Source: an uncultured Leptospirales bacterium (GTDB taxonomy: Bacteria; Spirochaetota; UBA4802; UBA5550). Taken from it: 64,000 nt of DNA. The notes beneath the pieces are model-generated. The model did not search any database. It was given only the letters and a program-made list of their open reading frames with translations, and was not told the origin of the DNA. Below are positions 1-64,000 of this stretch, in pieces. The stretch covers positions 194,341 to 258,340 of the forward strand of contig CAZGWD010000003.1 of assembly GCA_964529415.1 (NCBI GenBank), in the 5' to 3' direction. Numbering within the stretch: the stretch's first letter is position 1; each line of letters begins with the position of its first letter. The position numbers and the translations under genes are program-made.

Positions 1-424
1 TGAAAAAACCTGAATTAATTATTTTTTTTAATAATTTGAATAAAAATCTGCTGATAATTCGTCCCGCGATAGTTCCATTCAGAAAATCTGCATTATGGCC
101 GTGCTCGAAATATATTGTTTTCCCTGTACTGTTTTTAATTGTATATTTATCAAACCCGAAATCGTTTACTATATCGTGATTGCCTTTTATATAAATAAAA
201 TCGCTGCTCCTCAGATAATCCACAATCTTTCTCTGCTTTTCAACTATATCTTTAAATTTATATTTATAAAGTTCGTAAATATCACCGTTTAAAATGGTTT
301 TATCAATTTTAAATTTTAATTTTATCTTTTCAATTGTTTCGATGAATTTATCGGAATCCCATCCGAAAGTTCCAAATCTATCGCCGGTTCCAATATGAAG
401 ATCAGATATTATCAGTAAGTTCAT
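1..424 (-). CDS. Calcineurin-like metallophosphoesterase (LpxH-like), 3' end runs off window
   Basis: Not in the ORF track. Manual translation from ATG at 424: MNLLIISDLHIG...ILNGDIYE...YIKGNHD...FEHGH, i.e. the DxH, GD, GNHD and HGH metallophosphoesterase motifs; AGGA RBS upstream. Confidence 0.85.
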   Translation of the reverse strand, partial: MNLLIISDLHIGTGDRFGTFGWDSDKFIETIEKIKLKFKIDKTILNGDIYELYKYKFKDIVEKQRKIVDYLRSSDFIYIKGNHDIVNDFGFDKYTIKNSTGKTIYFEHGHNADFLNGTIAGRIISRFLFKLLKKIINSGFF

Positions 425-646
425 TTTTATTTCCTGCTCATTTATTTGTATAAATAATGCAGAAAAATTTTAAATATTTTATATGTATTGTGTAAATTTT
501 TTATGAATTTTAACTGTTATGACTCTGAAAAAAATTAAATTCATTTTGTTTATTCCATCATGGAAAAAAATTTTATAATTATTTTTTTCCATTGTTCTTT
601 AATATAGCAAGTTCAGCAAATATTTCTATTAGACCCGAAAATCAAT

Positions 647-670
647 AGCTGCAGGCTTTCGCCCGCAGCT
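647..670 (-). terminator. Hairpin, probable intrinsic terminator downstream of the porin gene
   Basis: AGCTGCAGGC-TTTC-GCCCGCAGCT stem-loop 15 nt past the stop at 686, with AT-rich flanks. Confidence 0.6.
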
Positions 671-685
671 TTTTATTAACAATAA

Positions 686-2041
686 TTAGAATTTAACTTC
701 TGTTTTAAGTTTAATAGCACTTGCAGTGTTATTCCAACCAGCATTAGAACCTATTCCAGCTTTAGCAAGAGCCATTGCATTAGTATCATAAGGATTTCCT
801 GCAGCGGAAATACCTGTAACGCCTGCCATGTAAATCTCAGCATCGCTATACAAATTCATTTCAAACAACAAAACTAATTTAACATTTTTATTAAACTGCC
901 ATCCAAGACCGGCATTCCAGTAAACTGTATCATAAACAACACCCATTCCGCCGGTATATGATTTATAAGCATCATTATACATACCATAAGATAATCTTCC
1001 AACAACCAGCATTGGGAAACCGGCAATTTCATTAAGATTCCAGTTTAACCAGGCATTTAAAACAAAAATATTTCTTGCCTGATCTCCACCAAGATCAGTT
1101 GGTTTTTTAATAATAATCTGACCTGATTCAAAATCCGCACCAAGTCTGATTCCCATCATGTTAATGCCAACTCCAGCGCCTGCAAACCATGCATCCTTAC
1201 CTTCTCCAGTAGCTCCTCCTGAAAAATTATCCATTGCATTATAGAATTGAATATTTTGATATCTCATAAATCCATGAACATAAAGACCTTTAACCGGCTC
1301 TACAAACAAATCTCCATACCAGGCTTTTCCAGCATAATTAGGCAGAAGATCTTTTGAAATATTAGCATGACCTTCACCTGTAGATGCTCCAAGTGTTAGT
1401 GAGATCATTTTAAAAAACTTAACCTCTAACATTAAACCAAGATCAGCTGATTGGTCATAATCACCTGCAGAAGAGCTAGTACCATCAGTACCCCTTACTA
1501 TTTTTGTAGGATCAGCAGTAATCATTCCAATTATATTTTTGTGCCCGTTATGCATCGTATCTTCAAACCATCTTGTGTCTGCCATTTTATTTCTGTTGTT
1601 TAAAATAGGAGTTCCGACTATACCAAAATCAAAGTTAATAAACAAATTATCATCTCCGCCTTTAGCTCTTAAATACGCATTTTTAACGAAAGGAACGTAT
1701 GAATTGCTGGCAGTTGCTACCGAAGAACCGCTTGAAGTAAATACATCCGGAGCTACATCAAGAATTACATGATAGCTGAAGTTTTTCCCAAGTTCATGAT
1801 CCCATTTAAGATAGAGCCGATCTATTGAGAAATTAACTATAGGCAGAAGATTCAACGCAAAAGTACTTTTCGGAACAGCACCAGTAACCATACTAATAGA
1901 AGAAAAATTTACGCCGCTTATTTTAATTGGGCTCTCCTCTGGTTTTTTCTCCTCTTGTTTTGGCGCATCCTGAGCAAATGCAAAAGCTCCTGTAAGAACT
2001 AAAGACAGGGTTAAAAACAACCCGAGTTTTTTGGATTTCAT
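686..2041 (-). CDS. Putative outer-membrane beta-barrel porin (possibly phosphate/anion-selective)
   Basis: Signal peptide (AFA-Q), alternating amphipathic beta-strands rich in G/aromatic residues, C-terminal ...KLKTEVKF with terminal Phe; GGAGG RBS; lies in the pho/pst cluster. Confidence 0.7.
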   Translation of the reverse strand: MKSKKLGLFLTLSLVLTGAFAFAQDAPKQEEKKPEESPIKISGVNFSSISMVTGAVPKSTFALNLLPIVNFSIDRLYLKWDHELGKNFSYHVILDVAPDVFTSSGSSVATASNSYVPFVKNAYLRAKGGDDNLFINFDFGIVGTPILNNRNKMADTRWFEDTMHNGHKNIIGMITADPTKIVRGTDGTSSSAGDYDQSADLGLMLEVKFFKMISLTLGASTGEGHANISKDLLPNYAGKAWYGDLFVEPVKGLYVHGFMRYQNIQFYNAMDNFSGGATGEGKDAWFAGAGVGINMMGIRLGADFESGQIIIKKPTDLGGDQARNIFVLNAWLNWNLNEIAGFPMLVVGRLSYGMYNDAYKSYTGGMGVVYDTVYWNAGLGWQFNKNVKLVLLFEMNLYSDAEIYMAGVTGISAAGNPYDTNAMALAKAGIGSNAGWNNTASAIKLKTEVKF

Positions 2042-2420
2042 TATTAAATCCTCCTTTTTATAAAAATAAATAGTTTTTAGATTTTTTCTAATTTGGATTA
2101 GCTGTTATTATCTTTTAAGTTTTGAAGAAATTTTAAAGATTCAAATTTCCCTGTAACAATTAAGAAATAAATTATTCTAATTCAAATAATACAAAATCCC
2201 TTTTTGATTCTTGCGTTATATTTATTATTTTCAGATGAAGGATTTATTAAGAAATTTTATATTTAATGTTAATTATATAGAATTATATAATTGATTCAGT
2301 ATTAAAAACAAATTAAGTTAAAATAATCTACAAAATCGAAATTATAAAACAAGACAACATGGAAGGTATTATTCTTTTAAAAAAATTGTTTAAAATTACA
2401 GGCAGGTAAAATTGATTTTA

Positions 2421-2828
2421 TCACAACCATTTATTATTTTCTATTAGCTTCTCCACGAGCATTTTGATCTGATCCCTGATTTTCCTGACTTCTTCAATTG
2501 ATTTTCCTTTCGGATCTTCAAGCTGCCAATCAAGTCTTATTAAACCTGGAACAAACGGACATGATTCTTCACAGCCCATTGTGATCAGATAATGAGCAGT
2601 GTGCGCAATTTCATTACTCAAAAATTGAGGCCTTATATTCTGCAGTTCAAGCTCAACTTCCTTCATTACAGATATAACCTCAGGGTGAATTGAAACACCA
2701 GGCTCTGTACCGGCGGAAATTGCTACAGCTTTATCTTCAGATGCAATTGAATTAAAAAATGCAGCTGCCATCTGTGAGCGGCCTGCATTATGTACACATG
2801 CGAATAAAATTATTTTTGGTGTTTCCAT
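2421..2828 (-). CDS. arsC: Arsenate reductase, LMW-PTP fold (thioredoxin-type)
   Basis: CVHNAGRSQMA P-loop, SAGT, TMGCEESCP redox cysteines, DWQLEDP; start set at ATG 2828 (GGAG RBS) rather than TTG 2843. Confidence 0.85.
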   Translation of the reverse strand: METPKIILFACVHNAGRSQMAAAFFNSIASEDKAVAISAGTEPGVSIHPEVISVMKEVELELQNIRPQFLSNEIAHTAHYLITMGCEESCPFVPGLIRLDWQLEDPKGKSIEEVRKIRDQIKMLVEKLIENNKWL

Positions 2829-2843
2829 TTTTTTAGCTCCCAA

Positions 2844-4457
2844 TTATGCTGTTTTTTCAGTATTTTCATGTATTAAATTTTCAAAATTACAAACCAGCAA
2901 TACCTGATTACCTTTATTGTTATACTTAATAACATCAAATATCTGCCGGCTCATATTTATCCCCCTGCCATGCTGAAGCGATTTATCATTTATTTCTTCA
3001 GCGGACATTGACAGTATTTTTTTATGATCAAAACCGTTACCGTCATCAGTAATCCGGCAAATCAATTTATTTTTGTCTATAGAATAATCTACTGTTACTT
3101 TCTTATCTTTGTATTTTTTATCACGCTGCCTGACGCTTATCAATTTCATATAATTATCATCGGCCAGTGATTCTGATTTCTCTTTAAATGAAATATCAAG
3201 ATTTCCATGCTCAATTGCATTTATTAAAATTTCACGCAAAGCAATCCGTAAAAGTTTCACTTTTGCCGGATTCAAATACTTACTTAAAAGACTGGTTAAT
3301 CTGTAAGTTATCTCTTCGGTAGTTATAAGTGAATTGCCTATCTGAAAAGATATTTTTTCTTTTGTAATATATTTTGCAATATTATCTTCATCCGGCACAA
3401 CTGCATTTCCAAAAATTTCCTGTTTGCCTTCTATATTAATATATTCAAGCCTTATATCCATAGTCTTTGATTCAATATTATGAGGTAGCTTAAAATCCGC
3501 TTTAAAATGAATTGCACTTTTTTCCCTGGAAAAATTTTGCAGTTTGGTTTTTATAAGTTCCCTGGAAAGAAATCCTTCTTCCGCATCTTCATGTATCAGA
3601 TCAAGGAAATTCTTAAAATATAGCTTCTCAGGGTTTATATTAAAATATTTTTTCATGGCATTATTTATGGTCAATATATTCCATTCATCATCCAATGTGA
3701 AAATTACATCATTCGATCCATCCACAATCTTTCTGTACTTTTCTTCGGATAATTTAATTTTTTTGCCAGCTTCATCCAGATCAATAGACTTTTCATTTAT
3801 ATGCCTTTCTAAAATTATTCTCTCAATTATTATCTTCCTGACTAAAACAAAGCCGAAAACCATTGATATGGAAAATAAAAAAATAATTATGCCAAGAAGG
3901 ATGTTTAGATAGTATGAATTGATTTGTTGCATCTTATTTGTAGATATTAATTTGATATCCGCGACTACTTCATCGATGCCTTTCAATATCTCTTCATCTT
4001 TTTCATTTGCAGTCATAATTACAGAATTTTTATTGGAATCATTAAGTTTAACAAGAAGAAGTATATATTCTTTGGTTAATATATCATGCCGCTTCGTTAA
4101 ATGAAGGATTTTTTCAGGTACTGAATCAAATTCAGAACATCTCATTCTGAGATTAAAAAGCAGATCCTGAATCAATGTTGCATATTTTGTAAATGAATAA
4201 TATTCTTTGCGGTATATTTCGGGATTATTTCCTTCCAGAACTATTTTATTCCATGTCATGAACTGCTTTCCCATTAATACCTGCACTTCTCTTGCACTGT
4301 CAATTGAGTCAACATAAGCCGCTGAATCGATATACGACTTATAAATTGAATAAAAACCAATTGAACCGACAGCAATAATTATAAGCAGAAAAAATATAAT
4401 ACCTGCAATAACGCTCAGGTTTTTCCTGGATTTAAATATTTTTAATACATTAATCAT
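2844..4457 (-). CDS. Membrane sensor: two TMs with periplasmic helical domain, PAS, and RsbW-like HATPase_c_2 domain (no HisKA)
   Basis: Two hydrophobic segments; SEEKYRKIVDGSNDVIFTLD PAS start; EILINAIEHGN, DDGNGF and HGRGINM ATPase boxes with no H-box. Confidence 0.75.
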   Translation of the reverse strand: MINVLKIFKSRKNLSVIAGIIFFLLIIIAVGSIGFYSIYKSYIDSAAYVDSIDSAREVQVLMGKQFMTWNKIVLEGNNPEIYRKEYYSFTKYATLIQDLLFNLRMRCSEFDSVPEKILHLTKRHDILTKEYILLLVKLNDSNKNSVIMTANEKDEEILKGIDEVVADIKLISTNKMQQINSYYLNILLGIIIFLFSISMVFGFVLVRKIIIERIILERHINEKSIDLDEAGKKIKLSEEKYRKIVDGSNDVIFTLDDEWNILTINNAMKKYFNINPEKLYFKNFLDLIHEDAEEGFLSRELIKTKLQNFSREKSAIHFKADFKLPHNIESKTMDIRLEYINIEGKQEIFGNAVVPDEDNIAKYITKEKISFQIGNSLITTEEITYRLTSLLSKYLNPAKVKLLRIALREILINAIEHGNLDISFKEKSESLADDNYMKLISVRQRDKKYKDKKVTVDYSIDKNKLICRITDDGNGFDHKKILSMSAEEINDKSLQHGRGINMSRQIFDVIKYNNKGNQVLLVCNFENLIHENTEKTA

Positions 4458-4566
4458 ACCTTATATTTATGTTTTAAGAATATTTAGAAATTATAAATAT
4501 AATGTTAAGTTATAATGAATTTTCAATAATAATTCAGAATCAGAAATTTAATTCTTATACTGAAAT

Positions 4567-4600
4567 AAAAAAACCCCTATAACATAACATGCTATAGGGG
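4567..4600 (-). terminator. Intrinsic terminator of pstS
   Basis: CCCCTATA...TATAGGGG stem (4574-4600) followed by a T7 run on the minus strand, ~25 nt after the pstS stop. Confidence 0.7.
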
Positions 4601-4625
4601 CAACATAAACATTCTTTTTTTATTA

Positions 4626-5462
4626 TTATTTAACAGGAATAAAACCTGCTTTTTTAACAACAGCCTGGCCTTCTGGAGAAAGCAGATAGTCAACAAATGC
4701 TCTTGCTTCTTTTGAAATTTTATTTTTATTAACATACATATAAAGTTTTCTTGAAATTGGAAATTTTCCGGATTTTCCGTTTTCAATAGTAGGATCAATT
4801 CCATTTACCTTTAAAGCTTTTAAAGAATCATTAAGATAACCAAAACCAACATAACCTATTGATTTCTGATTGCCGGAAATAGTTGTTGCAACCTGTCCGC
4901 TGGATGCAGTCATCATTGCATCTTTTCTTAAGTCTGCTTTTTTAAGAACTATTTCATGCCATGATTCAAATGTTCCTGAACTTGTATCTCTTGAAACAGC
5001 AACAATATTATCCTTTGAATCTGACCCAGGAATTTTATCCCAGGTTTTAATTGATCCTGTATAAATTCCTTTTAACTGATCCAATGAGATATTATCAATC
5101 TTGTTATTAAGATGAACAACTGGAGCAAGGCAATCAAGCGCTACTACAATTTCTTCAACTTCAATGCCTTTTGATTTTGCAAGTTCAATCTCTTTATCCT
5201 TCATTTCTCTGGACGAATTGGCAATATCTGCAGAACCGTCGATTAGAGCTTTAATGCCGTTTCCAGACCCGCTGCCATCAATACTTATTGCCGCATTTTT
5301 ATTAATTTTAGAATATTCTTCCATAGCTTTCTGAGTAATTGGAAGAACTGTTGTTGAACCCTTGATCGATATTTTGTTTTTAGCCGATTTCGAACAACCG
5401 AAAACACTTAACATCAAAACAAGCACTGTAAAAATTGATAATGTTTTTTTAATATGAAACAT
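4626..5462 (-). CDS. pstS: Phosphate ABC transporter substrate-binding lipoprotein
   Basis: IKGSTTV, GSGSGNG, ANSSR, SRDTSSGT, FPISRKLY motifs; lipobox SVFGC; start set at ATG 5462 behind GGAGG. Confidence 0.93.
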   Translation of the reverse strand: MFHIKKTLSIFTVLVLMLSVFGCSKSAKNKISIKGSTTVLPITQKAMEEYSKINKNAAISIDGSGSGNGIKALIDGSADIANSSREMKDKEIELAKSKGIEVEEIVVALDCLAPVVHLNNKIDNISLDQLKGIYTGSIKTWDKIPGSDSKDNIVAVSRDTSSGTFESWHEIVLKKADLRKDAMMTASSGQVATTISGNQKSIGYVGFGYLNDSLKALKVNGIDPTIENGKSGKFPISRKLYMYVNKNKISKEARAFVDYLLSPEGQAVVKKAGFIPVK

Positions 5463-5512
5463 GAATATCCTCCATTGATTTAAGTTCTTTTGTAAAATGA
5501 ATATTTTAATCA

Positions 5513-5541
5513 TATGAATTTTTTATGAAGATTTTATAAAA
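5513..5541 (-). promoter_or_regulatory. Pho-box-like triple direct repeat upstream of pstS
   Basis: Minus strand TTTTATA-AAAT-CTTCATA-AAAA-ATTCATA: three 7-mers at 11-bp period, the spacing typical of PhoB sites. Confidence 0.5.
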
Positions 5542-5735
5542 TTAATATTAATTACAATAATTGGCATTTTTCAATATTTTTTTATAAGATTCAATGTTAA
5601 TGTTTTAATATATTACACAAAAATATACATATTTTACTAAACGAACAACAAATAAGCTCTGACCCTGTACTCGTTTCGTTTAGCATTTAAACTGCGTGCA
5701 ATTTTTTTTATAAATTTACATCAAATAAATAAAAT

Positions 5736-5753
5736 CTTCATAATTTCTTTATA
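5736..5753 (+). promoter_or_regulatory. Pho-box-like direct repeat upstream of pstC
   Basis: CTTCATA-ATTT-CTTTATA, 11-bp period, ~55 nt before pstC. Confidence 0.5.
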
Positions 5754-5809
5754 TTTTTAATTCTATATATTATTAATTCATTCATATAAAATTAATTTCA
5801 GGAATTTAG

Positions 5810-6694
5810 ATGAAGATTAAAAGAGCTTATATTTTAGATATAATTGCCGGTAAAATATTTTTGGTTATCGGTTTAACAAGCATTATAATTCTATTCCTGA
5901 TTATTCTTTTTCTTTTTAAAGAAGGCCTTCCGCTGTTTAACTTTACAGGCGCTGGCAATTTTTTAACTGGAAACGAATGGTATCCAACAAGTGAAAAAGC
6001 AAGATTTGGAATCTTTTCTCTCATATATGCATCTGTTTCTGTAACGCTGCTCGCTTCATTATTATCCATACCGTTAAGTCTGGCGCTTGCAATTTATCTT
6101 TCTGAAATTGCAAGTTCAAGCGCAAGAGAAATTATCAAACCGGTTATTGAAATTATAGCATCAATTCCTTCAGTCATAATCGGATTTTTCGGTATGGTTG
6201 TAATAGCTCCTTTTTTACAGGATAAATTTAATCTCGATACAGGCATGAATCTTTTCAATGCTTCGCTGATGCTGGCGTTCATGGCAATACCAACAATTGC
6301 AAGCATCTCCGAGGATGCACTTTCATCTGTTCCCATGTCACTTAAAGAAGCTTCCTATGCACTCGGAGCAAATAAATGGCAGACAATATATCATATTACA
6401 ATACCTGCAGCTCTTTCTGGAATATGGACTGCGGTTATTCTCGGAATATCCCGCGTCATAGGAGAGACTATGGTTGTACTTATGGTTGCAGGAGGTTCTG
6501 CAGGGAACCCAAGCTCAATATTCGATTCGGTGCGGCCTCTAACATCAACAATTGCAGCTGAAATGGCTGAAACACCTCATGCGAGCAACCATTACCATGC
6601 TTTATTTGCCATTGGCCTGGTTCTGTTTATTATAACATTCGTTTTCAACATGCTTGCAGATTATCTATCAAACAAGTATAAATTTAAAGGCTGA
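5810..6694 (+). CDS. pstC: Phosphate ABC transporter permease PstC
   Basis: IASIPSVIIGFFG, EASYALGANKWQT, SRVIGETMVV motifs; operon context. Confidence 0.95.
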   Translation: MKIKRAYILDIIAGKIFLVIGLTSIIILFLIILFLFKEGLPLFNFTGAGNFLTGNEWYPTSEKARFGIFSLIYASVSVTLLASLLSIPLSLALAIYLSEIASSSAREIIKPVIEIIASIPSVIIGFFGMVVIAPFLQDKFNLDTGMNLFNASLMLAFMAIPTIASISEDALSSVPMSLKEASYALGANKWQTIYHITIPAALSGIWTAVILGISRVIGETMVVLMVAGGSAGNPSSIFDSVRPLTSTIAAEMAETPHASNHYHALFAIGLVLFIITFVFNMLADYLSNKYKFKG

Positions 6695-6697
6695 TAT

Positions 6698-7558
6698 ATG
6701 AAAAGATATAACGATATAATTGAAAAAATAATGTTCATACTAATCCGCATTATGTCATACATGAGCATAATTTTTCTCGTAATTATATTATCCTATATTT
6801 TCAGCAAAGGATACAGTGCACTCTCCCTGGATTTCATTACGCAAATGCCGAGTGATGAAATGACTAAAGGCGGAATTTTTCCTGCGATTCTCGGGACATT
6901 ATATCTTATGCTTGGATCAACTCTAATTTCTGTTCCGGTTGGAGTTATTACAGCAATATATCTCAATGAATATGCCGGAAATGTAAAAATTAAAAAAATT
7001 ATCCGTATGGCAATTAATAATCTTGCAGGAGTTCCATCAGTAGTTTTCGGTTTATTCGGTCTAAGCCTGTTTGTATATCTGCTTGATTTCGGGACTTCAA
7101 TACTTGCAGGTTCTCTAACGCTTGGAATTCTTAATCTGCCGATTATAATCAGATCTACTGAAGAGGCTCTTCTCACGGTTCCTTCAAGCTACAGGGAAGC
7201 ATCATTGTCGCTTGGCGCAACAAAACTTCAAACTATATTCAATATTGTTGTCCCGAATGCAATACCAGGAATTTTAACAGGCGCAATGCTTTCACTTGGA
7301 AGAGCTGCAGGAGAAACTGCACCGATCATGTTCACAGCAGCTGCATTTTATACTCCTCATTTGCCTGATTCGGTTTTCAGCGAGGTTATGGCTCTGCCTT
7401 ATCATATATTTGTTCTGGCTACTGCAGGCACACATATACTGCAGACACGGCCCATACAATACGGAACTGCAATTGTTCTTATTACTCTGGTTCTGATTTT
7501 AAATTTAGGCGGATTGATTATGAGATACAGATTCAGAAAAAGAATAAAAGGTTTATAA
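6698..7558 (+). CDS. pstA: Phosphate ABC transporter permease PstA
   Basis: [43 protein letters not shown] motifs. Confidence 0.95.
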
Positions 7559-7566
7559 CAGGAAAT

Positions 7567-8331
7567 TTGAATATGAATAATAAAATTGAAGTTAATAATT
7601 TAACATTCTTCTACGGGCTTACTAAACCCGCGATTAAGAATATTTCCCTGAATGTTGAAAAAAATACTGTGCTTGCTTTAATCGGCCCGTCCGGCTGCGG
7701 CAAGTCAACATTTTTAAGATGCATAAACAGGATGAATGATATAATACCGAACATCAGGGTTGAAGGCGATTTGCTTATTGACAATGAATCCATATATCAT
7801 AAAAAATATGACGTAACTGAACTTAGAAGAAATGTCGGGATGGTATTTCAGAAATCAAATCCATTTCCGAAATCTATATTTGAAAATGTTGCATACGGAC
7901 TCAGGATAGGAGGCATGAGAGACAGGCATCACATTGAATCTATTGTTGAAAATTCACTCAAGTCAACCGGTCTTTGGGAGGAGGTTAAAGACAGGCTTCA
8001 CGAATCTGCGCTCAGCCTTTCCGGAGGCCAGCAGCAGAGACTGTGCATTGCCAGAACAATTGCGGTTCAGCCTGAAATAATTCTAATGGATGAACCGGCA
8101 TCTGCTCTTGATCCGATATCAACACAAAAGATAGAAGAACTGATACAGGATCTGAAAGTCAAGTATACCATAGTCATAGTTACGCACAACATGCAGCAGG
8201 CAGCCAGGGTAAGCGACAACACAGCTTTTTTTTACATGGGTGATCTGATAGAGATTAATAAAACTGAGAAAATATTTACAAAACCTGATATTGAAATGAC
8301 CGAAAATTATATTACAGGAAAATTCGGATGA
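7567..8331 (+). CDS. pstB: Phosphate ABC transporter ATPase (alternative ATG at 7573)
   Basis: GPSGCGKST Walker [46 protein letters not shown]. Confidence 0.97.
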
Positions 8332-8353
8332 TATAAACTGAAATTATCTTTTT

Positions 8354-8491
8354 TGTGTAAAAAAAGGGGATTTGGAGATGGAAGAGATACGGAGATAACG
8401 TAATAAACAAAAGAATTACATGATATTTAATGTATTTTTTATTAATATCTCCCCGATCTCTTTGCATCCCCATATCTCCACATCTTACACA
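8354..8491 (+). repeat. ~140-bp non-coding element with imperfect terminal inverted repeats, copy 1 (pstB-phoU intergenic)
   Basis: Starts TGTGTAA, ends TCTTACACA; the left arm is GGRGAT-periodic purine-rich sequence and the right arm its approximate complement; alignable to the reverse complement of 51460-51601. Confidence 0.75.
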
Positions 8492-8553
8492 TTTCTTAAC
8501 TTAATGCATTGCCCTTGAAGTGAGGGCATAAGATTAAAAAAACCGGAGGAATC

Positions 8554-9216
8554 ATGTCTACACATCTTGAACTTGAAATAGAAAGCGTTAAGGCCAAAAT
8601 ATATAAAATGGCAGATTACGATATAGAAGCTATTTGCAAAGCAATAGAGTCATTGAAAAATCTTGATATAAAATCTGCTGAAAAAATCATAAAAAATGAT
8701 TCAGTAATTGATTTGCTTGAAAAAGAAATTGATGAAGATATTGTCAAGATACTCGTTACCAGACAGCCTGCTGCAATTGATATGAGACTGGTTTTATCGC
8801 TTATGAAAATAAACACTGACCTTGAAAGAATAGGCGATCTCGCGTCGAATATTGCGCAGGAAACAATCAGACTCCACGGCAAGCATCTTATCAAACCAAT
8901 GGTGGATATACCGCGCATGGCTGAAATTGGAATAGATATGATTAAAAAAAGCCTTCAGGCAATATCCGACATGGACAGCGGTCTTGCAAATGAAATAATA
9001 AAAATGGACAACAGTATTGATGATCTTAACAGGCAGATACACAGAGAACTGTTTTCTTATATGGCTGAAAATCCGCAATCTATTTCCGAGGCGCTGAGTC
9101 TGCTCTGGGCTGCAAAAGCACTTGAGCGCATTGGAGACCATGCATCAAACATAGCTGAAAGAGCAGTATTCTACATTGAAGGAATTGATATCCGGCACAT
9201 GGATGCAGAAGAATGA
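8554..9216 (+). CDS. phoU: Phosphate signalling regulator PhoU
   Basis: RQPAAIDMR, DLERIGDLASNIA and LERIGDHASNIAE tandem PhoU repeats; GGAGG RBS. Confidence 0.96.
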   Translation: MSTHLELEIESVKAKIYKMADYDIEAICKAIESLKNLDIKSAEKIIKNDSVIDLLEKEIDEDIVKILVTRQPAAIDMRLVLSLMKINTDLERIGDLASNIAQETIRLHGKHLIKPMVDIPRMAEIGIDMIKKSLQAISDMDSGLANEIIKMDNSIDDLNRQIHRELFSYMAENPQSISEALSLLWAAKALERIGDHASNIAERAVFYIEGIDIRHMDAEE

Positions 9217-9920
9217 CATTATCGATCTTCATGAAAAAAATAATTTTCGTAGTTGATGATGAGCATGATATCAGAAACATACTGAAAATAAATCTTGAAA
9301 ATGAAGGCTATGATGTACGGGAATTTTCTTCCGGGAATGAAGCTCTAAGAACCCTCTCCGGCACTATCCCGGATCTGATGATCCTGGATGTTATGATGGA
9401 CGGCATGAACGGCTACGATTTGTGCAGAAAGATTAAATCAACAGAAAATTATTCTGAAATTCCGGTAATTTTTCTGAGCGCCAAATCCGAGGAATTTGAC
9501 AAGGTTCTTGGTCTTGAGTTAGGCGGAGATGATTACATAACAAAGCCTTTCAGCATCAAGGAAATCAAATCAAGAGTTAAGGCTGTCTTGAGAAGAAGTG
9601 AAAAAAAACATGTTGCAGGGGATGATGAAAAAATTTTCATCTACAAAGGCATTAAACTGAATCCTTCCAACTATTCATTGTCAGTTGACGGCCAGGATGT
9701 TGCCCTGACAAAAACTGAATTTGGAATACTTTATATTTTCTGCAAAAATCCAGGAAAGATTTTCACTCGAGATAACATCATAGACAGCATAAGAGGTCAG
9801 GATGTTTATGTAATAGACAGAACTATCGATGTTCATGTTATGAATTTAAGAAAAAAACTCGGCCCGTATAAGGATGCGATTAAGACTTTTTCCGGCGTCG
9901 GATACGGTTTTAAAGAATAA
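9213..9920 (+). CDS. phoB: OmpR/PhoB-family response regulator
   Basis: VVDDE, LDVMM, GGDDYITKPF receiver; winged-helix RTIDVHVMNLRKKL...GVGY; ATGA overlap with phoU. Confidence 0.88.
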   Translation: MTLSIFMKKIIFVVDDEHDIRNILKINLENEGYDVREFSSGNEALRTLSGTIPDLMILDVMMDGMNGYDLCRKIKSTENYSEIPVIFLSAKSEEFDKVLGLELGGDDYITKPFSIKEIKSRVKAVLRRSEKKHVAGDDEKIFIYKGIKLNPSNYSLSVDGQDVALTKTEFGILYIFCKNPGKIFTRDNIIDSIRGQDVYVIDRTIDVHVMNLRKKLGPYKDAIKTFSGVGYGFKE

Positions 9921-9924
9921 TTTA

Positions 9925-11646
9925 ATGGCAGCAGTTAAAACCAGAATTCCATTTATAATAATTTCCATATTCGTATTATTTATACTGTTTATTTCAATTT
10001 ACGGATATATTTTTTTTACAGGAGCTGTTTATTCCATTAATGTAAATAATGCCAGAAACAGCACTTCGCAGGAATTAAAACTTATTGAAGATTTTCTGAA
10101 AGACAAGGATATCCGTTTCAATAAACCGGAGCTGACATCTTATCTGATAAAAATTTCTTCTTTTTACAAAGATAGAATTGATATAACTGATCTTGACGGA
10201 GGTTTCTTTTCAGGATCAAACGGAACAGCAAAGGATAATGAAGTTTACAGATATCTTCCTGAAATTGACAGCGCAATTGAAAACGGATCCGGAGAAGATA
10301 TAAGAAACGATGGAATTGCAGGCAGACCGCTTTTCCATTTTGCAAAAAAAAGCGGAAGCATTGTAATCAGAATTTCCAAACCCGTCAGCAGTTTTAATGA
10401 TAATGTCTCATACAAATTCATTTTTGTTTTTTTTATCATATCTGCAATTACACTCATTGCACTGATGTTTTATTTAAAAAAGAATCTTACAGAAAAGATT
10501 AAATACGTAGCGGACTTTGCCGATGCTTTCATATCAGGCGGAATGGACAAAAGGCTTATCAATAACAAAGATAACGAAATTGACAATCTTTACCGTTCCA
10601 TTAATAAAATAAGCGATTCAATGAAATTAAAACTGCAGGAGTCTGAACTCAGGCAGAACAGGCTTAAAATCACACTTGAAAATATCAGCGACGGTATTGC
10701 AGTTATTGGCAGGGATAAAAGGATTGTTATCACCAATAGTTCCTTTACCGGTTTTTTTGATTACCACTCGGACCCGCTTGGGAAAATTTATTTTGAAATA
10801 ATTAGAAATGTCAGAATCAATTCATTAATTGAAACTGCATTAACCAGCGAATCAGAAATAAAATTCGACGAGAAACTTTTCAACGGAAAATTCTATGATA
10901 TATACATCAGTCCTGTTGATGAAGGAGACAGCCTGCATGGCGTGCTTGTTGTTCTGCATGACATTACTGAAAAGAAAAAAATTGAACAGATAAAAGCTGA
11001 TCTTATCGGCAACATGTCGCACGAGCTTAAAACTCCAATCGCTATTTTAAAAGGATACCTTGAAACCATTGGAGAAAATCTCCATAATACAAAGCTGTCC
11101 GAAGATCTTATAATCCGGGCAATTGAAAATGCAGACAGGCAGAATGCTATCATAAATGATATCCTGAAGCTGCATATGATTGAAAGCTCAACTGAATTTG
11201 ATTTTGAAAAAATTGAATTAAAGCAGATAATTGTTAACTGCCTTAATATTCTATCTCCGAAAACTGCTGCAAAAAAAATAATTATTAATACAGATATAAC
11301 TTTACCGGATCCGGTAAGTGTGAACAGGTTTCTGGCTGAAGAAATTTTTTTCAATATCATTGATAATGCAATTAATTATAATAACGAAGCCGGTGAAATT
11401 TCCATCATAGCTTTCAGAGATAAAGATAAAACTGTTGTGTCTGTAAAGGATACAGGAATTGGAATTCCTGCTGATTCAATAGACAGAATTTTCGAAAGAT
11501 TCTACCGCGTTGATAAAAGCAGGTCCCGTGAAACCGGAGGCACAGGTCTCGGCCTTTCAATTGTTAAGCACGCCTGCGATATTCTCAAATGGGATATTGA
11601 AGCACTTTCCGATGGAATCGGAACTGAATTTAAAATTACTATCTGA
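9925..11646 (+). CDS. phoR: PhoR-like sensor histidine kinase (2 TM, HAMP-like linker, PAS, HisKA, HATPase)
   Basis: NMSHELKTP H-box, NIIDNAINYN, DTGIGIP, FERFYRVDKSRSRETGGTGLGLSIVKH; start set at ATG 9925 just after the phoB stop. Confidence 0.9.
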   Translation: MAAVKTRIPFIIISIFVLFILFISIYGYIFFTGAVYSINVNNARNSTSQELKLIEDFLKDKDIRFNKPELTSYLIKISSFYKDRIDITDLDGGFFSGSNGTAKDNEVYRYLPEIDSAIENGSGEDIRNDGIAGRPLFHFAKKSGSIVIRISKPVSSFNDNVSYKFIFVFFIISAITLIALMFYLKKNLTEKIKYVADFADAFISGGMDKRLINNKDNEIDNLYRSINKISDSMKLKLQESELRQNRLKITLENISDGIAVIGRDKRIVITNSSFTGFFDYHSDPLGKIYFEIIRNVRINSLIETALTSESEIKFDEKLFNGKFYDIYISPVDEGDSLHGVLVVLHDITEKKKIEQIKADLIGNMSHELKTPIAILKGYLETIGENLHNTKLSEDLIIRAIENADRQNAIINDILKLHMIESSTEFDFEKIELKQIIVNCLNILSPKTAAKKIIINTDITLPDPVSVNRFLAEEIFFNIIDNAINYNNEAGEISIIAFRDKDKTVVSVKDTGIGIPADSIDRIFERFYRVDKSRSRETGGTGLGLSIVKHACDILKWDIEALSDGIGTEFKITI

Positions 11647-11652
11647 TAAAAA

Positions 11653-11832
11653 TTACCTGAACCCTGAAAATACAAAAATAAAAATAATAAATATAATAAT
11701 TATTGATAGAATGCCTAAAGAGATTAAAATATCTTTAAAATCCTGCAATTTCCAATCATAAAGTTTAAACCGTAAAAAAATTCCTATTATAGCTATAACA
11801 AGAAGTTCAAGATACCAGTATTCAAAAAACAT
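11653..11832 (-). CDS. Small two-TM membrane protein (59 aa), unannotated, last gene of the synthase operon
   Basis: Manual translation MFFEYWYLELLVIAIIGIFLRFKLYDWKLQDFKDILISLGILSIIIIFIIFIFVFSGFR; its ATG overlaps the carboxylase stop (TGATG); below the 60-aa cutoff of the ORF track. Confidence 0.6.
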   Translation of the reverse strand: MFFEYWYLELLVIAIIGIFLRFKLYDWKLQDFKDILISLGILSIIIIFIIFIFVFSGFR

Positions 11833-14800
11833 CAGCAGTCTTTTAAAACTTCAGCTCTTTCTACTGCAAGAATAAATCCCTTAATAAGATTTTCCCTGAG
11901 CAGAGATATATCATCTATGATCCAGTCAACAAGTCCTGTGCTTTTGGCATCATTCTGGGAATTGGATTTTTCAATATATTTTTTCAGAAAATTCTCCCTG
12001 TATCCGTTAGCTTCAGGAATTTTTCCATCAGAAATCATTTTCCCGTATTTTCGCCCGTGTAAAAGATCAAAAGCAACATTAGGGCCTATTACAGCCATCT
12101 GAGCGTCTTTAAGAGCAAGATAAACAATGCCGGGCCTTAAAAATTTATTGAACGCGTGAATGAGCCTTCCTCCGTAATTCTGCTTCAGAGTAACTGAAAC
12201 AACAGGAATAGAACCGAGAATATTCTGATCCAGCGACTCAGCGCCGATTGACTGTATCCGGAATCTCTCCTGCTTTGAACCGGGCATAAAACCTGAAGAA
12301 TTTGAAAGCATAACAAGAGGAATATTGTGCATGTTCAGAAACTGCGTAAAAATTCTGAACTTCTCAGTGCTGTATGCATCCGCAGCTCCGCCCTTTACAA
12401 TAGGCTGGTCTGCAATTATTCCAACGCTTTTACCGTATAATGCAGCAAGCCCTGTGATCAGATTCGATCCTGATACAGGGTCATTCATCTCAGAATAAAA
12501 TTCAATGAAACTTTCTGTATCAAAAGTTCTTTTGATCACCATTTCAATCATATCAAACGGAACTGTGCTGTCCTCCGGAATTTCAGGCGCAAGTGAAGGA
12601 ATTCCGCACAATGTATTTTCAGCACTGACCGGAGATATAATGCCTAAAAGTCTGTGTATCAGATCAAATGCCTCTTCAAAATTTTTAACAACAAATGTGC
12701 TGTTTTTAGTTATATCTTTTCTGTTAGGAAATTCACCATCAATAAAAATAACAGCATCTGCTCCGCTATTAATTTCACATGCTTTCAAACCTTCCGGGTG
12801 AGTTACAATATTGAATCTGAGGCTGCTTTTTTTATTTATCATGGAAATAAAATCGCGTCTGGCCTGAAGCGCTATCTCGCCCTGATCGTGCTGTGAATGC
12901 CACTTGCGTCCGAAAATAAAAATCTGCGGCGTTGATGTTCTTAAAGCAATTTTGAATATTTCCTTTTCCTTGATAAATGCCTGGCCCGACCATAATCCGG
13001 ATTCAGTCGCAGGCCCCATTATCATCACCCTTCTGCCGCCGATCTTTGAAAAACCGGCAAGAAGCGATTCAGCGCCGTAATAATCTTCTTTAAACGGCTG
13101 AAAAAAACCGCCATCAACATTTCTTTTAATTATGTTTTCATTAAATACAGCTATCTCTTTTTTAACATTACTATCAACATTTACTCTTCTGATAGAATTA
13201 AAATTTTTATCCCCGGAAAAAAATCCTTGAAGAAGATATATCATACGGATCAGATGCAGCTTGTCAGGTGCGATGAGGTCCACCACGCCCGCCCATTTTC
13301 CGAGAACCTTCGCCCCTCCAATATCATAATTGCTGATATTTTCGCCGATCACGGATTTTATTATGCCGGATCCTGTGAGCACCCTGTACGATTCTTCTGA
13401 ATCCAGAAGAATCTGTATAACTGCCTGGCTTGAACCATATACGTCAAGCCCTGCTGAAGAACCGACACCTATGGCAACAAGAATAAATTTTTGAGGCTTC
13501 TGGAATTTATAATTTCTTAAATTGAATTTCTCATCAAGGTCAGAAAATATTTTCACAAGAGCAGGATCGCCGCAATTATGAGTGTATGAAATAAATTTAT
13601 TAAAACTGACGCGCTCAGCAGACAGAGTATTCATCATAAATCCCTGCCCGCCCCTGTTCAGAGAAACAACGCCTTCATTTATATTCGCGCCTGCGCTGTC
13701 ATTCCAGACATACAATGGAATATCTTTTAAATAAGCATAATAACACGCAGCGCAGTATTTCAGGCCTTCTCTGTCTCCTGTTGATCCGCCGTTGATTCTT
13801 GAATCCTTCATGTAAAAACAGGCATCAGTTCCATTGAGTTTTCCAATATATATTTTCGATCCTGCAGGATTTTCATCTGAATCTATTTCATCAATTTTAA
13901 TTTCTGTGACAGTCTCCATGCTTAAACATTCAGAAACCCAGAAATCAACAGACCTCTTTCCTTTATCAAAAAGCTTTCTGTCTGCGCTGATAATTTTTTC
14001 ATTTTTATAAAAAGGATTCCATGGATCTGAATCAGTGAGAATCTCAAATATAAACGAATCATCTTTCGGAAAAAATATTATGCTTTTTTCAACCGGCGTG
14101 GAATAATACGGATACTTGAAGTTCCCTGTTATTACAGCCTGTGAAAAAATATTTTCATTAAAAAACTGTGCAGATGATATGCATATTGTTTTAAGCAGAC
14201 TGTAATCAATATATCCTGAATTCAAATCATTGCACGGCCATGAAATTTCGGATCCGGTGAGAATGAATTCAGCAATATTATTTTTATAATTACTTATCCC
14301 CGAATAACCTTTGATAATTGAAGCTGCTTCTGCGATCGCGCGCTCAATTTTTTTATCCGGCAATTTGGAACAATCAATAAAAGATATTACATAAATACTG
14401 CAGGTATCATCCGCTTCGCTAATCAGCTTATAAACAAATATATTATCAATGAAAAGCTGGATTCTCTCAATAATATAATTTGGCTTCAAGGTTTCTACTC
14501 TTGTAATAATATGCTTTTTAATCTGATCCGCCATTTCCAGAGGAAAAAGATCAGCGCTTGTTCTGTCTGCTGATTCAAGGCAGAGGTCATTTATGCGGGC
14601 TTCTACAGAAGCAACATGATCCGGAAATCTTTTTCTTATAGAAAACGACTCAGGGTGTTCAATCGAATAAAAGATATCATGGGAATCAGATGCGAAGAAA
14701 ACAGAAATTTTGTCTTTTAAATATTTTATGAGTGTATCATCTATTTCTCCCTGCTCGGCTTCGTAGAGATTTTTCAATACAGGTATCAGCTCCTTCCTCT

Positions 14801-17609
14801 TTGAAAGATATTCAACATCCTGTGAAAAAAACAGTTCCAGGAATTTAAGCAGTAAAGCGCCGTTTTGCATTGAAAAATTGTGCGACCATTTAAAAAGAAG
14901 ATAAATATAACGCTGGATCATGCCTTTAAAATCCGGGCGCGGATCCGGTCTTGAAAGATTGTATGAATTTAAAATTTCTGTAATCAGCTTGTCAAAATCG
15001 GCAGTAACTCCTATCCCGTGTTTTCCCCTGCTTGAAATATAGAGATATAGTTCCTCCTGAAAAGAAAGTCCTCTTGTACCTGCGCTTGCTGAAAACATTT
15101 TTTTTATATTTGCATAGTGTTTTATATACTGCTCAATTAGAATAAAAATTGAATCAGGTATTTGTTTAAAGCTTGCAGCATTAATGCCATCCATATATTT
15201 CAACAAATTTTCAAATACAATTGGTTTAACCATAAACCCTTTCAGCGAAGCAAGAAGCAGACGTATCACTTCAGTTGAATTTTCTATAGAATAAAAAAAC
15301 GGATTTTCAGTATTATTTTTCAGCAGAACGGATTTAATATCATCTGTATGTGTTTTTTCAATCTGCGTTTTTATGCAGATCTGCGGACTTTCAGTTTTTT
15401 CAATTTCTCCGCCTTCCGGGACAATAACTGCAAGGATTTCTCCTGCCTGTATGGATTTGCCTACAATTCTGCCGTCAGCAGTTTTGCCGATCTGGAGTTT
15501 TGAGATATCACCATTTTCAATTATATATGAAATTTTTCCAGACACAGGAGATTGAATTACAGTTTCCATTTTCATTGATGACAGGATCAGTATCGGGTCA
15601 CCCTGTTTTACAGTATCGCCTGTTTTCAAGCTGCTGCTGAATGCAACAAAGGTACCCTGAAAAGGTGAAAGCAGATCTCTCTTAAAATTGGAAAGATCTT
15701 TTCCTTCAGGATAAACAACCATTCTGAAATAATCTATTTTATTGAGAGCTGCCTTCATCCTTACTTCAAGCTGCCCGGAAAACCTGTTTACCCTGATTCT
15801 GTAAACGCTGCTGCCGAAAAGAAGAAGAATATCATCGCTCCGGTCATTCATTGAAATGACCTCAATGCCTCCTGCATATTCCCCGTCAAGATAGCAGTAA
15901 AACGAGTCAACTGAATACTGCACAAAATCTACAAGATTTTTTACTCCCCTGAAGTCAACAATATAGGTTGATGCAGGTTTTCTGATATCAGTGGTATCAA
16001 CAACAGATTCGAGATTAAGCACAGCCAGATACTCGCGGATGGAAATCTGCATATATCTTATATATTCTGAAAAAGCCCCGAACAGCTGGGGAAGAATTCT
16101 TTCCTCTTCGGAATTTTCTCCAAGGGAACATTCCCTGAGCGAAAGAGATGAATGGTCATCGAGTATATTATTCGTGTAATCCCCATTAATAAATTCCGGG
16201 TGCCTTACAATTCTCAGCAGCTGCTTGACATTCGTTTTAACGCCATTGATGTAAAGCTCCTGAAGAGCTCTCTCAAGACGGATAATAGCCTCAGCTCTGG
16301 TTGAGCCGTATGATATTAATTTTCCGATCATAGGGTCATACATAGGCAGCACGTGATCGCCGTCACCAAAACCAAAGTCGCACCTTATGCCGTTGAACGT
16401 AGGCAGATCCATTTCATTTATTATGCCCGGAGAAGGCATGTAGTCGTTCTCAGGATCTTCAGCATATATCCTGCATTCAATGGAATGATTCTTCTCGCTC
16501 ATCCTTTCTTTCAGCGGAATAAGGCCTCTCATTTCATCAGCGCGGCCGTCGTAATAAAGTATCTGCCATTTGGCTATGTCGATATCAAGAGCCTGATCCG
16601 TGACAGCATACTCAACCTGAAGACGCGTATTCATTTCCATGAATCCGAATTTTCCTGTTTTGCTGTCAATGAGAAACTCAACTGTTCCTGCGCCGCCGCC
16701 GTCGTATCCGGAAGCAAGAGCAACTTTTTCTGCAGCAGCGAGCATCTCAATTGCGTGTTCATTGCTTAAAAATGAAAGTCCGCTTTCTTCGATTATCTTC
16801 TGGTTTCTCCGCTGTACAGCGCATTTTCTGATTCCGATTGCGCTTCCGTTAAACATCTGAACTTCAATATGAACAGGCCTTTCAATAAATTTCTCAAGAT
16901 AAAATGATGCATCGCGATACAGATCAGCCCCGATTCGCGCGCTTGATTCGACCGCGCTGTCCATTTCCTTTTCAAAAAAAACAGGGTACATCCCTTTTCC
17001 GCCTCCGCCCGAACTGAGCTTGATCAAAACCGGATAACCGATCTGAAGGGCGGCTTTTTTCGCCTTCTCTTTTTCATCAGGAGAAAACTGTTCGGAACTT
17101 TTAAATAAAGGAATTGAATTTTCCTCAGCCAGAGCCCTGCCGCTGATTTTATTGCCCATCATTCTCATTGAACTGTGGCTCGGGCCCATAAAAATAATTT
17201 TCCGCTTTATAATTTCCGAAACAGAATCAATTGCTTCAACAAAATGTGAATTTTCAGAAAGAAAACCGTAACCCGAATAAATCGCATTTGCGCTGGAAAA
17301 TAAAACTGCAGCAATAACAATATACATATTTGAATAATTTGAAGATTCGCCGATAAAAACCACTTCATCGGCAAATTCATACCAGGACTGACCGCGGTCA
17401 GGATCTGTTACCACAGCGACTGAAGGAATGCCCTCTTCATGAAGAGCAAGAAAAAATCTTTTAGCAATTTCTCCTCTGTTTGCAACAAGGACTTTTTTCA
17501 GTTTATAATCTTTTCTGTCCGCGCCGCTGTAAACAGAGCTGTTTGGATTGAGCCTGCTTAGTGTTTCAAATGCTTCATCTATTTTTTCTTTAATGCTTAC
17601 ATGATTCAT
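11832..17609 (-). CDS. Single-chain multidomain biotin-dependent acyl-CoA carboxylase (BC-BCCP-central region-CT)
   Basis: BC motifs VLVANRGEIA, GYGFLSEN, GGGGKGM, VQRRNQKIIEE, MEMNTRLQVE, RIYAEDP; biotinylation site SSMKMET; CT motifs NGGSTG, DSAGANINEG, GIIADQP, SSGFMPGSKQE, NYGG. Confidence 0.9.
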   Translation of the reverse strand: MNHVSIKEKIDEAFETLSRLNPNSSVYSGADRKDYKLKKVLVANRGEIAKRFFLALHEEGIPSVAVVTDPDRGQSWYEFADEVVFIGESSNYSNMYIVIAAVLFSSANAIYSGYGFLSENSHFVEAIDSVSEIIKRKIIFMGPSHSSMRMMGNKISGRALAEENSIPLFKSSEQFSPDEKEKAKKAALQIGYPVLIKLSSGGGGKGMYPVFFEKEMDSAVESSARIGADLYRDASFYLEKFIERPVHIEVQMFNGSAIGIRKCAVQRRNQKIIEESGLSFLSNEHAIEMLAAAEKVALASGYDGGGAGTVEFLIDSKTGKFGFMEMNTRLQVEYAVTDQALDIDIAKWQILYYDGRADEMRGLIPLKERMSEKNHSIECRIYAEDPENDYMPSPGIINEMDLPTFNGIRCDFGFGDGDHVLPMYDPMIGKLISYGSTRAEAIIRLERALQELYINGVKTNVKQLLRIVRHPEFINGDYTNNILDDHSSLSLRECSLGENSEEERILPQLFGAFSEYIRYMQISIREYLAVLNLESVVDTTDIRKPASTYIVDFRGVKNLVDFVQYSVDSFYCYLDGEYAGGIEVISMNDRSDDILLLFGSSVYRIRVNRFSGQLEVRMKAALNKIDYFRMVVYPEGKDLSNFKRDLLSPFQGTFVAFSSSLKTGDTVKQGDPILILSSMKMETVIQSPVSGKISYIIENGDISKLQIGKTADGRIVGKSIQAGEILAVIVPEGGEIEKTESPQICIKTQIEKTHTDDIKSVLLKNNTENPFFYSIENSTEVIRLLLASLKGFMVKPIVFENLLKYMDGINAASFKQIPDSIFILIEQYIKHYANIKKMFSASAGTRGLSFQEELYLYISSRGKHGIGVTADFDKLITEILNSYNLSRPDPRPDFKGMIQRYIYLLFKWSHNFSMQNGALLLKFLELFFSQDVEYLSKRKELIPVLKNLYEAEQGEIDDTLIKYLKDKISVFFASDSHDIFYSIEHPESFSIRKRFPDHVASVEARINDLCLESADRTSADLFPLEMADQIKKHIITRVETLKPNYIIERIQLFIDNIFVYKLISEADDTCSIYVISFIDCSKLPDKKIERAIAEAASIIKGYSGISNYKNNIAEFILTGSEISWPCNDLNSGYIDYSLLKTICISSAQFFNENIFSQAVITGNFKYPYYSTPVEKSIIFFPKDDSFIFEILTDSDPWNPFYKNEKIISADRKLFDKGKRSVDFWVSECLSMETVTEIKIDEIDSDENPAGSKIYIGKLNGTDACFYMKDSRINGGSTGDREGLKYCAACYYAYLKDIPLYVWNDSAGANINEGVVSLNRGGQGFMMNTLSAERVSFNKFISYTHNCGDPALVKIFSDLDEKFNLRNYKFQKPQKFILVAIGVGSSAGLDVYGSSQAVIQILLDSEESYRVLTGSGIIKSVIGENISNYDIGGAKVLGKWAGVVDLIAPDKLHLIRMIYLLQGFFSGDKNFNSIRRVNVDSNVKKEIAVFNENIIKRNVDGGFFQPFKEDYYGAESLLAGFSKIGGRRVMIMGPATESGLWSGQAFIKEKEIFKIALRTSTPQIFIFGRKWHSQHDQGEIALQARRDFISMINKKSSLRFNIVTHPEGLKACEINSGADAVIFIDGEFPNRKDITKNSTFVVKNFEEAFDLIHRLLGIISPVSAENTLCGIPSLAPEIPEDSTVPFDMIEMVIKRTFDTESFIEFYSEMNDPVSGSNLITGLAALYGKSVGIIADQPIVKGGAADAYSTEKFRIFTQFLNMHNIPLVMLSNSSGFMPGSKQERFRIQSIGAESLDQNILGSIPVVSVTLKQNYGGRLIHAFNKFLRPGIVYLALKDAQMAVIGPNVAFDLLHGRKYGKMISDGKIPEANGYRENFLKKYIEKSNSQNDAKSTGLVDWIIDDISLLRENLIKGFILAVERAEVLKDC

Positions 17610-18343
17610 ATATAATAATCTTCCAGGCGGTTTATGAAAATTCTGCAGTTTTCATCCGGTACTGCAAGAACTGCCTTATAATTTTTTTCCGGAATTATTT
17701 CATGAAAATTCCAGTTCAAGTTCAAATCACTGCATTCTTTATCTGCAAGATTTAATTTTCCGCCATTATCGTGAATAAACTCAATACTTTTAATTGAATC
17801 AGTTATGCCTGTTCCTGCTGCTTTTAAATATGCTTCCTTATGAATCCAGTATCTGAAAAAAACATCAAGCATCTTTTCCTCTGGCGATACGATAAATTCA
17901 TTAAATTCTAAATCTGATAGTGTTGTTTTAGCGAGGTTATTGAGATTTTCAAGATTGCGGATATATTCAATATCAATTCCGATCTCTTTCCCAAGCGAAA
18001 ACGCATATATGGTAAAATTTCCGGAATGAGACAAGTTAAATTTCAAAGTGCTATTTGTATTTCCTGAAAAAAACGGTTTGCCGGCTTCAGTATATAAAAA
18101 TTCGATATCACCTGGCTGAACACCTGTATAAATTGAAACAAGTTCTCTCAATATGCCTCTTGAAATTATATACCGGTTTTTATCCTTTTCAAACTTATAA
18201 TCTATGGCTTTTTTTTTCTCATCATCTGATAATATCGATAAAAAATATTCCGCATGAGCCATAGCCTTTTCAAGATCTGCAATCCACACATGAATAATAT
18301 CGGATGATAAAACCGGCAGTGTTTTCAATGGTATTAAGATCAT
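17606..18343 (-). CDS. Sfp-type 4'-phosphopantetheinyl transferase
   Basis: LSDDEKKKA, GKP, FNLSHSG, IGIDIE, WIHKEAYLKAAGTG; stop overlaps the carboxylase start (ATGA). Start set at 18343 because the 18403 extension runs through a REP-like hairpin. Confidence 0.92.
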   Translation of the reverse strand: MILIPLKTLPVLSSDIIHVWIADLEKAMAHAEYFLSILSDDEKKKAIDYKFEKDKNRYIISRGILRELVSIYTGVQPGDIEFLYTEAGKPFFSGNTNSTLKFNLSHSGNFTIYAFSLGKEIGIDIEYIRNLENLNNLAKTTLSDLEFNEFIVSPEEKMLDVFFRYWIHKEAYLKAAGTGITDSIKSIEFIHDNGGKLNLADKECSDLNLNWNFHEIIPEKNYKAVLAVPDENCRIFINRLEDYYI

Positions 18344-18364
18344 ATCATCTAAATTCCACTGATA

Positions 18365-18648
18365 CCCCCTGTCCCCCGAAGGGGGCACGTGATAAATAAT
18401 CATTTCTATTAATCTGATTCATCCTCAATACTGACTAAAATTATTCCTTGGAATCGATCATGGTATTATAATTCATAGATTGATAAAAATCAATCGTATT
18501 CCCTTCTACTTGCCCCCTTTAGGGGACGTGGGAAAAATAATCTCATTAACATCTCTTTCCCAACATACTGGATTGAGCCAAATTTTTAAAAAATTTAAAT
18601 TCATTGTTTTACTTTTATTAAGCCCCCCTCTGGGGGGTTGGGGGGCTT
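18365..18648. repeat. Cluster of three C5-loop-G5 REP-like hairpins between the synthase and PPTase genes
   Basis: CCCCCTGTCCCCCGAAGGGGGC (18365-18386), GCCCCCTTTAGGGGAC (18512-18527), AAGCCCCCCTCTGGGGGGTTGGGGGCTTT (18620-18648); the first and last are in inverted orientation. Confidence 0.65.
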
Positions 18649-18697
18649 TATTACAAAACAAGGAATTCCTTAAATTATTATCTACCAGTAACCCCTA

Positions 18698-21600
18698 CTA
18701 AAAAAACTTCTGCAAGGTTGACATTAGAAGAACAAGCAGCCCTTCCCTGTCATCTCTCAGAAATATATGCCCGCCTTTCATTACATTCATCTTGAATTCT
18801 TTTGTTGAATGTTTATCCCATGCATTTACCTGATCAACAGTAAATACTGTATCCTTATCCCCTGCAAAAGCAATAAGCGGACAATCAAGAGGCTTGTCAG
18901 ACTTGGCATCATACCTGTATCTTTTACCCATGATTATATCTGCTTTGATGGATGGCAGCATTTCTTTCATGAGGTTTTTATTTGAAAGAACTTCCTCAGG
19001 AATTTCAAGGTTTCTCATATGCTGATAAATTCCTTTAGTGGTATCAGCATCATCGCTTCTGATATCTTCTTCCTTAAGATTCTCTATAATTTTAAACGGA
19101 CTCTTAAGATGAGGAGCTATCCAGCCTCCAGCAAAAAATACAGATGGAAGCTTGTTGTATTTATTCTTGATATGGTTCGCAAATTTAAATGCAATACCAG
19201 CTCCAATACTGTGCCCGTAGAATGAAAAAGGAATATCAAGTAAAGGCTCAATAGTCTCGCCCATGATTCGAATCAGATCTTCAACATCATCGATCGGATT
19301 CTCATCGCTTCTTTCCTCTCTGCCCGGATACTGAACCGCGCATACTTCAACCTCTGCAGGGAGAGTGTCCGCCCATGTAGAGAATGTTGATGCACCGCCT
19401 GCCATGTAAGGGAAGCAGAACAATCTGTGCTTGGCTTTAGGGTTAATTCCTCTTCTGACAAACCATTTATCAACATCAGATTTTGAATGGTGAGCATCAT
19501 CTGCACCGCTTCCGGCTTCAGCTGATAAATCTCCCATCTCATTCAATAATAAATTGGAAAGCTCATTTATGCTCGGTCCTCTCATGATTTTCATCATTGA
19601 GAATTCCACATCAAGATGCACGTGAATCCAGTTTCTCAGCTGATTTGCCATAAGAGAATCAAGTCCCATGTTGTTGATCGGTGTTTCAGGGTCAATCTTG
19701 GCTGCAGACGCTCCGAGAATCCTTGCTATAGTTTCCGTAACATGCTTCTTAAGTATCTCAATTTTCTTGGATGCTTCAGCTTCGGCAATAGCTTTTCTTA
19801 AACTGTCCCCGCCGCCTTTTTTCTTGTCATCAGATGAAACAAAAAGATGCGCGAATCTATGCGAGCTCTTGTCTTTAATATAATATTTGCCGAGTTCCTG
19901 CCAGTCAACTGCAAACGCAGACTTGTGAGGATGTCCCTGCATAACAATTCTGTTAATTGCATCCAGGCACTGTTCAGGAGTAAATGTTCTCCATCCCTGA
20001 CTTGATAGAATAGTTCCAACTTTTTCGCTTCTTGAAACAAATCCGACATTGGAAATAGCTCCCCAGCTGATTGTAGTAGCCTTGAAACCGTTTGCCTGCC
20101 TGTAATACGAGAACATATCAAGGAAAAGATTGGCTGCAGCATAGTTGCTCTGGGCAGGCGTGCCATACTCAGCTGCAATAGATGAGAATGATATGAAGAA
20201 ATCTACCAGCTCATTTGCTATATTATTGTGCAGATTCCATGCTCCCATCACTTTAGGTCGGATAGCAACCATGAATTTTTCATGTGTCATATCAGGTAAA
20301 ATCGCATCTTCAAGTACAAGTGCGCTGTTCACAACTCCGCGAACAGGAGGCATCTCTTTTTTAATTTTCTGGAAAAGATCGAACATCGCGGTCTTGTCAG
20401 CAGCATCGACCTTGGCTTCCATAGCGTGTACACCGCGTGTTTTTAAAGACTCAAGAAAAGCCTTAGCCTCATCAGTTTTAGCTCCGCTTCTTCCGATCAG
20501 AACAAGATTTTTAGCGCCTTTATCAGCAAGCCATCCAGCAACAGTCATTCCGAGTCCTGAGAGACCTCCTACTACAACATAGGTTCCGTCTTCTCTCATA
20601 ATGTCAGAAATATCCGGTGAAGGATTAACATAAAGCTCTTCGCCTTTTATCTTTATGACAACTTTTCCTGTGTGTCTTGCGCTTGCCATTTCCCTGAATG
20701 CATCAACTACATCAGCAATTTTAAAAGAAACAAATGGATGCGGTTCAGCAGATTCACCTCCGAAGAAAGTCATCATCTCTGTAATTACTCTTTCACAAAG
20801 AGCAGGCTTTTCATTCAGAAGTTTGTCTATATCAACTGCAGAATATGTCAGGTTGTTCCAGAAAGGACGCAGACTCAGTCTGCTGTTTTCATAAATATCA
20901 GTCTTTCCTATTTCAATAAATCTTCCGTATTTGCTCAGAATGCTCATGCTTTTATAAATAGCATCACCGGAAAGGGAGTTAAGAATAATATCAACACCCT
21001 CGCCGTTTGTATCGCGCATAATCTCTTCAGCAAACTTCAGGCTTCTTGAATCATAAACATGTTTTACACCGATTGATTTAAGAAACGCACGTTTCTCTTC
21101 GCTTCCTGCTGTTGCGAAAACTTCAGCGCCGATCTGCTGTGCAAGACGGACACCAGCAAGACCAACACCGCCGCTTCCTGCATGGATTAAAACTTTCTCG
21201 CCCTCTTCCATTCTTCCGGGATAAATCAGCGAGTAATAAGCTGTAATATAAGCAAACGGAAGTGTTGCAGCTTCTTCATGAGTCATATTTGAAGGTTTCT
21301 TATATGCATATCCGCTTTTTGTAATTGCAAAAGAGGCGAATGTATCAGCTGCTATTGCAACCACCTCATCTCCTATTTTCCATCCGTCAACACCAGCACC
21401 AAGAGCTGTTACAATACCGGAACATTCCATTCCGAAATGCTTTCCAGTGTAGCCGCCTTTTGGCGCATCCTCATGAAGCATTCCTGTTGCAATCATTACA
21501 TCTTTAAAGTTAAGAGCTGAAGCACAAACCTGTATTTCAATTTCGCCCTTGCCGGGAGTTTTCCTTGATGTTTCCTCAAGTCTCAGATTATCAAGAATTC

Positions 21601-24600
21601 CCTGATCGTGCATTATAAGATGGAAAGGAGTAACACCTGCAGTAATTTTCTTAAGAGATTTTTTCGCTTCCTCTTTAGGATCAACGTGAACATATTTATG
21701 CAGATATCTGGTCTTGCCCCTCAGAGCAACTTCCTCCATCTGATCATCAGCACATATCTCTTTTAAGAGAGAATCAAGCTCAACAGCAGGTGTTTCATGG
21801 CTGATATCAATCACAGTCGCGCCGAGATGCTGGTGCTCATGCATCATTGATCTTGCCATACCCCATACTCCGGCCTGTGAAGGTGATATATGCTTTAAAT
21901 CTCCGATATGGGTTGCGCCGGATGTTACTATCCATAAATGAGGAGCCTTTTCATCTGTATTTCTGAAAAGCTCGCGAAGCATATTAAGCACGCTTGAACA
22001 TCCAAGTGCATAAGCTTCTTCAAGATTTTCATTGGTTATCTGCTCTGTAGGAACATGATTCAGATTCCAAAGATGCACTATGCCTCTGAGATCTTTGGCT
22101 TCCTTAAGTTCCATTTTTTCAAAAATTTTAGCCATATCTGACTGGCTGTAAGGGCTTGCTGTAAAGACTCCATTGCCATTATCTGCAAAGCTCTCTCCAG
22201 GAAAAACTGATATAACCTTTTCCCCTCTGGAAGAAAGTTCTTTAACAAGATAATCTCCAGCGCCTTTCTTGTCATTAAATACAAGCCAGTTATGCGAACC
22301 GTTTGCTGATTCAGGAAGTTCCGCTTTCTGCTCAACAATTTCATAGTCCCTGTTCCTCGCCATAATAACAGTCTGGGCAGATACAGCACTTGCACCTGCA
22401 TCTGTTATGCCGTATACAGAATGATATCCTGTGGATTTGAGCATTTTTTCCCATTTATTAAAAGGCATTGTAGGATGATCAGGTCTGAGATCATAATCCT
22501 CAAACATCCACCATCCTTCTGTTAGACCGAATACAAGGTCAACCCACCATGGGCACTGTGAAACTTCGAGCATTATAAGAAGTCCGTTCGGAGCAAGAAG
22601 ATTCTGAACGTGTGTTAGAGTGCTTGCAATGTTCGGTGTAGCGTGAACAACATCGGATGCTATTACAAGGTCATATGAATTAGGTACAACGCCCTGCTCT
22701 TCAAGATCCTTGCTTATATCAAGAATTTTATACTGTATAAAAGGATAATCTGCAAATCTCTCTTCTGCTTTCATCATGAACATCGGAGAAAGGTCAGTGT
22801 AGAGATAATTTGTTCTGTCTGCAGGAAGAATAGGCAGAACAACATTTGTCATAGATCCTGTTCCAGCTCCAACCTCTGCAATTCTTAAAGTTTTATCAGC
22901 AGGAAGATTTTTCAGAAGTTCAGAAAGAGCTTCCCTTACCATCTCATTGTATTTTTTGAATGAATGGCTTTCCTGGTAGAATTTAACTGTATTTTCCCAC
23001 TCTTCATCAGGGAATAGAAGCTCAACAGGATCAACTTTACCTGTGAAAATATCAGCAAGGAAAGGTCCGCACTTGCCGAGCATGTTCAGTTCATGTATGA
23101 AAGCCGGATATTTTGCATAAAGATCATTGTAGAAAGTAATGCTGCTTATAGCTTCAGGTTTTTTAAGCACCTTCCAGCCTTTGGCAGTTTTTTCAAATGT
23201 ACCATATTCAGCAAGAAGATCAAGAGTACGCTTGACAAGCTTGGGCATATATCCCTTGATAATGCCGAATTCAGAAACAAATGAATCCATTGTGAATTCA
23301 TGACCAATTTCAAATTTAAAACCAAGATCATATAAGCACTTCTCTATATATCTGATTGTTAAAATATTAAGCTGAGGCTCAAATTCTGTATCATATAGAA
23401 TTTTCTCAGCGCCGAGCCTTTTTGATTCAATGTAATCTTTTATGAAGCCTGAAACAGATGCAGGTTCCGGAATATACTCACCCGGCTTTCTTGACTTGAT
23501 CTGGTCAGCTCTTTCTGCAACATTCCACTGATATTCATAAATATGATTGTCGATATTTTTATCGTCTTCGCCTCTTGTTCCCTCGATGTATCTGCATCTG
23601 AAACCGTCAATATCAAGGCAAAGCTCGCCGTTTTCATCATATATTCTAAGCTCGCCTGTAACAAACATGCCTGCAATTTCTTTTAGTCTTCCATATGAAT
23701 AAAGCTTGAGTGTAGGCTTTTTATAGAATCTGATTTTGTCGATATGAACAGGAACCATAACTCCGAGCTTCTCACCCTCTGGAACTGGAACGCTTCCGAA
23801 AAGTGCCTGAAAACAAGCATCAAGAATTGCCGGATGGAAATTAAACTGCTCAATTCCATGCACAATTGACTCAGGAACATGAAGCTCTCCAAGAGCCTCA
23901 CCAAGATATTTCTCGCCTTTAGCGCTATGTCTCCAGCATTTTGTTACTGATCTGAATGTCGGTCCGAGCAGAAGTCCGTCTTTGTACAGTTCATCGTACA
24001 TCGGCTCAAAGTCTACAGGCTCAGTGCATCTTGCCTTGATATAATCAAGTGAAACTTTCTCAAGCTCGAATTCCTCATCAAGGTGACGAAGCTTTCCATA
24101 GATGTGTCTTGTCCATGAATCCTTTTCGCTCTTCCTGCTGAAAATTCCGAATGAGCCGTCTGAAGCTGAAAGATTAAACTGAATTTCTGGAGGATTTCCA
24201 TCGTCCGGAAGATACACAGCCTTTTTAAAATTTATGTCTTCTATAAATCTGAACTTATCCCCGAAAGCCTGCATACCGCAAGTCAGGGCAAGCTCGCATG
24301 ATCCTGCTCCAGGGAAGATGATCGGTCCCTGAACCTTATGGTCTTCTATATATGGATACAATCTTTTATCGAGCTGAATGTCGAACAGGTGATCGTTGCT
24401 GTTTACAGCATTATCTCTGTGAATTCTCACATGTGGGTGAATTCTCTTGCCGAACCTGTTTTCTTTAGATTCAACAGATTCAAGCCACAGGCTTTCTTTT
24501 GCAAATGAGTATAATGGAAGGTCAATAAATTTTCCTTCACCAGCAACCTTCACTGTATCAAGAGCATAACCTGTTGTATAGATCTGTCCGATACCGGAAG

Positions 24601-27160
24601 TAAGCATAAGTTTTTCATTATCTTTTCTTCTCAGAGATGGAACTATTGCGCCTTTTTTGCTGAGCTCTTCAAATGTATCGCTTATGCTTGCAGAAAGAAT
24701 CGGATGCGGAGCAATTTCAACGAAAATTGAATAACCGTCTCTCATCATTTCCTTAACTGCATGATAAAAAAGAACTGTTTCCCTGATATTTCTATACCAT
24801 AGATCAGCATTAAGAGTTTTGCCGTCAATCTGCTTTCCTGTAACTGCGGAATACAGAGGAGTTGATTCCTTGGAAGTCTTGACTTTTCCAACTGATTTCA
24901 GGAATTCATCCTTTATAACATCAAGGTAATGGCTGTGGAAAGGAACATCCACTTTAAGAAATCTGTTGAATACGTCTTTTTTCTCAAGATCAGCTGCAAT
25001 TTTCTCAAGAGATTCTGTATCGCCTGAGAGAGTCAGCATTTTCGGACCGTTTATAACTGCAACGCAGACAAGGCCGTTATAAGGTTCAACAACCTTCTGT
25101 GCTTCAGCCTGTTTTAAAGCTACAGCAAGCATTTTGCCTTTTCCTGCAGCAACAGACTGGCTCTTGCTTCTCCAGTAAATAAGCCTTGTTGCTTCGCTCA
25201 GATCGATAGACCCGGATGCGTAAGCTGCAGCAACTTCACCAATACTGTGGCCTACAATACCGTCAGGATTAACTCCCATTGATTTCCACATTTCAGTCAA
25301 TCCAACCTGAACTGCAAAAATTAGAGGCTGTGCGATTTCAGTTTCATTTACCCTTGAGGTTTTTTCATCTTTCAGAAATTCTTTTATTAAAGAGCTGTTC
25401 TCTTTTTTCAGCCAGCCGAGTTCTTTCAGAATTGCATCAATATCTTCTATAACTTTTTTGAATACAGGCTCTGATTCATAAAGCTCCCTGCCCATTCCCC
25501 ACCACTGAGGCCCCTGTCCTGAATATACAAAAGCAAGTTTAGGTTTTGCATCAGGTCCGAAAGTTACACGGGATGAAGCCAACCCCTGACGCGCCTCGCC
25601 ATTTACAAAAGCTGTAAGTTTTTCAATCAGATCCTCTTTGGTTGAAGCAGCAATTGCAAGTCTGTGGTCATGGTGCGTTCTTCTTGTAAGTGCAGTGTAG
25701 CAGATGTCCTGTAGAGATTCTTTTGTTTCTGAAACAAATTTAATATATTTATTTGCATTATCTTTCAATGACTGCGCGCTTTTAGCTGAAAGAACAAGAA
25801 GATGCATTCCCTTATCTGCCTTTTTAGCTGCTTTTTCAGCTTTCTTTTCATAGCCTTTAAGAACGATATGCGCATTAGCTCCGCCGAATCCGAAAGAGTT
25901 AATACCTGTGTACATATCATTTTTATCTTTTATTGCAGGCCAGTCAATCAGATCAACCGGAACTTCTATATTGTATTCTTTGAATTTTATTTTAGGATTA
26001 GGATTTTTGAAGTGAAGGTTTTTAGGAATTTTTTTGTATTTCATTGCCATAAGAAGTTTTATAAGTCCAGCCATACCTGAAGCAGGCTCTAGGTGCCCAA
26101 CATTTGTTTTAACTGTACCTACAACAACTTTTTCGCCTTTCTTCTTTTTAGATCCGATAACTTCTCCAATGGAAGTACATTCTATCGGGTCTCCAACTGC
26201 AGTTCCTGTACCATGAGCTTCTATATACTGTACAAGGGAAGGATCAATTCCTGCTCTGCTGTAAGCATCATTCATAACATCAATCTGGGCTTCCTGACGG
26301 GGCATGTGAAGTCCGTCTGAAGCGCCATCCTGGTTTGTTGCGCTGCTTAATATCAGGCCATAAATTTTATCTCCATCTCTTTCTGCAGCAGAAAGAGGCT
26401 TGAGAACAGCAACTCCGATTCCTTCGCTTCTAATATAACCGTTTGCAGACTCATCAAATGCTTTAGATCTTCCATCAGGTGACAGAAATCCGCCCTTGCT
26501 GAAACTCATTGCAGTTTCAGGCCTGATAATCATGTTTACTCCGCCTGCAAGAGCCATTTCGCATTCGTCATTCCAGATGCTGCGTGTTGCATTGTGCAAT
26601 GCTATAAGTGAAGAAGAACAGGCTGTATCAACTGTGTAGCTTGGTCCCCTGAAATCATAAACATATGAAATCCTGTTTGTAACAATCGAGTTTGAACCAC
26701 CGCCTACAGTATTTCCTGTTATAGTAACATGTTCAGCAGGGGAAAGCCAGCCTAAAGAGCCGTAATCAGTTGCAGAAACGCCCATGAATACACCGACATT
26801 TTTTCCCTTGATTTTATTAAGATCAAGTCCTGCATCTTCCAGCGCTTCGTAGCTAACTTCAAGAGCAAGTCTCTGCTGAGGATCCATTCGAATTGCCTCT
26901 TTTGGAGCAATACTGAAAAACTGAGCATCAAATTTATCTATATCATTAATAAACCCGCCCCATTTTACACTGATTTTTCCAGGCATATTATAATCAGGGT
27001 GATAATATTTCTCATTATCCCATCTATCAGCAGGAATTTCTGTGATTGCATCAACTCCCGGAGCTAAAACCTTGTCCCAGAATTCTTCAGGGGAATTAGC
27101 ATTACCAGGCATTTTACATCCAAGACCGATTATGGCTATTGGTTCATTCTTTTTTGGCAT
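18698..27160 (-). CDS. Single-module (probably iterative) highly reducing type I PKS/FAS: KS-AT-DH-cMT-ER-KR-ACP-TE
   Basis: KS DTACSSS/HGTGT/NVGHLE; AT GQGPQW, GHSIG, VPFHSH; DH HKVQGPIIFP, DACFQ; MT EVGAGTG, YTDLS, VVHATP; ER LNFKD, IHAGSGGVG; KR GGLSGLG, VLED, YAAAN; ACP GLDSL; TE FPYMAGG, GHSIG, GGHIFL. Confidence 0.95.
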   Translation of the reverse strand: MPKKNEPIAIIGLGCKMPGNANSPEEFWDKVLAPGVDAITEIPADRWDNEKYYHPDYNMPGKISVKWGGFINDIDKFDAQFFSIAPKEAIRMDPQQRLALEVSYEALEDAGLDLNKIKGKNVGVFMGVSATDYGSLGWLSPAEHVTITGNTVGGGSNSIVTNRISYVYDFRGPSYTVDTACSSSLIALHNATRSIWNDECEMALAGGVNMIIRPETAMSFSKGGFLSPDGRSKAFDESANGYIRSEGIGVAVLKPLSAAERDGDKIYGLILSSATNQDGASDGLHMPRQEAQIDVMNDAYSRAGIDPSLVQYIEAHGTGTAVGDPIECTSIGEVIGSKKKKGEKVVVGTVKTNVGHLEPASGMAGLIKLLMAMKYKKIPKNLHFKNPNPKIKFKEYNIEVPVDLIDWPAIKDKNDMYTGINSFGFGGANAHIVLKGYEKKAEKAAKKADKGMHLLVLSAKSAQSLKDNANKYIKFVSETKESLQDICYTALTRRTHHDHRLAIAASTKEDLIEKLTAFVNGEARQGLASSRVTFGPDAKPKLAFVYSGQGPQWWGMGRELYESEPVFKKVIEDIDAILKELGWLKKENSSLIKEFLKDEKTSRVNETEIAQPLIFAVQVGLTEMWKSMGVNPDGIVGHSIGEVAAAYASGSIDLSEATRLIYWRSKSQSVAAGKGKMLAVALKQAEAQKVVEPYNGLVCVAVINGPKMLTLSGDTESLEKIAADLEKKDVFNRFLKVDVPFHSHYLDVIKDEFLKSVGKVKTSKESTPLYSAVTGKQIDGKTLNADLWYRNIRETVLFYHAVKEMMRDGYSIFVEIAPHPILSASISDTFEELSKKGAIVPSLRRKDNEKLMLTSGIGQIYTTGYALDTVKVAGEGKFIDLPLYSFAKESLWLESVESKENRFGKRIHPHVRIHRDNAVNSNDHLFDIQLDKRLYPYIEDHKVQGPIIFPGAGSCELALTCGMQAFGDKFRFIEDINFKKAVYLPDDGNPPEIQFNLSASDGSFGIFSRKSEKDSWTRHIYGKLRHLDEEFELEKVSLDYIKARCTEPVDFEPMYDELYKDGLLLGPTFRSVTKCWRHSAKGEKYLGEALGELHVPESIVHGIEQFNFHPAILDACFQALFGSVPVPEGEKLGVMVPVHIDKIRFYKKPTLKLYSYGRLKEIAGMFVTGELRIYDENGELCLDIDGFRCRYIEGTRGEDDKNIDNHIYEYQWNVAERADQIKSRKPGEYIPEPASVSGFIKDYIESKRLGAEKILYDTEFEPQLNILTIRYIEKCLYDLGFKFEIGHEFTMDSFVSEFGIIKGYMPKLVKRTLDLLAEYGTFEKTAKGWKVLKKPEAISSITFYNDLYAKYPAFIHELNMLGKCGPFLADIFTGKVDPVELLFPDEEWENTVKFYQESHSFKKYNEMVREALSELLKNLPADKTLRIAEVGAGTGSMTNVVLPILPADRTNYLYTDLSPMFMMKAEERFADYPFIQYKILDISKDLEEQGVVPNSYDLVIASDVVHATPNIASTLTHVQNLLAPNGLLIMLEVSQCPWWVDLVFGLTEGWWMFEDYDLRPDHPTMPFNKWEKMLKSTGYHSVYGITDAGASAVSAQTVIMARNRDYEIVEQKAELPESANGSHNWLVFNDKKGAGDYLVKELSSRGEKVISVFPGESFADNGNGVFTASPYSQSDMAKIFEKMELKEAKDLRGIVHLWNLNHVPTEQITNENLEEAYALGCSSVLNMLRELFRNTDEKAPHLWIVTSGATHIGDLKHISPSQAGVWGMARSMMHEHQHLGATVIDISHETPAVELDSLLKEICADDQMEEVALRGKTRYLHKYVHVDPKEEAKKSLKKITAGVTPFHLIMHDQGILDNLRLEETSRKTPGKGEIEIQVCASALNFKDVMIATGMLHEDAPKGGYTGKHFGMECSGIVTALGAGVDGWKIGDEVVAIAADTFASFAITKSGYAYKKPSNMTHEEAATLPFAYITAYYSLIYPGRMEEGEKVLIHAGSGGVGLAGVRLAQQIGAEVFATAGSEEKRAFLKSIGVKHVYDSRSLKFAEEIMRDTNGEGVDIILNSLSGDAIYKSMSILSKYGRFIEIGKTDIYENSRLSLRPFWNNLTYSAVDIDKLLNEKPALCERVITEMMTFFGGESAEPHPFVSFKIADVVDAFREMASARHTGKVVIKIKGEELYVNPSPDISDIMREDGTYVVVGGLSGLGMTVAGWLADKGAKNLVLIGRSGAKTDEAKAFLESLKTRGVHAMEAKVDAADKTAMFDLFQKIKKEMPPVRGVVNSALVLEDAILPDMTHEKFMVAIRPKVMGAWNLHNNIANELVDFFISFSSIAAEYGTPAQSNYAAANLFLDMFSYYRQANGFKATTISWGAISNVGFVSRSEKVGTILSSQGWRTFTPEQCLDAINRIVMQGHPHKSAFAVDWQELGKYYIKDKSSHRFAHLFVSSDDKKKGGGDSLRKAIAEAEASKKIEILKKHVTETIARILGASAAKIDPETPINNMGLDSLMANQLRNWIHVHLDVEFSMMKIMRGPSINELSNLLLNEMGDLSAEAGSGADDAHHSKSDVDKWFVRRGINPKAKHRLFCFPYMAGGASTFSTWADTLPAEVEVCAVQYPGREERSDENPIDDVEDLIRIMGETIEPLLDIPFSFYGHSIGAGIAFKFANHIKNKYNKLPSVFFAGGWIAPHLKSPFKIIENLKEEDIRSDDADTTKGIYQHMRNLEIPEEVLSNKNLMKEMLPSIKADIIMGKRYRYDAKSDKPLDCPLIAFAGDKDTVFTVDQVNAWDKHSTKEFKMNVMKGGHIFLRDDREGLLVLLMSTLQKFF

Positions 27161-27187
27161 TTTTGGTAGATCCTCGCTTGTATTTTT

Positions 27188-27211
27188 ATTGGTAAATTTT
27201 TCTTTACCAAT
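27188..27211. promoter_or_regulatory. Inverted repeat, candidate operator upstream of the synthase
   Basis: ATTGGTAAA-N6-TTTACCAAT, ~28 nt upstream of the start codon. Confidence 0.35.
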
Positions 27212-27483
27212 GTAAATTTTTTTTTACCTTATCAAAAACTAAGCTTATTTTTTCTATCCTTTTTTTTAACACTAAAAAAAAAATTAAAAAAACAGGCTAT
27301 TTTGTTCTTTTTTAACGCTAAAAATGTATAAAACAGCAATAAATGTAAATATCTGAAAATTTTAAAATTTATAAATATTTAGTCATATATATTAATTAAA
27401 ATCCGTACTTGACAAATTTCCGCAAAAAAGGGTTAATTAATATATTAAAAATGACAATACAGTTGTGACAAAGAGAGGAAACC

Positions 27484-27945
27484 ATGGCAGCTAAAGAATT
27501 CGCAGAATACAAATACGGCACTACAACCAATTATTCAAAGGGTATACTGAATTTTATTGCAGTCTCCATGGCTATAGGAATAATCTTTACTGCAATTAAT
27601 ATAAATCCTTATGCTTTAGCATTAATTTTAATACCAATAATTATTATTATTTTAAACAAACGCTCAGCATCCGTAAATTTAATTTTAATTGGGGGCAGAT
27701 ACCTGATCATTGGCACAAATGTGGTTTATTATAAAAACATTGAAAAGACTGAGCTTGATAAAAAAATTGGAAAATTCACATTAACCACAACTGAAGGAAA
27801 TACTTATAATATCAACTCTGCCTCTTTTCCAACCAATGCAAGAAAGCCTGATAAAATTAAAATAAATAAAACAGCCAAGTTCGAAAAGGCAGTTGATAAA
27901 ATAATTGCACGGCTTAAAGAAATAGCTCCGGGCAGCATTAAATAG
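27484..27945 (+). CDS. Hypothetical membrane protein (two TMs plus basic C-terminal beta domain)
   Basis: GAGG RBS, two adjacent hydrophobic helices; no recognisable catalytic motif. Confidence 0.75.
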   Translation: MAAKEFAEYKYGTTTNYSKGILNFIAVSMAIGIIFTAININPYALALILIPIIIIILNKRSASVNLILIGGRYLIIGTNVVYYKNIEKTELDKKIGKFTLTTTEGNTYNINSASFPTNARKPDKIKINKTAKFEKAVDKIIARLKEIAPGSIK

Positions 27946-27993
27946 AAAGTAATTTCTTATGAACGCCAAAACAATCAACCTATTCGGTAAAAA

Positions 27994-29847
27994 ATGAATC
28001 GGGCTGAAACATTACAGATCAAGCCGGATATCACAGGACATATTCATCTGCTCTATGTGCCGACTCTGCACTGCAATCTGAGCTGCAGGTACTGCTACCT
28101 CGGAGATCAAACTGACTCCGCCTCTCTACGGATTGATTCAGAAAGGGCAGAGCATACGCTACAGCACGCACTTGGTTCTTTTCTCAATGAAGGTATTCTT
28201 CCATTTAATGTATCTTTGCATGGAGGCGAAGTTACTACACTGCCTGCACCGGTTCTTGAATCGCTATTCCACATCATCCGCAGTCATTATACTTATTACT
28301 ACGACGAGCTGACATCGCTTGGATACAGAAAATCTGATCCTCATGTAAAAACCAATCTTTTTAATTTTCACAAGCTCTATGATTTATTTGACCGCAATAA
28401 AGTTTCTATCAGCGCGAGTGTTGATTTACCTCTGTCCCTTCACGGAAAATACCGCACAGACCGCCGAGGACAAGGATGGCTTGAAGGAACACTCAATAAT
28501 ATCCGCCTGCTTGGCAAATATCCCCACAGCAAAAAAATGTCATCAACCCTGTACATAGAACATCTTGAAAACATCTCTCAAATTATAAATGATATCTGGA
28601 AGATACATAATGAACTGGGTTTTGATATGAATAATTTCAATTTCATGTTCGGTTTTGAATCTTCGTTAAATAATCTTAAATATGATAATTCTTCTGATAA
28701 AATTCTACAGGCAAAGGAAGATCAGCAGCTTCAGTTTTATGAGGCAATGAAAGAGGCATTTACAGGAACTGAACTTGAATACGGACTGAAACGGAACTGG
28801 TTTGATGAATTCAAACCTGAATACTGCACGAATTCGCTCAACTGCGGCGAAAAATTTTTTCTCCTTCAGGGAGACGGGTCAATCTACTCATGCGTTCGGG
28901 GACAGGGACTTCCGCAGTTTTTTTATGGAAACATTTTCAATGATTCAGTGAAAGATATACTTCATGCAGCCCGCAGCAGAGTAAACCTTGCTCACCAGAA
29001 TCAGGGCCTTGATCCTGAATGCAGACAGTGCAGCTATATCGGAATCTGCAGAACAGGCTGCCCTATAGTAAAAATGCAGAATAAAAGAAACAGATCATAC
29101 ACATGCTCATTGCAGAAAGCTATTTACAGGGATAATCCAATCAGTTACCCGCCTCTTTTAAAATCAGAAGAACAGAATTATGCTCTCAGGGAATATATTG
29201 CAGAAATGCACCCGAATCTTATATATGAATTACAAAACGAGGAACTCCCCCAAAGTGTCAGTACTGCATTATTCCCGGCTGAAATTCAGGATGAAAAAAA
29301 CTCTCTTGCAATGATTATCAGCAGGGACAGAATCCTTGAATCACTCTACAGCGATAGCGCTTTTTTCATTTCAGTAAATGGAGAACAGATACCTCTTCAA
29401 TCGCAGATACTTAAAAGGGATCGTTCCTTATATACAATAGGTCCTGGTGATAAAATAAATCTGTTTATCCGCAAATCCATATTTGAAATAAACTGCGACG
29501 AAATTATCCGCAACACTCTGTATATTCAAATACTTAGAGATACACCTGTAGTTTACGGTGATGAAAAGCGTACAAAACAGGAGCACATCCTAACTCACCA
29601 GATTTATTACAATCTTTTAAAGCCGGGCAATCTTCCGGATAAAGATTTTTTAATGGCTGATATTACAGGCTTATTTTCATTGTATAGAGATGATTTTATA
29701 AAAAACATCCTGAACAATATATTTGTAACCACTTATTATCTGAGAGAATATCATTACCAGAAACAGAAGGCGAATGCGTTTTATCATATACAGGCATTGA
29801 ATCTGCCGTTCCAGAATTTTGAATTCTACTGGGACGAGAATAAATAA
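27994..29847 (+). CDS. Radical SAM/SPASM-domain enzyme with long C-terminal extension
   Basis: CNLSCRYC (CxxxCxxC), HGGE, SISASVD; SPASM-type cysteines CTNSLNC...YSC...CRQCSYIGICRTGCP...C; ~230 aa remain after SPASM. Confidence 0.9.
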   Translation: MNRAETLQIKPDITGHIHLLYVPTLHCNLSCRYCYLGDQTDSASLRIDSERAEHTLQHALGSFLNEGILPFNVSLHGGEVTTLPAPVLESLFHIIRSHYTYYYDELTSLGYRKSDPHVKTNLFNFHKLYDLFDRNKVSISASVDLPLSLHGKYRTDRRGQGWLEGTLNNIRLLGKYPHSKKMSSTLYIEHLENISQIINDIWKIHNELGFDMNNFNFMFGFESSLNNLKYDNSSDKILQAKEDQQLQFYEAMKEAFTGTELEYGLKRNWFDEFKPEYCTNSLNCGEKFFLLQGDGSIYSCVRGQGLPQFFYGNIFNDSVKDILHAARSRVNLAHQNQGLDPECRQCSYIGICRTGCPIVKMQNKRNRSYTCSLQKAIYRDNPISYPPLLKSEEQNYALREYIAEMHPNLIYELQNEELPQSVSTALFPAEIQDEKNSLAMIISRDRILESLYSDSAFFISVNGEQIPLQSQILKRDRSLYTIGPGDKINLFIRKSIFEINCDEIIRNTLYIQILRDTPVVYGDEKRTKQEHILTHQIYYNLLKPGNLPDKDFLMADITGLFSLYRDDFIKNILNNIFVTTYYLREYHYQKQKANAFYHIQALNLPFQNFEFYWDENK

Positions 29848-29861
29848 AAGGATGTAATATT

Positions 29862-30326
29862 ATGCAAAAAGGAAATCCAAAAGAAATAGCTGCCAATGTT
29901 GAAAGGTTCCTCGATCTGCTTGGCCTTCACGACGACAAAAACAGGACGTCCATTGAACAGGATATTGTAAATAACCTTGTTGAACTGCACAGTAAAAAGC
30001 CTTTTGTTGTTTATTCGCACAAGAGCATTTTTCTATACAGCGGCGACAAGGTTATAAAAGAATATAATGCGGATGTTTCCCCATATGAAAATGTTGTTCA
30101 TTGTAATGATAAAAAAATATCCATGCTCGACAAGGAATCTTTTCTGCAGAATCACCATGTGCATATTGCCGGCGCTGTAACTGCAGCAGCTCTCATTGCA
30201 GCTGGTGCTTCAGCACGGGGTGATGATGCCAATCATGATAAGGTTAAAGACAAATCACGCGTGAGATCGAGCAACAACAATAACAATAATAATAACAACA
30301 ATAATAATAACAATAACAACGGCTGA
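29862..30326 (+). CDS. 154-aa protein with Ala-rich segment and C-terminal poly-Asn tail (candidate rSAM substrate/precursor)
   Basis: AAGGA RBS, starts 14 nt after the rSAM stop; ends ...AGAVTAAALIAAGASARGDDANHDKVKDKSRVRSS-N16-G. Confidence 0.75.
   Translation: MQKGNPKEIAANVERFLDLLGLHDDKNRTSIEQDIVNNLVELHSKKPFVVYSHKSIFLYSGDKVIKEYNADVSPYENVVHCNDKKISMLDKESFLQNHHVHIAGAVTAAALIAAGASARGDDANHDKVKDKSRVRSSNNNNNNNNNNNNNNNNG
30273..30320 (+). repeat. 16 consecutive Asn codons (8 AAC + 8 AAT, interspersed)
   Basis: AAC AAC AAT AAC AAT AAT AAT AAC AAC AAT AAT AAT AAC AAT AAC AAC, then GGC TGA. Confidence 0.97.
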
Positions 30327-30409
30327 GATATGAGGATGAAACCGCATAATTTGAAGAGGCAGATATTCAGAAAAATAAAATTATGACTGCAATCTCAGAT
30401 CTGAGCTGA

Positions 30410-32086
30410 TCATATTTTCTTGATATCTTCATAAAGTCCAATGCACAATATTCTTTCTTTATCTGTAAAAGACCGGCCTTCATGAATGAATTCCGCTTTC
30501 CCGTTTTTTTCTATCAGAAGAGGGTATAAATTGTGACCGTCTCTAACCAATTGTGTATTTTGAGAATGAATCCATGCATGATCAGCTGTAGAGATATCGA
30601 GCATGACAAAAAAATGCCCTTCCCAGTTAAAAGCAAATACTGTATCAGAGTGAATTGCAGACGCGGCAAATGTAGGCGCTGATATCTGTGAGGTGCTGAG
30701 AACGCTGTCAATGGCAAAAGCTTCCTTTGCCTTTTCGCCGATGTCCCGGTTGAAAATTCTTGCAACAGTTCTGATTCCGGGATTGGTAAGTTTTGAATCT
30801 ATAAGGATGTTAAGGTTTACGAGATCGTCATCAGTGAGAGCCATTATCGCGCGTGCGTTTGCTGCTCCGGCCTTTGCTAAAATATCACCCTGGGTTGCAC
30901 TTCCGAAAATCACCGGTATTTTTCCTCTTATCGATGAAAGAAATTCACTTTCTGTATTTTTTTCTATTGCAACAATTTTTTCTCCGCTTTCAATGAGAAG
31001 GTTTGTAACACGATAGCCTATATTCCCAAGACCAGTCACTATAACATGGTCATGAAGCTTTTTAACACGAAGGCCGAAAAACTGGCTGAATCTCCTGCTG
31101 ATAATCATATCTGTAATAATCGAAAAAATAGACGCAATTAGAGCTGCTCCGCCGAACATGACAAAGCAGCCGAAAATTTTCACAAGAGGACCTGCGTTCT
31201 GCAGATTGAAGTCGCCGTAGCCGACTGTTGTTGTTGTAGTAATTGTAAAATAAAGCGCATCGAGCACGGAAATATTGAGGCCGAAATGAAACACCGGAAC
31301 AGCAACAGCAAGCAGGGATAAATATCCGATAATTGTAACCCTTATATGAGAAGGAATAGACTTAACTTTTTCAATAAAATTTTTCCCTGTGTGAATCTGC
31401 TTTTTAATAATATTGCCTGCTGTATCAGCAAGACTGAACTCCCTGAAGTCCCTGGCAATGTCCCTATCTGATGTTAGATAAATTATTTTTTCATTAATTG
31501 CAGGCCTGTAGGTTTTATCAGGGGTTCCCCCTGAATATCCCGAGCTCATGATTATTTTAATCCCGAATTTTTCTTCCCACTCATCTATGCTGCTTCCAGC
31601 CAGTATTGTTTCATTTGTTACAGTTTCTTCAGCAATAAAAAAAATCGTATTGCCGAATTTAAAGGAATGTATCATAGATTTGTTCAGGCAGGCTGACACA
31701 AACGATGAAGCGGAAAGAGATGACGCTGATAATGCCTTGTGGATTCCGAACCCTCCCTGTATTTTCGCTGAAAAAACTTCATCAAACATCCTGTTTACAA
31801 TTTTTATTCCAGGCTTTAATTCCCTCGCAATAATTGCAATTTCAAGATTTATGACATCATCACCGGTCAGCGCCATTATTACATCCGCATCATTGATACC
31901 GGCCTGAATCAGAATATCCCGGTCGCGCGCATCGCCTTCAAGAATTTTTTCGCACGATGCAAGTACCGATTTTTCAAATACCCTCTGATTTCCAAGAGAG
32001 ATAACCGCCACAGTTTCATTGGCTGATATAAACTGCTCAATTACCCTTTTAGCAATATTCCCGAGGCCGCAAACTATAACTTTCAT
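30410..32086 (-). CDS. Potassium channel with N- and C-terminal RCK/TrkA domains
   Basis: GLGNIA and GLGNIG Rossmann motifs, TTTTTVGYGD selectivity filter between two TMs. Confidence 0.9.
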   Translation of the reverse strand: MKVIVCGLGNIAKRVIEQFISANETVAVISLGNQRVFEKSVLASCEKILEGDARDRDILIQAGINDADVIMALTGDDVINLEIAIIARELKPGIKIVNRMFDEVFSAKIQGGFGIHKALSASSLSASSFVSACLNKSMIHSFKFGNTIFFIAEETVTNETILAGSSIDEWEEKFGIKIIMSSGYSGGTPDKTYRPAINEKIIYLTSDRDIARDFREFSLADTAGNIIKKQIHTGKNFIEKVKSIPSHIRVTIIGYLSLLAVAVPVFHFGLNISVLDALYFTITTTTTVGYGDFNLQNAGPLVKIFGCFVMFGGAALIASIFSIITDMIISRRFSQFFGLRVKKLHDHVIVTGLGNIGYRVTNLLIESGEKIVAIEKNTESEFLSSIRGKIPVIFGSATQGDILAKAGAANARAIMALTDDDLVNLNILIDSKLTNPGIRTVARIFNRDIGEKAKEAFAIDSVLSTSQISAPTFAASAIHSDTVFAFNWEGHFFVMLDISTADHAWIHSQNTQLVRDGHNLYPLLIEKNGKAEFIHEGRSFTDKERILCIGLYEDIKKI

Positions 32087-32177
32087 TTATTTTTCCTGAA
32101 CAAAAATATATTAGCAGAATAAGTGCAACAGGGATAGTTTGAAAAAAATTTATGAGCCATTCAGAATTAGTTAAAAA

Positions 32178-34634
32178 TCAGCAGCTGCCATCAGGTCCAT
32201 ATAAAAGATCATGCATTGCTTTAGACAATATCTCCAGAGTAAAAGGCTTCTGAATAAAACCGTTGATACCATAGCTTAAAGCGAGATTGACCCGCTCATC
32301 CTGCCTGAAACCTGAAGCAAGAAGGCTTTTTACATTCGGATCAATTTTTTTCATTTCAAGATATGCCTGTTCGCCGGACATTTTAGGCATAACCAGATCA
32401 ATAATCACAGCCTTGATTTCATTGTGCCTTTCTCTGAACATTTCAGCACCTTTAATGCCGTCGGTTGCCTCTATCACATCATAACCGCATTTCTCAAGAA
32501 TTGAACGCGATGTTTTCCGCATAATTTCCTCATCGTCAACGACAAGAATAAGACCTTTACCCGTAGGAAGAGCAAATTCCTTTTTATTTTCTGTATCATA
32601 ATTATCTTTATTAAGTACAGGCAGAAAAACATTCACTGTAGTTCCGATTCCAGGCTCTGAATATACATCAATAAAACCGTTATTCTGATGTATTGTATTG
32701 TACACCATGCTCAGACCAAGGCCAGTACCCTTGCCTCTTTCTTTTGTTGTAAAAAAAGGAACAAATATTTTTGAAATATTTTTCTGTTCTATACCCACTC
32801 CGGAATCTCCAACTGAAAGCATCCAGTACTCGGTCTCCTGAGCTTCAGGATGTGAAACAAGAAAATGCTTATCAGCGTTTAACCGTCTTATTGTGATAGT
32901 CAGCTTGCCGCCTTTTGGTTCATTTTCTTCTCTCATCAATGTCATCGCGTGGCTGGCATTAATGCAAAGATTCAGAAGAACCTGTTCAATTTGGGTAGGA
33001 TCAGAAAAAACCATTATTCTGCTTTCCGGAAGATCTGTCACAATCTCTATAGATTTATCAAAGGTGTTGCTGCATATTTTTTTTACATGCTTAACAGTAA
33101 GCGAAAGATCAACAGGGGCATAGGCAGTCTCCTGCTTATGAGCCAGAGCAAGAAGCTGCTGAACCATATCAGTGGCCCGCTGGCTTGATTCTTCCATCGT
33201 TTCAATATATTTTCTTATCTCGTTAACATCCAGTTTCTTTTCTACATTAATCTCATACTTGAAAATAGAAAGTGTCCCGGTTATACCACCCATAATATTG
33301 TTGAAATCGTGCGCAAGTCCTCCTGCAAGTGTTCCTATTGTTTCCATTTTCTGAGATTGAGCAAGATTTGCTTCAAGTTTCAGCTTTTCAGTAACGTCAC
33401 GGATGATGCCGCGCAGCCCGGATAATTTCCCTGAATTATCAAAAATTACAACTGTGCTGTTTTCACCATAAAAATACCCGCTGTCCATTTTAATTATTTT
33501 ATGAGTGGCAAAAATCTTGCTTTCAAGATTGATTTCCTCTTTCTTTGCAAAACTGTATATTCTGTCAAAATCATCTTTATACAGAAGTCTGCTTAACGGC
33601 AGTCCCTTTATTATATCAGATTCGCAATACCCTGTCTGGAAGTATCCGGCTTTATTTAAATAGGTTATATTAAAATTTATGTCCGTTTCGTATATAACAT
33701 CCGGGAGCATATCGGTAAGTTCCCTGTAATTCTTTTCAGATTTTATAATGCTGTCTCTGCTGGTTTTCAGATCTGAAATCATAAGATTGAATTCGTTTGA
33801 AAGAAATCCAATCTCATCCTGGGAAGATACACTTATTCTATGTTCGAGATTGCCGTTATGTATTTCCTTGATACCGAGAAGAAGTTTTTTCAGAGGCCAG
33901 GAAAGACTTACATAAACTATTAGAATAAGGAAGATAAGAGTAACTGCTGCTGTTCCGGCAACATACATAGCTGACCTGAACCACAAAGCTCTCATTGAAT
34001 CCTGAATGTCCTGCGTGTAAAGGCCTGAACATACAACCCAGTCCCATGGCCAATAGTATCTCGCATAAGTGATCTGCGGTTCAAATATCTCCGGGCTGTA
34101 CTTTGACTGCCAGATATAACTTACGAAAGTCTCGCTGTCCCTCTGCGAATTGATAACCATTTCCCTGAACAGACGGACCCCGTTACGGTCCATTACATTC
34201 ATCATGTTTTTGCCTTCAAGTTCAGGTTTTAGCGGATGCATGACCATGTTTCCGTTGCCATCAAGAATAAAAAAATATTCGGTCTTGTCGTATCGCATCT
34301 CCCGGAGAGTTTTAATGATTAAAATTTTTGCCTCATCTATGTTTTTCGGTTCATTAAACCGGGGTTCAGTAATTTTTATTTTATTTTCTTTATGCCCGTA
34401 AAAATTCAGGCGCATGTCTCGCTCGTAGTGATCCATGAGTGAAACAGCTGAATTTACTACTGCTTTCAGTTTTCCTTTTCTCTCATCAACTTTTTCTTTT
34501 TCAAGATTCGGGAGGATTAAAATATAAACTATTAATGTAAAAAGGAAAATAACAAAAACACCAATCAGGTTGATTTTCCACTGAAGTGAAAGATTTTTAA
34601 ATTTAACAGTAAAAATTTTAAAAATAGTTTTCAT
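32178..34634 (-). CDS. Hybrid sensor kinase Cache-HAMP-PAS-HisKA-HATPase-REC
   Basis: YFFILDGNGNMVMHP Cache domain, DEIGFLS HAMP, AGGLAHDFNN H-box, PFFTTKERGKGTGLGL, ILVVDDE...DLVMP...QKPF receiver. Confidence 0.92.
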   Translation of the reverse strand: MKTIFKIFTVKFKNLSLQWKINLIGVFVIFLFTLIVYILILPNLEKEKVDERKGKLKAVVNSAVSLMDHYERDMRLNFYGHKENKIKITEPRFNEPKNIDEAKILIIKTLREMRYDKTEYFFILDGNGNMVMHPLKPELEGKNMMNVMDRNGVRLFREMVINSQRDSETFVSYIWQSKYSPEIFEPQITYARYYWPWDWVVCSGLYTQDIQDSMRALWFRSAMYVAGTAAVTLIFLILIVYVSLSWPLKKLLLGIKEIHNGNLEHRISVSSQDEIGFLSNEFNLMISDLKTSRDSIIKSEKNYRELTDMLPDVIYETDINFNITYLNKAGYFQTGYCESDIIKGLPLSRLLYKDDFDRIYSFAKKEEINLESKIFATHKIIKMDSGYFYGENSTVVIFDNSGKLSGLRGIIRDVTEKLKLEANLAQSQKMETIGTLAGGLAHDFNNIMGGITGTLSIFKYEINVEKKLDVNEIRKYIETMEESSQRATDMVQQLLALAHKQETAYAPVDLSLTVKHVKKICSNTFDKSIEIVTDLPESRIMVFSDPTQIEQVLLNLCINASHAMTLMREENEPKGGKLTITIRRLNADKHFLVSHPEAQETEYWMLSVGDSGVGIEQKNISKIFVPFFTTKERGKGTGLGLSMVYNTIHQNNGFIDVYSEPGIGTTVNVFLPVLNKDNYDTENKKEFALPTGKGLILVVDDEEIMRKTSRSILEKCGYDVIEATDGIKGAEMFRERHNEIKAVIIDLVMPKMSGEQAYLEMKKIDPNVKSLLASGFRQDERVNLALSYGINGFIQKPFTLEILSKAMHDLLYGPDGSC

Positions 34635-34879
34635 TAGTTTCCCGGTAAATTAAATAAAGTTTTTTATTATACCTGGTTTATTTAATAATACAACTTTTTT
34701 TTTAATAAAGTATAAAAAACATGCAAATTTGAAAAATTTTAACATAAAAAATATCCAATAATGCATTAAATGTTTTGTTTTTATAATTGAACTAAATTCG
34801 ATTATGAAAAAACTTCTAATAAAGTATTGACAAAGAATATTTTCTTATCTAAAAAATTAAAAAAAATGGAGTCAATAAA

Positions 34880-35665
34880 ATGAAATCCAAATCAATAAAA
34901 ATTATGCTCACTGTTCTAAACATAACCGGTTTCATTGCTACTGTAATTATTAATGTCCTTGCAAACGCTCTTCCTATAAACGGCAAAAACACAGGAGCCA
35001 TTTCTGATTCGCTGCCGAATTTATTTGCTCCGGCAGGTTTTGTTTTTTCCATCTGGGGATTGATTTACATTATGCTTTTAGCATTTTCAATATACCAGCT
35101 GATTACAGTATTTTTAAAAAATGAAAAACAATCTGAATTTCATAAACAAATAAGCTTTTATTTTATTCCAGCCTCTGCAGCAAACTGTTTCTGGATCCTC
35201 GCCTGGCATTATGAACTATTCCCTCTATCGTTAGTTTTAATGCTGATTTTATTCGCAAGTCTTTTAATCATATATTTAAGACTCGGCATAGGCGAAGCCG
35301 GGCACTCTAATCTGGAAAAATATTTTGTGCACCTGCCTTTCAGTATTTATCTTGGATGGATCACGGTTGCCGCAATAGCAAATTTTACAGCAGTTTTTGT
35401 ATCCATCGGATGGAAGGGTTTTGGTTTAAATCCTCAGGTATGGACAGTTGCTGTAATTATAACTGCAGTATTAATATCAGCATTGATGCTTTTCCGGAAA
35501 AAAGATATTTATTTTAATATTGTTATTATATGGGCGCTGACAGGAATAGCATTCAAGAGAGCTTTGTTTAATGACGCTTATGCAGTTTATATCTCTGCAA
35601 TTTCCGGTATAATAATACTTACAGTTTTATGCACTATTCAGTATTTCAGAAAAGAAGTTTATTGA
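34880..35665 (+). CDS. TspO/MBR-like tryptophan-rich multi-TM membrane protein
   Basis: FAPAGFVFSIWGLIY, NCFWILAWHY and FSIYLGWITVAAIAN motifs; about 8 TMs. Confidence 0.75.
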   Translation: MKSKSIKIMLTVLNITGFIATVIINVLANALPINGKNTGAISDSLPNLFAPAGFVFSIWGLIYIMLLAFSIYQLITVFLKNEKQSEFHKQISFYFIPASAANCFWILAWHYELFPLSLVLMLILFASLLIIYLRLGIGEAGHSNLEKYFVHLPFSIYLGWITVAAIANFTAVFVSIGWKGFGLNPQVWTVAVIITAVLISALMLFRKKDIYFNIVIIWALTGIAFKRALFNDAYAVYISAISGIIILTVLCTIQYFRKEVY

Positions 35666-35675
35666 AAACATTTCA

Positions 35676-35721
35676 TTAATTCAACCTCAGCATAATTTTA
35701 AATATGCTGAGGTTGAATTAA
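35676..35721. terminator. Perfect 19-bp inverted repeat between convergent genes (bidirectional terminator candidate)
   Basis: TTAATTCAACCTCAGCATA-N8-TATGCTGAGGTTGAATTAA. Confidence 0.7.
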
Positions 35722-35769
35722 GCTGCAGAACTATTTAATGAATAATTTATTATGATGTTATTTATAAAA

Positions 35770-36450
35770 TTATTCTTTGATGAATTTCAATGTTTCCAGC
35801 CTGGTCAGAGTCACCTTTGCTGATACTCTCGGAGCATTCACCAGATGCCAGATTGTATACTGTTCAGGGTACAGGTTTTCAGCTGATATTCCATCTACAG
35901 GAACAATAACCTGCATTCCCCTCAAAGCAGCGCCGCTTGCAGTATAGATTACAGCTCCATGGGCAGCAGTTCCTGTTACAATTACTGTCTGAATTTTTCT
36001 GTCTTTGAGAATTTTCTCAAGATCAGTTCCAAAAAATTTATCAGGTCCGGATGTAACTACAGGCTCATTTTTTAATGGTGTTAACTCTTTTGAAATATCA
36101 TCAGCCGAAGCTCCTGGAGAAAGACTGTATATCACTGTAACGCCTTTTGCACGCGCTTCTTTTAATATTTTTTTCATTTTCGGTATTGATGAAATACATC
36201 TCGGGCGTTTTTCTGCGTTACAGGTCTGTTTATTGAAATCAAGCAAAAGCAGAGCAGTTGATTTCGGGTCTGCTTTAACTGATTTAAGCTCAGGCGCTTG
36301 AGGAGATTTTATCGTGTCCCAGCTTTTAATAATATCCGGATTTTCGTCTGAATATAAATTTAAACCGAAAAATAAAACAGGAACAGAAAGGATCATAATA
36401 AAAAATAAAACTTTAACTGGAATGACTTTAATTTTTAATACGCTTTTCAT
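35770..36450 (-). CDS. Exported isochorismatase/cysteine-hydrolase-fold protein
   Basis: STALLLLDF, DKFFGTDLEKILK, TVIVTGTAAHGAV, VIVPVDG; N-terminal hydrophobic signal. Confidence 0.8.
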   Translation of the reverse strand: MKSVLKIKVIPVKVLFFIMILSVPVLFFGLNLYSDENPDIIKSWDTIKSPQAPELKSVKADPKSTALLLLDFNKQTCNAEKRPRCISSIPKMKKILKEARAKGVTVIYSLSPGASADDISKELTPLKNEPVVTSGPDKFFGTDLEKILKDRKIQTVIVTGTAAHGAVIYTASGAALRGMQVIVPVDGISAENLYPEQYTIWHLVNAPRVSAKVTLTRLETLKFIKE

Positions 36451-36598
36451 TTTATTACTCCTGATATTTAAATTTATGAATATCTACAGAAACACCCATT
36501 TGTATTACAGGCATTTATATAGAATTACAACAAGTATAATAATTGACAAACAGTTTGCAAACAGAAAATGTTAAATAAAAATTTCACTGGAGGCAGAA

Positions 36599-38239
36599 AT
36601 GACTCATTTTGTGAATAAAACAATAGGCATGATACTCAGGGATACTGCTGCAAAATTTCCCGGCCACGAAGCACTCATCCATCCGGAATCTGGAATAAGA
36701 CAAAATTACAGCAGCTTTTATAAAAGCTGCAGGAGCACCGCCAAAGGCTTCATGGCCCTGGGCATCAAAAAAGGCGATAATGTTTCGGTATGGACCACCA
36801 ATGTGCCGGAGTGGGTATATATGCAATTTGGCCTGGGAATGATAGGCGCAGTTCTCGTTACAGTAAATACCAGCTATCGTACGCATGAGGTCGAATATCT
36901 TCTCACGCAATCCGATTCCACCACGCTCGTAATCATTGAATCCTGCCGCGATTCTAATTTTTATGAAACAATACGGGAAATAATCCCCGGAATTGATAAT
37001 TTCAAACCAGGCGGAATTTTATCTGAAAAACTTCCTGAAATGAAAAATATTATTTATATTGGAAACAGGGAAAGCACGCCTGGAATGTTCAGCTACAGAG
37101 ATATTATAGCGCTTGGTGAAAAAATTACAGATCCTGAGCTCGATGCACGAGATTCCCAGAACAGCTCTAATGATACAATCAACATGCAGTACACATCCGG
37201 TACTACAGGCTTTCCCAAAGGAGTGATGCTCACTCATTACAACATAGTCAACAACGCGCGAATGGTTGGCGATGTTATGGGTTTATCAGACAAAGATAAA
37301 CTTCTCATACAGGTTCCCCTTTTCCATTGTTTCGGCTGCGTTATGAGCACTTTAAACAGCGTATATCACGGAACAGCAATGGTGGTTCTTGAAAGTTTTG
37401 ATCCGCTGAAAGCTCTCAAAGCAGTCAACGATGAAAAATGCACAGCAGTGAACGGTGTGCCGACCATGTTTATCGCCATGCTCGCGCATCCTGATTTTAA
37501 TAAGTATGATATGACATCACTGCGTACAGGCATAATGGCAGGTGCGCCATGCCCGGTTGATACCATGAATCAGGTGCGCACAAGGATGAACTGTTCCGAA
37601 ATCGTAATCGCATTCGGGCAGACAGAATCATCCCCGGTAATGACCATGACACGCAGAGATGATCCGGTTGAACTCAGAGTATCAACTGTTGGGAGACTCC
37701 TGCCTGATATCGAAGGAAAAATCATTGATCCTGAAACCTGCGAAGAGCTGTCGCCAGACACTCAGGGCGAAATTATCACAAGAAGCGAATGTGTCATGAA
37801 AGGCTACTATAAAATGGAAGAGTCAACTGCTAAAGCAATTGACAGTAACGGCTGGCTGCATACAGGTGACCTTGGTGTAATTGACAAAAGCGGATACTAC
37901 AAGGTTACTGGAAGAATAAAAGACATGATCATCCGTGGCGGAGAAAATATTTATCCGCGCGAAATTGAGGAATTTATGTTTAAAAATCCCAAGGTGTGCG
38001 ATGTTCAGGTGGTGGGAATTCCTGACACAAAATACGGGGAACAGGTACTTGCGGTAATTCAGCTCAAAACAGATAAATCTGCTACAGCTGAAGAAATGGT
38101 CGAATTCTGCAAAGGAAAAATTGCCAGGCATAAAATTCCGAAATACTGGGAATTCGTTAAGGAATTCCCCATGACTGCAAGCGGAAAGGTCCAGAAATTC
38201 AAACTGCGGGACATGTTCAAGAAAAAATATAAGGTTTAG
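36599..38239 (+). CDS. AMP-binding acyl-CoA synthetase (ACSF2/YngI-like)
   Basis: YTSGTTGFPKG, VPLFHCFG, FGQTES, WLHTGDLG, GRIKDMIIRGGENIYP, SGKVQK; GGAGG RBS. Confidence 0.92.
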   Translation: MTHFVNKTIGMILRDTAAKFPGHEALIHPESGIRQNYSSFYKSCRSTAKGFMALGIKKGDNVSVWTTNVPEWVYMQFGLGMIGAVLVTVNTSYRTHEVEYLLTQSDSTTLVIIESCRDSNFYETIREIIPGIDNFKPGGILSEKLPEMKNIIYIGNRESTPGMFSYRDIIALGEKITDPELDARDSQNSSNDTINMQYTSGTTGFPKGVMLTHYNIVNNARMVGDVMGLSDKDKLLIQVPLFHCFGCVMSTLNSVYHGTAMVVLESFDPLKALKAVNDEKCTAVNGVPTMFIAMLAHPDFNKYDMTSLRTGIMAGAPCPVDTMNQVRTRMNCSEIVIAFGQTESSPVMTMTRRDDPVELRVSTVGRLLPDIEGKIIDPETCEELSPDTQGEIITRSECVMKGYYKMEESTAKAIDSNGWLHTGDLGVIDKSGYYKVTGRIKDMIIRGGENIYPREIEEFMFKNPKVCDVQVVGIPDTKYGEQVLAVIQLKTDKSATAEEMVEFCKGKIARHKIPKYWEFVKEFPMTASGKVQKFKLRDMFKKKYKV

Positions 38240-38242
38240 GAA

Positions 38243-38410
38243 ATGGCTGGTTATTTTTTTGTATTTTGCAGTATTGCGGCATTATGCTTTTTAATTTATT
38301 CATTAACTCATTTAAATGAATTGAATATTAATGTATTTCACCCGCGAATTATTGTTGAACTTGTATTGTTTATTGTTTTTATGGTATCAGGTCTTTTATT
38401 GATAAATTAA
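38243..38410 (+). CDS. Small two-TM membrane protein (55 aa), unannotated
   Basis: MAGYFFVFCSIAALCFLIYSLTHLNELNINVFHPRIIVELVLFIVFMVSGLLLIN; fills the gap with 3 nt before and 5 nt after the neighbouring genes. Confidence 0.5.
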   Translation: MAGYFFVFCSIAALCFLIYSLTHLNELNINVFHPRIIVELVLFIVFMVSGLLLIN

Positions 38411-38415
38411 TCAAA

Positions 38416-39543
38416 ATGAAAAAAAAATTAAAATATATATTTATTATTTTATTCACTGTCTCCGCATTCGTTTATGCTGATTCGTTTTATCATGAAGTTG
38501 AATTTTACAGCGCTAAAATTATTAAACTTGAAAGAATTACAGAAACTTCTGAAGAAAAAGCTACAGATGAAACTGTTTTCACGCTTGAAATTTTATCTGG
38601 AGATAGAAAAGGCCAGAGAAAAACTGTAACTTACAAGGGGAAAGAGGATGTGCCGGGCTATGTACGATATACTGAAGGCAGCACAATATTTATCGGACTT
38701 AACAAAATTCATGCAAATAAAAAAACTGAGGAATATGTAGCACTTCACGATATAGACAATTCAAAAGGCCTTATAATTCTTGCATGCATTTTTATGGCTG
38801 CATTGATTGCCGTAGGCAGGCTGAAAGGCATGATTTCAATTCTCGGCCTTCTCATAACAGTGCTTCTGATTTTCTTTGTGCTTATACCATTGATTCTGAA
38901 AGGATTTCCGGTTCTACCTGTAGCTTTTATAATTGCACTGGCTTCAATTATTTTTACTATACCCACAATTACAGGATTTACAAAAAAATCTGTAACAGCA
39001 ATAATCGGAGCTGCATCCGGCATTGCAGTTTCAATGATTATGAGCCTGATATTCGGATGGCTTATGCATATTTCAGGTATTGTAACAGACGAATTGCTGA
39101 CAATTTTTTATGCTACTAACCTGAACATCAATCTCACAGATATTGCTCTTTCAGGAATGATTCTTTCAGCACTCGGAGCAGTCATTGATATATCAGTTTC
39201 AATATCATCGTCTATAAATGAATTGTTTGTTGTACATCCTGATGTGGATTTCAAAACAGCTTTTTCATCAGCCATGGAAGTCGGCAGGGACAATCTTGGT
39301 TCAATGGTGAACACGCTTGTTATGGCTTACGTTGGATGCTCACTTTCGCTAATTCTGCTGATTTATCTGCGCTTTGACTCGAAGATGCCTATTTCAATGA
39401 TCTTTTCATATAATCAGGTTTTAATCGAGATATTAAAATCTTTTGCAGGCTGCATGGGTATGATTGCTGCAGTACCTGTTACTGCAATTATCGGAGTAAA
39501 ACTTAATTTAAAAAAAATACCAATAAATATAACTGCAAAATGA
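38416..39543 (+). CDS. YibE/F family membrane protein
   Basis: N-terminal exported beta domain, then multi-TM with LGAVIDISVSISS, GRDNLGSMVNTLVMAYVG. Confidence 0.85.
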   Translation: MKKKLKYIFIILFTVSAFVYADSFYHEVEFYSAKIIKLERITETSEEKATDETVFTLEILSGDRKGQRKTVTYKGKEDVPGYVRYTEGSTIFIGLNKIHANKKTEEYVALHDIDNSKGLIILACIFMAALIAVGRLKGMISILGLLITVLLIFFVLIPLILKGFPVLPVAFIIALASIIFTIPTITGFTKKSVTAIIGAASGIAVSMIMSLIFGWLMHISGIVTDELLTIFYATNLNINLTDIALSGMILSALGAVIDISVSISSSINELFVVHPDVDFKTAFSSAMEVGRDNLGSMVNTLVMAYVGCSLSLILLIYLRFDSKMPISMIFSYNQVLIEILKSFAGCMGMIAAVPVTAIIGVKLNLKKIPINITAK

Positions 39544-40394
39544 AAAAAATTCCAATCTCATTAATTTCATTTTTTATAGGTATTTCAATTGTTTCTGCAG
39601 ATACAAAAAAGATAAATAATAAATATGTTTCCATAAGAAAAAAAACTCCATTCGTTTTAGTTCATGGCGCCTGGCATGGAGGCTGGTGCTGGAAAAAGTT
39701 AACTCCTCATCTAACCAGGGCAGGCAATACAGTTTATACCCCGACGCTTACAGGGCTTGGAGAACGCAGTCATCTTTTAAATGACAATATTAATCTTGAT
39801 ACACATATTCAGGATATTGTTTCAATGATTGAGTTCGAAAACTTAAATGATATCACACTCGTGGGACACAGCTACGCAGGATTTGTAATAGCAGGAGTTG
39901 CTGAAAAAGTTCCGGAGAGAATCTCAGCTATTGTATTTCTTGATGCGCTGATTCCGGATGACGGAAAAGCTGTGCTTGACTTTTTATCAGAATCAGCAAA
40001 AAACATATATTATGAAAGCATGAAAAATAATGATAAAAGCTGGAAACTGCTGTTCTCGCAAAAAGTTGATATTTCCGAGCTTGGCATTTTCAGCAAAAAA
40101 GATGCAGAATGGATTGAGTCCCGAATGACTGAGCAGCCGCATAATACCTATTCACAGAAAATCAGCATATCAGAATCAACTGCAAAATTAATAAATGAAA
40201 AAGGATTTTTTATTCTGACTTCAGACAGGCAGGATTTTATTGCTGAATACAAGAGAGCATCAGAACGCGGATTAAAATTATTTAAAATTGATGGAGCCGG
40301 CCATAACTCAATGATAACACAGCCGGAAAAACTGGCTTATATTTTATTGAATTTAAAAACTGCAAAAAAAGCTGCAGGAAAGATCAAGAATTAG
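39540..40394 (+). CDS. Alpha/beta hydrolase (methyl-esterase-like), probable signal peptide
   Basis: FVLVHGAWHGGWCW, PTLTGLGER, GHSYAG nucleophile, GAGHNSM. Confidence 0.9.
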   Translation: MKKIPISLISFFIGISIVSADTKKINNKYVSIRKKTPFVLVHGAWHGGWCWKKLTPHLTRAGNTVYTPTLTGLGERSHLLNDNINLDTHIQDIVSMIEFENLNDITLVGHSYAGFVIAGVAEKVPERISAIVFLDALIPDDGKAVLDFLSESAKNIYYESMKNNDKSWKLLFSQKVDISELGIFSKKDAEWIESRMTEQPHNTYSQKISISESTAKLINEKGFFILTSDRQDFIAEYKRASERGLKLFKIDGAGHNSMITQPEKLAYILLNLKTAKKAAGKIKN

Positions 40395-40410
40395 AAATTT
40401 ATACTTTTTT

Positions 40411-40437
40411 GTCATCCCCGTGAAAACGGGGATCCAG
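40411..40437 (+). repeat. GTCAT-type REP-like hairpin between convergent genes
   Basis: GTCATCCCCGTGAAAACGGGGATCCAG matches the widespread GTCATYCCCG-N-CGGGRATCCAG palindromic repeat form. Confidence 0.6.
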
Positions 40438-40531
40438 AATTCTGAAATGGATTTGCCATATGTTGCCGGTCATCACCATCTCAGAAATAACAATGAATTA
40501 ATTAATTGTTAACTGCTATTCAAAGAGCAAT

Positions 40532-41566
40532 TTATAATCCAATTAAAGCGAATCTGGAACAGTCGTCAAAAAGATAACCGCTTCCGATTAAATGCAAAAT
40601 AATGCCTTCAAGTGAATATACGAAATCTCTGGCATATCCCTTCCTGTATAAACCTGAATGCATGAGCATGATTTCACCGCTGTAATCTGCTCCGGATTTT
40701 TTATACAGCCATATATTGCCTCCATTAAAAATTGCCCTTTCAGAGAGACGCATATTAAGACCAGATTCAAAAAGCTCAACAAAAATCTCATTGCTCAGAT
40801 ACTGCCTGTCGCCAGGCTGTACCCAGTCAACTGCTGCGAGAGAAACATCAATATGCCTGTACCCGAGCTTAGCAGCTTCAGCAACCATCCACGGATTTGC
40901 TGTATGCTGAAGATACGGTGACCTCCATATCCGTGTAAGTTTTTTCCCTGAAATCTTCATGAAAATTTCTTCTGTTTTCAACAGTTCATTCCGCAATAAA
41001 TCAGCTGATGGATAAACCGGAAGGTGATTATATGTATGATTCCCAACAATATGCCCTTCCATTACAAGCGACCTGATCTGTAATGGATATTTTTCCATGA
41101 ACTTTCCTGTAGCGAAGAATGTACCTTTTATTCTGTACCGCGAAAGAATTTTCCGTATATGATCAAGATTACCGTCATCCTCACCGAGATCAAATGTTAA
41201 GAAAAAATTTTTAACTGCAGTTTCAGGGTGCCGCAGTATACTTAAATTTTCTTTCCCTGATGGCACAGTTCCGGATGTGCTGTTGATACTTGCTCCCCTG
41301 GATATAAGATAAACTGCAAGATCAGGATTTTTAATGAAAACTGCGTATCGCAGAGGGGTTACTCCAAAACTGTTCGCAGCGCTGATTTCTGCTCCCCAGA
41401 AAATCAATCTATTAATTTCTTCTGCATCCTGATTGATAACTGCATAGTGAAGACGGGTGTTCCGGAGCACATCCCTTTCTTTCACCCAACCGGGAGTGCA
41501 GGAGGATATCATGATTACAGAAAACAGCAATCCAGCTATTAAAAAAAATTTCACAGCATAATCCAT
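40532..41566 (-). CDS. Lipoprotein with ankyrin repeats and NodB-type polysaccharide deacetylase domain
   Basis: Lipobox MISSC; TRLHYAV and GVTPLRYAV ankyrin repeats; LTFDLG, TFFATG, GNHTYNH, RSPY, MLMH deacetylase motifs. Start may be 41566 or 41611. Confidence 0.8.
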   Translation of the reverse strand: MDYAVKFFLIAGLLFSVIMISSCTPGWVKERDVLRNTRLHYAVINQDAEEINRLIFWGAEISAANSFGVTPLRYAVFIKNPDLAVYLISRGASINSTSGTVPSGKENLSILRHPETAVKNFFLTFDLGEDDGNLDHIRKILSRYRIKGTFFATGKFMEKYPLQIRSLVMEGHIVGNHTYNHLPVYPSADLLRNELLKTEEIFMKISGKKLTRIWRSPYLQHTANPWMVAEAAKLGYRHIDVSLAAVDWVQPGDRQYLSNEIFVELFESGLNMRLSERAIFNGGNIWLYKKSGADYSGEIMLMHSGLYRKGYARDFVYSLEGIILHLIGSGYLFDDCSRFALIGL

Positions 41567-41696
41567 ATTTAAAATATAAAACTGCATTAAAAAATAACTG
41601 AAAAATTTCATCAGTTTAACTGACAGCGAAAACCGGATCAGAGAAATTACAGGTGATGAATAAAATATTTCTCAATGATTCCCCCTTTATTTAAAA

Positions 41697-42305
41697 TTAT
41701 TTTTCAATTCCTGCAATAACAATTTCAGACTGTTTTAATAAAGATTTCATTAAATCTTTCAGCGTCATATTTTCATCGGAAATGAATTTTAATACATGGA
41801 ACACAAGAAGACTATACAATGTCTGTACAGCTGATTCAATATTTATTTTCATATTTATACAACCGTCCTGTTTAAGCAGTTTCATTAATTCCATAAACTG
41901 GCTTGTATAAATTTCATCTACCTTCCATATATTCTGTATTATTACAGGATCGTGCGAAAATCCATTGCCTATGAATTCGCGCCAGATTGTTTTATTGTAT
42001 ACTGAAAAACTTTTTATATAAATATAAAAAAAACTATTTATAGTAGAAAGCAGATCAGAAGACCTGTTTTTTAATGCATTTTTAAAATCTGCTTCAAAAT
42101 CATTTGACCGGTCACCAATAATTGAAAGAAGCAGATCGCTTTTTGATTTGTAATAATTATAAAGCGTACCTACACCGATATATGACATATCTGCTATATC
42201 CTCCATCGATGTTTTTGAAAATCCTTTTGTCCCGAAAAGGGCAATTGCAGAATCCTGTATTCTGTCTTTTGTTTCCTTTTTTTTCTTTTCCCGGATGCCT
42301 GGCAC
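41697..42305 (-). CDS. TetR/AcrR family transcriptional regulator
   Basis: REKKKKET...GFSKTSMEDIA...GVGTLYNYYKSKSDL HTH. Confidence 0.92.
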   Translation of the reverse strand: MPGIREKKKKETKDRIQDSAIALFGTKGFSKTSMEDIADMSYIGVGTLYNYYKSKSDLLLSIIGDRSNDFEADFKNALKNRSSDLLSTINSFFYIYIKSFSVYNKTIWREFIGNGFSHDPVIIQNIWKVDEIYTSQFMELMKLLKQDGCINMKINIESAVQTLYSLLVFHVLKFISDENMTLKDLMKSLLKQSEIVIAGIEK

Positions 42306-42325
42306 TTGATTTTCCTTTAAAAAGA

Positions 42326-42763
42326 TTATTTGTTTTTACACAACGCGCATGCTTTATTGCCGCAACGCGTGCAGACAAAAAAATTAATTTCAACAGCAGC
42401 AGCAAGAAAGAACAGCCAGAAAATTCCAAGCAGAATTTTGTTATCCCAAAGCCATAATTGCGGAAACGATATCAGAATAAGCATGGGAATAAAGACTGCA
42501 ATATAGTCAGCCATTGTGTATTCGCTTTGCGTTCGATCAGGAATATATTTTGTAATATTCCCTACAAATACATGCCCGCATGAATCCAGACGGCACGGAC
42601 ATTTTGAACAGAAGGCATACCCTATTATAAATGGTGATGCTGCCAGTACACAGGTATATACCAAACCGTAAACCAGCGATTGAGAAATAACTGCATACAA
42701 GCAGATTATAAAAGCAGAAATTATTAACATTATACTGATAAATCCGTGAATTCTATCTTTCAT
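42326..42763 (-). CDS. Four-TM membrane protein with Cys clusters
   Basis: CSKCPC...CGH and CTRCGNKACALC motifs; GGAGG RBS. Confidence 0.75.
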   Translation of the reverse strand: MKDRIHGFISIMLIISAFIICLYAVISQSLVYGLVYTCVLAASPFIIGYAFCSKCPCRLDSCGHVFVGNITKYIPDRTQSEYTMADYIAVFIPMLILISFPQLWLWDNKILLGIFWLFFLAAAVEINFFVCTRCGNKACALCKNK

Positions 42764-42775
42764 ATTTCCTCCTTA

Positions 42776-42817
42776 AATTTATGAATATAATTCATAAATG
42801 AATTATATTCATAAATT
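42776..42817. promoter_or_regulatory. Double palindromic operator, probably for the downstream TetR
   Basis: Perfect 20-bp inverted repeat AATTTATGAATATAATTCAT-AA-ATGAATTATATTCATAAATT; each arm contains ATGAAT-N3-ATTCAT; lies between a minus-strand TTGACA (42817-42822) and the RBS. Confidence 0.75.
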
Positions 42818-42839
42818 GTCAAGCGGAAAATATAGATAT

Positions 42840-42875
42840 AAAAAAATGATGCCTTACGTTTATGCAAGGCATCAT
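42840..42875 (-). terminator. Intrinsic terminator after the MORN gene
   Basis: ATGATGCCTT-N10-AAGGCATCAT stem followed by a T-run on the minus strand. Confidence 0.75.
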
Positions 42876-42917
42876 CTGAATAAAATTTTATATATATTAA
42901 AACATATATCAAAAAAA

Positions 42918-43511
42918 TTATTTCACAAACTTGTCATTAACCCAGTTTCCCTTTTGTAAAACTTTTCCGTTTTTATCAGTCAGAATCCCCTGTCCGTCTT
43001 TTTTATCATGCTTAAACTGACCTTCGTATTTCTGGCCTGAAGGCATTGTTAAAACACCATGACCTTCCTTTTTATCATCTTTATATTGGCCTGCATATTT
43101 CTGCCCTGTAGGCCATGTGTATGTTCCCTCGCCATTGTATTTTCCGCCTTTAAAATCACCTGTATAAACCTGTCCGGATGGAAGAGTTAATGTTCCCTTT
43201 CCTTCTTTTTTATCATCAACATAAGATCCTGTATATTTCTGATTATTCGGCCATGTATATGTTCCATGTCCATGATGCTTTCCAGCTTTAAACTGGCCGT
43301 CGTATTTCTGTCCATTTGCAAGAGTAAGAACTCCCTGGCCTTCATATTTCCCGTTTTTCCATTGTCCTGTGTATGTCTGTCCTGAAGCCCATGTAAATGT
43401 TCCTGTACCGTTTTTGCAGTCACCTGAAATGCAGGAAGTTTTTTTCTGTGAATATGCGACAAAGACAGGAAGCATAAGAATTACTAATGACAAAGCAAAT
43501 ACTTTTTTCAT
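42918..43511 (-). CDS. Secreted MORN-repeat protein
   Basis: Signal peptide, CISGDCKNGTG, about six 23-aa YxGxWxxGKxxGxG repeats; start set at ATG 43511 (GGAG upstream), alternative 43523. Confidence 0.9.
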   Translation of the reverse strand: MKKVFALSLVILMLPVFVAYSQKKTSCISGDCKNGTGTFTWASGQTYTGQWKNGKYEGQGVLTLANGQKYDGQFKAGKHHGHGTYTWPNNQKYTGSYVDDKKEGKGTLTLPSGQVYTGDFKGGKYNGEGTYTWPTGQKYAGQYKDDKKEGHGVLTMPSGQKYEGQFKHDKKDGQGILTDKNGKVLQKGNWVNDKFVK

Positions 43512-43587
43512 AATTCTCTCCATTGGTTGATTATATAAAAAACTTATTATTTATAATATAAAAAAAATCAATAGAAGTCAATTGAAA

Positions 43588-44424
43588 TTACCACATTCTT
43601 TTTTTTGAATTCTTTTTAACTGTATTTACATATCTGTGCCAATAATCCTCAATTCCGCAGGCTACACTTCCATTTCCGCCCATCTCGCATTTTGTTGACT
43701 TGCCTCCGCACGCAATGCTTCCATCTCCGCCGGTTTTACAATCTGCTGCAAGACCTCCACAAGCTACACTTCCATTTCCGCCCATCTCACATTTTGTTGA
43801 TTTGCCTCCGCAGGCAACACTTCCGTCTCCGCCTTTTATACAATCTGCTGCAAGACCTCCACAAGCTACACTTCCATTTCCGCCCATCTCGCATTTTGTT
43901 GACTTGCCTCCGCACGCAATGCTTCCATCTCCGCCGGTTTTACAATCTGCTGCAAGACCTCCACAAGCTACACTTCCATTTCCGCCCATCTCACATTTTG
44001 TTGATTTGCCTCCGCAGGCAACACTTCCGTCTCCGCCTTTTATACAATCTGCTGCAAGACCTCCACAAGCTACACTTCCATTTCCGCCCATCTCGCATTT
44101 TGTTGACTTGCCTCCGCACGCAATGCTTCCATCTCCGCCGGTTTTACAATCTGCTGCAAGACCTCCACAAGCTACACTTCCATTTCCGCCCATCTCACAT
44201 TTTGATGATTTGCCTCCGCAGGCAACACTTCCATCTCCGCCAGTTTTACAGATTGATGATTCTCCGCTACAGGCTACACTTCCATTTCCGCCCATAATAC
44301 AATCAAAAGCTGATTCAGCATTAGCAATGTTCATTCTGAATTGATTATCATTTAATAAAATATTAAAAACAAATGCATAAGAACTAAAAACAGAAATCAT
44401 TACTAATAAAATTTTTTTCATCAA
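43588..44424 (-). CDS. Secreted Cys/Gly-rich tandem-repeat protein (13 x 17 aa)
   Basis: Signal-like N-terminus, GAGG RBS; alternating CEMGGNGSVACGGLAAD / C(KT|IK)GGDGS(I|V)ACGGKSTK units. Confidence 0.85.
   Translation of the reverse strand: MMKKILLVMISVFSSYAFVFNILLNDNQFRMNIANAESAFDCIMGGNGSVACSGESSICKTGGDGSVACGGKSSKCEMGGNGSVACGGLAADCKTGGDGSIACGGKSTKCEMGGNGSVACGGLAADCIKGGDGSVACGGKSTKCEMGGNGSVACGGLAADCKTGGDGSIACGGKSTKCEMGGNGSVACGGLAADCIKGGDGSVACGGKSTKCEMGGNGSVACGGLAADCKTGGDGSIACGGKSTKCEMGGNGSVACGIEDYWHRYVNTVKKNSKKRMW
43654..44301 (-). repeat. Coding tandem repeat: 51-bp unit, 102-bp dimer, 204-bp higher-order unit
   Basis: CATCTCGCATTTTGTTGACTTG recurs at 43681, 43885 and 44089 (204-bp period). 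Confidence 0.95.
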
Positions 44425-44436
44425 TTACCTCTACAT

Positions 44437-45381
44437 TTATTTATTTTGCTTTATAAATTCCATTACTACTTTATTAAATTCATCCGGATTATCCATATTG
44501 GCACAATGCCCTGCATTTTTAATAAGATAATAACTGCTTTTCGGATCAGATTCATGCCATTTCCTGCTTACCTGCTGAGCCAACTCTATATCCTTATCTC
44601 CGCATAAAATCAATAGAGGATATTCATGCTTAACATGATCTCTTTGTTTTATGACATCCCCTAACCCGGACATTGCCATAAAAGATTTTCTTGTGAAATG
44701 CCCGGCCATCTCGTAAAACCGCGCCTGTTCCTCCGGGCGGTAAACTGAAACAGAAGAAACATGTTTCCGGAATGAATTCATTGAAACCAAAGCTTTAAAT
44801 ATCCATTTAATGTTTTCAAAGCGCTGTGCTTTTGCTATATCCCTGTTGTCTGCATTTATATTGTATCCGCCTAAAAGTGTCATAGATAATACTTTCTTCG
44901 GATATTTTAAGGCATAATACTGGGCTATCAGAGCGCCCATTGAAACTCCAGCAAAATGAGCTTTATCCTTGCCTTCCAGTTTCATAATTGCATCAATATG
45001 TTCTATTGAAAAATCAATTTTTTCTTTTGCCTTATTTACCTCTGATAACCCATGCCCGAGCATGTCAATGGTTATGATTCGATAATTCTTTGAGAAAAAA
45101 TCTATCTGCTTATCAAAGCACCCGTGATCAGCAAAAGCCGGATGCAGAAACACCATCAATTCTTTTGATGCGTTTCCAGAAACATAATAATGGATTGAAT
45201 AACCATTCTGCTTTAATTCTTTATGCTCAATTGGACTTTTAATTTTAACAGGGTTAGCTTCTTTTGTTTTCATTTTATTTATCTCATTTTCAAAATTATA
45301 TACATCTATTTCCATTATAATAATCACTCCGGATATAAACGCGATAATGACTGACAATATTATCAATAATTTATTTTTCAT
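44437..45381 (-). CDS. Alpha/beta hydrolase with N-terminal TM anchor
   Basis: FLHPAF, DMLGHGLS, GVSMG nucleophile, GDKD, AGHCANMDNP. Confidence 0.88.
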   Translation of the reverse strand: MKNKLLIILSVIIAFISGVIIIMEIDVYNFENEINKMKTKEANPVKIKSPIEHKELKQNGYSIHYYVSGNASKELMVFLHPAFADHGCFDKQIDFFSKNYRIITIDMLGHGLSEVNKAKEKIDFSIEHIDAIMKLEGKDKAHFAGVSMGALIAQYYALKYPKKVLSMTLLGGYNINADNRDIAKAQRFENIKWIFKALVSMNSFRKHVSSVSVYRPEEQARFYEMAGHFTRKSFMAMSGLGDVIKQRDHVKHEYPLLILCGDKDIELAQQVSRKWHESDPKSSYYLIKNAGHCANMDNPDEFNKVVMEFIKQNK

Positions 45382-45615
45382 AATTTTTTCAACAATCCTC
45401 TTTAATATATTTAGTCATAATAATTTTAATTACTGGTAAAATTATTTCAACAACAAATTATAAGAACCTTAATTTACAGAAAAATGCATGTACTGATTTA
45501 TTACTTTTTCTGCCATTTTCCTATTGACTTATTATATTTATCCTAATAATAATTCTTTACATTTAAAATCCGAAGCTTTCATCAAAAGGACATCTTTTAT
45601 AAAAATGATATACTC

Positions 45616-47271
45616 ATGATATGTAAAAGAATAATACCATATATCAACAAAATTCAGATTCTTATTCTCTGCATTTTAGCTGTCAGTTTTATATTTATCG
45701 GATATAAATATTATCAGTACGAAGCTGAATATATACAGAATGATAAATATGAGGATTTATCCGGAATTGTAAAAGTTAAAATAGAAACCATTCTGGATTG
45801 GAGAAAAAACAGGCTTGCTGACGCCCGCAGAGTATCACAGGGACCGCTTGTTAGAATGGAAATAGCCCGCCTGCTGCAAAATCCTGCTGATATCGGATCA
45901 AAAACTGCACTTAAAACACAATTGAAAATCAACCGTAAAGACAACCTTTATGAAGATGCACTTTTTGCTGATATAAAAGGCAATATTCTGCTTTCGGATA
46001 ATATTGAACCTGTCGCTTTAAATCAATCATTAAAGAATGCAATTGAAATTGCGATAAAAAACCGCAAGGAAACATTAAGTGAAATTTATAAATCTTCAAA
46101 GGGATCAATATATATAGATGCTGTTGCACCAATACAAGATGACTCTGGACAGGTGATTGCATTTATAGTTTTACGTACAAACACATCAGAATTTCTGTAT
46201 CCCTTTATCCAGTCTTGGCCAACTCATAGCGATTCTGCTGAATCATTTATATTATGCCGTGATGGTGATTCAGTTTTATTTTTAAATGAACTCAGGCACA
46301 GATCCGGTACAGCACTTACTCTGCGCTTCCCGCTTACAAAAACAGAACTGCCTGCAGTCCAGGCTGTTCTCGGAAAAACCGGAAGATTCCGCAGCATCGA
46401 TTACCGCGGTAAAGATGTACTTGCAATTCTGGAGCATATACCTCAAACCAGCTGGCATATTCTTTCCAAGGTGGATGCGGATGAAATACTCGCAGAACTT
46501 TCATTTCGCGCACGTGCAGTATTTATCATAGTATTTCTTCTTAATCTTATTATTGCCGGAGCAGCCTTTGTTATATATAAAAAAAGAGCAGAGGCTGAAA
46601 GCAGAAAACGGGAAGAAATTTTACAAAAATCCCTCAGTGAAAAAGAAACTCTGATACGCGAACTGTATCATCGGACTAAAAACACAATGATGGTAATTGT
46701 ATCAATCATGGGGCTTAATGCGGCTAAATATCCCGAGAATGCAAGACTGCAGGAATTTGTAAATGAAACAGTGCTGAGGATTCAGGCAATTTCGGTTGTA
46801 CATCAGATGCTTTATAGATCCAATGATTTGTCGAAGATATCAATAGAAAAATATATAATTGAGCTCAGCACGCTGATATTGAAAAGTTTCGGATCACTGA
46901 GTGAAAATATAAAGCTGGAAATAAAAATTGACAAGCAGCAGTTTTTTGTACTTGATACTGCTATTCCTCTGGGGATAATATTAAACGAATTGATGACTAA
47001 TTCAATAAAATATGCATTTCCGGATAACAGACCGGGTAAAATCAGCATCTCTCTAAACAGAAGCGAAGAGAATAAAATCATTTTCTGCTATTGTGATGAC
47101 GGTATTGGCGTTACACAGGATTTTGATTTCCATAAAAATGCAAGCCTTGGCCTGCAGCTGATATTTAATATAGGTGAACAGCAGATGCAGGGCATTGTAA
47201 GTTTTGAAAACAAAAACGGAATATCATTCAGTATAGAATTCCCTGATAATATTTACAAGGAAAGGGTTTGA
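45616..47271 (+). CDS. Sensor histidine kinase, Cache-type periplasmic domain, HisKA_2 type
   Basis: EKETLIRELYHRTKNTM H-box, NELMTNSIKYAF, DDGIG, SLGLQL. Confidence 0.9.
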   Translation: MICKRIIPYINKIQILILCILAVSFIFIGYKYYQYEAEYIQNDKYEDLSGIVKVKIETILDWRKNRLADARRVSQGPLVRMEIARLLQNPADIGSKTALKTQLKINRKDNLYEDALFADIKGNILLSDNIEPVALNQSLKNAIEIAIKNRKETLSEIYKSSKGSIYIDAVAPIQDDSGQVIAFIVLRTNTSEFLYPFIQSWPTHSDSAESFILCRDGDSVLFLNELRHRSGTALTLRFPLTKTELPAVQAVLGKTGRFRSIDYRGKDVLAILEHIPQTSWHILSKVDADEILAELSFRARAVFIIVFLLNLIIAGAAFVIYKKRAEAESRKREEILQKSLSEKETLIRELYHRTKNTMMVIVSIMGLNAAKYPENARLQEFVNETVLRIQAISVVHQMLYRSNDLSKISIEKYIIELSTLILKSFGSLSENIKLEIKIDKQQFFVLDTAIPLGIILNELMTNSIKYAFPDNRPGKISISLNRSEENKIIFCYCDDGIGVTQDFDFHKNASLGLQLIFNIGEQQMQGIVSFENKNGISFSIEFPDNIYKERV

Positions 47272-47272
47272 T

Positions 47273-47644
47273 ATGAAAACATCTGTACGAATATTACTTG
47301 TTGAAGATGAAATAATTTCAGCTATGTTTTTAAAAATGGAACTTGAAAAAGAGGGATTTGTAGTGTGCAGACATGTCACCACAGGCGAGAATGCAGTAAC
47401 GAGCGCAGAATCTGACAAGCCGGATGTAATTTTAATGGATATTTTTCTGGCCGGAAAATTAAACGGAATTGATGCAGCACAGGAAATAAAAGAAAAATCT
47501 GACATTCCAATAATTATTTTTTTAACCGGATTTGAAGATGAAAAATTGAAGGAGACAGCGCTTAAGCTCGATCCGCTCGCTTACATTATAAAACCTGTTG
47601 TTTTATCTGAACTGAAGTCAATTATCAATTCAAAATTTTTATGA
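47273..47644 (+). CDS. Single-domain response regulator
   Basis: ILLVEDE, PDVILMDI, FLTG, YIIKP; starts 1 nt after the kinase stop. Confidence 0.92.
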   Translation: MKTSVRILLVEDEIISAMFLKMELEKEGFVVCRHVTTGENAVTSAESDKPDVILMDIFLAGKLNGIDAAQEIKEKSDIPIIIFLTGFEDEKLKETALKLDPLAYIIKPVVLSELKSIINSKFL

Positions 47645-47658
47645 AATTTTGTTTTTGA

Positions 47659-48000
47659 TCATGCTGAAAATGACTGCAATGCTTCATCTTCGCTCTCATA
47701 TATATCTATCAATGAAGATAATTCAATTACTTCTGCTATTCTTTTAACAGTATTTCTCAGGCAACAGAGTTTTATTACTTTATTCTTTTTATTTAATGTA
47801 TTTTTAGCATTTGCAATAATCCTAATGCCGTTACTCGACATGGTATTTACTTCTTCAAAATTCAATAAAAAGTTGGATTCAAGCTTTTTATTGATTATTT
47901 CATTAAGCTCTTCTTCAGCTATCCTTGAAATTGTGGAATCCAGCTTACCGCTTAAATACACAATAACAATATCGCCTATTTCTTTTGTTTTAATATTCAT
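47659..48000 (-). CDS. STAS-domain anti-sigma-factor antagonist
   Basis: LSGKLD, VNTMSSNG phospho-Ser region, IYESEDEAL C-terminus. Confidence 0.88.
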   Translation of the reverse strand: MNIKTKEIGDIVIVYLSGKLDSTISRIAEEELNEIINKKLESNFLLNFEEVNTMSSNGIRIIANAKNTLNKKNKVIKLCCLRNTVKRIAEVIELSSLIDIYESEDEALQSFSA

Positions 48001-48175
48001 TTATGTTCACTTTTGTTTAATTTATATATTTTTTTTTGTACTAATAATAGACAGTATTAAACAGTCAATTACTTTTTCTTTTATTATGATAATAAAATTA
48101 ATTATTTTAACCACATAGATCAATAATTGAAATTATTACAAAAATGTTATTATGAAAAAAACGCTCTGTTCTTTA

Positions 48176-51100
48176 TTACAATTTCAATTCACGCTTTTTC
48201 CATAATAGATAAATTGCAGGATACACAAGCAGTTCCATAATAAAAGATGTGAAGAGTCCGCCAACCATTGGTGCAGCAATCCTCTTCATCACATCCGCAC
48301 CAGTACCCATTGACCACATGATAGGCATGAGTCCCATTGAAGCAGCCATTACAGTCATGATTTTCGGGCGGATTCTTTTCACTGCACCGTGAATTATTGC
48401 TTCTTTCAGTTCAAACATATTATTCAGCATGCCTTTCTTTTTAGCATCATCGTAGGATAGATCGAGGAAAAGCAGCATGAATACGCCTGTTTCAGCATCA
48501 AGTCCCATTAGAGCGATCATGCCCACCCATACAGCAATTGAAGTATTATAACCGAGGATATATAAAAGCCAGACAGCGCCCACAGCAGAAAACGGAACTG
48601 CAAGCATAACAACACCAGCCTTAAATGCAGATTTTGTATTCATAAACAAAAGAACAAAAATTAAAAGTATAGTTAGAGGCAGAACAATTTTAAGCCGCTC
48701 CCTTACACGCTCCATGTTCTCATACTGCCCGCTCCATACAAGATTGTATCCGACAGGAAGCTTAATATGATTTTTGACAATTTTTTTTGCATCTTCAACG
48801 TATGAGCCCACATCACGGTCAGCAATATCAACATAAACATACCCTGCCAGTTTTCCGTTTTCATCACGGATCATTGCAGGACCGTTTGCAAGTTTAATAG
48901 AAGCCAGTTCACGAAGAGGAACCTGCACGCCTTTTCTTGTTGTAACAAGAACTCGCTCAAGCTGATCAACTTCAACCCGCAAATCCCTCGGGTATCGCAC
49001 GCTGATTGAGTAACGTTCCCTGCCCTCTATAGTTGTTGAAACAGTATCTCCGCCTATTGCGCTCATTACAACAGACTGAAAATCATCAATGGAAAATCCG
49101 TACCGCGCAAGAGTTTCCCTTCTCGGCGTAATGTCCACGTAATATCCGCCGCTGACCCTTTCTGAAAAAACAGAGCGCGTTCCTTTAACATCTTTCAGAA
49201 TAGTTTCGATTTCACCGCCAACACGCTGTATCTCCTCCAGATCTGAACCGAAAATTTTAATTCCAACAGGTGTACGCACGCCTGTTGTAAGCATATCAAT
49301 ACGCCCCTTGATAGGCATAGTCCAGGCATTGCTGTTTCCTGGAATCTGAAGTTTTTCATCCATTAAAGCTATAAGTTCATCATAGGAAATTTTATCAGGC
49401 CACACATGACGGAAAAGCCACTTGAGAGGTGCTGGAGCCCATGACGAATACCAGCGCTTCTTATCGCGCCACTGAGCCTGAGGCTTTAAAGTTATTGTAG
49501 TTTCCATCATGGAAAACGGTGCAGGGTCTGTTGATGTATCAGCACGGCCTGCCTTTCCGAACACAGACTGAACTTCAGGAAAAGATGCCAGCACCCTGTC
49601 CTGAACCAATAGCAGATTTCTTGCTTCAGTTACTGAAATTCCCGGTAAAGTTGTAGGCATATAAAGAACTGTGCCTTCGTTTAGAGGAGGCATGAATTCA
49701 GAACCGAGTTTCATATAAACAGGTATCGTCAGAAGAACAATAATCACAGCACCGCTTATAACTTTTCTGGGATTATCAAGAACCCGCCTGCATGGGCCTT
49801 CATATAATCTGAAAAGAACTCTGCTCACAGGGTGACGCTCTTCCTGATAATATGTTCCGACAAACGCAGTGTTTAATATACGGGATAGCCAAAGCGGCTT
49901 GATTTTAAATGGATCAACACGGCTGAACAGCATGCGTATCGCAGGATCAAGCGTTACAGCAAGGAGTGCAGCAAGAGCTATGGTAAGTGTTTTTGTCCAG
50001 GCAAGCGGAGTGAAGAGCCTCCCCTCCTGATCTACAAGTGTGAATACAGGAAGGAATGCAACTGCAATTACAAGCAGAGAAAAAAATACAGATGGCCCCA
50101 CTTCCATGAGCGCTTCAAGACGTACAGAATGAAAATCCCCCTTGCGCCCGTCCTCAATCCAGTGCTCGATTTTTTTATACGCGTTTTCAACCTCAACTAT
50201 TGCACCATCAACCAGAACTCCTATTGATATGGCAATTCCGGCTAAACTCATAATGTTCGAAGATATGCCGAAAAAATACATTGGAATAAAAGCGAGCGCA
50301 ACAGAAATGGGAATTGTCATAATCGGAACAAGCGCTGAAGGAAAATGCCACAGGAAAAAAAGTATTACAATGCTCACAATAATCATCTCAATGAAAAGAT
50401 CTTCTTTCAGATTATCAATGGATTTATTTATAAGCTCAGATCTGTCATATACTGCTTTTATTTCCACACCTTCAGGTAGGGATGATTTCAGATCTTCAAT
50501 TTTTTCTTTAACGCGTTTAATAACATTAAGAGCGTTCTCGCCGTGCCTCATAACAACAATGCCGCCAACAACATCGCCCTGACCGTTATATTCTGCAAGC
50601 CCTCTTCGTATCTGCGGACCGAGAGTAATTGTTGCAACATTTTCAAGAAATACAGGTGTTCCTTCGTTTTCTTTAACAACAATTTTACCGAGATCGCCCG
50701 TGCTTTTAACATAGCCTTTGGCCCTGACCATGTATTCCCTTCCGGACCACTCAATCAGTCTTCCTCCGGTTTCATTATTGTTTTTCTTTATGGCATCTGT
50801 AATATCCATTACAGAGAGCTTGTAGCTCTGGAGTTTGTTCGGATCAATAATCACCTGGTACTGCTTTTCATATCCGCCTATTCCTGCAACTTCAGAAACA
50901 CCCGGTACGCTCTGCAATGCATACTTTAAATTCCAGTCCTGAAACGAGCGCAGGCTCGCAAGATTATGCTTTCCATTTTTATCGATAAGCGCGTACTGGT
51001 ACACCCATCCTACACCGGATGCATCAGGACCCATTTCTGTTTTAACGCCTGCAGGCAGGCTTCCCTGAATCTTGGAGAGATATTCAATTACACGGCTGCG

Positions 51101-51415
51101 CGCCCAGTAGATGTCAGTGCCGTCATTGAAAATTACATACACATACGAAAATCCGAAATCACTGTACCCGCGTATCGCCTTGACCTTCGGAGCTCCGAGC
51201 AGCGATGAAATTATCGGATATGTGACCTGATCCTCTATTATGTCCGGGCTTCTGTCCCATTTTGTATATATGATTACCTGCGTATCAGACAGATCAGGAA
51301 TTGCATCGAGAGGAATATTATACATTGCAAAAAGTCCGTAAGCAACCGCAGCAAATGTGAGCAGAATCACCAGCAGTTTGTTGTGCGCGGAGAATGATAT
51401 TATTTTTCTTATCAT
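48176..51415 (-). CDS. cusA: CusA/SilA heavy-metal RND efflux permease
   Basis: PLDAIPDLSDTQVI, GSEFMPPLNEG, TDPAPFSMMET, RIRPKIMT, MKRIAAPMVGG. Confidence 0.93.
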   Translation of the reverse strand: MIRKIISFSAHNKLLVILLTFAAVAYGLFAMYNIPLDAIPDLSDTQVIIYTKWDRSPDIIEDQVTYPIISSLLGAPKVKAIRGYSDFGFSYVYVIFNDGTDIYWARSRVIEYLSKIQGSLPAGVKTEMGPDASGVGWVYQYALIDKNGKHNLASLRSFQDWNLKYALQSVPGVSEVAGIGGYEKQYQVIIDPNKLQSYKLSVMDITDAIKKNNNETGGRLIEWSGREYMVRAKGYVKSTGDLGKIVVKENEGTPVFLENVATITLGPQIRRGLAEYNGQGDVVGGIVVMRHGENALNVIKRVKEKIEDLKSSLPEGVEIKAVYDRSELINKSIDNLKEDLFIEMIIVSIVILFFLWHFPSALVPIMTIPISVALAFIPMYFFGISSNIMSLAGIAISIGVLVDGAIVEVENAYKKIEHWIEDGRKGDFHSVRLEALMEVGPSVFFSLLVIAVAFLPVFTLVDQEGRLFTPLAWTKTLTIALAALLAVTLDPAIRMLFSRVDPFKIKPLWLSRILNTAFVGTYYQEERHPVSRVLFRLYEGPCRRVLDNPRKVISGAVIIVLLTIPVYMKLGSEFMPPLNEGTVLYMPTTLPGISVTEARNLLLVQDRVLASFPEVQSVFGKAGRADTSTDPAPFSMMETTITLKPQAQWRDKKRWYSSWAPAPLKWLFRHVWPDKISYDELIALMDEKLQIPGNSNAWTMPIKGRIDMLTTGVRTPVGIKIFGSDLEEIQRVGGEIETILKDVKGTRSVFSERVSGGYYVDITPRRETLARYGFSIDDFQSVVMSAIGGDTVSTTIEGRERYSISVRYPRDLRVEVDQLERVLVTTRKGVQVPLRELASIKLANGPAMIRDENGKLAGYVYVDIADRDVGSYVEDAKKIVKNHIKLPVGYNLVWSGQYENMERVRERLKIVLPLTILLIFVLLFMNTKSAFKAGVVMLAVPFSAVGAVWLLYILGYNTSIAVWVGMIALMGLDAETGVFMLLFLDLSYDDAKKKGMLNNMFELKEAIIHGAVKRIRPKIMTVMAASMGLMPIMWSMGTGADVMKRIAAPMVGGLFTSFIMELLVYPAIYLLWKKRELKL

Positions 51416-51459
51416 GAGATACTTACTCTAATTAATTGAAAATTTATATTGATAGGATA

Positions 51460-51601
51460 AGTGTAAGAACAGGGGATAAGGTTATAGAAGAGATTAGGGA
51501 TATTTTTATTTTTCATATAGTTATAATATCATGTATCTCTTTTTTTATATCTTTTATCCCCATTATCTCATCCATCTCCTAAATCCCCTCATTCTTACAC
51601 A
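51460..51601 (-). repeat. ~140-bp non-coding inverted-repeat element, copy 2 (cusB-cusA intergenic)
   Basis: Ends GTGTAAGAA...TTCTTACAC; the reverse complement shares AGGGGATTT, GGAGATGGA, GAGATA, TACATGATATT, ATCTCTT and TCTTACAC, in order, with 8354-8491. Confidence 0.75.
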
Positions 51602-51614
51602 TATTTTATTTAAA

Positions 51615-52988
51615 TTAGTGCTTGTGCCCTTCGCCCGCTTCTTTCAATGCAGCTTTCAATGACGACTCCGAATCCACAAGAAAATTCGCTGAAGTCACAA
51701 CACGTTCAAATTCCTTTATGCCGGATATTACCTCGTAGTATCCGTCTGTTGAGCGTACACCCACTTTAATTTCATAAGGCACGATCAGATCGCCTCTGCC
51801 TTCAATGAAAACATAATCCCTTACTCCTGTTCTCATAACAGCTTTTTCCGGAACAGTAAGTTTCACTCCAACAGAATAAGTCAGCTTCGCATCACCATAC
51901 ATGTTCGGCTTTAAAACAACATCCTTATTGGGAATTTCAATACGCGCTTTCATTGTACGGGTTTCCTGGCTGAGGAAAGGATTAAGAAAACTGATTTTTC
52001 CCTTAAAGAGCTTGCCTGCCCAGTATGAGAGTGTTACTTCTACTGTCATGCCAACCTTCACATAAGGGAGGTCTGTTTCATATATATCAATTTCCCCCCA
52101 CACTCTTGAAAGATCAACTATTACCATCAGGGCATCGTTCATTGCAATCTTCTGGCCCTGGAGCACCATCTTTTCGCTTACATACCCGGATGAAGGCGCA
52201 ACCAGAGTCACGGCTCTTTCAATCATGCCTGTGGTTTTTATTTTTTCTATCTGCGCGTGCGATATGTCAAGAAGCCTGAGCCTTTCAGCCGCGGCTTTTT
52301 CTATTTCTCCTATACTTGCAGCCATGCCGGGATCATTCGAAAATTTTTCCTTAGATTTGATTGCTGATAAATATTCCTGCTGAGCTGAAAGAATTTCCGG
52401 GCTGTATATTGACATTAGCGGACTGCCTTTGGATACAAACTGCCCTGTCTGGTTTACGTAAAGTTTTTCAACCCAGCCGTTCACCTTTGTAGTAACCTTA
52501 TGCATGCGTGTTTCATCAGGAACAATCCTCACTGAAGTGCGTATTTCCCTGCTGATATTTCTCATTTCAACATCACCGAATGATATGCCGATGAGTTCCC
52601 GTTTTTCTTTTGATATTGAAACCGGAGCAAGCCCGACAGGAGAATTTTCATCCCCGTCTTTCACTTCAAAGGGAACCATTTCCATTCCCATGGAATCTTT
52701 CCCCGGCCTGTCGCTTGTTTCATTGGGATTCATCGATGACCTGTAAATGGTTCTTTTAGCTTTTTTCACTGAGGCCTTATCATCTTTTTTTAATGGAACA
52801 AGTTTCATTCCGCAGATCGGGCAGTCGCCTGGTTTGTCCTGTACTATCTGGGGATGCATGGGGCAGGTATAAAGCTGCTTCTGCTCATCCTTGTGATCGT
52901 GGCCGATCGGAATATATTTTGCGGCAAAATAACCGCCGACACTTACAATCAGAAGCGCAATCAGCAGTCCTTTTATTTTTGTCCCCAT
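51615..52988 (-). CDS. cusB: CusB-type RND periplasmic adaptor with N-terminal heavy-metal-binding motifs
   Basis: YTCPMHP...CPICGMKLVP, a second YRSSMNP...DSMGMEMVP motif, YSPEILSAQQEYL, LKPNMY, ANFLVDSES. Confidence 0.88.
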   Translation of the reverse strand: MGTKIKGLLIALLIVSVGGYFAAKYIPIGHDHKDEQKQLYTCPMHPQIVQDKPGDCPICGMKLVPLKKDDKASVKKAKRTIYRSSMNPNETSDRPGKDSMGMEMVPFEVKDGDENSPVGLAPVSISKEKRELIGISFGDVEMRNISREIRTSVRIVPDETRMHKVTTKVNGWVEKLYVNQTGQFVSKGSPLMSIYSPEILSAQQEYLSAIKSKEKFSNDPGMAASIGEIEKAAAERLRLLDISHAQIEKIKTTGMIERAVTLVAPSSGYVSEKMVLQGQKIAMNDALMVIVDLSRVWGEIDIYETDLPYVKVGMTVEVTLSYWAGKLFKGKISFLNPFLSQETRTMKARIEIPNKDVVLKPNMYGDAKLTYSVGVKLTVPEKAVMRTGVRDYVFIEGRGDLIVPYEIKVGVRSTDGYYEVISGIKEFERVVTSANFLVDSESSLKAALKEAGEGHKH

Positions 52989-54226
52989 GAAACCACCTCT
53001 ACACCCATCAGAGCGTTCAATTCAGAAAATGAAATATAGTATTCCTTAACAGCCATTACGAGTTCTTTTTTATAACGCAGAAGCATCCTCACGTTATCGA
53101 TTACAGGCATGATCTCAACCGCGCTTGAGCGGTACCTGGCAAGATTTGTTTCAAGAGCAAGCTTTGTCTGAGGTATCAGCTTATCCTGATACAGGCGGAA
53201 CAGGTCGCGCCATCTTGAAAGCTGACTAAGCTGAATTTCCGTACGCGCATTAATATCATTCAGCTTGTCCTGATACAGATTTTTCTGCGATGCAAATTTT
53301 TTTTTTGATTCTTCAATCATAGGTATATTTTTTTTCCAGAACCAGACAGGAATTGAAAAGGTAACCATACCGGTAAGCATATCATCCCTTTTCATTACAG
53401 GGGTACTGTCCCTCTGCATGTATGAAAGCCCGAGTTCCATATTCGGAATATATTCCATTTTTTTCTGAGTTATTTCAATTCTGCTTATTTCAGTATCTAT
53501 TAAAAGCATCTTCAATTCCGGATTTGAATTCAGTATTTCCTTTTGAACAGCATCAGCAGACAACTCCCTGAAATCCGGTTCAGGAAGGTCATAAATATTC
53601 ACATCAACTTTGCGGCCTATAAAATAATTAATCTTCAGCTCGGTTTCTCTCTGTTTCTGTTTAAGATTTATTATTTCCTCATCTATCATATTTGATTCTA
53701 TTTTAGATTTTATTACATTGGAAATGCTTCCCATTCCGGATTTAGCTGCTGCAACTTCACTGTCTATAACAAGATTGATCTGCTGCTTGATTTCATCCAG
53801 AATTTTTATCGATGACCTCAGATACACCAGCTCATATATGTTCATCCTCACCTGATGAGCGGTCATAACCTTTTCCGCTTTAATTTTATTTCTGGATTTG
53901 GCATATTCTTTTACTGCAATGGTTTCTTTATATCCGAGCTTCCCAAATGGAATCATCTGGGTAATGCCGATTTCCTTTGAAGTCATGTCTTCAGAAGTAA
54001 AAGAAAACGTGGATAGAGGAACATTATTGAAACCCAGTTTTAACTTTGGATCATCAATAGCTGTGCTTTGAGGTATACGTTTTTTAATCATTTCAGATTC
54101 AGCTTCCATGGCCTTAATGCGCTGATTTTCTGATATGGTTATATATTGCAATTCAACAATAGAATTAATCTCACTGTAAACAGCGTTTTGAGTTAAAAAA
54201 AATATTATCAAAATAAATATTCTCAT
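52973..54226 (-). CDS. TolC-family outer-membrane efflux protein (CusC-like)
   Basis: DDPKLKLG, GITQMIPFGK and FSIPVWF OEP-type motifs, helical; overlaps the cusB start. Confidence 0.82.
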   Translation of the reverse strand: MRIFILIIFFLTQNAVYSEINSIVELQYITISENQRIKAMEAESEMIKKRIPQSTAIDDPKLKLGFNNVPLSTFSFTSEDMTSKEIGITQMIPFGKLGYKETIAVKEYAKSRNKIKAEKVMTAHQVRMNIYELVYLRSSIKILDEIKQQINLVIDSEVAAAKSGMGSISNVIKSKIESNMIDEEIINLKQKQRETELKINYFIGRKVDVNIYDLPEPDFRELSADAVQKEILNSNPELKMLLIDTEISRIEITQKKMEYIPNMELGLSYMQRDSTPVMKRDDMLTGMVTFSIPVWFWKKNIPMIEESKKKFASQKNLYQDKLNDINARTEIQLSQLSRWRDLFRLYQDKLIPQTKLALETNLARYRSSAVEIMPVIDNVRMLLRYKKELVMAVKEYYISFSELNALMGVEVVSWGQK

Positions 54227-54259
54227 TGAACCTCATTTACAGGATTAGTCTGAAAACAG

Positions 54260-54295
54260 GTGATCTGGAAATTTGATAAATATATTCCAGATCAC
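54260..54295. terminator. Hairpin between the YHS gene and the TolC gene (partial terminator or mRNA stabiliser)
   Basis: GTGATCTGGAA-N14-TTCCAGATCAC. Confidence 0.5.
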
Positions 54296-54310
54296 TTTTA
54301 AAAATTATTA

Positions 54311-54631
54311 CTAATGATTATGCTTGGAATGGCCTTCAGTTTTTTTTGCCGGAACTTTGCCTTTTTCATTTGCCGGAGTTTTTTCAAGAGTTACGCCGCT
54401 ATCCTTTAATATCTTCATATATTTTCTCGGATTTTTATTGAACTCAGCCGGGCAGCCGTCACAGCAGAAATATATGCGGTTCCCCTGGTAATCTGTAAAA
54501 ATATTTTTATTTATCGGATCACCCATAACCGGGCAAACAGTCTGCGGTTTGGCATTTGCGCTTTGAACATCTGAAAAAACAAATGCTGAACTGATTGCAA
54601 GAACAGCTAAAACAGAAATAAAAAATTTCAT
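54311..54631 (-). CDS. Exported YHS/TRASH-domain metal-binding protein
   Basis: Signal peptide, CPVMG...YQGNRIYFCCDGCPAEFNKNPRKY, His-rich tail. Confidence 0.85.
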   Translation of the reverse strand: MKFFISVLAVLAISSAFVFSDVQSANAKPQTVCPVMGDPINKNIFTDYQGNRIYFCCDGCPAEFNKNPRKYMKILKDSGVTLEKTPANEKGKVPAKKTEGHSKHNH

Positions 54632-54868
54632 ATCAACACCTCAATTTATAAATTTTATTTTAATTATCAATAAAATATTTACCGCTACTAAAAACCGGTA
54701 ATTACTACCAATTAGATCGATTTAGTATTATATTATCAATTAGTCAAGTTTATTTTAAAATGTTACACAAATATTTCGTGAAGTCAATTAAAAATAGTTA
54801 TATAAGATCGAAGCAGAATGCATCTTCTGCCACAGCAGAATTGCTGAATATTATTATCTCTGCAATTA

Positions 54869-55507
54869 CTATTTAACCAGCCATTCTTTGGTTAAAATTT
54901 TAAATATCCTCTCTGCCTGTTCAGCAGTATTTTCGAGTGACCCTGAATTATCAATCAGCATTGTCGCTTTCTTTTTCTTTTCCTCAATACTTAACTGAGC
55001 TGCAACGTTTTTAGCTGCAGTTCTACGGTCAATCCCATCACGTTTCATCAGTCTTTCCATCTGTATTTCAACAGGTGTATATACAACAATACTTTTGTTA
55101 AACAGCTTGTCCCATCCGGCTTCGAACAGCAGAGGTACGTCTATGATTACAGGCATGCTGTTATCATTTATCCGGTAATTATCAAGAAGCTGAAAAACCC
55201 TGTTGCTGATATAAGGATGTAAAATGCCATCGAGCTGCTTTCGTTTTTCAATATTATGGATTATTATGTTTCTAAGGGATTCACGGTTAAGCGTTCCATC
55301 CGGCTTAACAACTTCATTTCCAAAAGCCTGTTTCACTTCTTCCAATCCCGGATGACCGGGTTCAACCACCTCTCTTGCAATAACATCCGTGTCAATTATA
55401 TGCCCGCCGAGATTTTTAAATATTCCAGCAACAAAAGATTTCCCGGTAGCTATACTGCCGGTAAGAGCCGGACATTTCTTTGCATAATTTATTGTTTCCT
55501 GGTTCAT
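54869..55507 (-). CDS. coaE: Dephospho-CoA kinase
   Basis: LTGSIATGKS, IDTDVIAREVV, ILHPYI, DVPLLFE, RLMKRDG, IDNSG. Confidence 0.95.
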   Translation of the reverse strand: MNQETINYAKKCPALTGSIATGKSFVAGIFKNLGGHIIDTDVIAREVVEPGHPGLEEVKQAFGNEVVKPDGTLNRESLRNIIIHNIEKRKQLDGILHPYISNRVFQLLDNYRINDNSMPVIIDVPLLFEAGWDKLFNKSIVVYTPVEIQMERLMKRDGIDRRTAAKNVAAQLSIEEKKKKATMLIDNSGSLENTAEQAERIFKILTKEWLVK

Positions 55508-55850
55508 AGTGCCTTATTAGATTAAAAAAATATTTTTAACAAAATTTCTAATAATAAAAAAAATAAATTTTTTATTATTAGAAAAGATTTTTCATCTGTA
55601 ATTCGTCATCAGCAGTGACTATTACAGAATTTTTTTGCAACCTTTCGACTTTACCAGCACCTTTGTATTTCTTTTTCAGGGAAATTATCAATAATTATAA
55701 GCGGATAGAATGCAGCTGCAGTACTATTTTTTTTAAACTGAGTCTGCGTCTGACTCGCTTTATTTCTTTTTTTTATATTTTTTTTCATAATAATATAATT
55801 TTAAAAAGAAGAAGCAGAATAATCTTAAAATTCTCAATGAATAATCAGGA

Positions 55851-56264
55851 TTATTTCCAAACTCCTATAATTAACCCCATTATTGAAAATGTAACAAAAA
55901 TATAGCCTCCATTAATAAAAAACAGCTTTATTGATTTTCTTTCAAAGAGATAAATTACACCGAGAAAAGCTGTAACGAAAAACAACCCTGTCATAGCACC
56001 TGAAATTAAACCCAATACCAAACCTGATTTAGGACCTAAAAAAAACGCCAGGTTAAATGCTGAAATAAAGGTCAGTATAAAAGAACCTCCAAAAATAATT
56101 GCAGGATTACTTTTTTTTATTTCCTCATCTGATAATGCTATCTCCTTCTGCCATGCTTTCCCGAATAAAGGCCCATACCATAAGCCTCCAATAAGAAAAG
56201 CTGATAGCGCGGCAACTAAAACTGCCAGGTAATTTATATTCATAATAATCTCATTTAGATTCAT
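55851..56264 (-). CDS. DUF1761-like membrane protein
   Basis: NYLAVLVAALSAFLIGGLWYGPLFGKAW...FERKS...INGGY pattern. Confidence 0.8.
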   Translation of the reverse strand: MNLNEIIMNINYLAVLVAALSAFLIGGLWYGPLFGKAWQKEIALSDEEIKKSNPAIIFGGSFILTFISAFNLAFFLGPKSGLVLGLISGAMTGLFFVTAFLGVIYLFERKSIKLFFINGGYIFVTFSIMGLIIGVWK

Positions 56265-56320
56265 GGTAATTCTCCTTTTATTTTTGATATAATTAAAATA
56301 TATATTTTTTTAAACCATTT

Positions 56321-56932
56321 CTATTTTTTTTCATTCTTTATGCAAATCCTTGGAAAAAACTTTCCTGTTCTTTCCCTGTATTCAATATATTCCCGGCCAA
56401 ACTTTTCTATTAATTCATTTTCTTCCTTTTTTGTCCTGATTATTCCTATGACTATAAAAGAGAAAACTGCAAGAAGTAAAAATATCCAGCTTTCAGTAAT
56501 TAAAAATAAACTAAAATAAAAGATAGTCCCAAGTGTATATAATGGATGTCTTATATATTTATATATTCCGGATGTAACAAGCTCATGTTCTTTTCTCGTG
56601 TCTACAGTATCTGTAATATTTTTCCCAAGAGATTTAAACATCCACAATACCAATGGCGAAATTATTAAAGCAAGCCCCACGCCGCTGTATCTTAAACAAA
56701 CCGGCAAATTTAATCTTGACCATTTTACTAATTCAGGATAAATAATATATGAAAGCAAAAAGAATAGAATAAATATGCCGAAAACAGATCTTGCGACAAG
56801 AATAACAATTCCTTCTTTTTTCCTATTTAGTTTATCCCCTGCTTTATTGGCTCGTCGGCGGAATACAGCTGAAGCAGAAAAAACTCCTATAACAAAAACA
56901 GTAAAAAAAATTCTTAGTATAATTTCATCCAT
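56321..56932 (-). CDS. Isoprenylcysteine carboxyl methyltransferase (ICMT/PEMT) family membrane protein
   Basis: HELVTSGIYKYIRHPLY, EENELIEKFGREYIEYRERT. Confidence 0.88.
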   Translation of the reverse strand: MDEIILRIFFTVFVIGVFSASAVFRRRANKAGDKLNRKKEGIVILVARSVFGIFILFFLLSYIIYPELVKWSRLNLPVCLRYSGVGLALIISPLVLWMFKSLGKNITDTVDTRKEHELVTSGIYKYIRHPLYTLGTIFYFSLFLITESWIFLLLAVFSFIVIGIIRTKKEENELIEKFGREYIEYRERTGKFFPRICIKNEKK

Positions 56933-57140
56933 AACACACCTCCATATTTTTTCTAAAGATTTTCTCCAGTCTTTTATGATGATATTTTAGAATTTATTTT
57001 TTCTGATTCTATGCAGGAATGTCCATTATGCAAGTAAAAAGTTATATAGAACACCCTGATATACAGGAGGCATGCAGCAGTTTTCATGAAACCATACAAG
57101 AAAAATTGCTGACTTTTTGTTTACAATCAGGAAATGATAA

Positions 57141-57842
57141 TTAAATTTTTTGTCTTTTAAAAAATATTCCTGCCAAAATGCCAATAACTATTAAAGCCAG
57201 CCAATTGAAAGATATAGCAGCAACTTCAAAACGATAATTTCTATCAAGTCCATACATGATAGAATAGAATATGAATGAAATTACTGTACCGATTGATGGA
57301 ATAATCAAAATCCATCTGATTGCATGTTCAATCCGGTTCCGCATTGGGAAAACAGGAGCCATAAAAAGTAATGATAGGCTCATCATAAAAAAACCTAACT
57401 CTTCCAGAGCAATAAATATGCCATGCCCATTATATTGTGAAAGCAGTGCTATTCCTTCAGTTTCCCCTTTCATAAAACTTATTGGAATTACTGCAAATTG
57501 AATAAAATAGTTAGATAATAATATTACAGAAGCTATTATTGAGAAAGAAATACCTATAAAGCTATATATTTTTTTCTCAGCAGAAGCTATATAATGAATA
57601 GAGATCATAAATATCAAATATATAAGCAGCTGGATAATGGCGCAGTACATCCAGTAATAATCTCTCGGATAATAAATAAGACTATCTGAAAATGGATACT
57701 CCATGCAATTGCCAGGACAATAGGGTCCAGACGGCGGTATTGCAGTCATTGCAAAGCCGAATGTGATTATAGTTATAACCGATAATAGAACAGACGAATA
57801 ATATCCTATTCTTATCACATTGTTATCACTTTCTGTTTTCAT
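57141..57842 (-). CDS. Hypothetical multi-TM membrane protein
   Basis: About six TMs; PPSGPYCPGNC loop; no function recognised. Confidence 0.7.
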   Translation of the reverse strand: MKTESDNNVIRIGYYSSVLLSVITIITFGFAMTAIPPSGPYCPGNCMEYPFSDSLIYYPRDYYWMYCAIIQLLIYLIFMISIHYIASAEKKIYSFIGISFSIIASVILLSNYFIQFAVIPISFMKGETEGIALLSQYNGHGIFIALEELGFFMMSLSLLFMAPVFPMRNRIEHAIRWILIIPSIGTVISFIFYSIMYGLDRNYRFEVAAISFNWLALIVIGILAGIFFKRQKI

Positions 57843-58050
57843 AATAAGAAATCCTTATCTGCTTTTTTATTACGATTAGATATTTATATAGGAAAAAAAT
57901 TAAGCATCATGCTGATAATAAAACATACTTAAACTTTTAACAAGTTAAAATCAACTATATTTCTTGACAACATGTCTAAATGTTTATTAAATTTTGAAGC
58001 GCGTAGGGCAGAATGGAAGGATCAGCAAAAATGCTTTTTAAAATCAGTTC

Positions 58051-59139
58051 TCAATCAAGCCCCCATCTCCTGGGAAACTGGTATCTGTTCATTTTGAATG
58101 TTTCCTCCTGGTACTTTATAACATCTGCATTCTGACCTAAATATTTCTTTCTGGCTTCATCAATTTTTTTTTCGCGTTCTTCACCGGTATAATCCGACAT
58201 TATCCGGCTTTTTTCACTATTGTATTTTTTACCGTTTTCCCAGGCTGCATCCTGCTGGGCATCTACTGTTTCCATTTCTTTTATTACATCATCCTTCAGG
58301 CCTATAGATTTCCGGAAATCCCTCAGGAACACGGTTCTATCATTTGATTCCATTTTATCCAGATTGAGCTGAACAGATTTTAAATTTAAAAAATCACTCA
58401 TCACTTCATAATTCCGGACCATGATCTGATTGTCAGTTTTGCCTGCGGCTTTATCATTCTCATCTGAATAAATATTTTTGGTTTGTTTTGTATATACATT
58501 CATTTTTTCGGTTAGTGATGAAAAAATTTGCCTGTCAAGTTTCTCAAGCACTTCCGACATCTGCTCGCGCGCAATTTCATTACCCCAAATTTCATCGCAT
58601 TCGGAACCGAATATCTCCCGCCTTTTTTCCAGCATCATTTCTCTTTTATCCTTTCGATCCATTGCATTGAGCCTGCTTCTGTTGTCTTTTAAATATTCAT
58701 TATAAATTTCCAGTTTATCAAGCTTATTCATCAACTCTGCGGAGTATTCCGGAAATTCTGATTCTAAAATTATTTTTATTCTTTCTTTCCAGTCATTTCC
58801 ATGTTTTTTTTTCAGGTGCCTGATCAGCCCTCCAAGTAATTTTATCTGATTTCTCTTAACCGATAATTTCCTGCCGTAACGTTCCTTCATTTCAAGTATT
58901 ACAGATTCCATAACAGGATCATCTTCAATTATTTTTTTCAGATCCAGTTTTGCATCGAAAACATGTGAAAACATCCCCCAGAATTTAAATTTATTCAAAG
59001 TGCTGATGTCATCCATGTTTTGATCTGATGTATTTGCTGTATCTGTATTATTTGTATTTATGAATTTAATTAGCGAAGCCAATGCCATAACAGCAAAAAC
59101 AGCAGCAATTACTAAAATCAGTTTTTTTCTACTTAACAT
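58051..59139 (-). CDS. Membrane-anchored all-helical protein, lipase-foldase (Lif)-like C-terminal half
   Basis: N-terminal TM; KRREIFGSECDEIWGNE and AWENGKKYNSEKSRI...EEREKKIDEARKKYLG resemble lipase chaperone helices (judged by eye). Confidence 0.5.
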   Translation of the reverse strand: MLSRKKLILVIAAVFAVMALASLIKFINTNNTDTANTSDQNMDDISTLNKFKFWGMFSHVFDAKLDLKKIIEDDPVMESVILEMKERYGRKLSVKRNQIKLLGGLIRHLKKKHGNDWKERIKIILESEFPEYSAELMNKLDKLEIYNEYLKDNRSRLNAMDRKDKREMMLEKRREIFGSECDEIWGNEIAREQMSEVLEKLDRQIFSSLTEKMNVYTKQTKNIYSDENDKAAGKTDNQIMVRNYEVMSDFLNLKSVQLNLDKMESNDRTVFLRDFRKSIGLKDDVIKEMETVDAQQDAAWENGKKYNSEKSRIMSDYTGEEREKKIDEARKKYLGQNADVIKYQEETFKMNRYQFPRRWGLD

Positions 59140-59161
59140 TTTTTTGACCCTGAAATAAAAT

Positions 59162-59199
59162 TAAATCAGCAAAGGCCTATTATGGCTTTTGCTGATTTA
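59162..59199 (-). terminator. Hairpin between the SGNH gene and the Lif-like gene
   Basis: TAAATCAGCAAAGGCC-N6-GGCTTTTGCTGATTTA. Confidence 0.6.
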
Positions 59200-59235
59200 T
59201 GTTGTATATTAAAAATCTAAAAAAGGTAAACTATG

Positions 59236-59955
59236 TTATTTATATGCATTAAGAGAAAGGAGTTTGGCCCATATTAAATCAGCTATAACTTTTCCTCCTG
59301 CATTGGTCGGGTGTATACCATCTGACTTAATATAAGAAGATTCTTTCCCTGCAAAAGAAGCACGTGGATCGATAAATGTAACTTCAGCCTGGGAAATTAG
59401 TGCTGCCTTAGCAAGTTCAACGTCAGCATACGCTACAGCTGCATTAAGTTTGGTTTTTCCATACATTAGAGTAGTCAATGTTCCAGCTTTAAGAGCATAG
59501 TATCCGGTATGAATGATATTATCAACCCCGTCATTGCCCATATCTGTCCATAGAGTTTCAACTGAATCCAATACTCCGTTAATATAGGCCTTGCATGCTG
59601 CTGATGGTGTTGTAGACGTTGTCTGGCAAGCCTGGCTCCAGTAAACATCCATTAAAATGTCATTTCCGCCTGCATCCATAAGTATAGTTTTAATAGTGGG
59701 ACGTGCAGCTATTGCGGTATTGTATTGTTTGGTTATATATGAAATTGTATCACCGCTTTTTGAGTAGTCTTTATATGACTTTCCGGAAAGTGTCTGCAGA
59801 TTATCATGAATAAATCCATCGAGATCGTATATGGAATCCCCGACTATAACAACATCAAATTCAGTTGCTGCAGGATTGTTCATATCTGCAATTCCGCATC
59901 CAATAGCAATAAAAGATGCTATAGCGATTAAACACACAAAAATAATTTTTTTCAT
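59236..59955 (-). CDS. SGNH/GDSL hydrolase lipoprotein
   Basis: Lipobox IAIGC; VGDSI block I, SKSG block II, GGND block III, DGIHP block V; GGAG RBS. Confidence 0.9.
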   Translation of the reverse strand: MKKIIFVCLIAIASFIAIGCGIADMNNPAATEFDVVIVGDSIYDLDGFIHDNLQTLSGKSYKDYSKSGDTISYITKQYNTAIAARPTIKTILMDAGGNDILMDVYWSQACQTTSTTPSAACKAYINGVLDSVETLWTDMGNDGVDNIIHTGYYALKAGTLTTLMYGKTKLNAAVAYADVELAKAALISQAEVTFIDPRASFAGKESSYIKSDGIHPTNAGGKVIADLIWAKLLSLNAYK

Positions 59956-60025
59956 TCTCCTTTTTCCTCCATATTTTATTATATAAATATTACAAAAAAT
60001 ATCCGCCTGTTTCCTATTAAAAAAA

Positions 60026-60035
60026 CGTCCGGACG
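60026..60035. promoter_or_regulatory. GC-rich palindrome upstream of the SGNH gene, candidate operator
   Basis: CGTCCGGACG perfect palindrome in very AT-rich intergenic DNA, ~70 nt upstream of the start. Confidence 0.35.
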
Positions 60036-60389
60036 GTTTGTTGTATATTATTAATAGAATATTTTTTCGGAAAATGCATCCGGATTCATAAATAATGATA
60101 AAAAAAAATATAGGAATTTATAAATTTTGAATAATTATCTAATAAAAGAGAATAAAATGAATTAATATTGTTGTTTATTGGAGTTTATTAATAATTTTAT
60201 ATTACTGGATTCCGAAAACTATTGATTAATGCTCTGAACAGTTATTTATAAATTCGGAATTATTTGCGTTGTATTCTGGTATTAGTTCACTCTTGAAATA
60301 AAATTTTGATTAAATTTATATATAATGGAAACTATATACGGTAAAAGAGAAAAACTTCACCGTATTTAGTTTTTAAGTTTTAAACTTCT

Positions 60390-61031
60390 TTAATTTAATG
60401 CAGCTTTAATTTTTTCATTATTCATTAACAACTCAATATCAATTTTTACCCTTGCAACCATTAAATCAAATGCCTGATGCAGAATAAATACAGTGCCGAG
60501 TGAATCTTCAAATTTTTGAGTGTTTGATCCTAATAATCTCATGTTTTTATCATAAATTTCAATTTCAAATTTAAACGAATAGGATGCTACTCCAGTCATT
60601 AAGATATCAAGCTTTAATTGTTTTATCTTTACCATAATATATTTATCATAAGCAGCAGATTTCATTTTATTGAGAGCTTCATTACTGTCAGCTGATGGAA
60701 CAGTAACAACGGTTTCTACTTTATATCCATTTTTCAATAATGCTTCTTTAAAAATCATTGATACATCATCACTAACCTGTTTCCCGCTTTTTGTATGTAT
60801 GTTTATTACATTTCCAAAACCTCCGCGGGTTGTTGCAATTACTTTTGGATCATATTCTTTTGAGAGAATATATTCTCTTTGATCAAGTGCTGAAATACAA
60901 ATAGCCGCGTTTCCTTTGGAATTAATTTCCGGATTTGCAAGATTAAGATGAATTTTATACGGTGATGCACAACTGGTTAGAATAATGAAAACAAAACCAA
61001 AAATTATAAATTTAATTGAATTCTTAAGCAT
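60390..61031 (-). CDS. Hypothetical lipoprotein (YajG-like alpha/beta pattern)
   Basis: Lipobox ILTSC; ISALDQR, RGGFG motifs; GGAG RBS. Confidence 0.7.
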   Translation of the reverse strand: MLKNSIKFIIFGFVFIILTSCASPYKIHLNLANPEINSKGNAAICISALDQREYILSKEYDPKVIATTRGGFGNVINIHTKSGKQVSDDVSMIFKEALLKNGYKVETVVTVPSADSNEALNKMKSAAYDKYIMVKIKQLKLDILMTGVASYSFKFEIEIYDKNMRLLGSNTQKFEDSLGTVFILHQAFDLMVARVKIDIELLMNNEKIKAALN

Positions 61032-61213
61032 GAATGGTTCTCCTTATTATTTTTTTCTTTTTATGAAAGACCGTAATAAAATAAAATATTTTTTTTGCAA
61101 GGCCTGCTCAATAAGAATCACAATGAAGCTACTCAGATGTTAAAAGCAACTATAATTCATAACTTTCAGTATGCAAATTGAAAATATTAATTAAATGAGA
61201 ATTTATACTACAT

Positions 61214-61606
61214 TCAATTTCCGCAGGAATTTCTGCAATTCTCATGGCAAGCTTTATTCAGATAATCGTTGTTTGCCTGAAAAGGTTTATTCCAGGATTT
61301 TCTGCATTTTTCACCGCATTCATCCAGGCATCTTTTTGTTCTACCTGTTTGTGCTTGAGAAGTTTGCCCCTGTTTTATTTTTTTCTCATTGTTAAATGAA
61401 GTGCAGGTTGCATTTTTATAAAGGGTACCTTTGTGCTCTTTAATGCATTGAAGTATAATTTCTTTTTCTGCGCCGTACAAATCCCTGCATACTACAGGCG
61501 AGTTAGTTGATTTTGAAAATATACAGGCTGCAGAATGCAGATTTGAATTATAAAAAAAAATTCCAGAAAGCATTAAGCTGATAATTAGACTATATTTTAA
61601 CATCAT
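61214..61606 (-). CDS. Small secreted Cys-rich protein
   Basis: Signal peptide; 10 Cys including two CxxxCxxxC triplets (CLDECGEKC, CHENCRNSC). Confidence 0.7.
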   Translation of the reverse strand: MMLKYSLIISLMLSGIFFYNSNLHSAACIFSKSTNSPVVCRDLYGAEKEIILQCIKEHKGTLYKNATCTSFNNEKKIKQGQTSQAQTGRTKRCLDECGEKCRKSWNKPFQANNDYLNKACHENCRNSCGN

Positions 61607-61642
61607 TTGCCTATTCCTTGTTTGTATATAATTATTTTATAA

Positions 61643-63571
61643 CTATTTCTTATCCCGCATTGCGCTCAGATCAATAAAATCAAGGCTTAGTTTCTTCAGT
61701 GTTCTTTTTTTCGGAATACCGTTTTTATCCCAGCCGCGAAGATTGTAGTATGCAGGGAGCATTTTATCAAGACGCACTATAGATTTTTTATTATTTATAT
61801 CAAGCGGATCATCAGTGAATCTTTTTGCAAGTGTATCCTGGGCTTTGCCAATTCCCTCACGGAGATTAAAAATTTTCTCCATGGTATAACCGCGTGCACC
61901 AGCCAGCATGAATTTTCCGAAATCCATTTTCATTCCAGTAGCATAATTCAGCGCTTTTGTATGCGGAAGCATTGGAATGTGAAATTTGAGAAGCCACTTG
62001 GGCATTCTATAAACAAAACGAATAAGCGGCCACGAGTGCGTCATCACCTGAGTAATTATGTCTGAAACAAGTTTACTTCCCTGTGCCTTGAATGCAATAC
62101 CAGGAACAAATGTCCATGATGTAAAAAGACAATTCCCCCCGGCGCTGATAACTGCAAGCAGATCCTGATCAAGTGCTGTCCATGATGGCTTTGACCTGTA
62201 ATGAAACTGCTTTAAATTTACAGGGCCTGTAACCTCAAAATATACCATGTATCCGCCGTCGAGATGGCATGCCCCTCTTGATGCTGTAGCATAACCAAGT
62301 CCGTGGCCCACTGCAGCTCTTGGTTCGTACGCTGCAAGTTCAAGTCCCTTTGAATGAGGAGCAAATTCCATTCCGCCGTATTTTTCCGATAAAAATCTAA
62401 CACCCTCAGCAAGATCTGCACCTATACCTTCTCTGCTGGCAATTTTTTTTAAAACATCAGAAATATTTTCCTTTTTGCCGAATTCTATACCGTTTTTCCA
62501 AATGCCCTTTTCATTTAATTCAGCAGCAAATCCCATAACAGTACCAGCTGAAATTGAATCAATTCCAAGATGATCAAGTTCAAGATTCCATCTGATGATA
62601 GCTTCCATATCATTTATAAGCATGTTAGAACCAAGCAGACATAGAATTTCGTACTCCGGACCTTTAACATCTTTTCCATCAATGTTAACAACACGGCCGC
62701 ATCTGATAGGGCATGACTGGCATCCGTAGTTTTTTACGAGAAACTTATCCGCAAGATACTCTCCTCCGATCAAATGCGCATCTTCATAAGTGCCCCTTGT
62801 AAAATTCTTTGTCGGAAGAGCGTTTTTCATTGATAAAACTGTTAAAAATCCTGCAGTGCCAAGACGCGGAGCCTGGTCGCCTGTTGCAGGGTGATTCTGC
62901 AGCATCTTAATCCATTTTTTAATATGCTCTTTATATTTTACAGGATCATTCAGCTCAATTTTTTTTGTGCCTTTAGCAACCATTCCTTTAATGTTTTTTG
63001 AACCCATTACAGCACCCATGCCTGTTCTGCCGTGACATCGCTCCTGTGAAACAATTATTGAATACTTCACAAGATTTTCACCAGCCGGGCCAATTGCCAT
63101 AGTGCCGTGTTCACCCATAGCCTCCTGGGCATCCCGGGTATTCATCCCCTTCATGCGGGCTGCATCTTTAATACTTACCTTGTCGTCATCAATTTCTATA
63201 TAAACAAGCTTTGGGGATTTCCCTCGAATTATAATTCCGTCCCATCCAGCCTTCTTTAAAAATATTCCGAAATTACCGCCGCTGTTTGAATGCCCGATCG
63301 CTCCGGTGAGAGGACTTTTTGCTGATATATCATATCTGCTGGAACATGGTGCATTAGTTCCGGTTAGGGGTGATGTCATTACAATAAGAATATTTTCTTC
63401 AGACAATGGATCAGTTCCAGGCGCAAGCTCGTCATAGAGTATTTTCGTGCTTAAATATCTGCCTCCGAGAAAAAGTTCACGGTCTTTATCGCTAACTGCA
63501 TATTCGCCGACAGATCCGATTGAGAGATTTATCTCAAGAATTTTGCCCATGTAGCCTTTGAATTTACTCAT
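61643..63571 (-). CDS. aor: Aldehyde:ferredoxin oxidoreductase family (W-bis-pterin) enzyme
   Basis: KSPLTG, IGPAGEN, GRTGMGAVMGSKN, CQSCPIRC, GPEYE, GIDSIS, RGACH, YYNLRGWDKNGIP. Confidence 0.88.
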   Translation of the reverse strand: MSKFKGYMGKILEINLSIGSVGEYAVSDKDRELFLGGRYLSTKILYDELAPGTDPLSEENILIVMTSPLTGTNAPCSSRYDISAKSPLTGAIGHSNSGGNFGIFLKKAGWDGIIIRGKSPKLVYIEIDDDKVSIKDAARMKGMNTRDAQEAMGEHGTMAIGPAGENLVKYSIIVSQERCHGRTGMGAVMGSKNIKGMVAKGTKKIELNDPVKYKEHIKKWIKMLQNHPATGDQAPRLGTAGFLTVLSMKNALPTKNFTRGTYEDAHLIGGEYLADKFLVKNYGCQSCPIRCGRVVNIDGKDVKGPEYEILCLLGSNMLINDMEAIIRWNLELDHLGIDSISAGTVMGFAAELNEKGIWKNGIEFGKKENISDVLKKIASREGIGADLAEGVRFLSEKYGGMEFAPHSKGLELAAYEPRAAVGHGLGYATASRGACHLDGGYMVYFEVTGPVNLKQFHYRSKPSWTALDQDLLAVISAGGNCLFTSWTFVPGIAFKAQGSKLVSDIITQVMTHSWPLIRFVYRMPKWLLKFHIPMLPHTKALNYATGMKMDFGKFMLAGARGYTMEKIFNLREGIGKAQDTLAKRFTDDPLDINNKKSIVRLDKMLPAYYNLRGWDKNGIPKKRTLKKLSLDFIDLSAMRDKK

Positions 63572-63591
63572 TGCTTTGCATCTCCAATTTT

Positions 63592-64000
63592 TTAAAAATT
63601 ATAACGGCCGGGTTCTATACCGAGAATTTTATCCATATTTTTTATAGTATTAAAAACAACAAGCATTTCGCTCTCGGAATATTCCTTCATATTACTGAAA
63701 ATTAATTTCAATGCATGATCTTCTATTTTTCTGACCATTTTTTTACCAGCTGCAGTTATTGTAACACGGACATTTCTTTTATCCAACTCAGTCCTTGCTC
63801 TTTTTACAAGAGTTCTTTTTTCAAGCTGATCCACCAGACGGGTTGCTGTAAAAACCTTGATTTTCATTTCTTCAGCTATATCGCTTATTCTCATACCATC
63901 AACGCGCTTTAACAGCTTCAATATATATATCAGATCGTATGAAAGATTAAACATCATTACCTCAACCTGCTCGAACTGATAGAATGTGCGGAGAAGGTGA
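63592..64000 (-). CDS. MarR-family regulator, 5' end probably outside the window
   Basis: ISDIAEEM...TATRLVDQLEKRTLVKR...DKRNVRVTITAAG; the frame stays open upstream of ATG 63957 to the window edge. Confidence 0.85.
   Translation of the reverse strand, partial: HLLRTFYQFEQVEVMMFNLSYDLIYILKLLKRVDGMRISDIAEEMKIKVFTATRLVDQLEKRTLVKRARTELDKRNVRVTITAAGKKMVRKIEDHALKLIFSNMKEYSESEMLVVFNTIKNMDKILGIEPGRYNF

What the first reader, a model, noticed from the sequence alone, without database searches (positions are those of the whole stretch)
27484..30326. Radical SAM/SPASM enzyme coupled to a poly-asparagine-tailed protein: candidate new RiPP or protein-modification system
Seen: a tight plus-strand trio of a 2-TM protein, an rSAM/SPASM enzyme and, 14 nt later, a 154-aa protein. 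The last has a ~100-aa globular N-terminus, an Ala-rich helix (AGAVTAAALIAAGASA), a charged linker and a terminal Asn16-Gly. No sulfatase or cofactor genes are nearby. Known: SPASM enzymes typically modify adjacent peptides (epimerisation, cross-links), and long-leader precursors with Asn-rich cores exist (proteusins). Inference: the N16 tract is the core and is iteratively modified; I know no described class with a homopolymeric Asn core. Against: no protease or ABC exporter in the locus.
Basis: partly seen in the sequence, partly recalled or inferred. Interest (0 to 1): 0.85.

Follow-up and report, generated by a model that had tools for sequence, protein, structure and literature searches.

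The report
Radical SAM enzyme with poly-asparagine-tailed partner
A three-gene cassette (small membrane protein, radical SAM enzyme, and a small protein ending in a run of asparagines plus one glycine) recurs almost unchanged in bacteria of several phyla and looks like an undescribed protein-modification system, with a distant cousin beside phage tail-fibre genes.

Summary
The + strand carries a 153-aa protein with two hydrophobic segments (27484-27945), a 617-aa radical SAM/SPASM enzyme (27994-29847) and, 14 nt later, a 154-aa protein ending in Asn16-Gly (29862-30326).

The search found 133 relatives of the enzyme and kept the best 80 loci. Of these, 75 hold a complete ORF ending in Asn(6-27)-Gly-stop. 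The other five genomes carry the gene too, cut by a contig end, on another contig or unlinked. The membrane protein is upstream in 74 of the 80 loci. No other neighbour is conserved, and the PKS next door appears in 0 of 80.

The tail is the most constrained part of the partner, kept even in relatives of low sequence similarity. Its AAC/AAT codons are interleaved against genomic GC bias.

None of the three proteins reaches a curated family cut-off other than the generic SPASM domain. Eight literature searches found nothing on this pairing.

A 34%-identical, full-length homologue (phrog_1802) sits in Campylobacter prophage tail modules. There the tail-fibre protein two genes upstream also ends in a short Asn run.

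Best reading: a new radical SAM system acting on C-terminal Asn tails. The chemistry is untested.

The parts
27484..27945 (+). Gene 1: 153-aa membrane protein with two hydrophobic segments and a basic C-terminal domain carrying the conserved motif FPTNARK...KI..NK.AKF.K
   Evidence: ORF. Hydropathy peaks. A homologue lies upstream on the same strand in 74 of the 80 loci, 75 of 81 with the window. Invariant residues in a 28-sequence alignment: Y11 R72 Y73 G77 Y82 A119 R120 K124 F133. No Pfam, PDB or NCBIfam match. All 74 database relatives that carry a name are called 'hypothetical protein'.
27994..29847 (+). Gene 2: 617-aa radical SAM/SPASM enzyme with an extra conserved C-terminal domain
   Evidence: Family scans. 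AlphaFold2 mean pLDDT 84.6. Residues 15-385 match anSME 4k36_A (VIA Z 27.7, rmsd 3.6, 333 aligned; Foldseek 4k37_A E 7.8e-14). 161 positions are at least 97% identical over 81 sequences.
28072..28095 (+). Codons for the CX3CX2C radical SAM cluster motif (C27, C31, C34)
   Evidence: Each Cys is conserved in 99% of 81 sequences. The motif aligns with the anSME motif.
28825..29106 (+). SPASM region with eight Cys (C278, C284, C300, C343, C346, C352, C356, C371) for two auxiliary 4Fe-4S clusters
   Evidence: Each Cys is 100% conserved in 81 sequences. They align with the anSME Cys in the HMMER alignment.
29302..29844 (+). C-terminal beta-rich domain (aa 437-617) with motifs VYGDE.R.KQEH and LREYHYQKQK.NAFYHIQA.NLPFQNFEF. 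Probable partner- or tail-binding site, or a second active site (inferred).
   Evidence: Secondary structure and pLDDT. Residues 501-617 are as conserved as the catalytic core (38% and 29% of positions at least 97% identical). The motifs are kept in the 34%-identical phage homologue. No Pfam match. The fold was not tested on its own.
29862..30155 (+). Gene 3, N-terminal domain of the partner (aa 1-98): two helices, five strands, one helix
   Evidence: Model. No convincing fold match (Foldseek best E 0.97; VIA best Z 4.6, rmsd 2.9, 70 aligned). Nearly invariant residues: A10 V13 E14 F16 D24 R28 E32 V36 K85 S87 D90.
30159..30215 (+). Hydrophobic Ala/Gly-rich segment of the partner (aa 100-118)
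   Evidence: KD 1.68. A comparable segment occurs in 65 of 76 partners and is missing in 11, so it is optional. pLDDT is below 50.
30273..30323 (+). Asn16 tract (30273-30320) plus the terminal Gly codon (30321-30323). The stop codon is at 30324-30326. Proposed substrate of the enzyme.
   Evidence: Sequence. Tail statistics (6-27 Asn, median 14, preceded by Ser in 66 of 76). Codon interleaving. Only such site in the genome.

Best explanation
The three genes form a self-contained operon-like cassette for a radical SAM-dependent modification of a protein's C-terminal asparagine tail.

Shown:
- The cassette is conserved as a unit: membrane protein, then an rSAM/SPASM enzyme with a family-specific C-terminal domain, then a carrier protein of about 145 aa ending in Ser-Asn(n)-Gly.
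- It lies in unrelated genomic surroundings in bacteria labelled as seven phyla.
- The Asn run plus terminal Gly is the most conserved feature of the carrier.
- The enzyme keeps all 11 cluster-binding Cys of an anSME-type SPASM enzyme.

Inferred mechanism:
1. The folded N-terminal domain of the carrier docks on the enzyme, probably on its conserved C-terminal domain.
2. The disordered Asn tail enters the active site from its free C-terminus.
3. The 5'-deoxyadenosyl radical abstracts hydrogen from Asn residues. C-beta is the most likely site, because the nearest characterised sequence relatives (DynA, GrrM/OscB, XyeB) act there.
4. The two auxiliary clusters take up the electron.
5. The same step repeats along the homopolymer. 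This would explain why tract length is free (6-27) while tract composition is not.
6. The product stays on the protein, since no protease or exporter is conserved. The 2-TM protein probably holds the complex or the product at the membrane.

The kind of modification (cross-link, desaturation, hydroxylation or epimerisation) is not known.
For: 1. Linkage.
- 133 relatives of the enzyme were confirmed among 152 matched stretches in the genome-contig collection (185,579 species by the tool's description). The best 80 were kept.
- 75 of the 80 loci hold a complete same-strand ORF ending in Asn-run-Gly-stop.
- In the 69 loci where a start could be assigned, the gap from the enzyme's stop codon is -20 to +198 nt, median 10. 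It is a 4-nt overlap in 18 of 70 counting the window.
- In the five other genomes the gene is cut by the contig end (L033, L044), continues on another contig (L078 to L098), is unlinked (L026 to L100) or lies on a small contig (L095 to L102).
- The congener genome keeps the trio with Asn17-Gly.

2. Self-contained cassette. All-against-all clustering of ORFs within 5 kb gave only three clusters shared by most loci. The next real cluster is present in 7 loci.

3. The tail is the constrained part.
- A profile of the N-domain alone, run against 1.84 billion representatives, gave 60 hits at E <= 1e-3.
- Of the 41 hits fetched, 28 end in an Asn run plus Gly. These include the weakest hits (E 8e-6 to 6e-4: P0171, P0172, P0175, P0180, P0181).

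4. Selection on the codons.
- The tract mixes AAC and AAT, with a median longest same-codon run of 3.
- In 15 loci with GC >= 0.64 the tract is 30% AAT against 10% in the enzyme gene (Fisher p 1.3e-8).
- In 8 loci with GC <= 0.40 it is 53% against 75% (p 1.3e-5).
- Related genomes are not independent, so these p values overstate.

5. Enzyme competence. CX3CX2C and the eight SPASM Cys are 99-100% conserved and align with anSME. The fold match to anSME has Z 27.7.

6. Precedent for Asn C-beta chemistry. The best NCBIfam hits are DynA, GrrM/OscB and anSME. Passages of review PMC11002830 state that OscB and XncB link aromatic rings to C-beta of Asn, and that dynobactin has a Trp-Asn C-beta bond.

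7. An independent branch.
- A full-length homologue (34% identity, E 4e-110; phrog_1802, E 7.9e-46) lies in Campylobacter prophage tail modules.
- The tail-fibre protein two genes upstream ends in ...STNNNNY...GNNF...GNNS or ...SCNNNNN in 13 of 13 loci examined.
- Many of these loci are near-identical. About five lineages are represented.

8. Co-fold of enzyme and partner: weak support only.
- Score 0.50 (runs 0.50, 0.00, 0.54). Best of 3 controls 0.00.
- The mark was reached by 58 of 80 solved complexes and 2 of 110 mismatched pairs. At 0.60 or under it was reached by only 7 of those 80 and by both mismatches.
- The runs agree in at least 29% of contacts. Partner pLDDT is at least 58.
Against: - No experiment or computation here shows any modification. 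The link between enzyme and tail rests on conserved co-occurrence.
- The co-fold passed only weakly, and one of three runs scored 0.00.
- The tail has no aromatic or thiol acceptor, so the chemistry of the nearest characterised relatives (cyclophane or thioether formation) cannot apply as such.
- All curated maturase models score far below cut-off (best 82 bits against 450).
- In the anSME alignment the residue after the third SPASM Cys is Asp in anSME and an invariant Val here. I recall that Asp as the proposed catalytic base, but no call confirmed this role.
- The strictly conserved terminal Gly in the cellular branch could mean that the last residue is the target, rather than the Asn residues.
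- The role of the membrane protein is a guess.
- 13 of the 41 fetched N-domain relatives lack the Asn-Gly end. Most look truncated, but their contexts could not be checked.
- The single MAG records labelled Deinococcus and Fibrobacterota may be mis-binned, so the count of seven phyla may be too high.
Confidence: 0.58

Rival explanations
1. The enzyme acts only on the extreme C-terminus. Examples are oxidative removal or decarboxylation of the terminal Gly, giving a C-terminal amide or similar, as MftC acts on the terminal Tyr of MftA. In this reading the Asn run is a hydrophilic spacer that lets the end reach the active site from the docked N-domain.
For: The terminal Gly is invariant in the 76 cellular tails examined. 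The Methylococcales variant N15-G-N-N-G also ends in Gly. Tract length varies freely from 6 to 27. That MftC is a SPASM enzyme acting on a C-terminal residue is recalled, not tested here.
Against: A spacer need not be a pure homopolymer, yet only 2 tracts seen hold an interruption (K in L031, S in L072). The codon pattern also argues for selection on every Asn. In the phage branch the last residue varies (Y, F, S, N) while the Asn run is kept.
Confidence: 0.2
2. The tail is a scaffold for a small molecule, in the manner of PQQ, mycofactocin or the pearlins. The Asn residues are converted and then released by unlinked housekeeping peptidases, so each tail yields many copies.
For: Many identical residues per precursor would suit multi-copy production. 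SPASM enzymes make PQQ and mycofactocin from peptide precursors (recalled; PqqE is among the fold matches at Z 17.3).
Against: No peptidase, amidase or transporter is conserved within 5 kb in 80 loci. The operon layout with overlapping stop and start codons suggests stoichiometric partners. The phage relative is tied to a structural protein.
Confidence: 0.1
3. The enzyme modifies something else (the partner's N-domain, another protein or a small molecule). The Asn tail would have a non-substrate role such as self-association (polar zipper), a degradation signal or sensing of Asn-tRNA supply.
For: No direct evidence ties the tail to the active site. The co-fold gave no reportable interface. Poly-Asn tracts aggregate in eukaryotic proteins, by search listings and abstracts only.
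Against: The only features shared by the cellular partners and the unrelated phage tail fibres are adjacency to this enzyme family and a C-terminal Asn run. The tract lies at the 3' end of the last gene, which is the wrong place for an attenuator. N-domain residues are far less conserved than the tail.
Confidence: 0.12
4. The enzyme is a tailoring enzyme of the adjacent polyketide cluster, and the partner is incidental.
For: A highly reducing type I PKS, a PPTase and a fused acetyl-CoA carboxylase lie divergently upstream, 324 nt away. The same order is kept in the congener.
Against: tblastn with the PKS found no match at E <= 1e-5 in any of the 80 loci that hold the cassette. The cassette keeps its own three genes in all surroundings.
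Confidence: 0.02

Closest known systems
Anaerobic sulfatase-maturating enzyme (anSME, PDB 4k36/4k37)
   Same: It is the best structural and sequence match of the catalytic part (Z 27.7, 333 residues aligned; HMM E 1.2e-10). It has the same CX3CX2C motif and the same eight-Cys SPASM layout. It acts on a protein substrate without an RRE domain (recalled).
   Different: TIGR03942 scores 73.5 bits against a cut-off of 349. No sulfatase was seen among the scanned neighbours. The partner has no Cys/Ser-x-Pro-x-Arg motif. The residue after the third SPASM Cys is Val, not Asp. This enzyme has an extra C-terminal region of about 230 aa (conserved domain aa 437-617) that anSME lacks.
Cyclophane- and cross-link-forming SPASM maturases (DynA, GrrM/OscB, XyeB/XncB, YhhB, FxsB)
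   Same: They are the top NCBIfam hits (DynA 82 bits, GrrM/OscB 74.6 bits). Several of them abstract hydrogen at C-beta of Asn (passages of PMC11002830).
   Different: All scores are far below the cut-offs of 310-450 bits. Their substrates are short peptides with an aromatic residue two or three positions from the target. The Asn-Gly tail has no aromatic residue. Those peptides are usually cleaved and exported, and no such genes are conserved here.
Proteusins (polytheonamide type: NHLP/Nif11 long leader, Asn-rich core, PoyD epimerase)
   Same: A long protein-like N-terminal part is followed by a C-terminal Asn-rich stretch, and a radical SAM enzyme acts many times on one substrate (recalled).
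   Different: The partner hits no NHLP or Nif11 model at E <= 0.1. As I recall, PoyD-type epimerases are not SPASM enzymes. A proteusin core is a mixed sequence, not a homopolymer.
Mycofactocin and PQQ systems (MftA/MftC, PqqA/PqqE)
   Same: A SPASM enzyme acts at or near the C-terminus of a small gene product encoded next to it. PqqE is among the fold matches (Z 17.3).
   Different: No PqqD/MftB-like RRE protein, peptidase or further tailoring genes are present. No Mft or Pqq model is among the 25 NCBIfam families shown of 37 matched. The substrate here is a 150-aa protein with a homopolymer tail.
phrog_1802 radical SAM proteins of Campylobacter Mu-like prophages and phage CAM-P21
   Same: Homologous over the full length including the C-terminal domain (34% identity, E 4e-110; phrog_1802 E 7.9e-46). 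Each is encoded close to a protein whose C-terminus is an Asn run preceded by Ser.
   Different: The linked protein is a tail fibre (phrog_1162) with only 2-5 Asn, ending in Tyr, Phe, Ser or Asn rather than Gly. A 211-aa protein of unknown function and a tail assembly chaperone take the place of the membrane protein. That 211-aa protein shows no similarity to gene 1 or gene 3. The records annotate the function as hypothetical.

Membership tests
Radical SAM superfamily | CX3CX2C motif binding the SAM-cleaving 4Fe-4S cluster, in a partial TIM barrel | tested here: met
   C27/C31/C34 are conserved in 99% of 81 sequences. The fold matches anSME, CteB, ChlB and SuiB at Z 22-28. Pfam Radical_SAM scores only 15.4 bits against a cut-off of 29.5.
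SPASM subfamily | C-terminal seven- or eight-Cys motif for two auxiliary 4Fe-4S clusters | tested here: met
   Pfam SPASM 21.9 bits against 21.5. TIGR04085 46.9 bits against 27. Eight Cys are 100% conserved and align with those of anSME.
Anaerobic sulfatase maturase (TIGR03942 / PRK13758) | Score above the equivalog cut-off, and a sulfatase substrate with a Cys/Ser-x-Pro/Ala-x-Arg motif | tested here: not met
   73.5 bits against 349.45, and 48.7 bits against 441. No sulfatase among the 22 window ORFs scanned. The conserved neighbour is the Asn-tail protein.
Triceptide / three-residue cyclophane maturases (GrrM/OscB, XyeB, YhhB, FxsB, AmcB) | Equivalog score, and a precursor with repeated aromatic-x-x motifs | tested here: not met
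   36-75 bits against cut-offs of 310-450. The tail has no aromatic residue.
Dynobactin and darobactin maturases (DynA, DarE, DarW) | Equivalog score, and a short precursor holding Trp | tested here: not met
   DynA 82 bits against 450. DarE 43.3 bits against 650. There is no Trp in the tail.
Proteusin | NHLP or Nif11 leader domain on the precursor | tested here: not met
   The partner matches no family in Pfam or NCBIfam at E <= 0.1.
Proteusin | PoyD-type epimerase that introduces D-residues | not testable with these tools
   Epimerisation needs MS with D2O labelling or chiral analysis.
Mycofactocin / PQQ type cofactor systems | PqqD/MftB RRE partner and a maturase scoring as MftC or PqqE | tested here: not met
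   No such model is among the 25 NCBIfam families shown of 37 matched. No RRE-like gene is conserved in the 80 loci.
RiPP (general definition) | The leader is removed by a protease to release a modified core peptide | tested here: inconclusive
   No protease or exporter is conserved within 5 kb. An unlinked protease cannot be excluded.
phrog_1802 (phage radical SAM domain-containing protein) | Full-length match to the PHROG profile | tested here: met
   E 7.9e-46, 158 bits, residues 21-615 on profile positions 48-553 of 556. PHROGs has no curated cut-off, and the family has no known function.
Anti-phage defence systems (PADLOC) | Match to a defence-system model | tested here: not met
   The only hit is a pVip hit at E 0.0066 over the cluster motif. 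Genes 1 and 3 have none.

The most novel reading that the evidence does not exclude
A family of radical SAM/SPASM enzymes, marked by a conserved C-terminal domain, carries out a so far unknown post-translational modification of C-terminal oligo- or poly-asparagine tails. In bacteria labelled as seven phyla the substrate is a dedicated carrier protein with a genetically encoded Asn homopolymer that is modified residue by residue. In Campylobacter prophages the substrate is the tip of the tail fibre. This would be the first homopolymeric substrate of a peptide-modifying radical SAM enzyme and the first radical SAM modification of a phage receptor-binding protein.
Probability: 0.45. Interest if true: 0.9.

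Novelty: new variant of a known kind. Interest (0 to 1): 0.82.

Why it matters
Radical SAM/SPASM enzymes paired with a neighbouring substrate gene have repeatedly led to new peptide chemistry and new natural-product classes. Three features set this pair apart.

- The substrate is a folded small protein with a pure asparagine homopolymer. Its composition is fixed, its length is free, and it ends in one glycine.
- The pairing is close to obligate. All 80 genomes examined have both genes.
- A distant branch of the same enzyme family is wired to phage tail fibres that also end in asparagines. This hints at a general rule, 'this enzyme family acts on C-terminal Asn tails', and at an unrecognised way of finishing a phage receptor-binding protein.

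The system is small (three genes, one enzyme) and occurs in cultured bacteria: Trichlorobacter, Formivibrio, Archangium and Chitinilyticum by the record titles. It can therefore be tested directly by co-expression and mass spectrometry.

Tried and rejected
Known-family searches that found nothing
- Partner and membrane protein: no hit in Pfam or NCBIfam, in PDB sequence profiles (best E 0.14 for the partner, none for gene 1), in PADLOC or in PHROGs.
- ESM Atlas: no usable hit for the partner N-domain or the enzyme C-domain.
- Partner fold: Foldseek best E 0.97. VIA-wide best Z 4.6, rmsd 2.9, 70 aligned (RsbW), within the range the tool calls common. This is not a demonstrated new fold.
- Enzyme C-terminal domain fold: not tested.

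Ideas checked and dropped
- Enzyme-partner fusions: long ORFs in L042 and L063 looked like fusions. They are other-frame ORFs of high-GC DNA.
- The word-index search with the whole partner found only one relative. This reflects the method, since the profile search found 60.
- The 211-aa phage protein is unrelated to gene 1 or gene 3 by hhalign (E 0.21 and 0.31).
- K+ channel genes lie downstream in the window and in L045, but they are only 25% identical over the generic channel part. This is not counted as synteny.
- The promoter and terminator scan was uninformative.

Expression: no RNA holder is listed. Four DNA runs of one study hold the stretch, three of them possibly its source.

Viral collection: the first scan with the cellular alignment found no relative. 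Scans with the Campylobacter protein and with a mixed alignment found the same lineage only.

Literature: eight full-text searches found no paper linking poly-asparagine to radical SAM enzymes, or radical SAM enzymes to tail-fibre modification. Subscription journals are largely outside that library, and supplements are closed, so prior description cannot be excluded. For PMC11002830 and PMC2853527 I read only passages found by term. The second concerns other radical SAM genes of virulent Campylobacter phages and does not bear on this family.

Full report
**What is in the window.**
One search confirms three tightly spaced + strand ORFs:
- 27484-27945: 153 aa.
- 27994-29847: 617 aa.
- 29862-30326: 154 aa, ending RVRSS-N16-G.

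The spacers are 48 and 14 nt. The first protein has two hydrophobic peaks.

The second protein is a radical SAM/SPASM enzyme:
- Pfam SPASM scores 21.9 bits (cut-off 21.5) and TIGR04085 scores 46.9 bits (cut-off 27).
- It has a CX3CX2C motif and eight further Cys. Each of these Cys is 99-100% conserved over 81 sequences, and they align with the cluster ligands of anSME.
- The AlphaFold2 model (pLDDT 84.6) matches anSME over residues 15-385 (Z 27.7, rmsd 3.6, 333 aligned; Foldseek E 7.8e-14).
- A beta-rich domain follows (437-617) that no Pfam model covers.
- No curated maturase family is reached. The best is DynA at 82 bits against a cut-off of 450.

The third protein has a confidently modelled N-terminal domain (residues 1-98) and a low-confidence rest. 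It has no family or fold match.

The Asn tract uses 8 AAC and 8 AAT codons in short alternating runs. It is the only site of its kind in the 4.19-Mb genome.

**Is the pairing real?**
- The congener genome keeps all three genes. Its enzyme is 85% identical and its tail is Asn17-Gly.
- The enzyme belongs to a large, well conserved family: 1,585 database hits at E <= 1e-5, and the best 120 are 54-93% identical over 91-100% of the query.
- A scan of one genome per species confirmed 133 relatives and returned the best 80 loci.
- In 75 of the 80 loci a complete same-strand ORF ends in Asn(6-27)-Gly-stop. This includes a Methylococcales variant N15/16-G-N-N-G.
- Where a start could be assigned (69 loci), the gene begins -20 to +198 nt from the enzyme's stop codon. 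The median is 10 nt, and it is a 4-nt overlap in 18 of 70 counting the window.
- In two Bacteroidota loci (L087, L094) a shorter version lies 0.8 and 1.4 kb downstream.

The five remaining loci were followed up:

| Locus | Outcome |
|---|---|
| L033 | The contig ends inside the tract |
| L044 | The tract is followed by other residues up to the contig end |
| L078 | The gene continues on another contig (L098) |
| L026 | The genome has an unlinked copy ending in N15-G (L100) |
| L095 | The genome has a 130-aa ORF ending in SS-N12-G on a small contig (L102) |

All 80 genomes therefore hold such a gene.

**What else is conserved nearby.**
All-against-all clustering of ORFs within 5 kb found the upstream membrane protein in 74 of the 80 loci, 75 of 81 with the window. 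It was not found in L023, L065, L071, L087, L094 and L095. L071 has almost no upstream sequence, and the others were not examined further.

Nothing else is shared beyond 7 loci. Clusters 3-8 are out-of-frame shadows of the enzyme gene.

The PKS that lies divergently upstream in the window is kept in the congener. It is absent from all 80 loci. The unit is therefore three genes and nothing more.

**Which part of the partner matters.**
- The N-domain is only 18-41% identical between the window and the partners of the 69 genome-contig loci in the alignment.
- A profile of that domain alone, run over 1.84 billion representative proteins, gave 60 hits at E <= 1e-3. I fetched 41 of them.
- 28 of the 41 end in an Asn run plus Gly, including the weakest hits.
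- The other 13 are mostly short or oddly ended sequences whose contexts I could not inspect. One of them (P0177) has an internal run followed by a sortase-like signal.
- The tract is preceded by Ser in 66 of 76 tails. It has 6-27 Asn with a median of 14.
- The hydrophobic segment between domain and tail is present in 65 of 76 partners and is therefore optional.

The codon pattern points the same way:
- The tract is pulled towards a 30-53% AAT mix whatever the genome's bias.
- High-GC loci: 30% AAT in the tract against 10% in the enzyme gene (p 1.3e-8).
- Low-GC loci: 53% against 75% (p 1.3e-5).
- The median longest same-codon run is 3.
- This fits selection for a stable, translatable Asn homopolymer. 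Related genomes are not independent, so the p values overstate.

**The enzyme's second conserved region.**
Residues 501-617 are as conserved as the catalytic core. 37 positions there are at least 97% identical, most of them polar: E503, R506, N507, Y521, D523, E524, R526, K528, H531, R584, H587, Y588, K590, Y597, H598 and others. I read this region as the docking or tail-binding site, or as a second active site. This is inference, because its fold was not searched on its own.

**Do the two proteins bind?**
The co-fold gave weak support only:
- Score 0.50 (runs 0.50, 0.00, 0.54). Best of three controls 0.00.
- The mark was reached by 58 of 80 solved complexes and 2 of 110 mismatches. At 0.60 or under it was reached by only 7 of those 80 and by both mismatches.
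- The runs agree in at least 29% of contacts. Partner pLDDT is at least 58.
- No interface was reported.

**An unexpected relative.**
- tblastn against plasmids and phages found one hit each. These are a Campylobacter coli plasmid record and Campylobacter phage CAM-P21.
- The homology runs end to end (34% identity, E 4e-110) and includes the C-terminal motifs.
- The window enzyme matches phrog_1802 over its full length (E 7.9e-46).

In these two records and in 11 IMG/VR contigs the gene order is:
1. Tail fibre (phrog_1162).
2. A 211-aa protein of unknown function.
3. The radical SAM enzyme.
4. A DUF1353 tail assembly chaperone (phrog_1158).
5. A second fibre-like protein.
6. The tail sheath.

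The fibre protein ends in ...STNNNNY...ATNNNNY...SSNNNNY...STGNNF...SSGNNF...SMGNNS or ...SCNNNNN in 13 of 13 loci. The preceding 30 residues differ between lineages. Many of these loci are near-identical and about five lineages are represented, so I rate this as suggestive.

The fibre and the cellular partner are otherwise unrelated. What they share is the neighbouring enzyme family and a Ser-preceded C-terminal Asn run. This favours the Asn run over the last residue as the recognised element.

**How it most likely works.**
Shown:
- A conserved three-gene unit.
- A tail under strong selection.
- An enzyme with every cluster ligand of a two-auxiliary-cluster SPASM enzyme.

Inferred:
- The partner's N-domain docks on the enzyme and the disordered tail enters the active site.
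- The 5'-deoxyadenosyl radical abstracts hydrogen from Asn.
- C-beta is the best guess for the site, because the closest characterised relatives by sequence do this. OscB and XncB link aromatic carbons to C-beta of Asn, and dynobactin holds a Trp-Asn C-beta bond (passages of PMC11002830; NCBIfam ranking).
- With no aromatic or thiol acceptor in the tail, the outcome must differ. Candidates are Asn-Asn cross-links, desaturation, hydroxylation, or epimerisation if C-alpha is attacked.
- A reaction repeated along the chain would explain why composition is fixed and length is free.
- No protease or exporter is conserved, so the product probably stays on the protein. The membrane protein may hold it at the membrane.

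I put about 0.58 on 'the Asn tail is the enzyme's substrate' and much less on any one chemistry. The rivals are listed separately: action on the terminal residue only, a small-molecule scaffold, a non-substrate role of the tail, and PKS tailoring.

**Comparison with what is known.**
- The enzyme works like, and is built like, an anSME-type SPASM enzyme that takes a protein substrate. It fails the membership tests of anSME and of every named maturase family.
- The partner is not an NHLP/Nif11 proteusin precursor.
- The public records that carry a name call the enzyme 'radical SAM protein', 'SPASM domain-containing protein' or 'uncharacterized protein', and the membrane protein 'hypothetical protein'.
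- Eight literature searches found nothing on this pairing. The library's limits are stated under Tried and rejected.
- I file it as a new variant of a known kind: a radical SAM/SPASM maturase with an adjacent substrate gene. Its substrate type has no described precedent that I could find.

**Verdict.**
The chemistry remains open.

The finding is of high interest for three reasons. The pairing is nearly obligate across distant bacteria. The substrate is a genetically encoded homopolymer. A phage tail-fibre branch points to a wider rule. The system is small enough to test at once.

Noticed in passing
window 11832-27160 (- strand): A polyketide cluster lies divergent from the cassette. It has a 2820-aa type I PKS (KS-AT-DH-MT-ER-KR-ACP-TE, 18698-27160), a PPTase (17606-18403) and a 1925-aa single-chain acetyl-CoA carboxylase with biotin carboxylase, BCCP and carboxyltransferase domains (11832-17609). 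The same three genes lie upstream of the cassette in the congener (L103). They are absent from the 80 other cassette loci.
   Followed up: partly
L104 2307-7123; L125; L105-L114; L122: Campylobacter Mu-like prophages and phage CAM-P21 carry a full-length homologue of the enzyme (phrog_1802) inside the tail-fibre module. The tail-fibre protein two genes upstream ends in a short Asn run (STNNNNY, GNNF, GNNS, SCNNNNN) in 13 of 13 loci.
   Followed up: partly
protein P0177: A 244-aa distant relative of the partner has an internal Asn9 run. After it come a Ser/Gly/Asn-rich stretch, VPKTGD, a hydrophobic segment and KKKRENNR. This looks like a sortase cell-wall sorting signal, yet no N-terminal signal peptide is evident. 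Its genomic context could not be seen.
   Followed up: no
L026 2861-4979; L045 1854-2837; L100: In two Desulfuromonadales-labelled MAG loci, one or two extra genes are inserted between the membrane-protein gene and the enzyme gene. In L026's genome the partner gene has moved to another locus. The cassette can therefore be split.
   Followed up: partly
L076 3647-4183; L033 and L044 contig ends: Assemblies often break or hold gaps inside the Asn-codon tract: a run of N bases in L076, and contigs that end in the tract in L033 and L044. Database copies of the partner are therefore often truncated. This probably explains why some N-domain hits lack the tail.
   Followed up: no
window 48176-54226 (- strand) and 61643-63571 (- strand): A CusCBA-like heavy-metal RND efflux operon is present (AcrB-family pump, HlyD/CusB with a heavy-metal-binding domain, outer-membrane factor). 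There is also a tungsten-type aldehyde:ferredoxin oxidoreductase. The latter fits an anaerobic lifestyle.
   Followed up: no
L002 743-1051 (congener, upstream of gene 1): The roughly 930-nt spacer between the PKS and the cassette in the congener holds a short ORF whose translation (…FPRRRESI…IPVFTGMT…) resembles the spurious products of a dispersed repeat element. That resemblance is recalled and was not tested.
   Followed up: no
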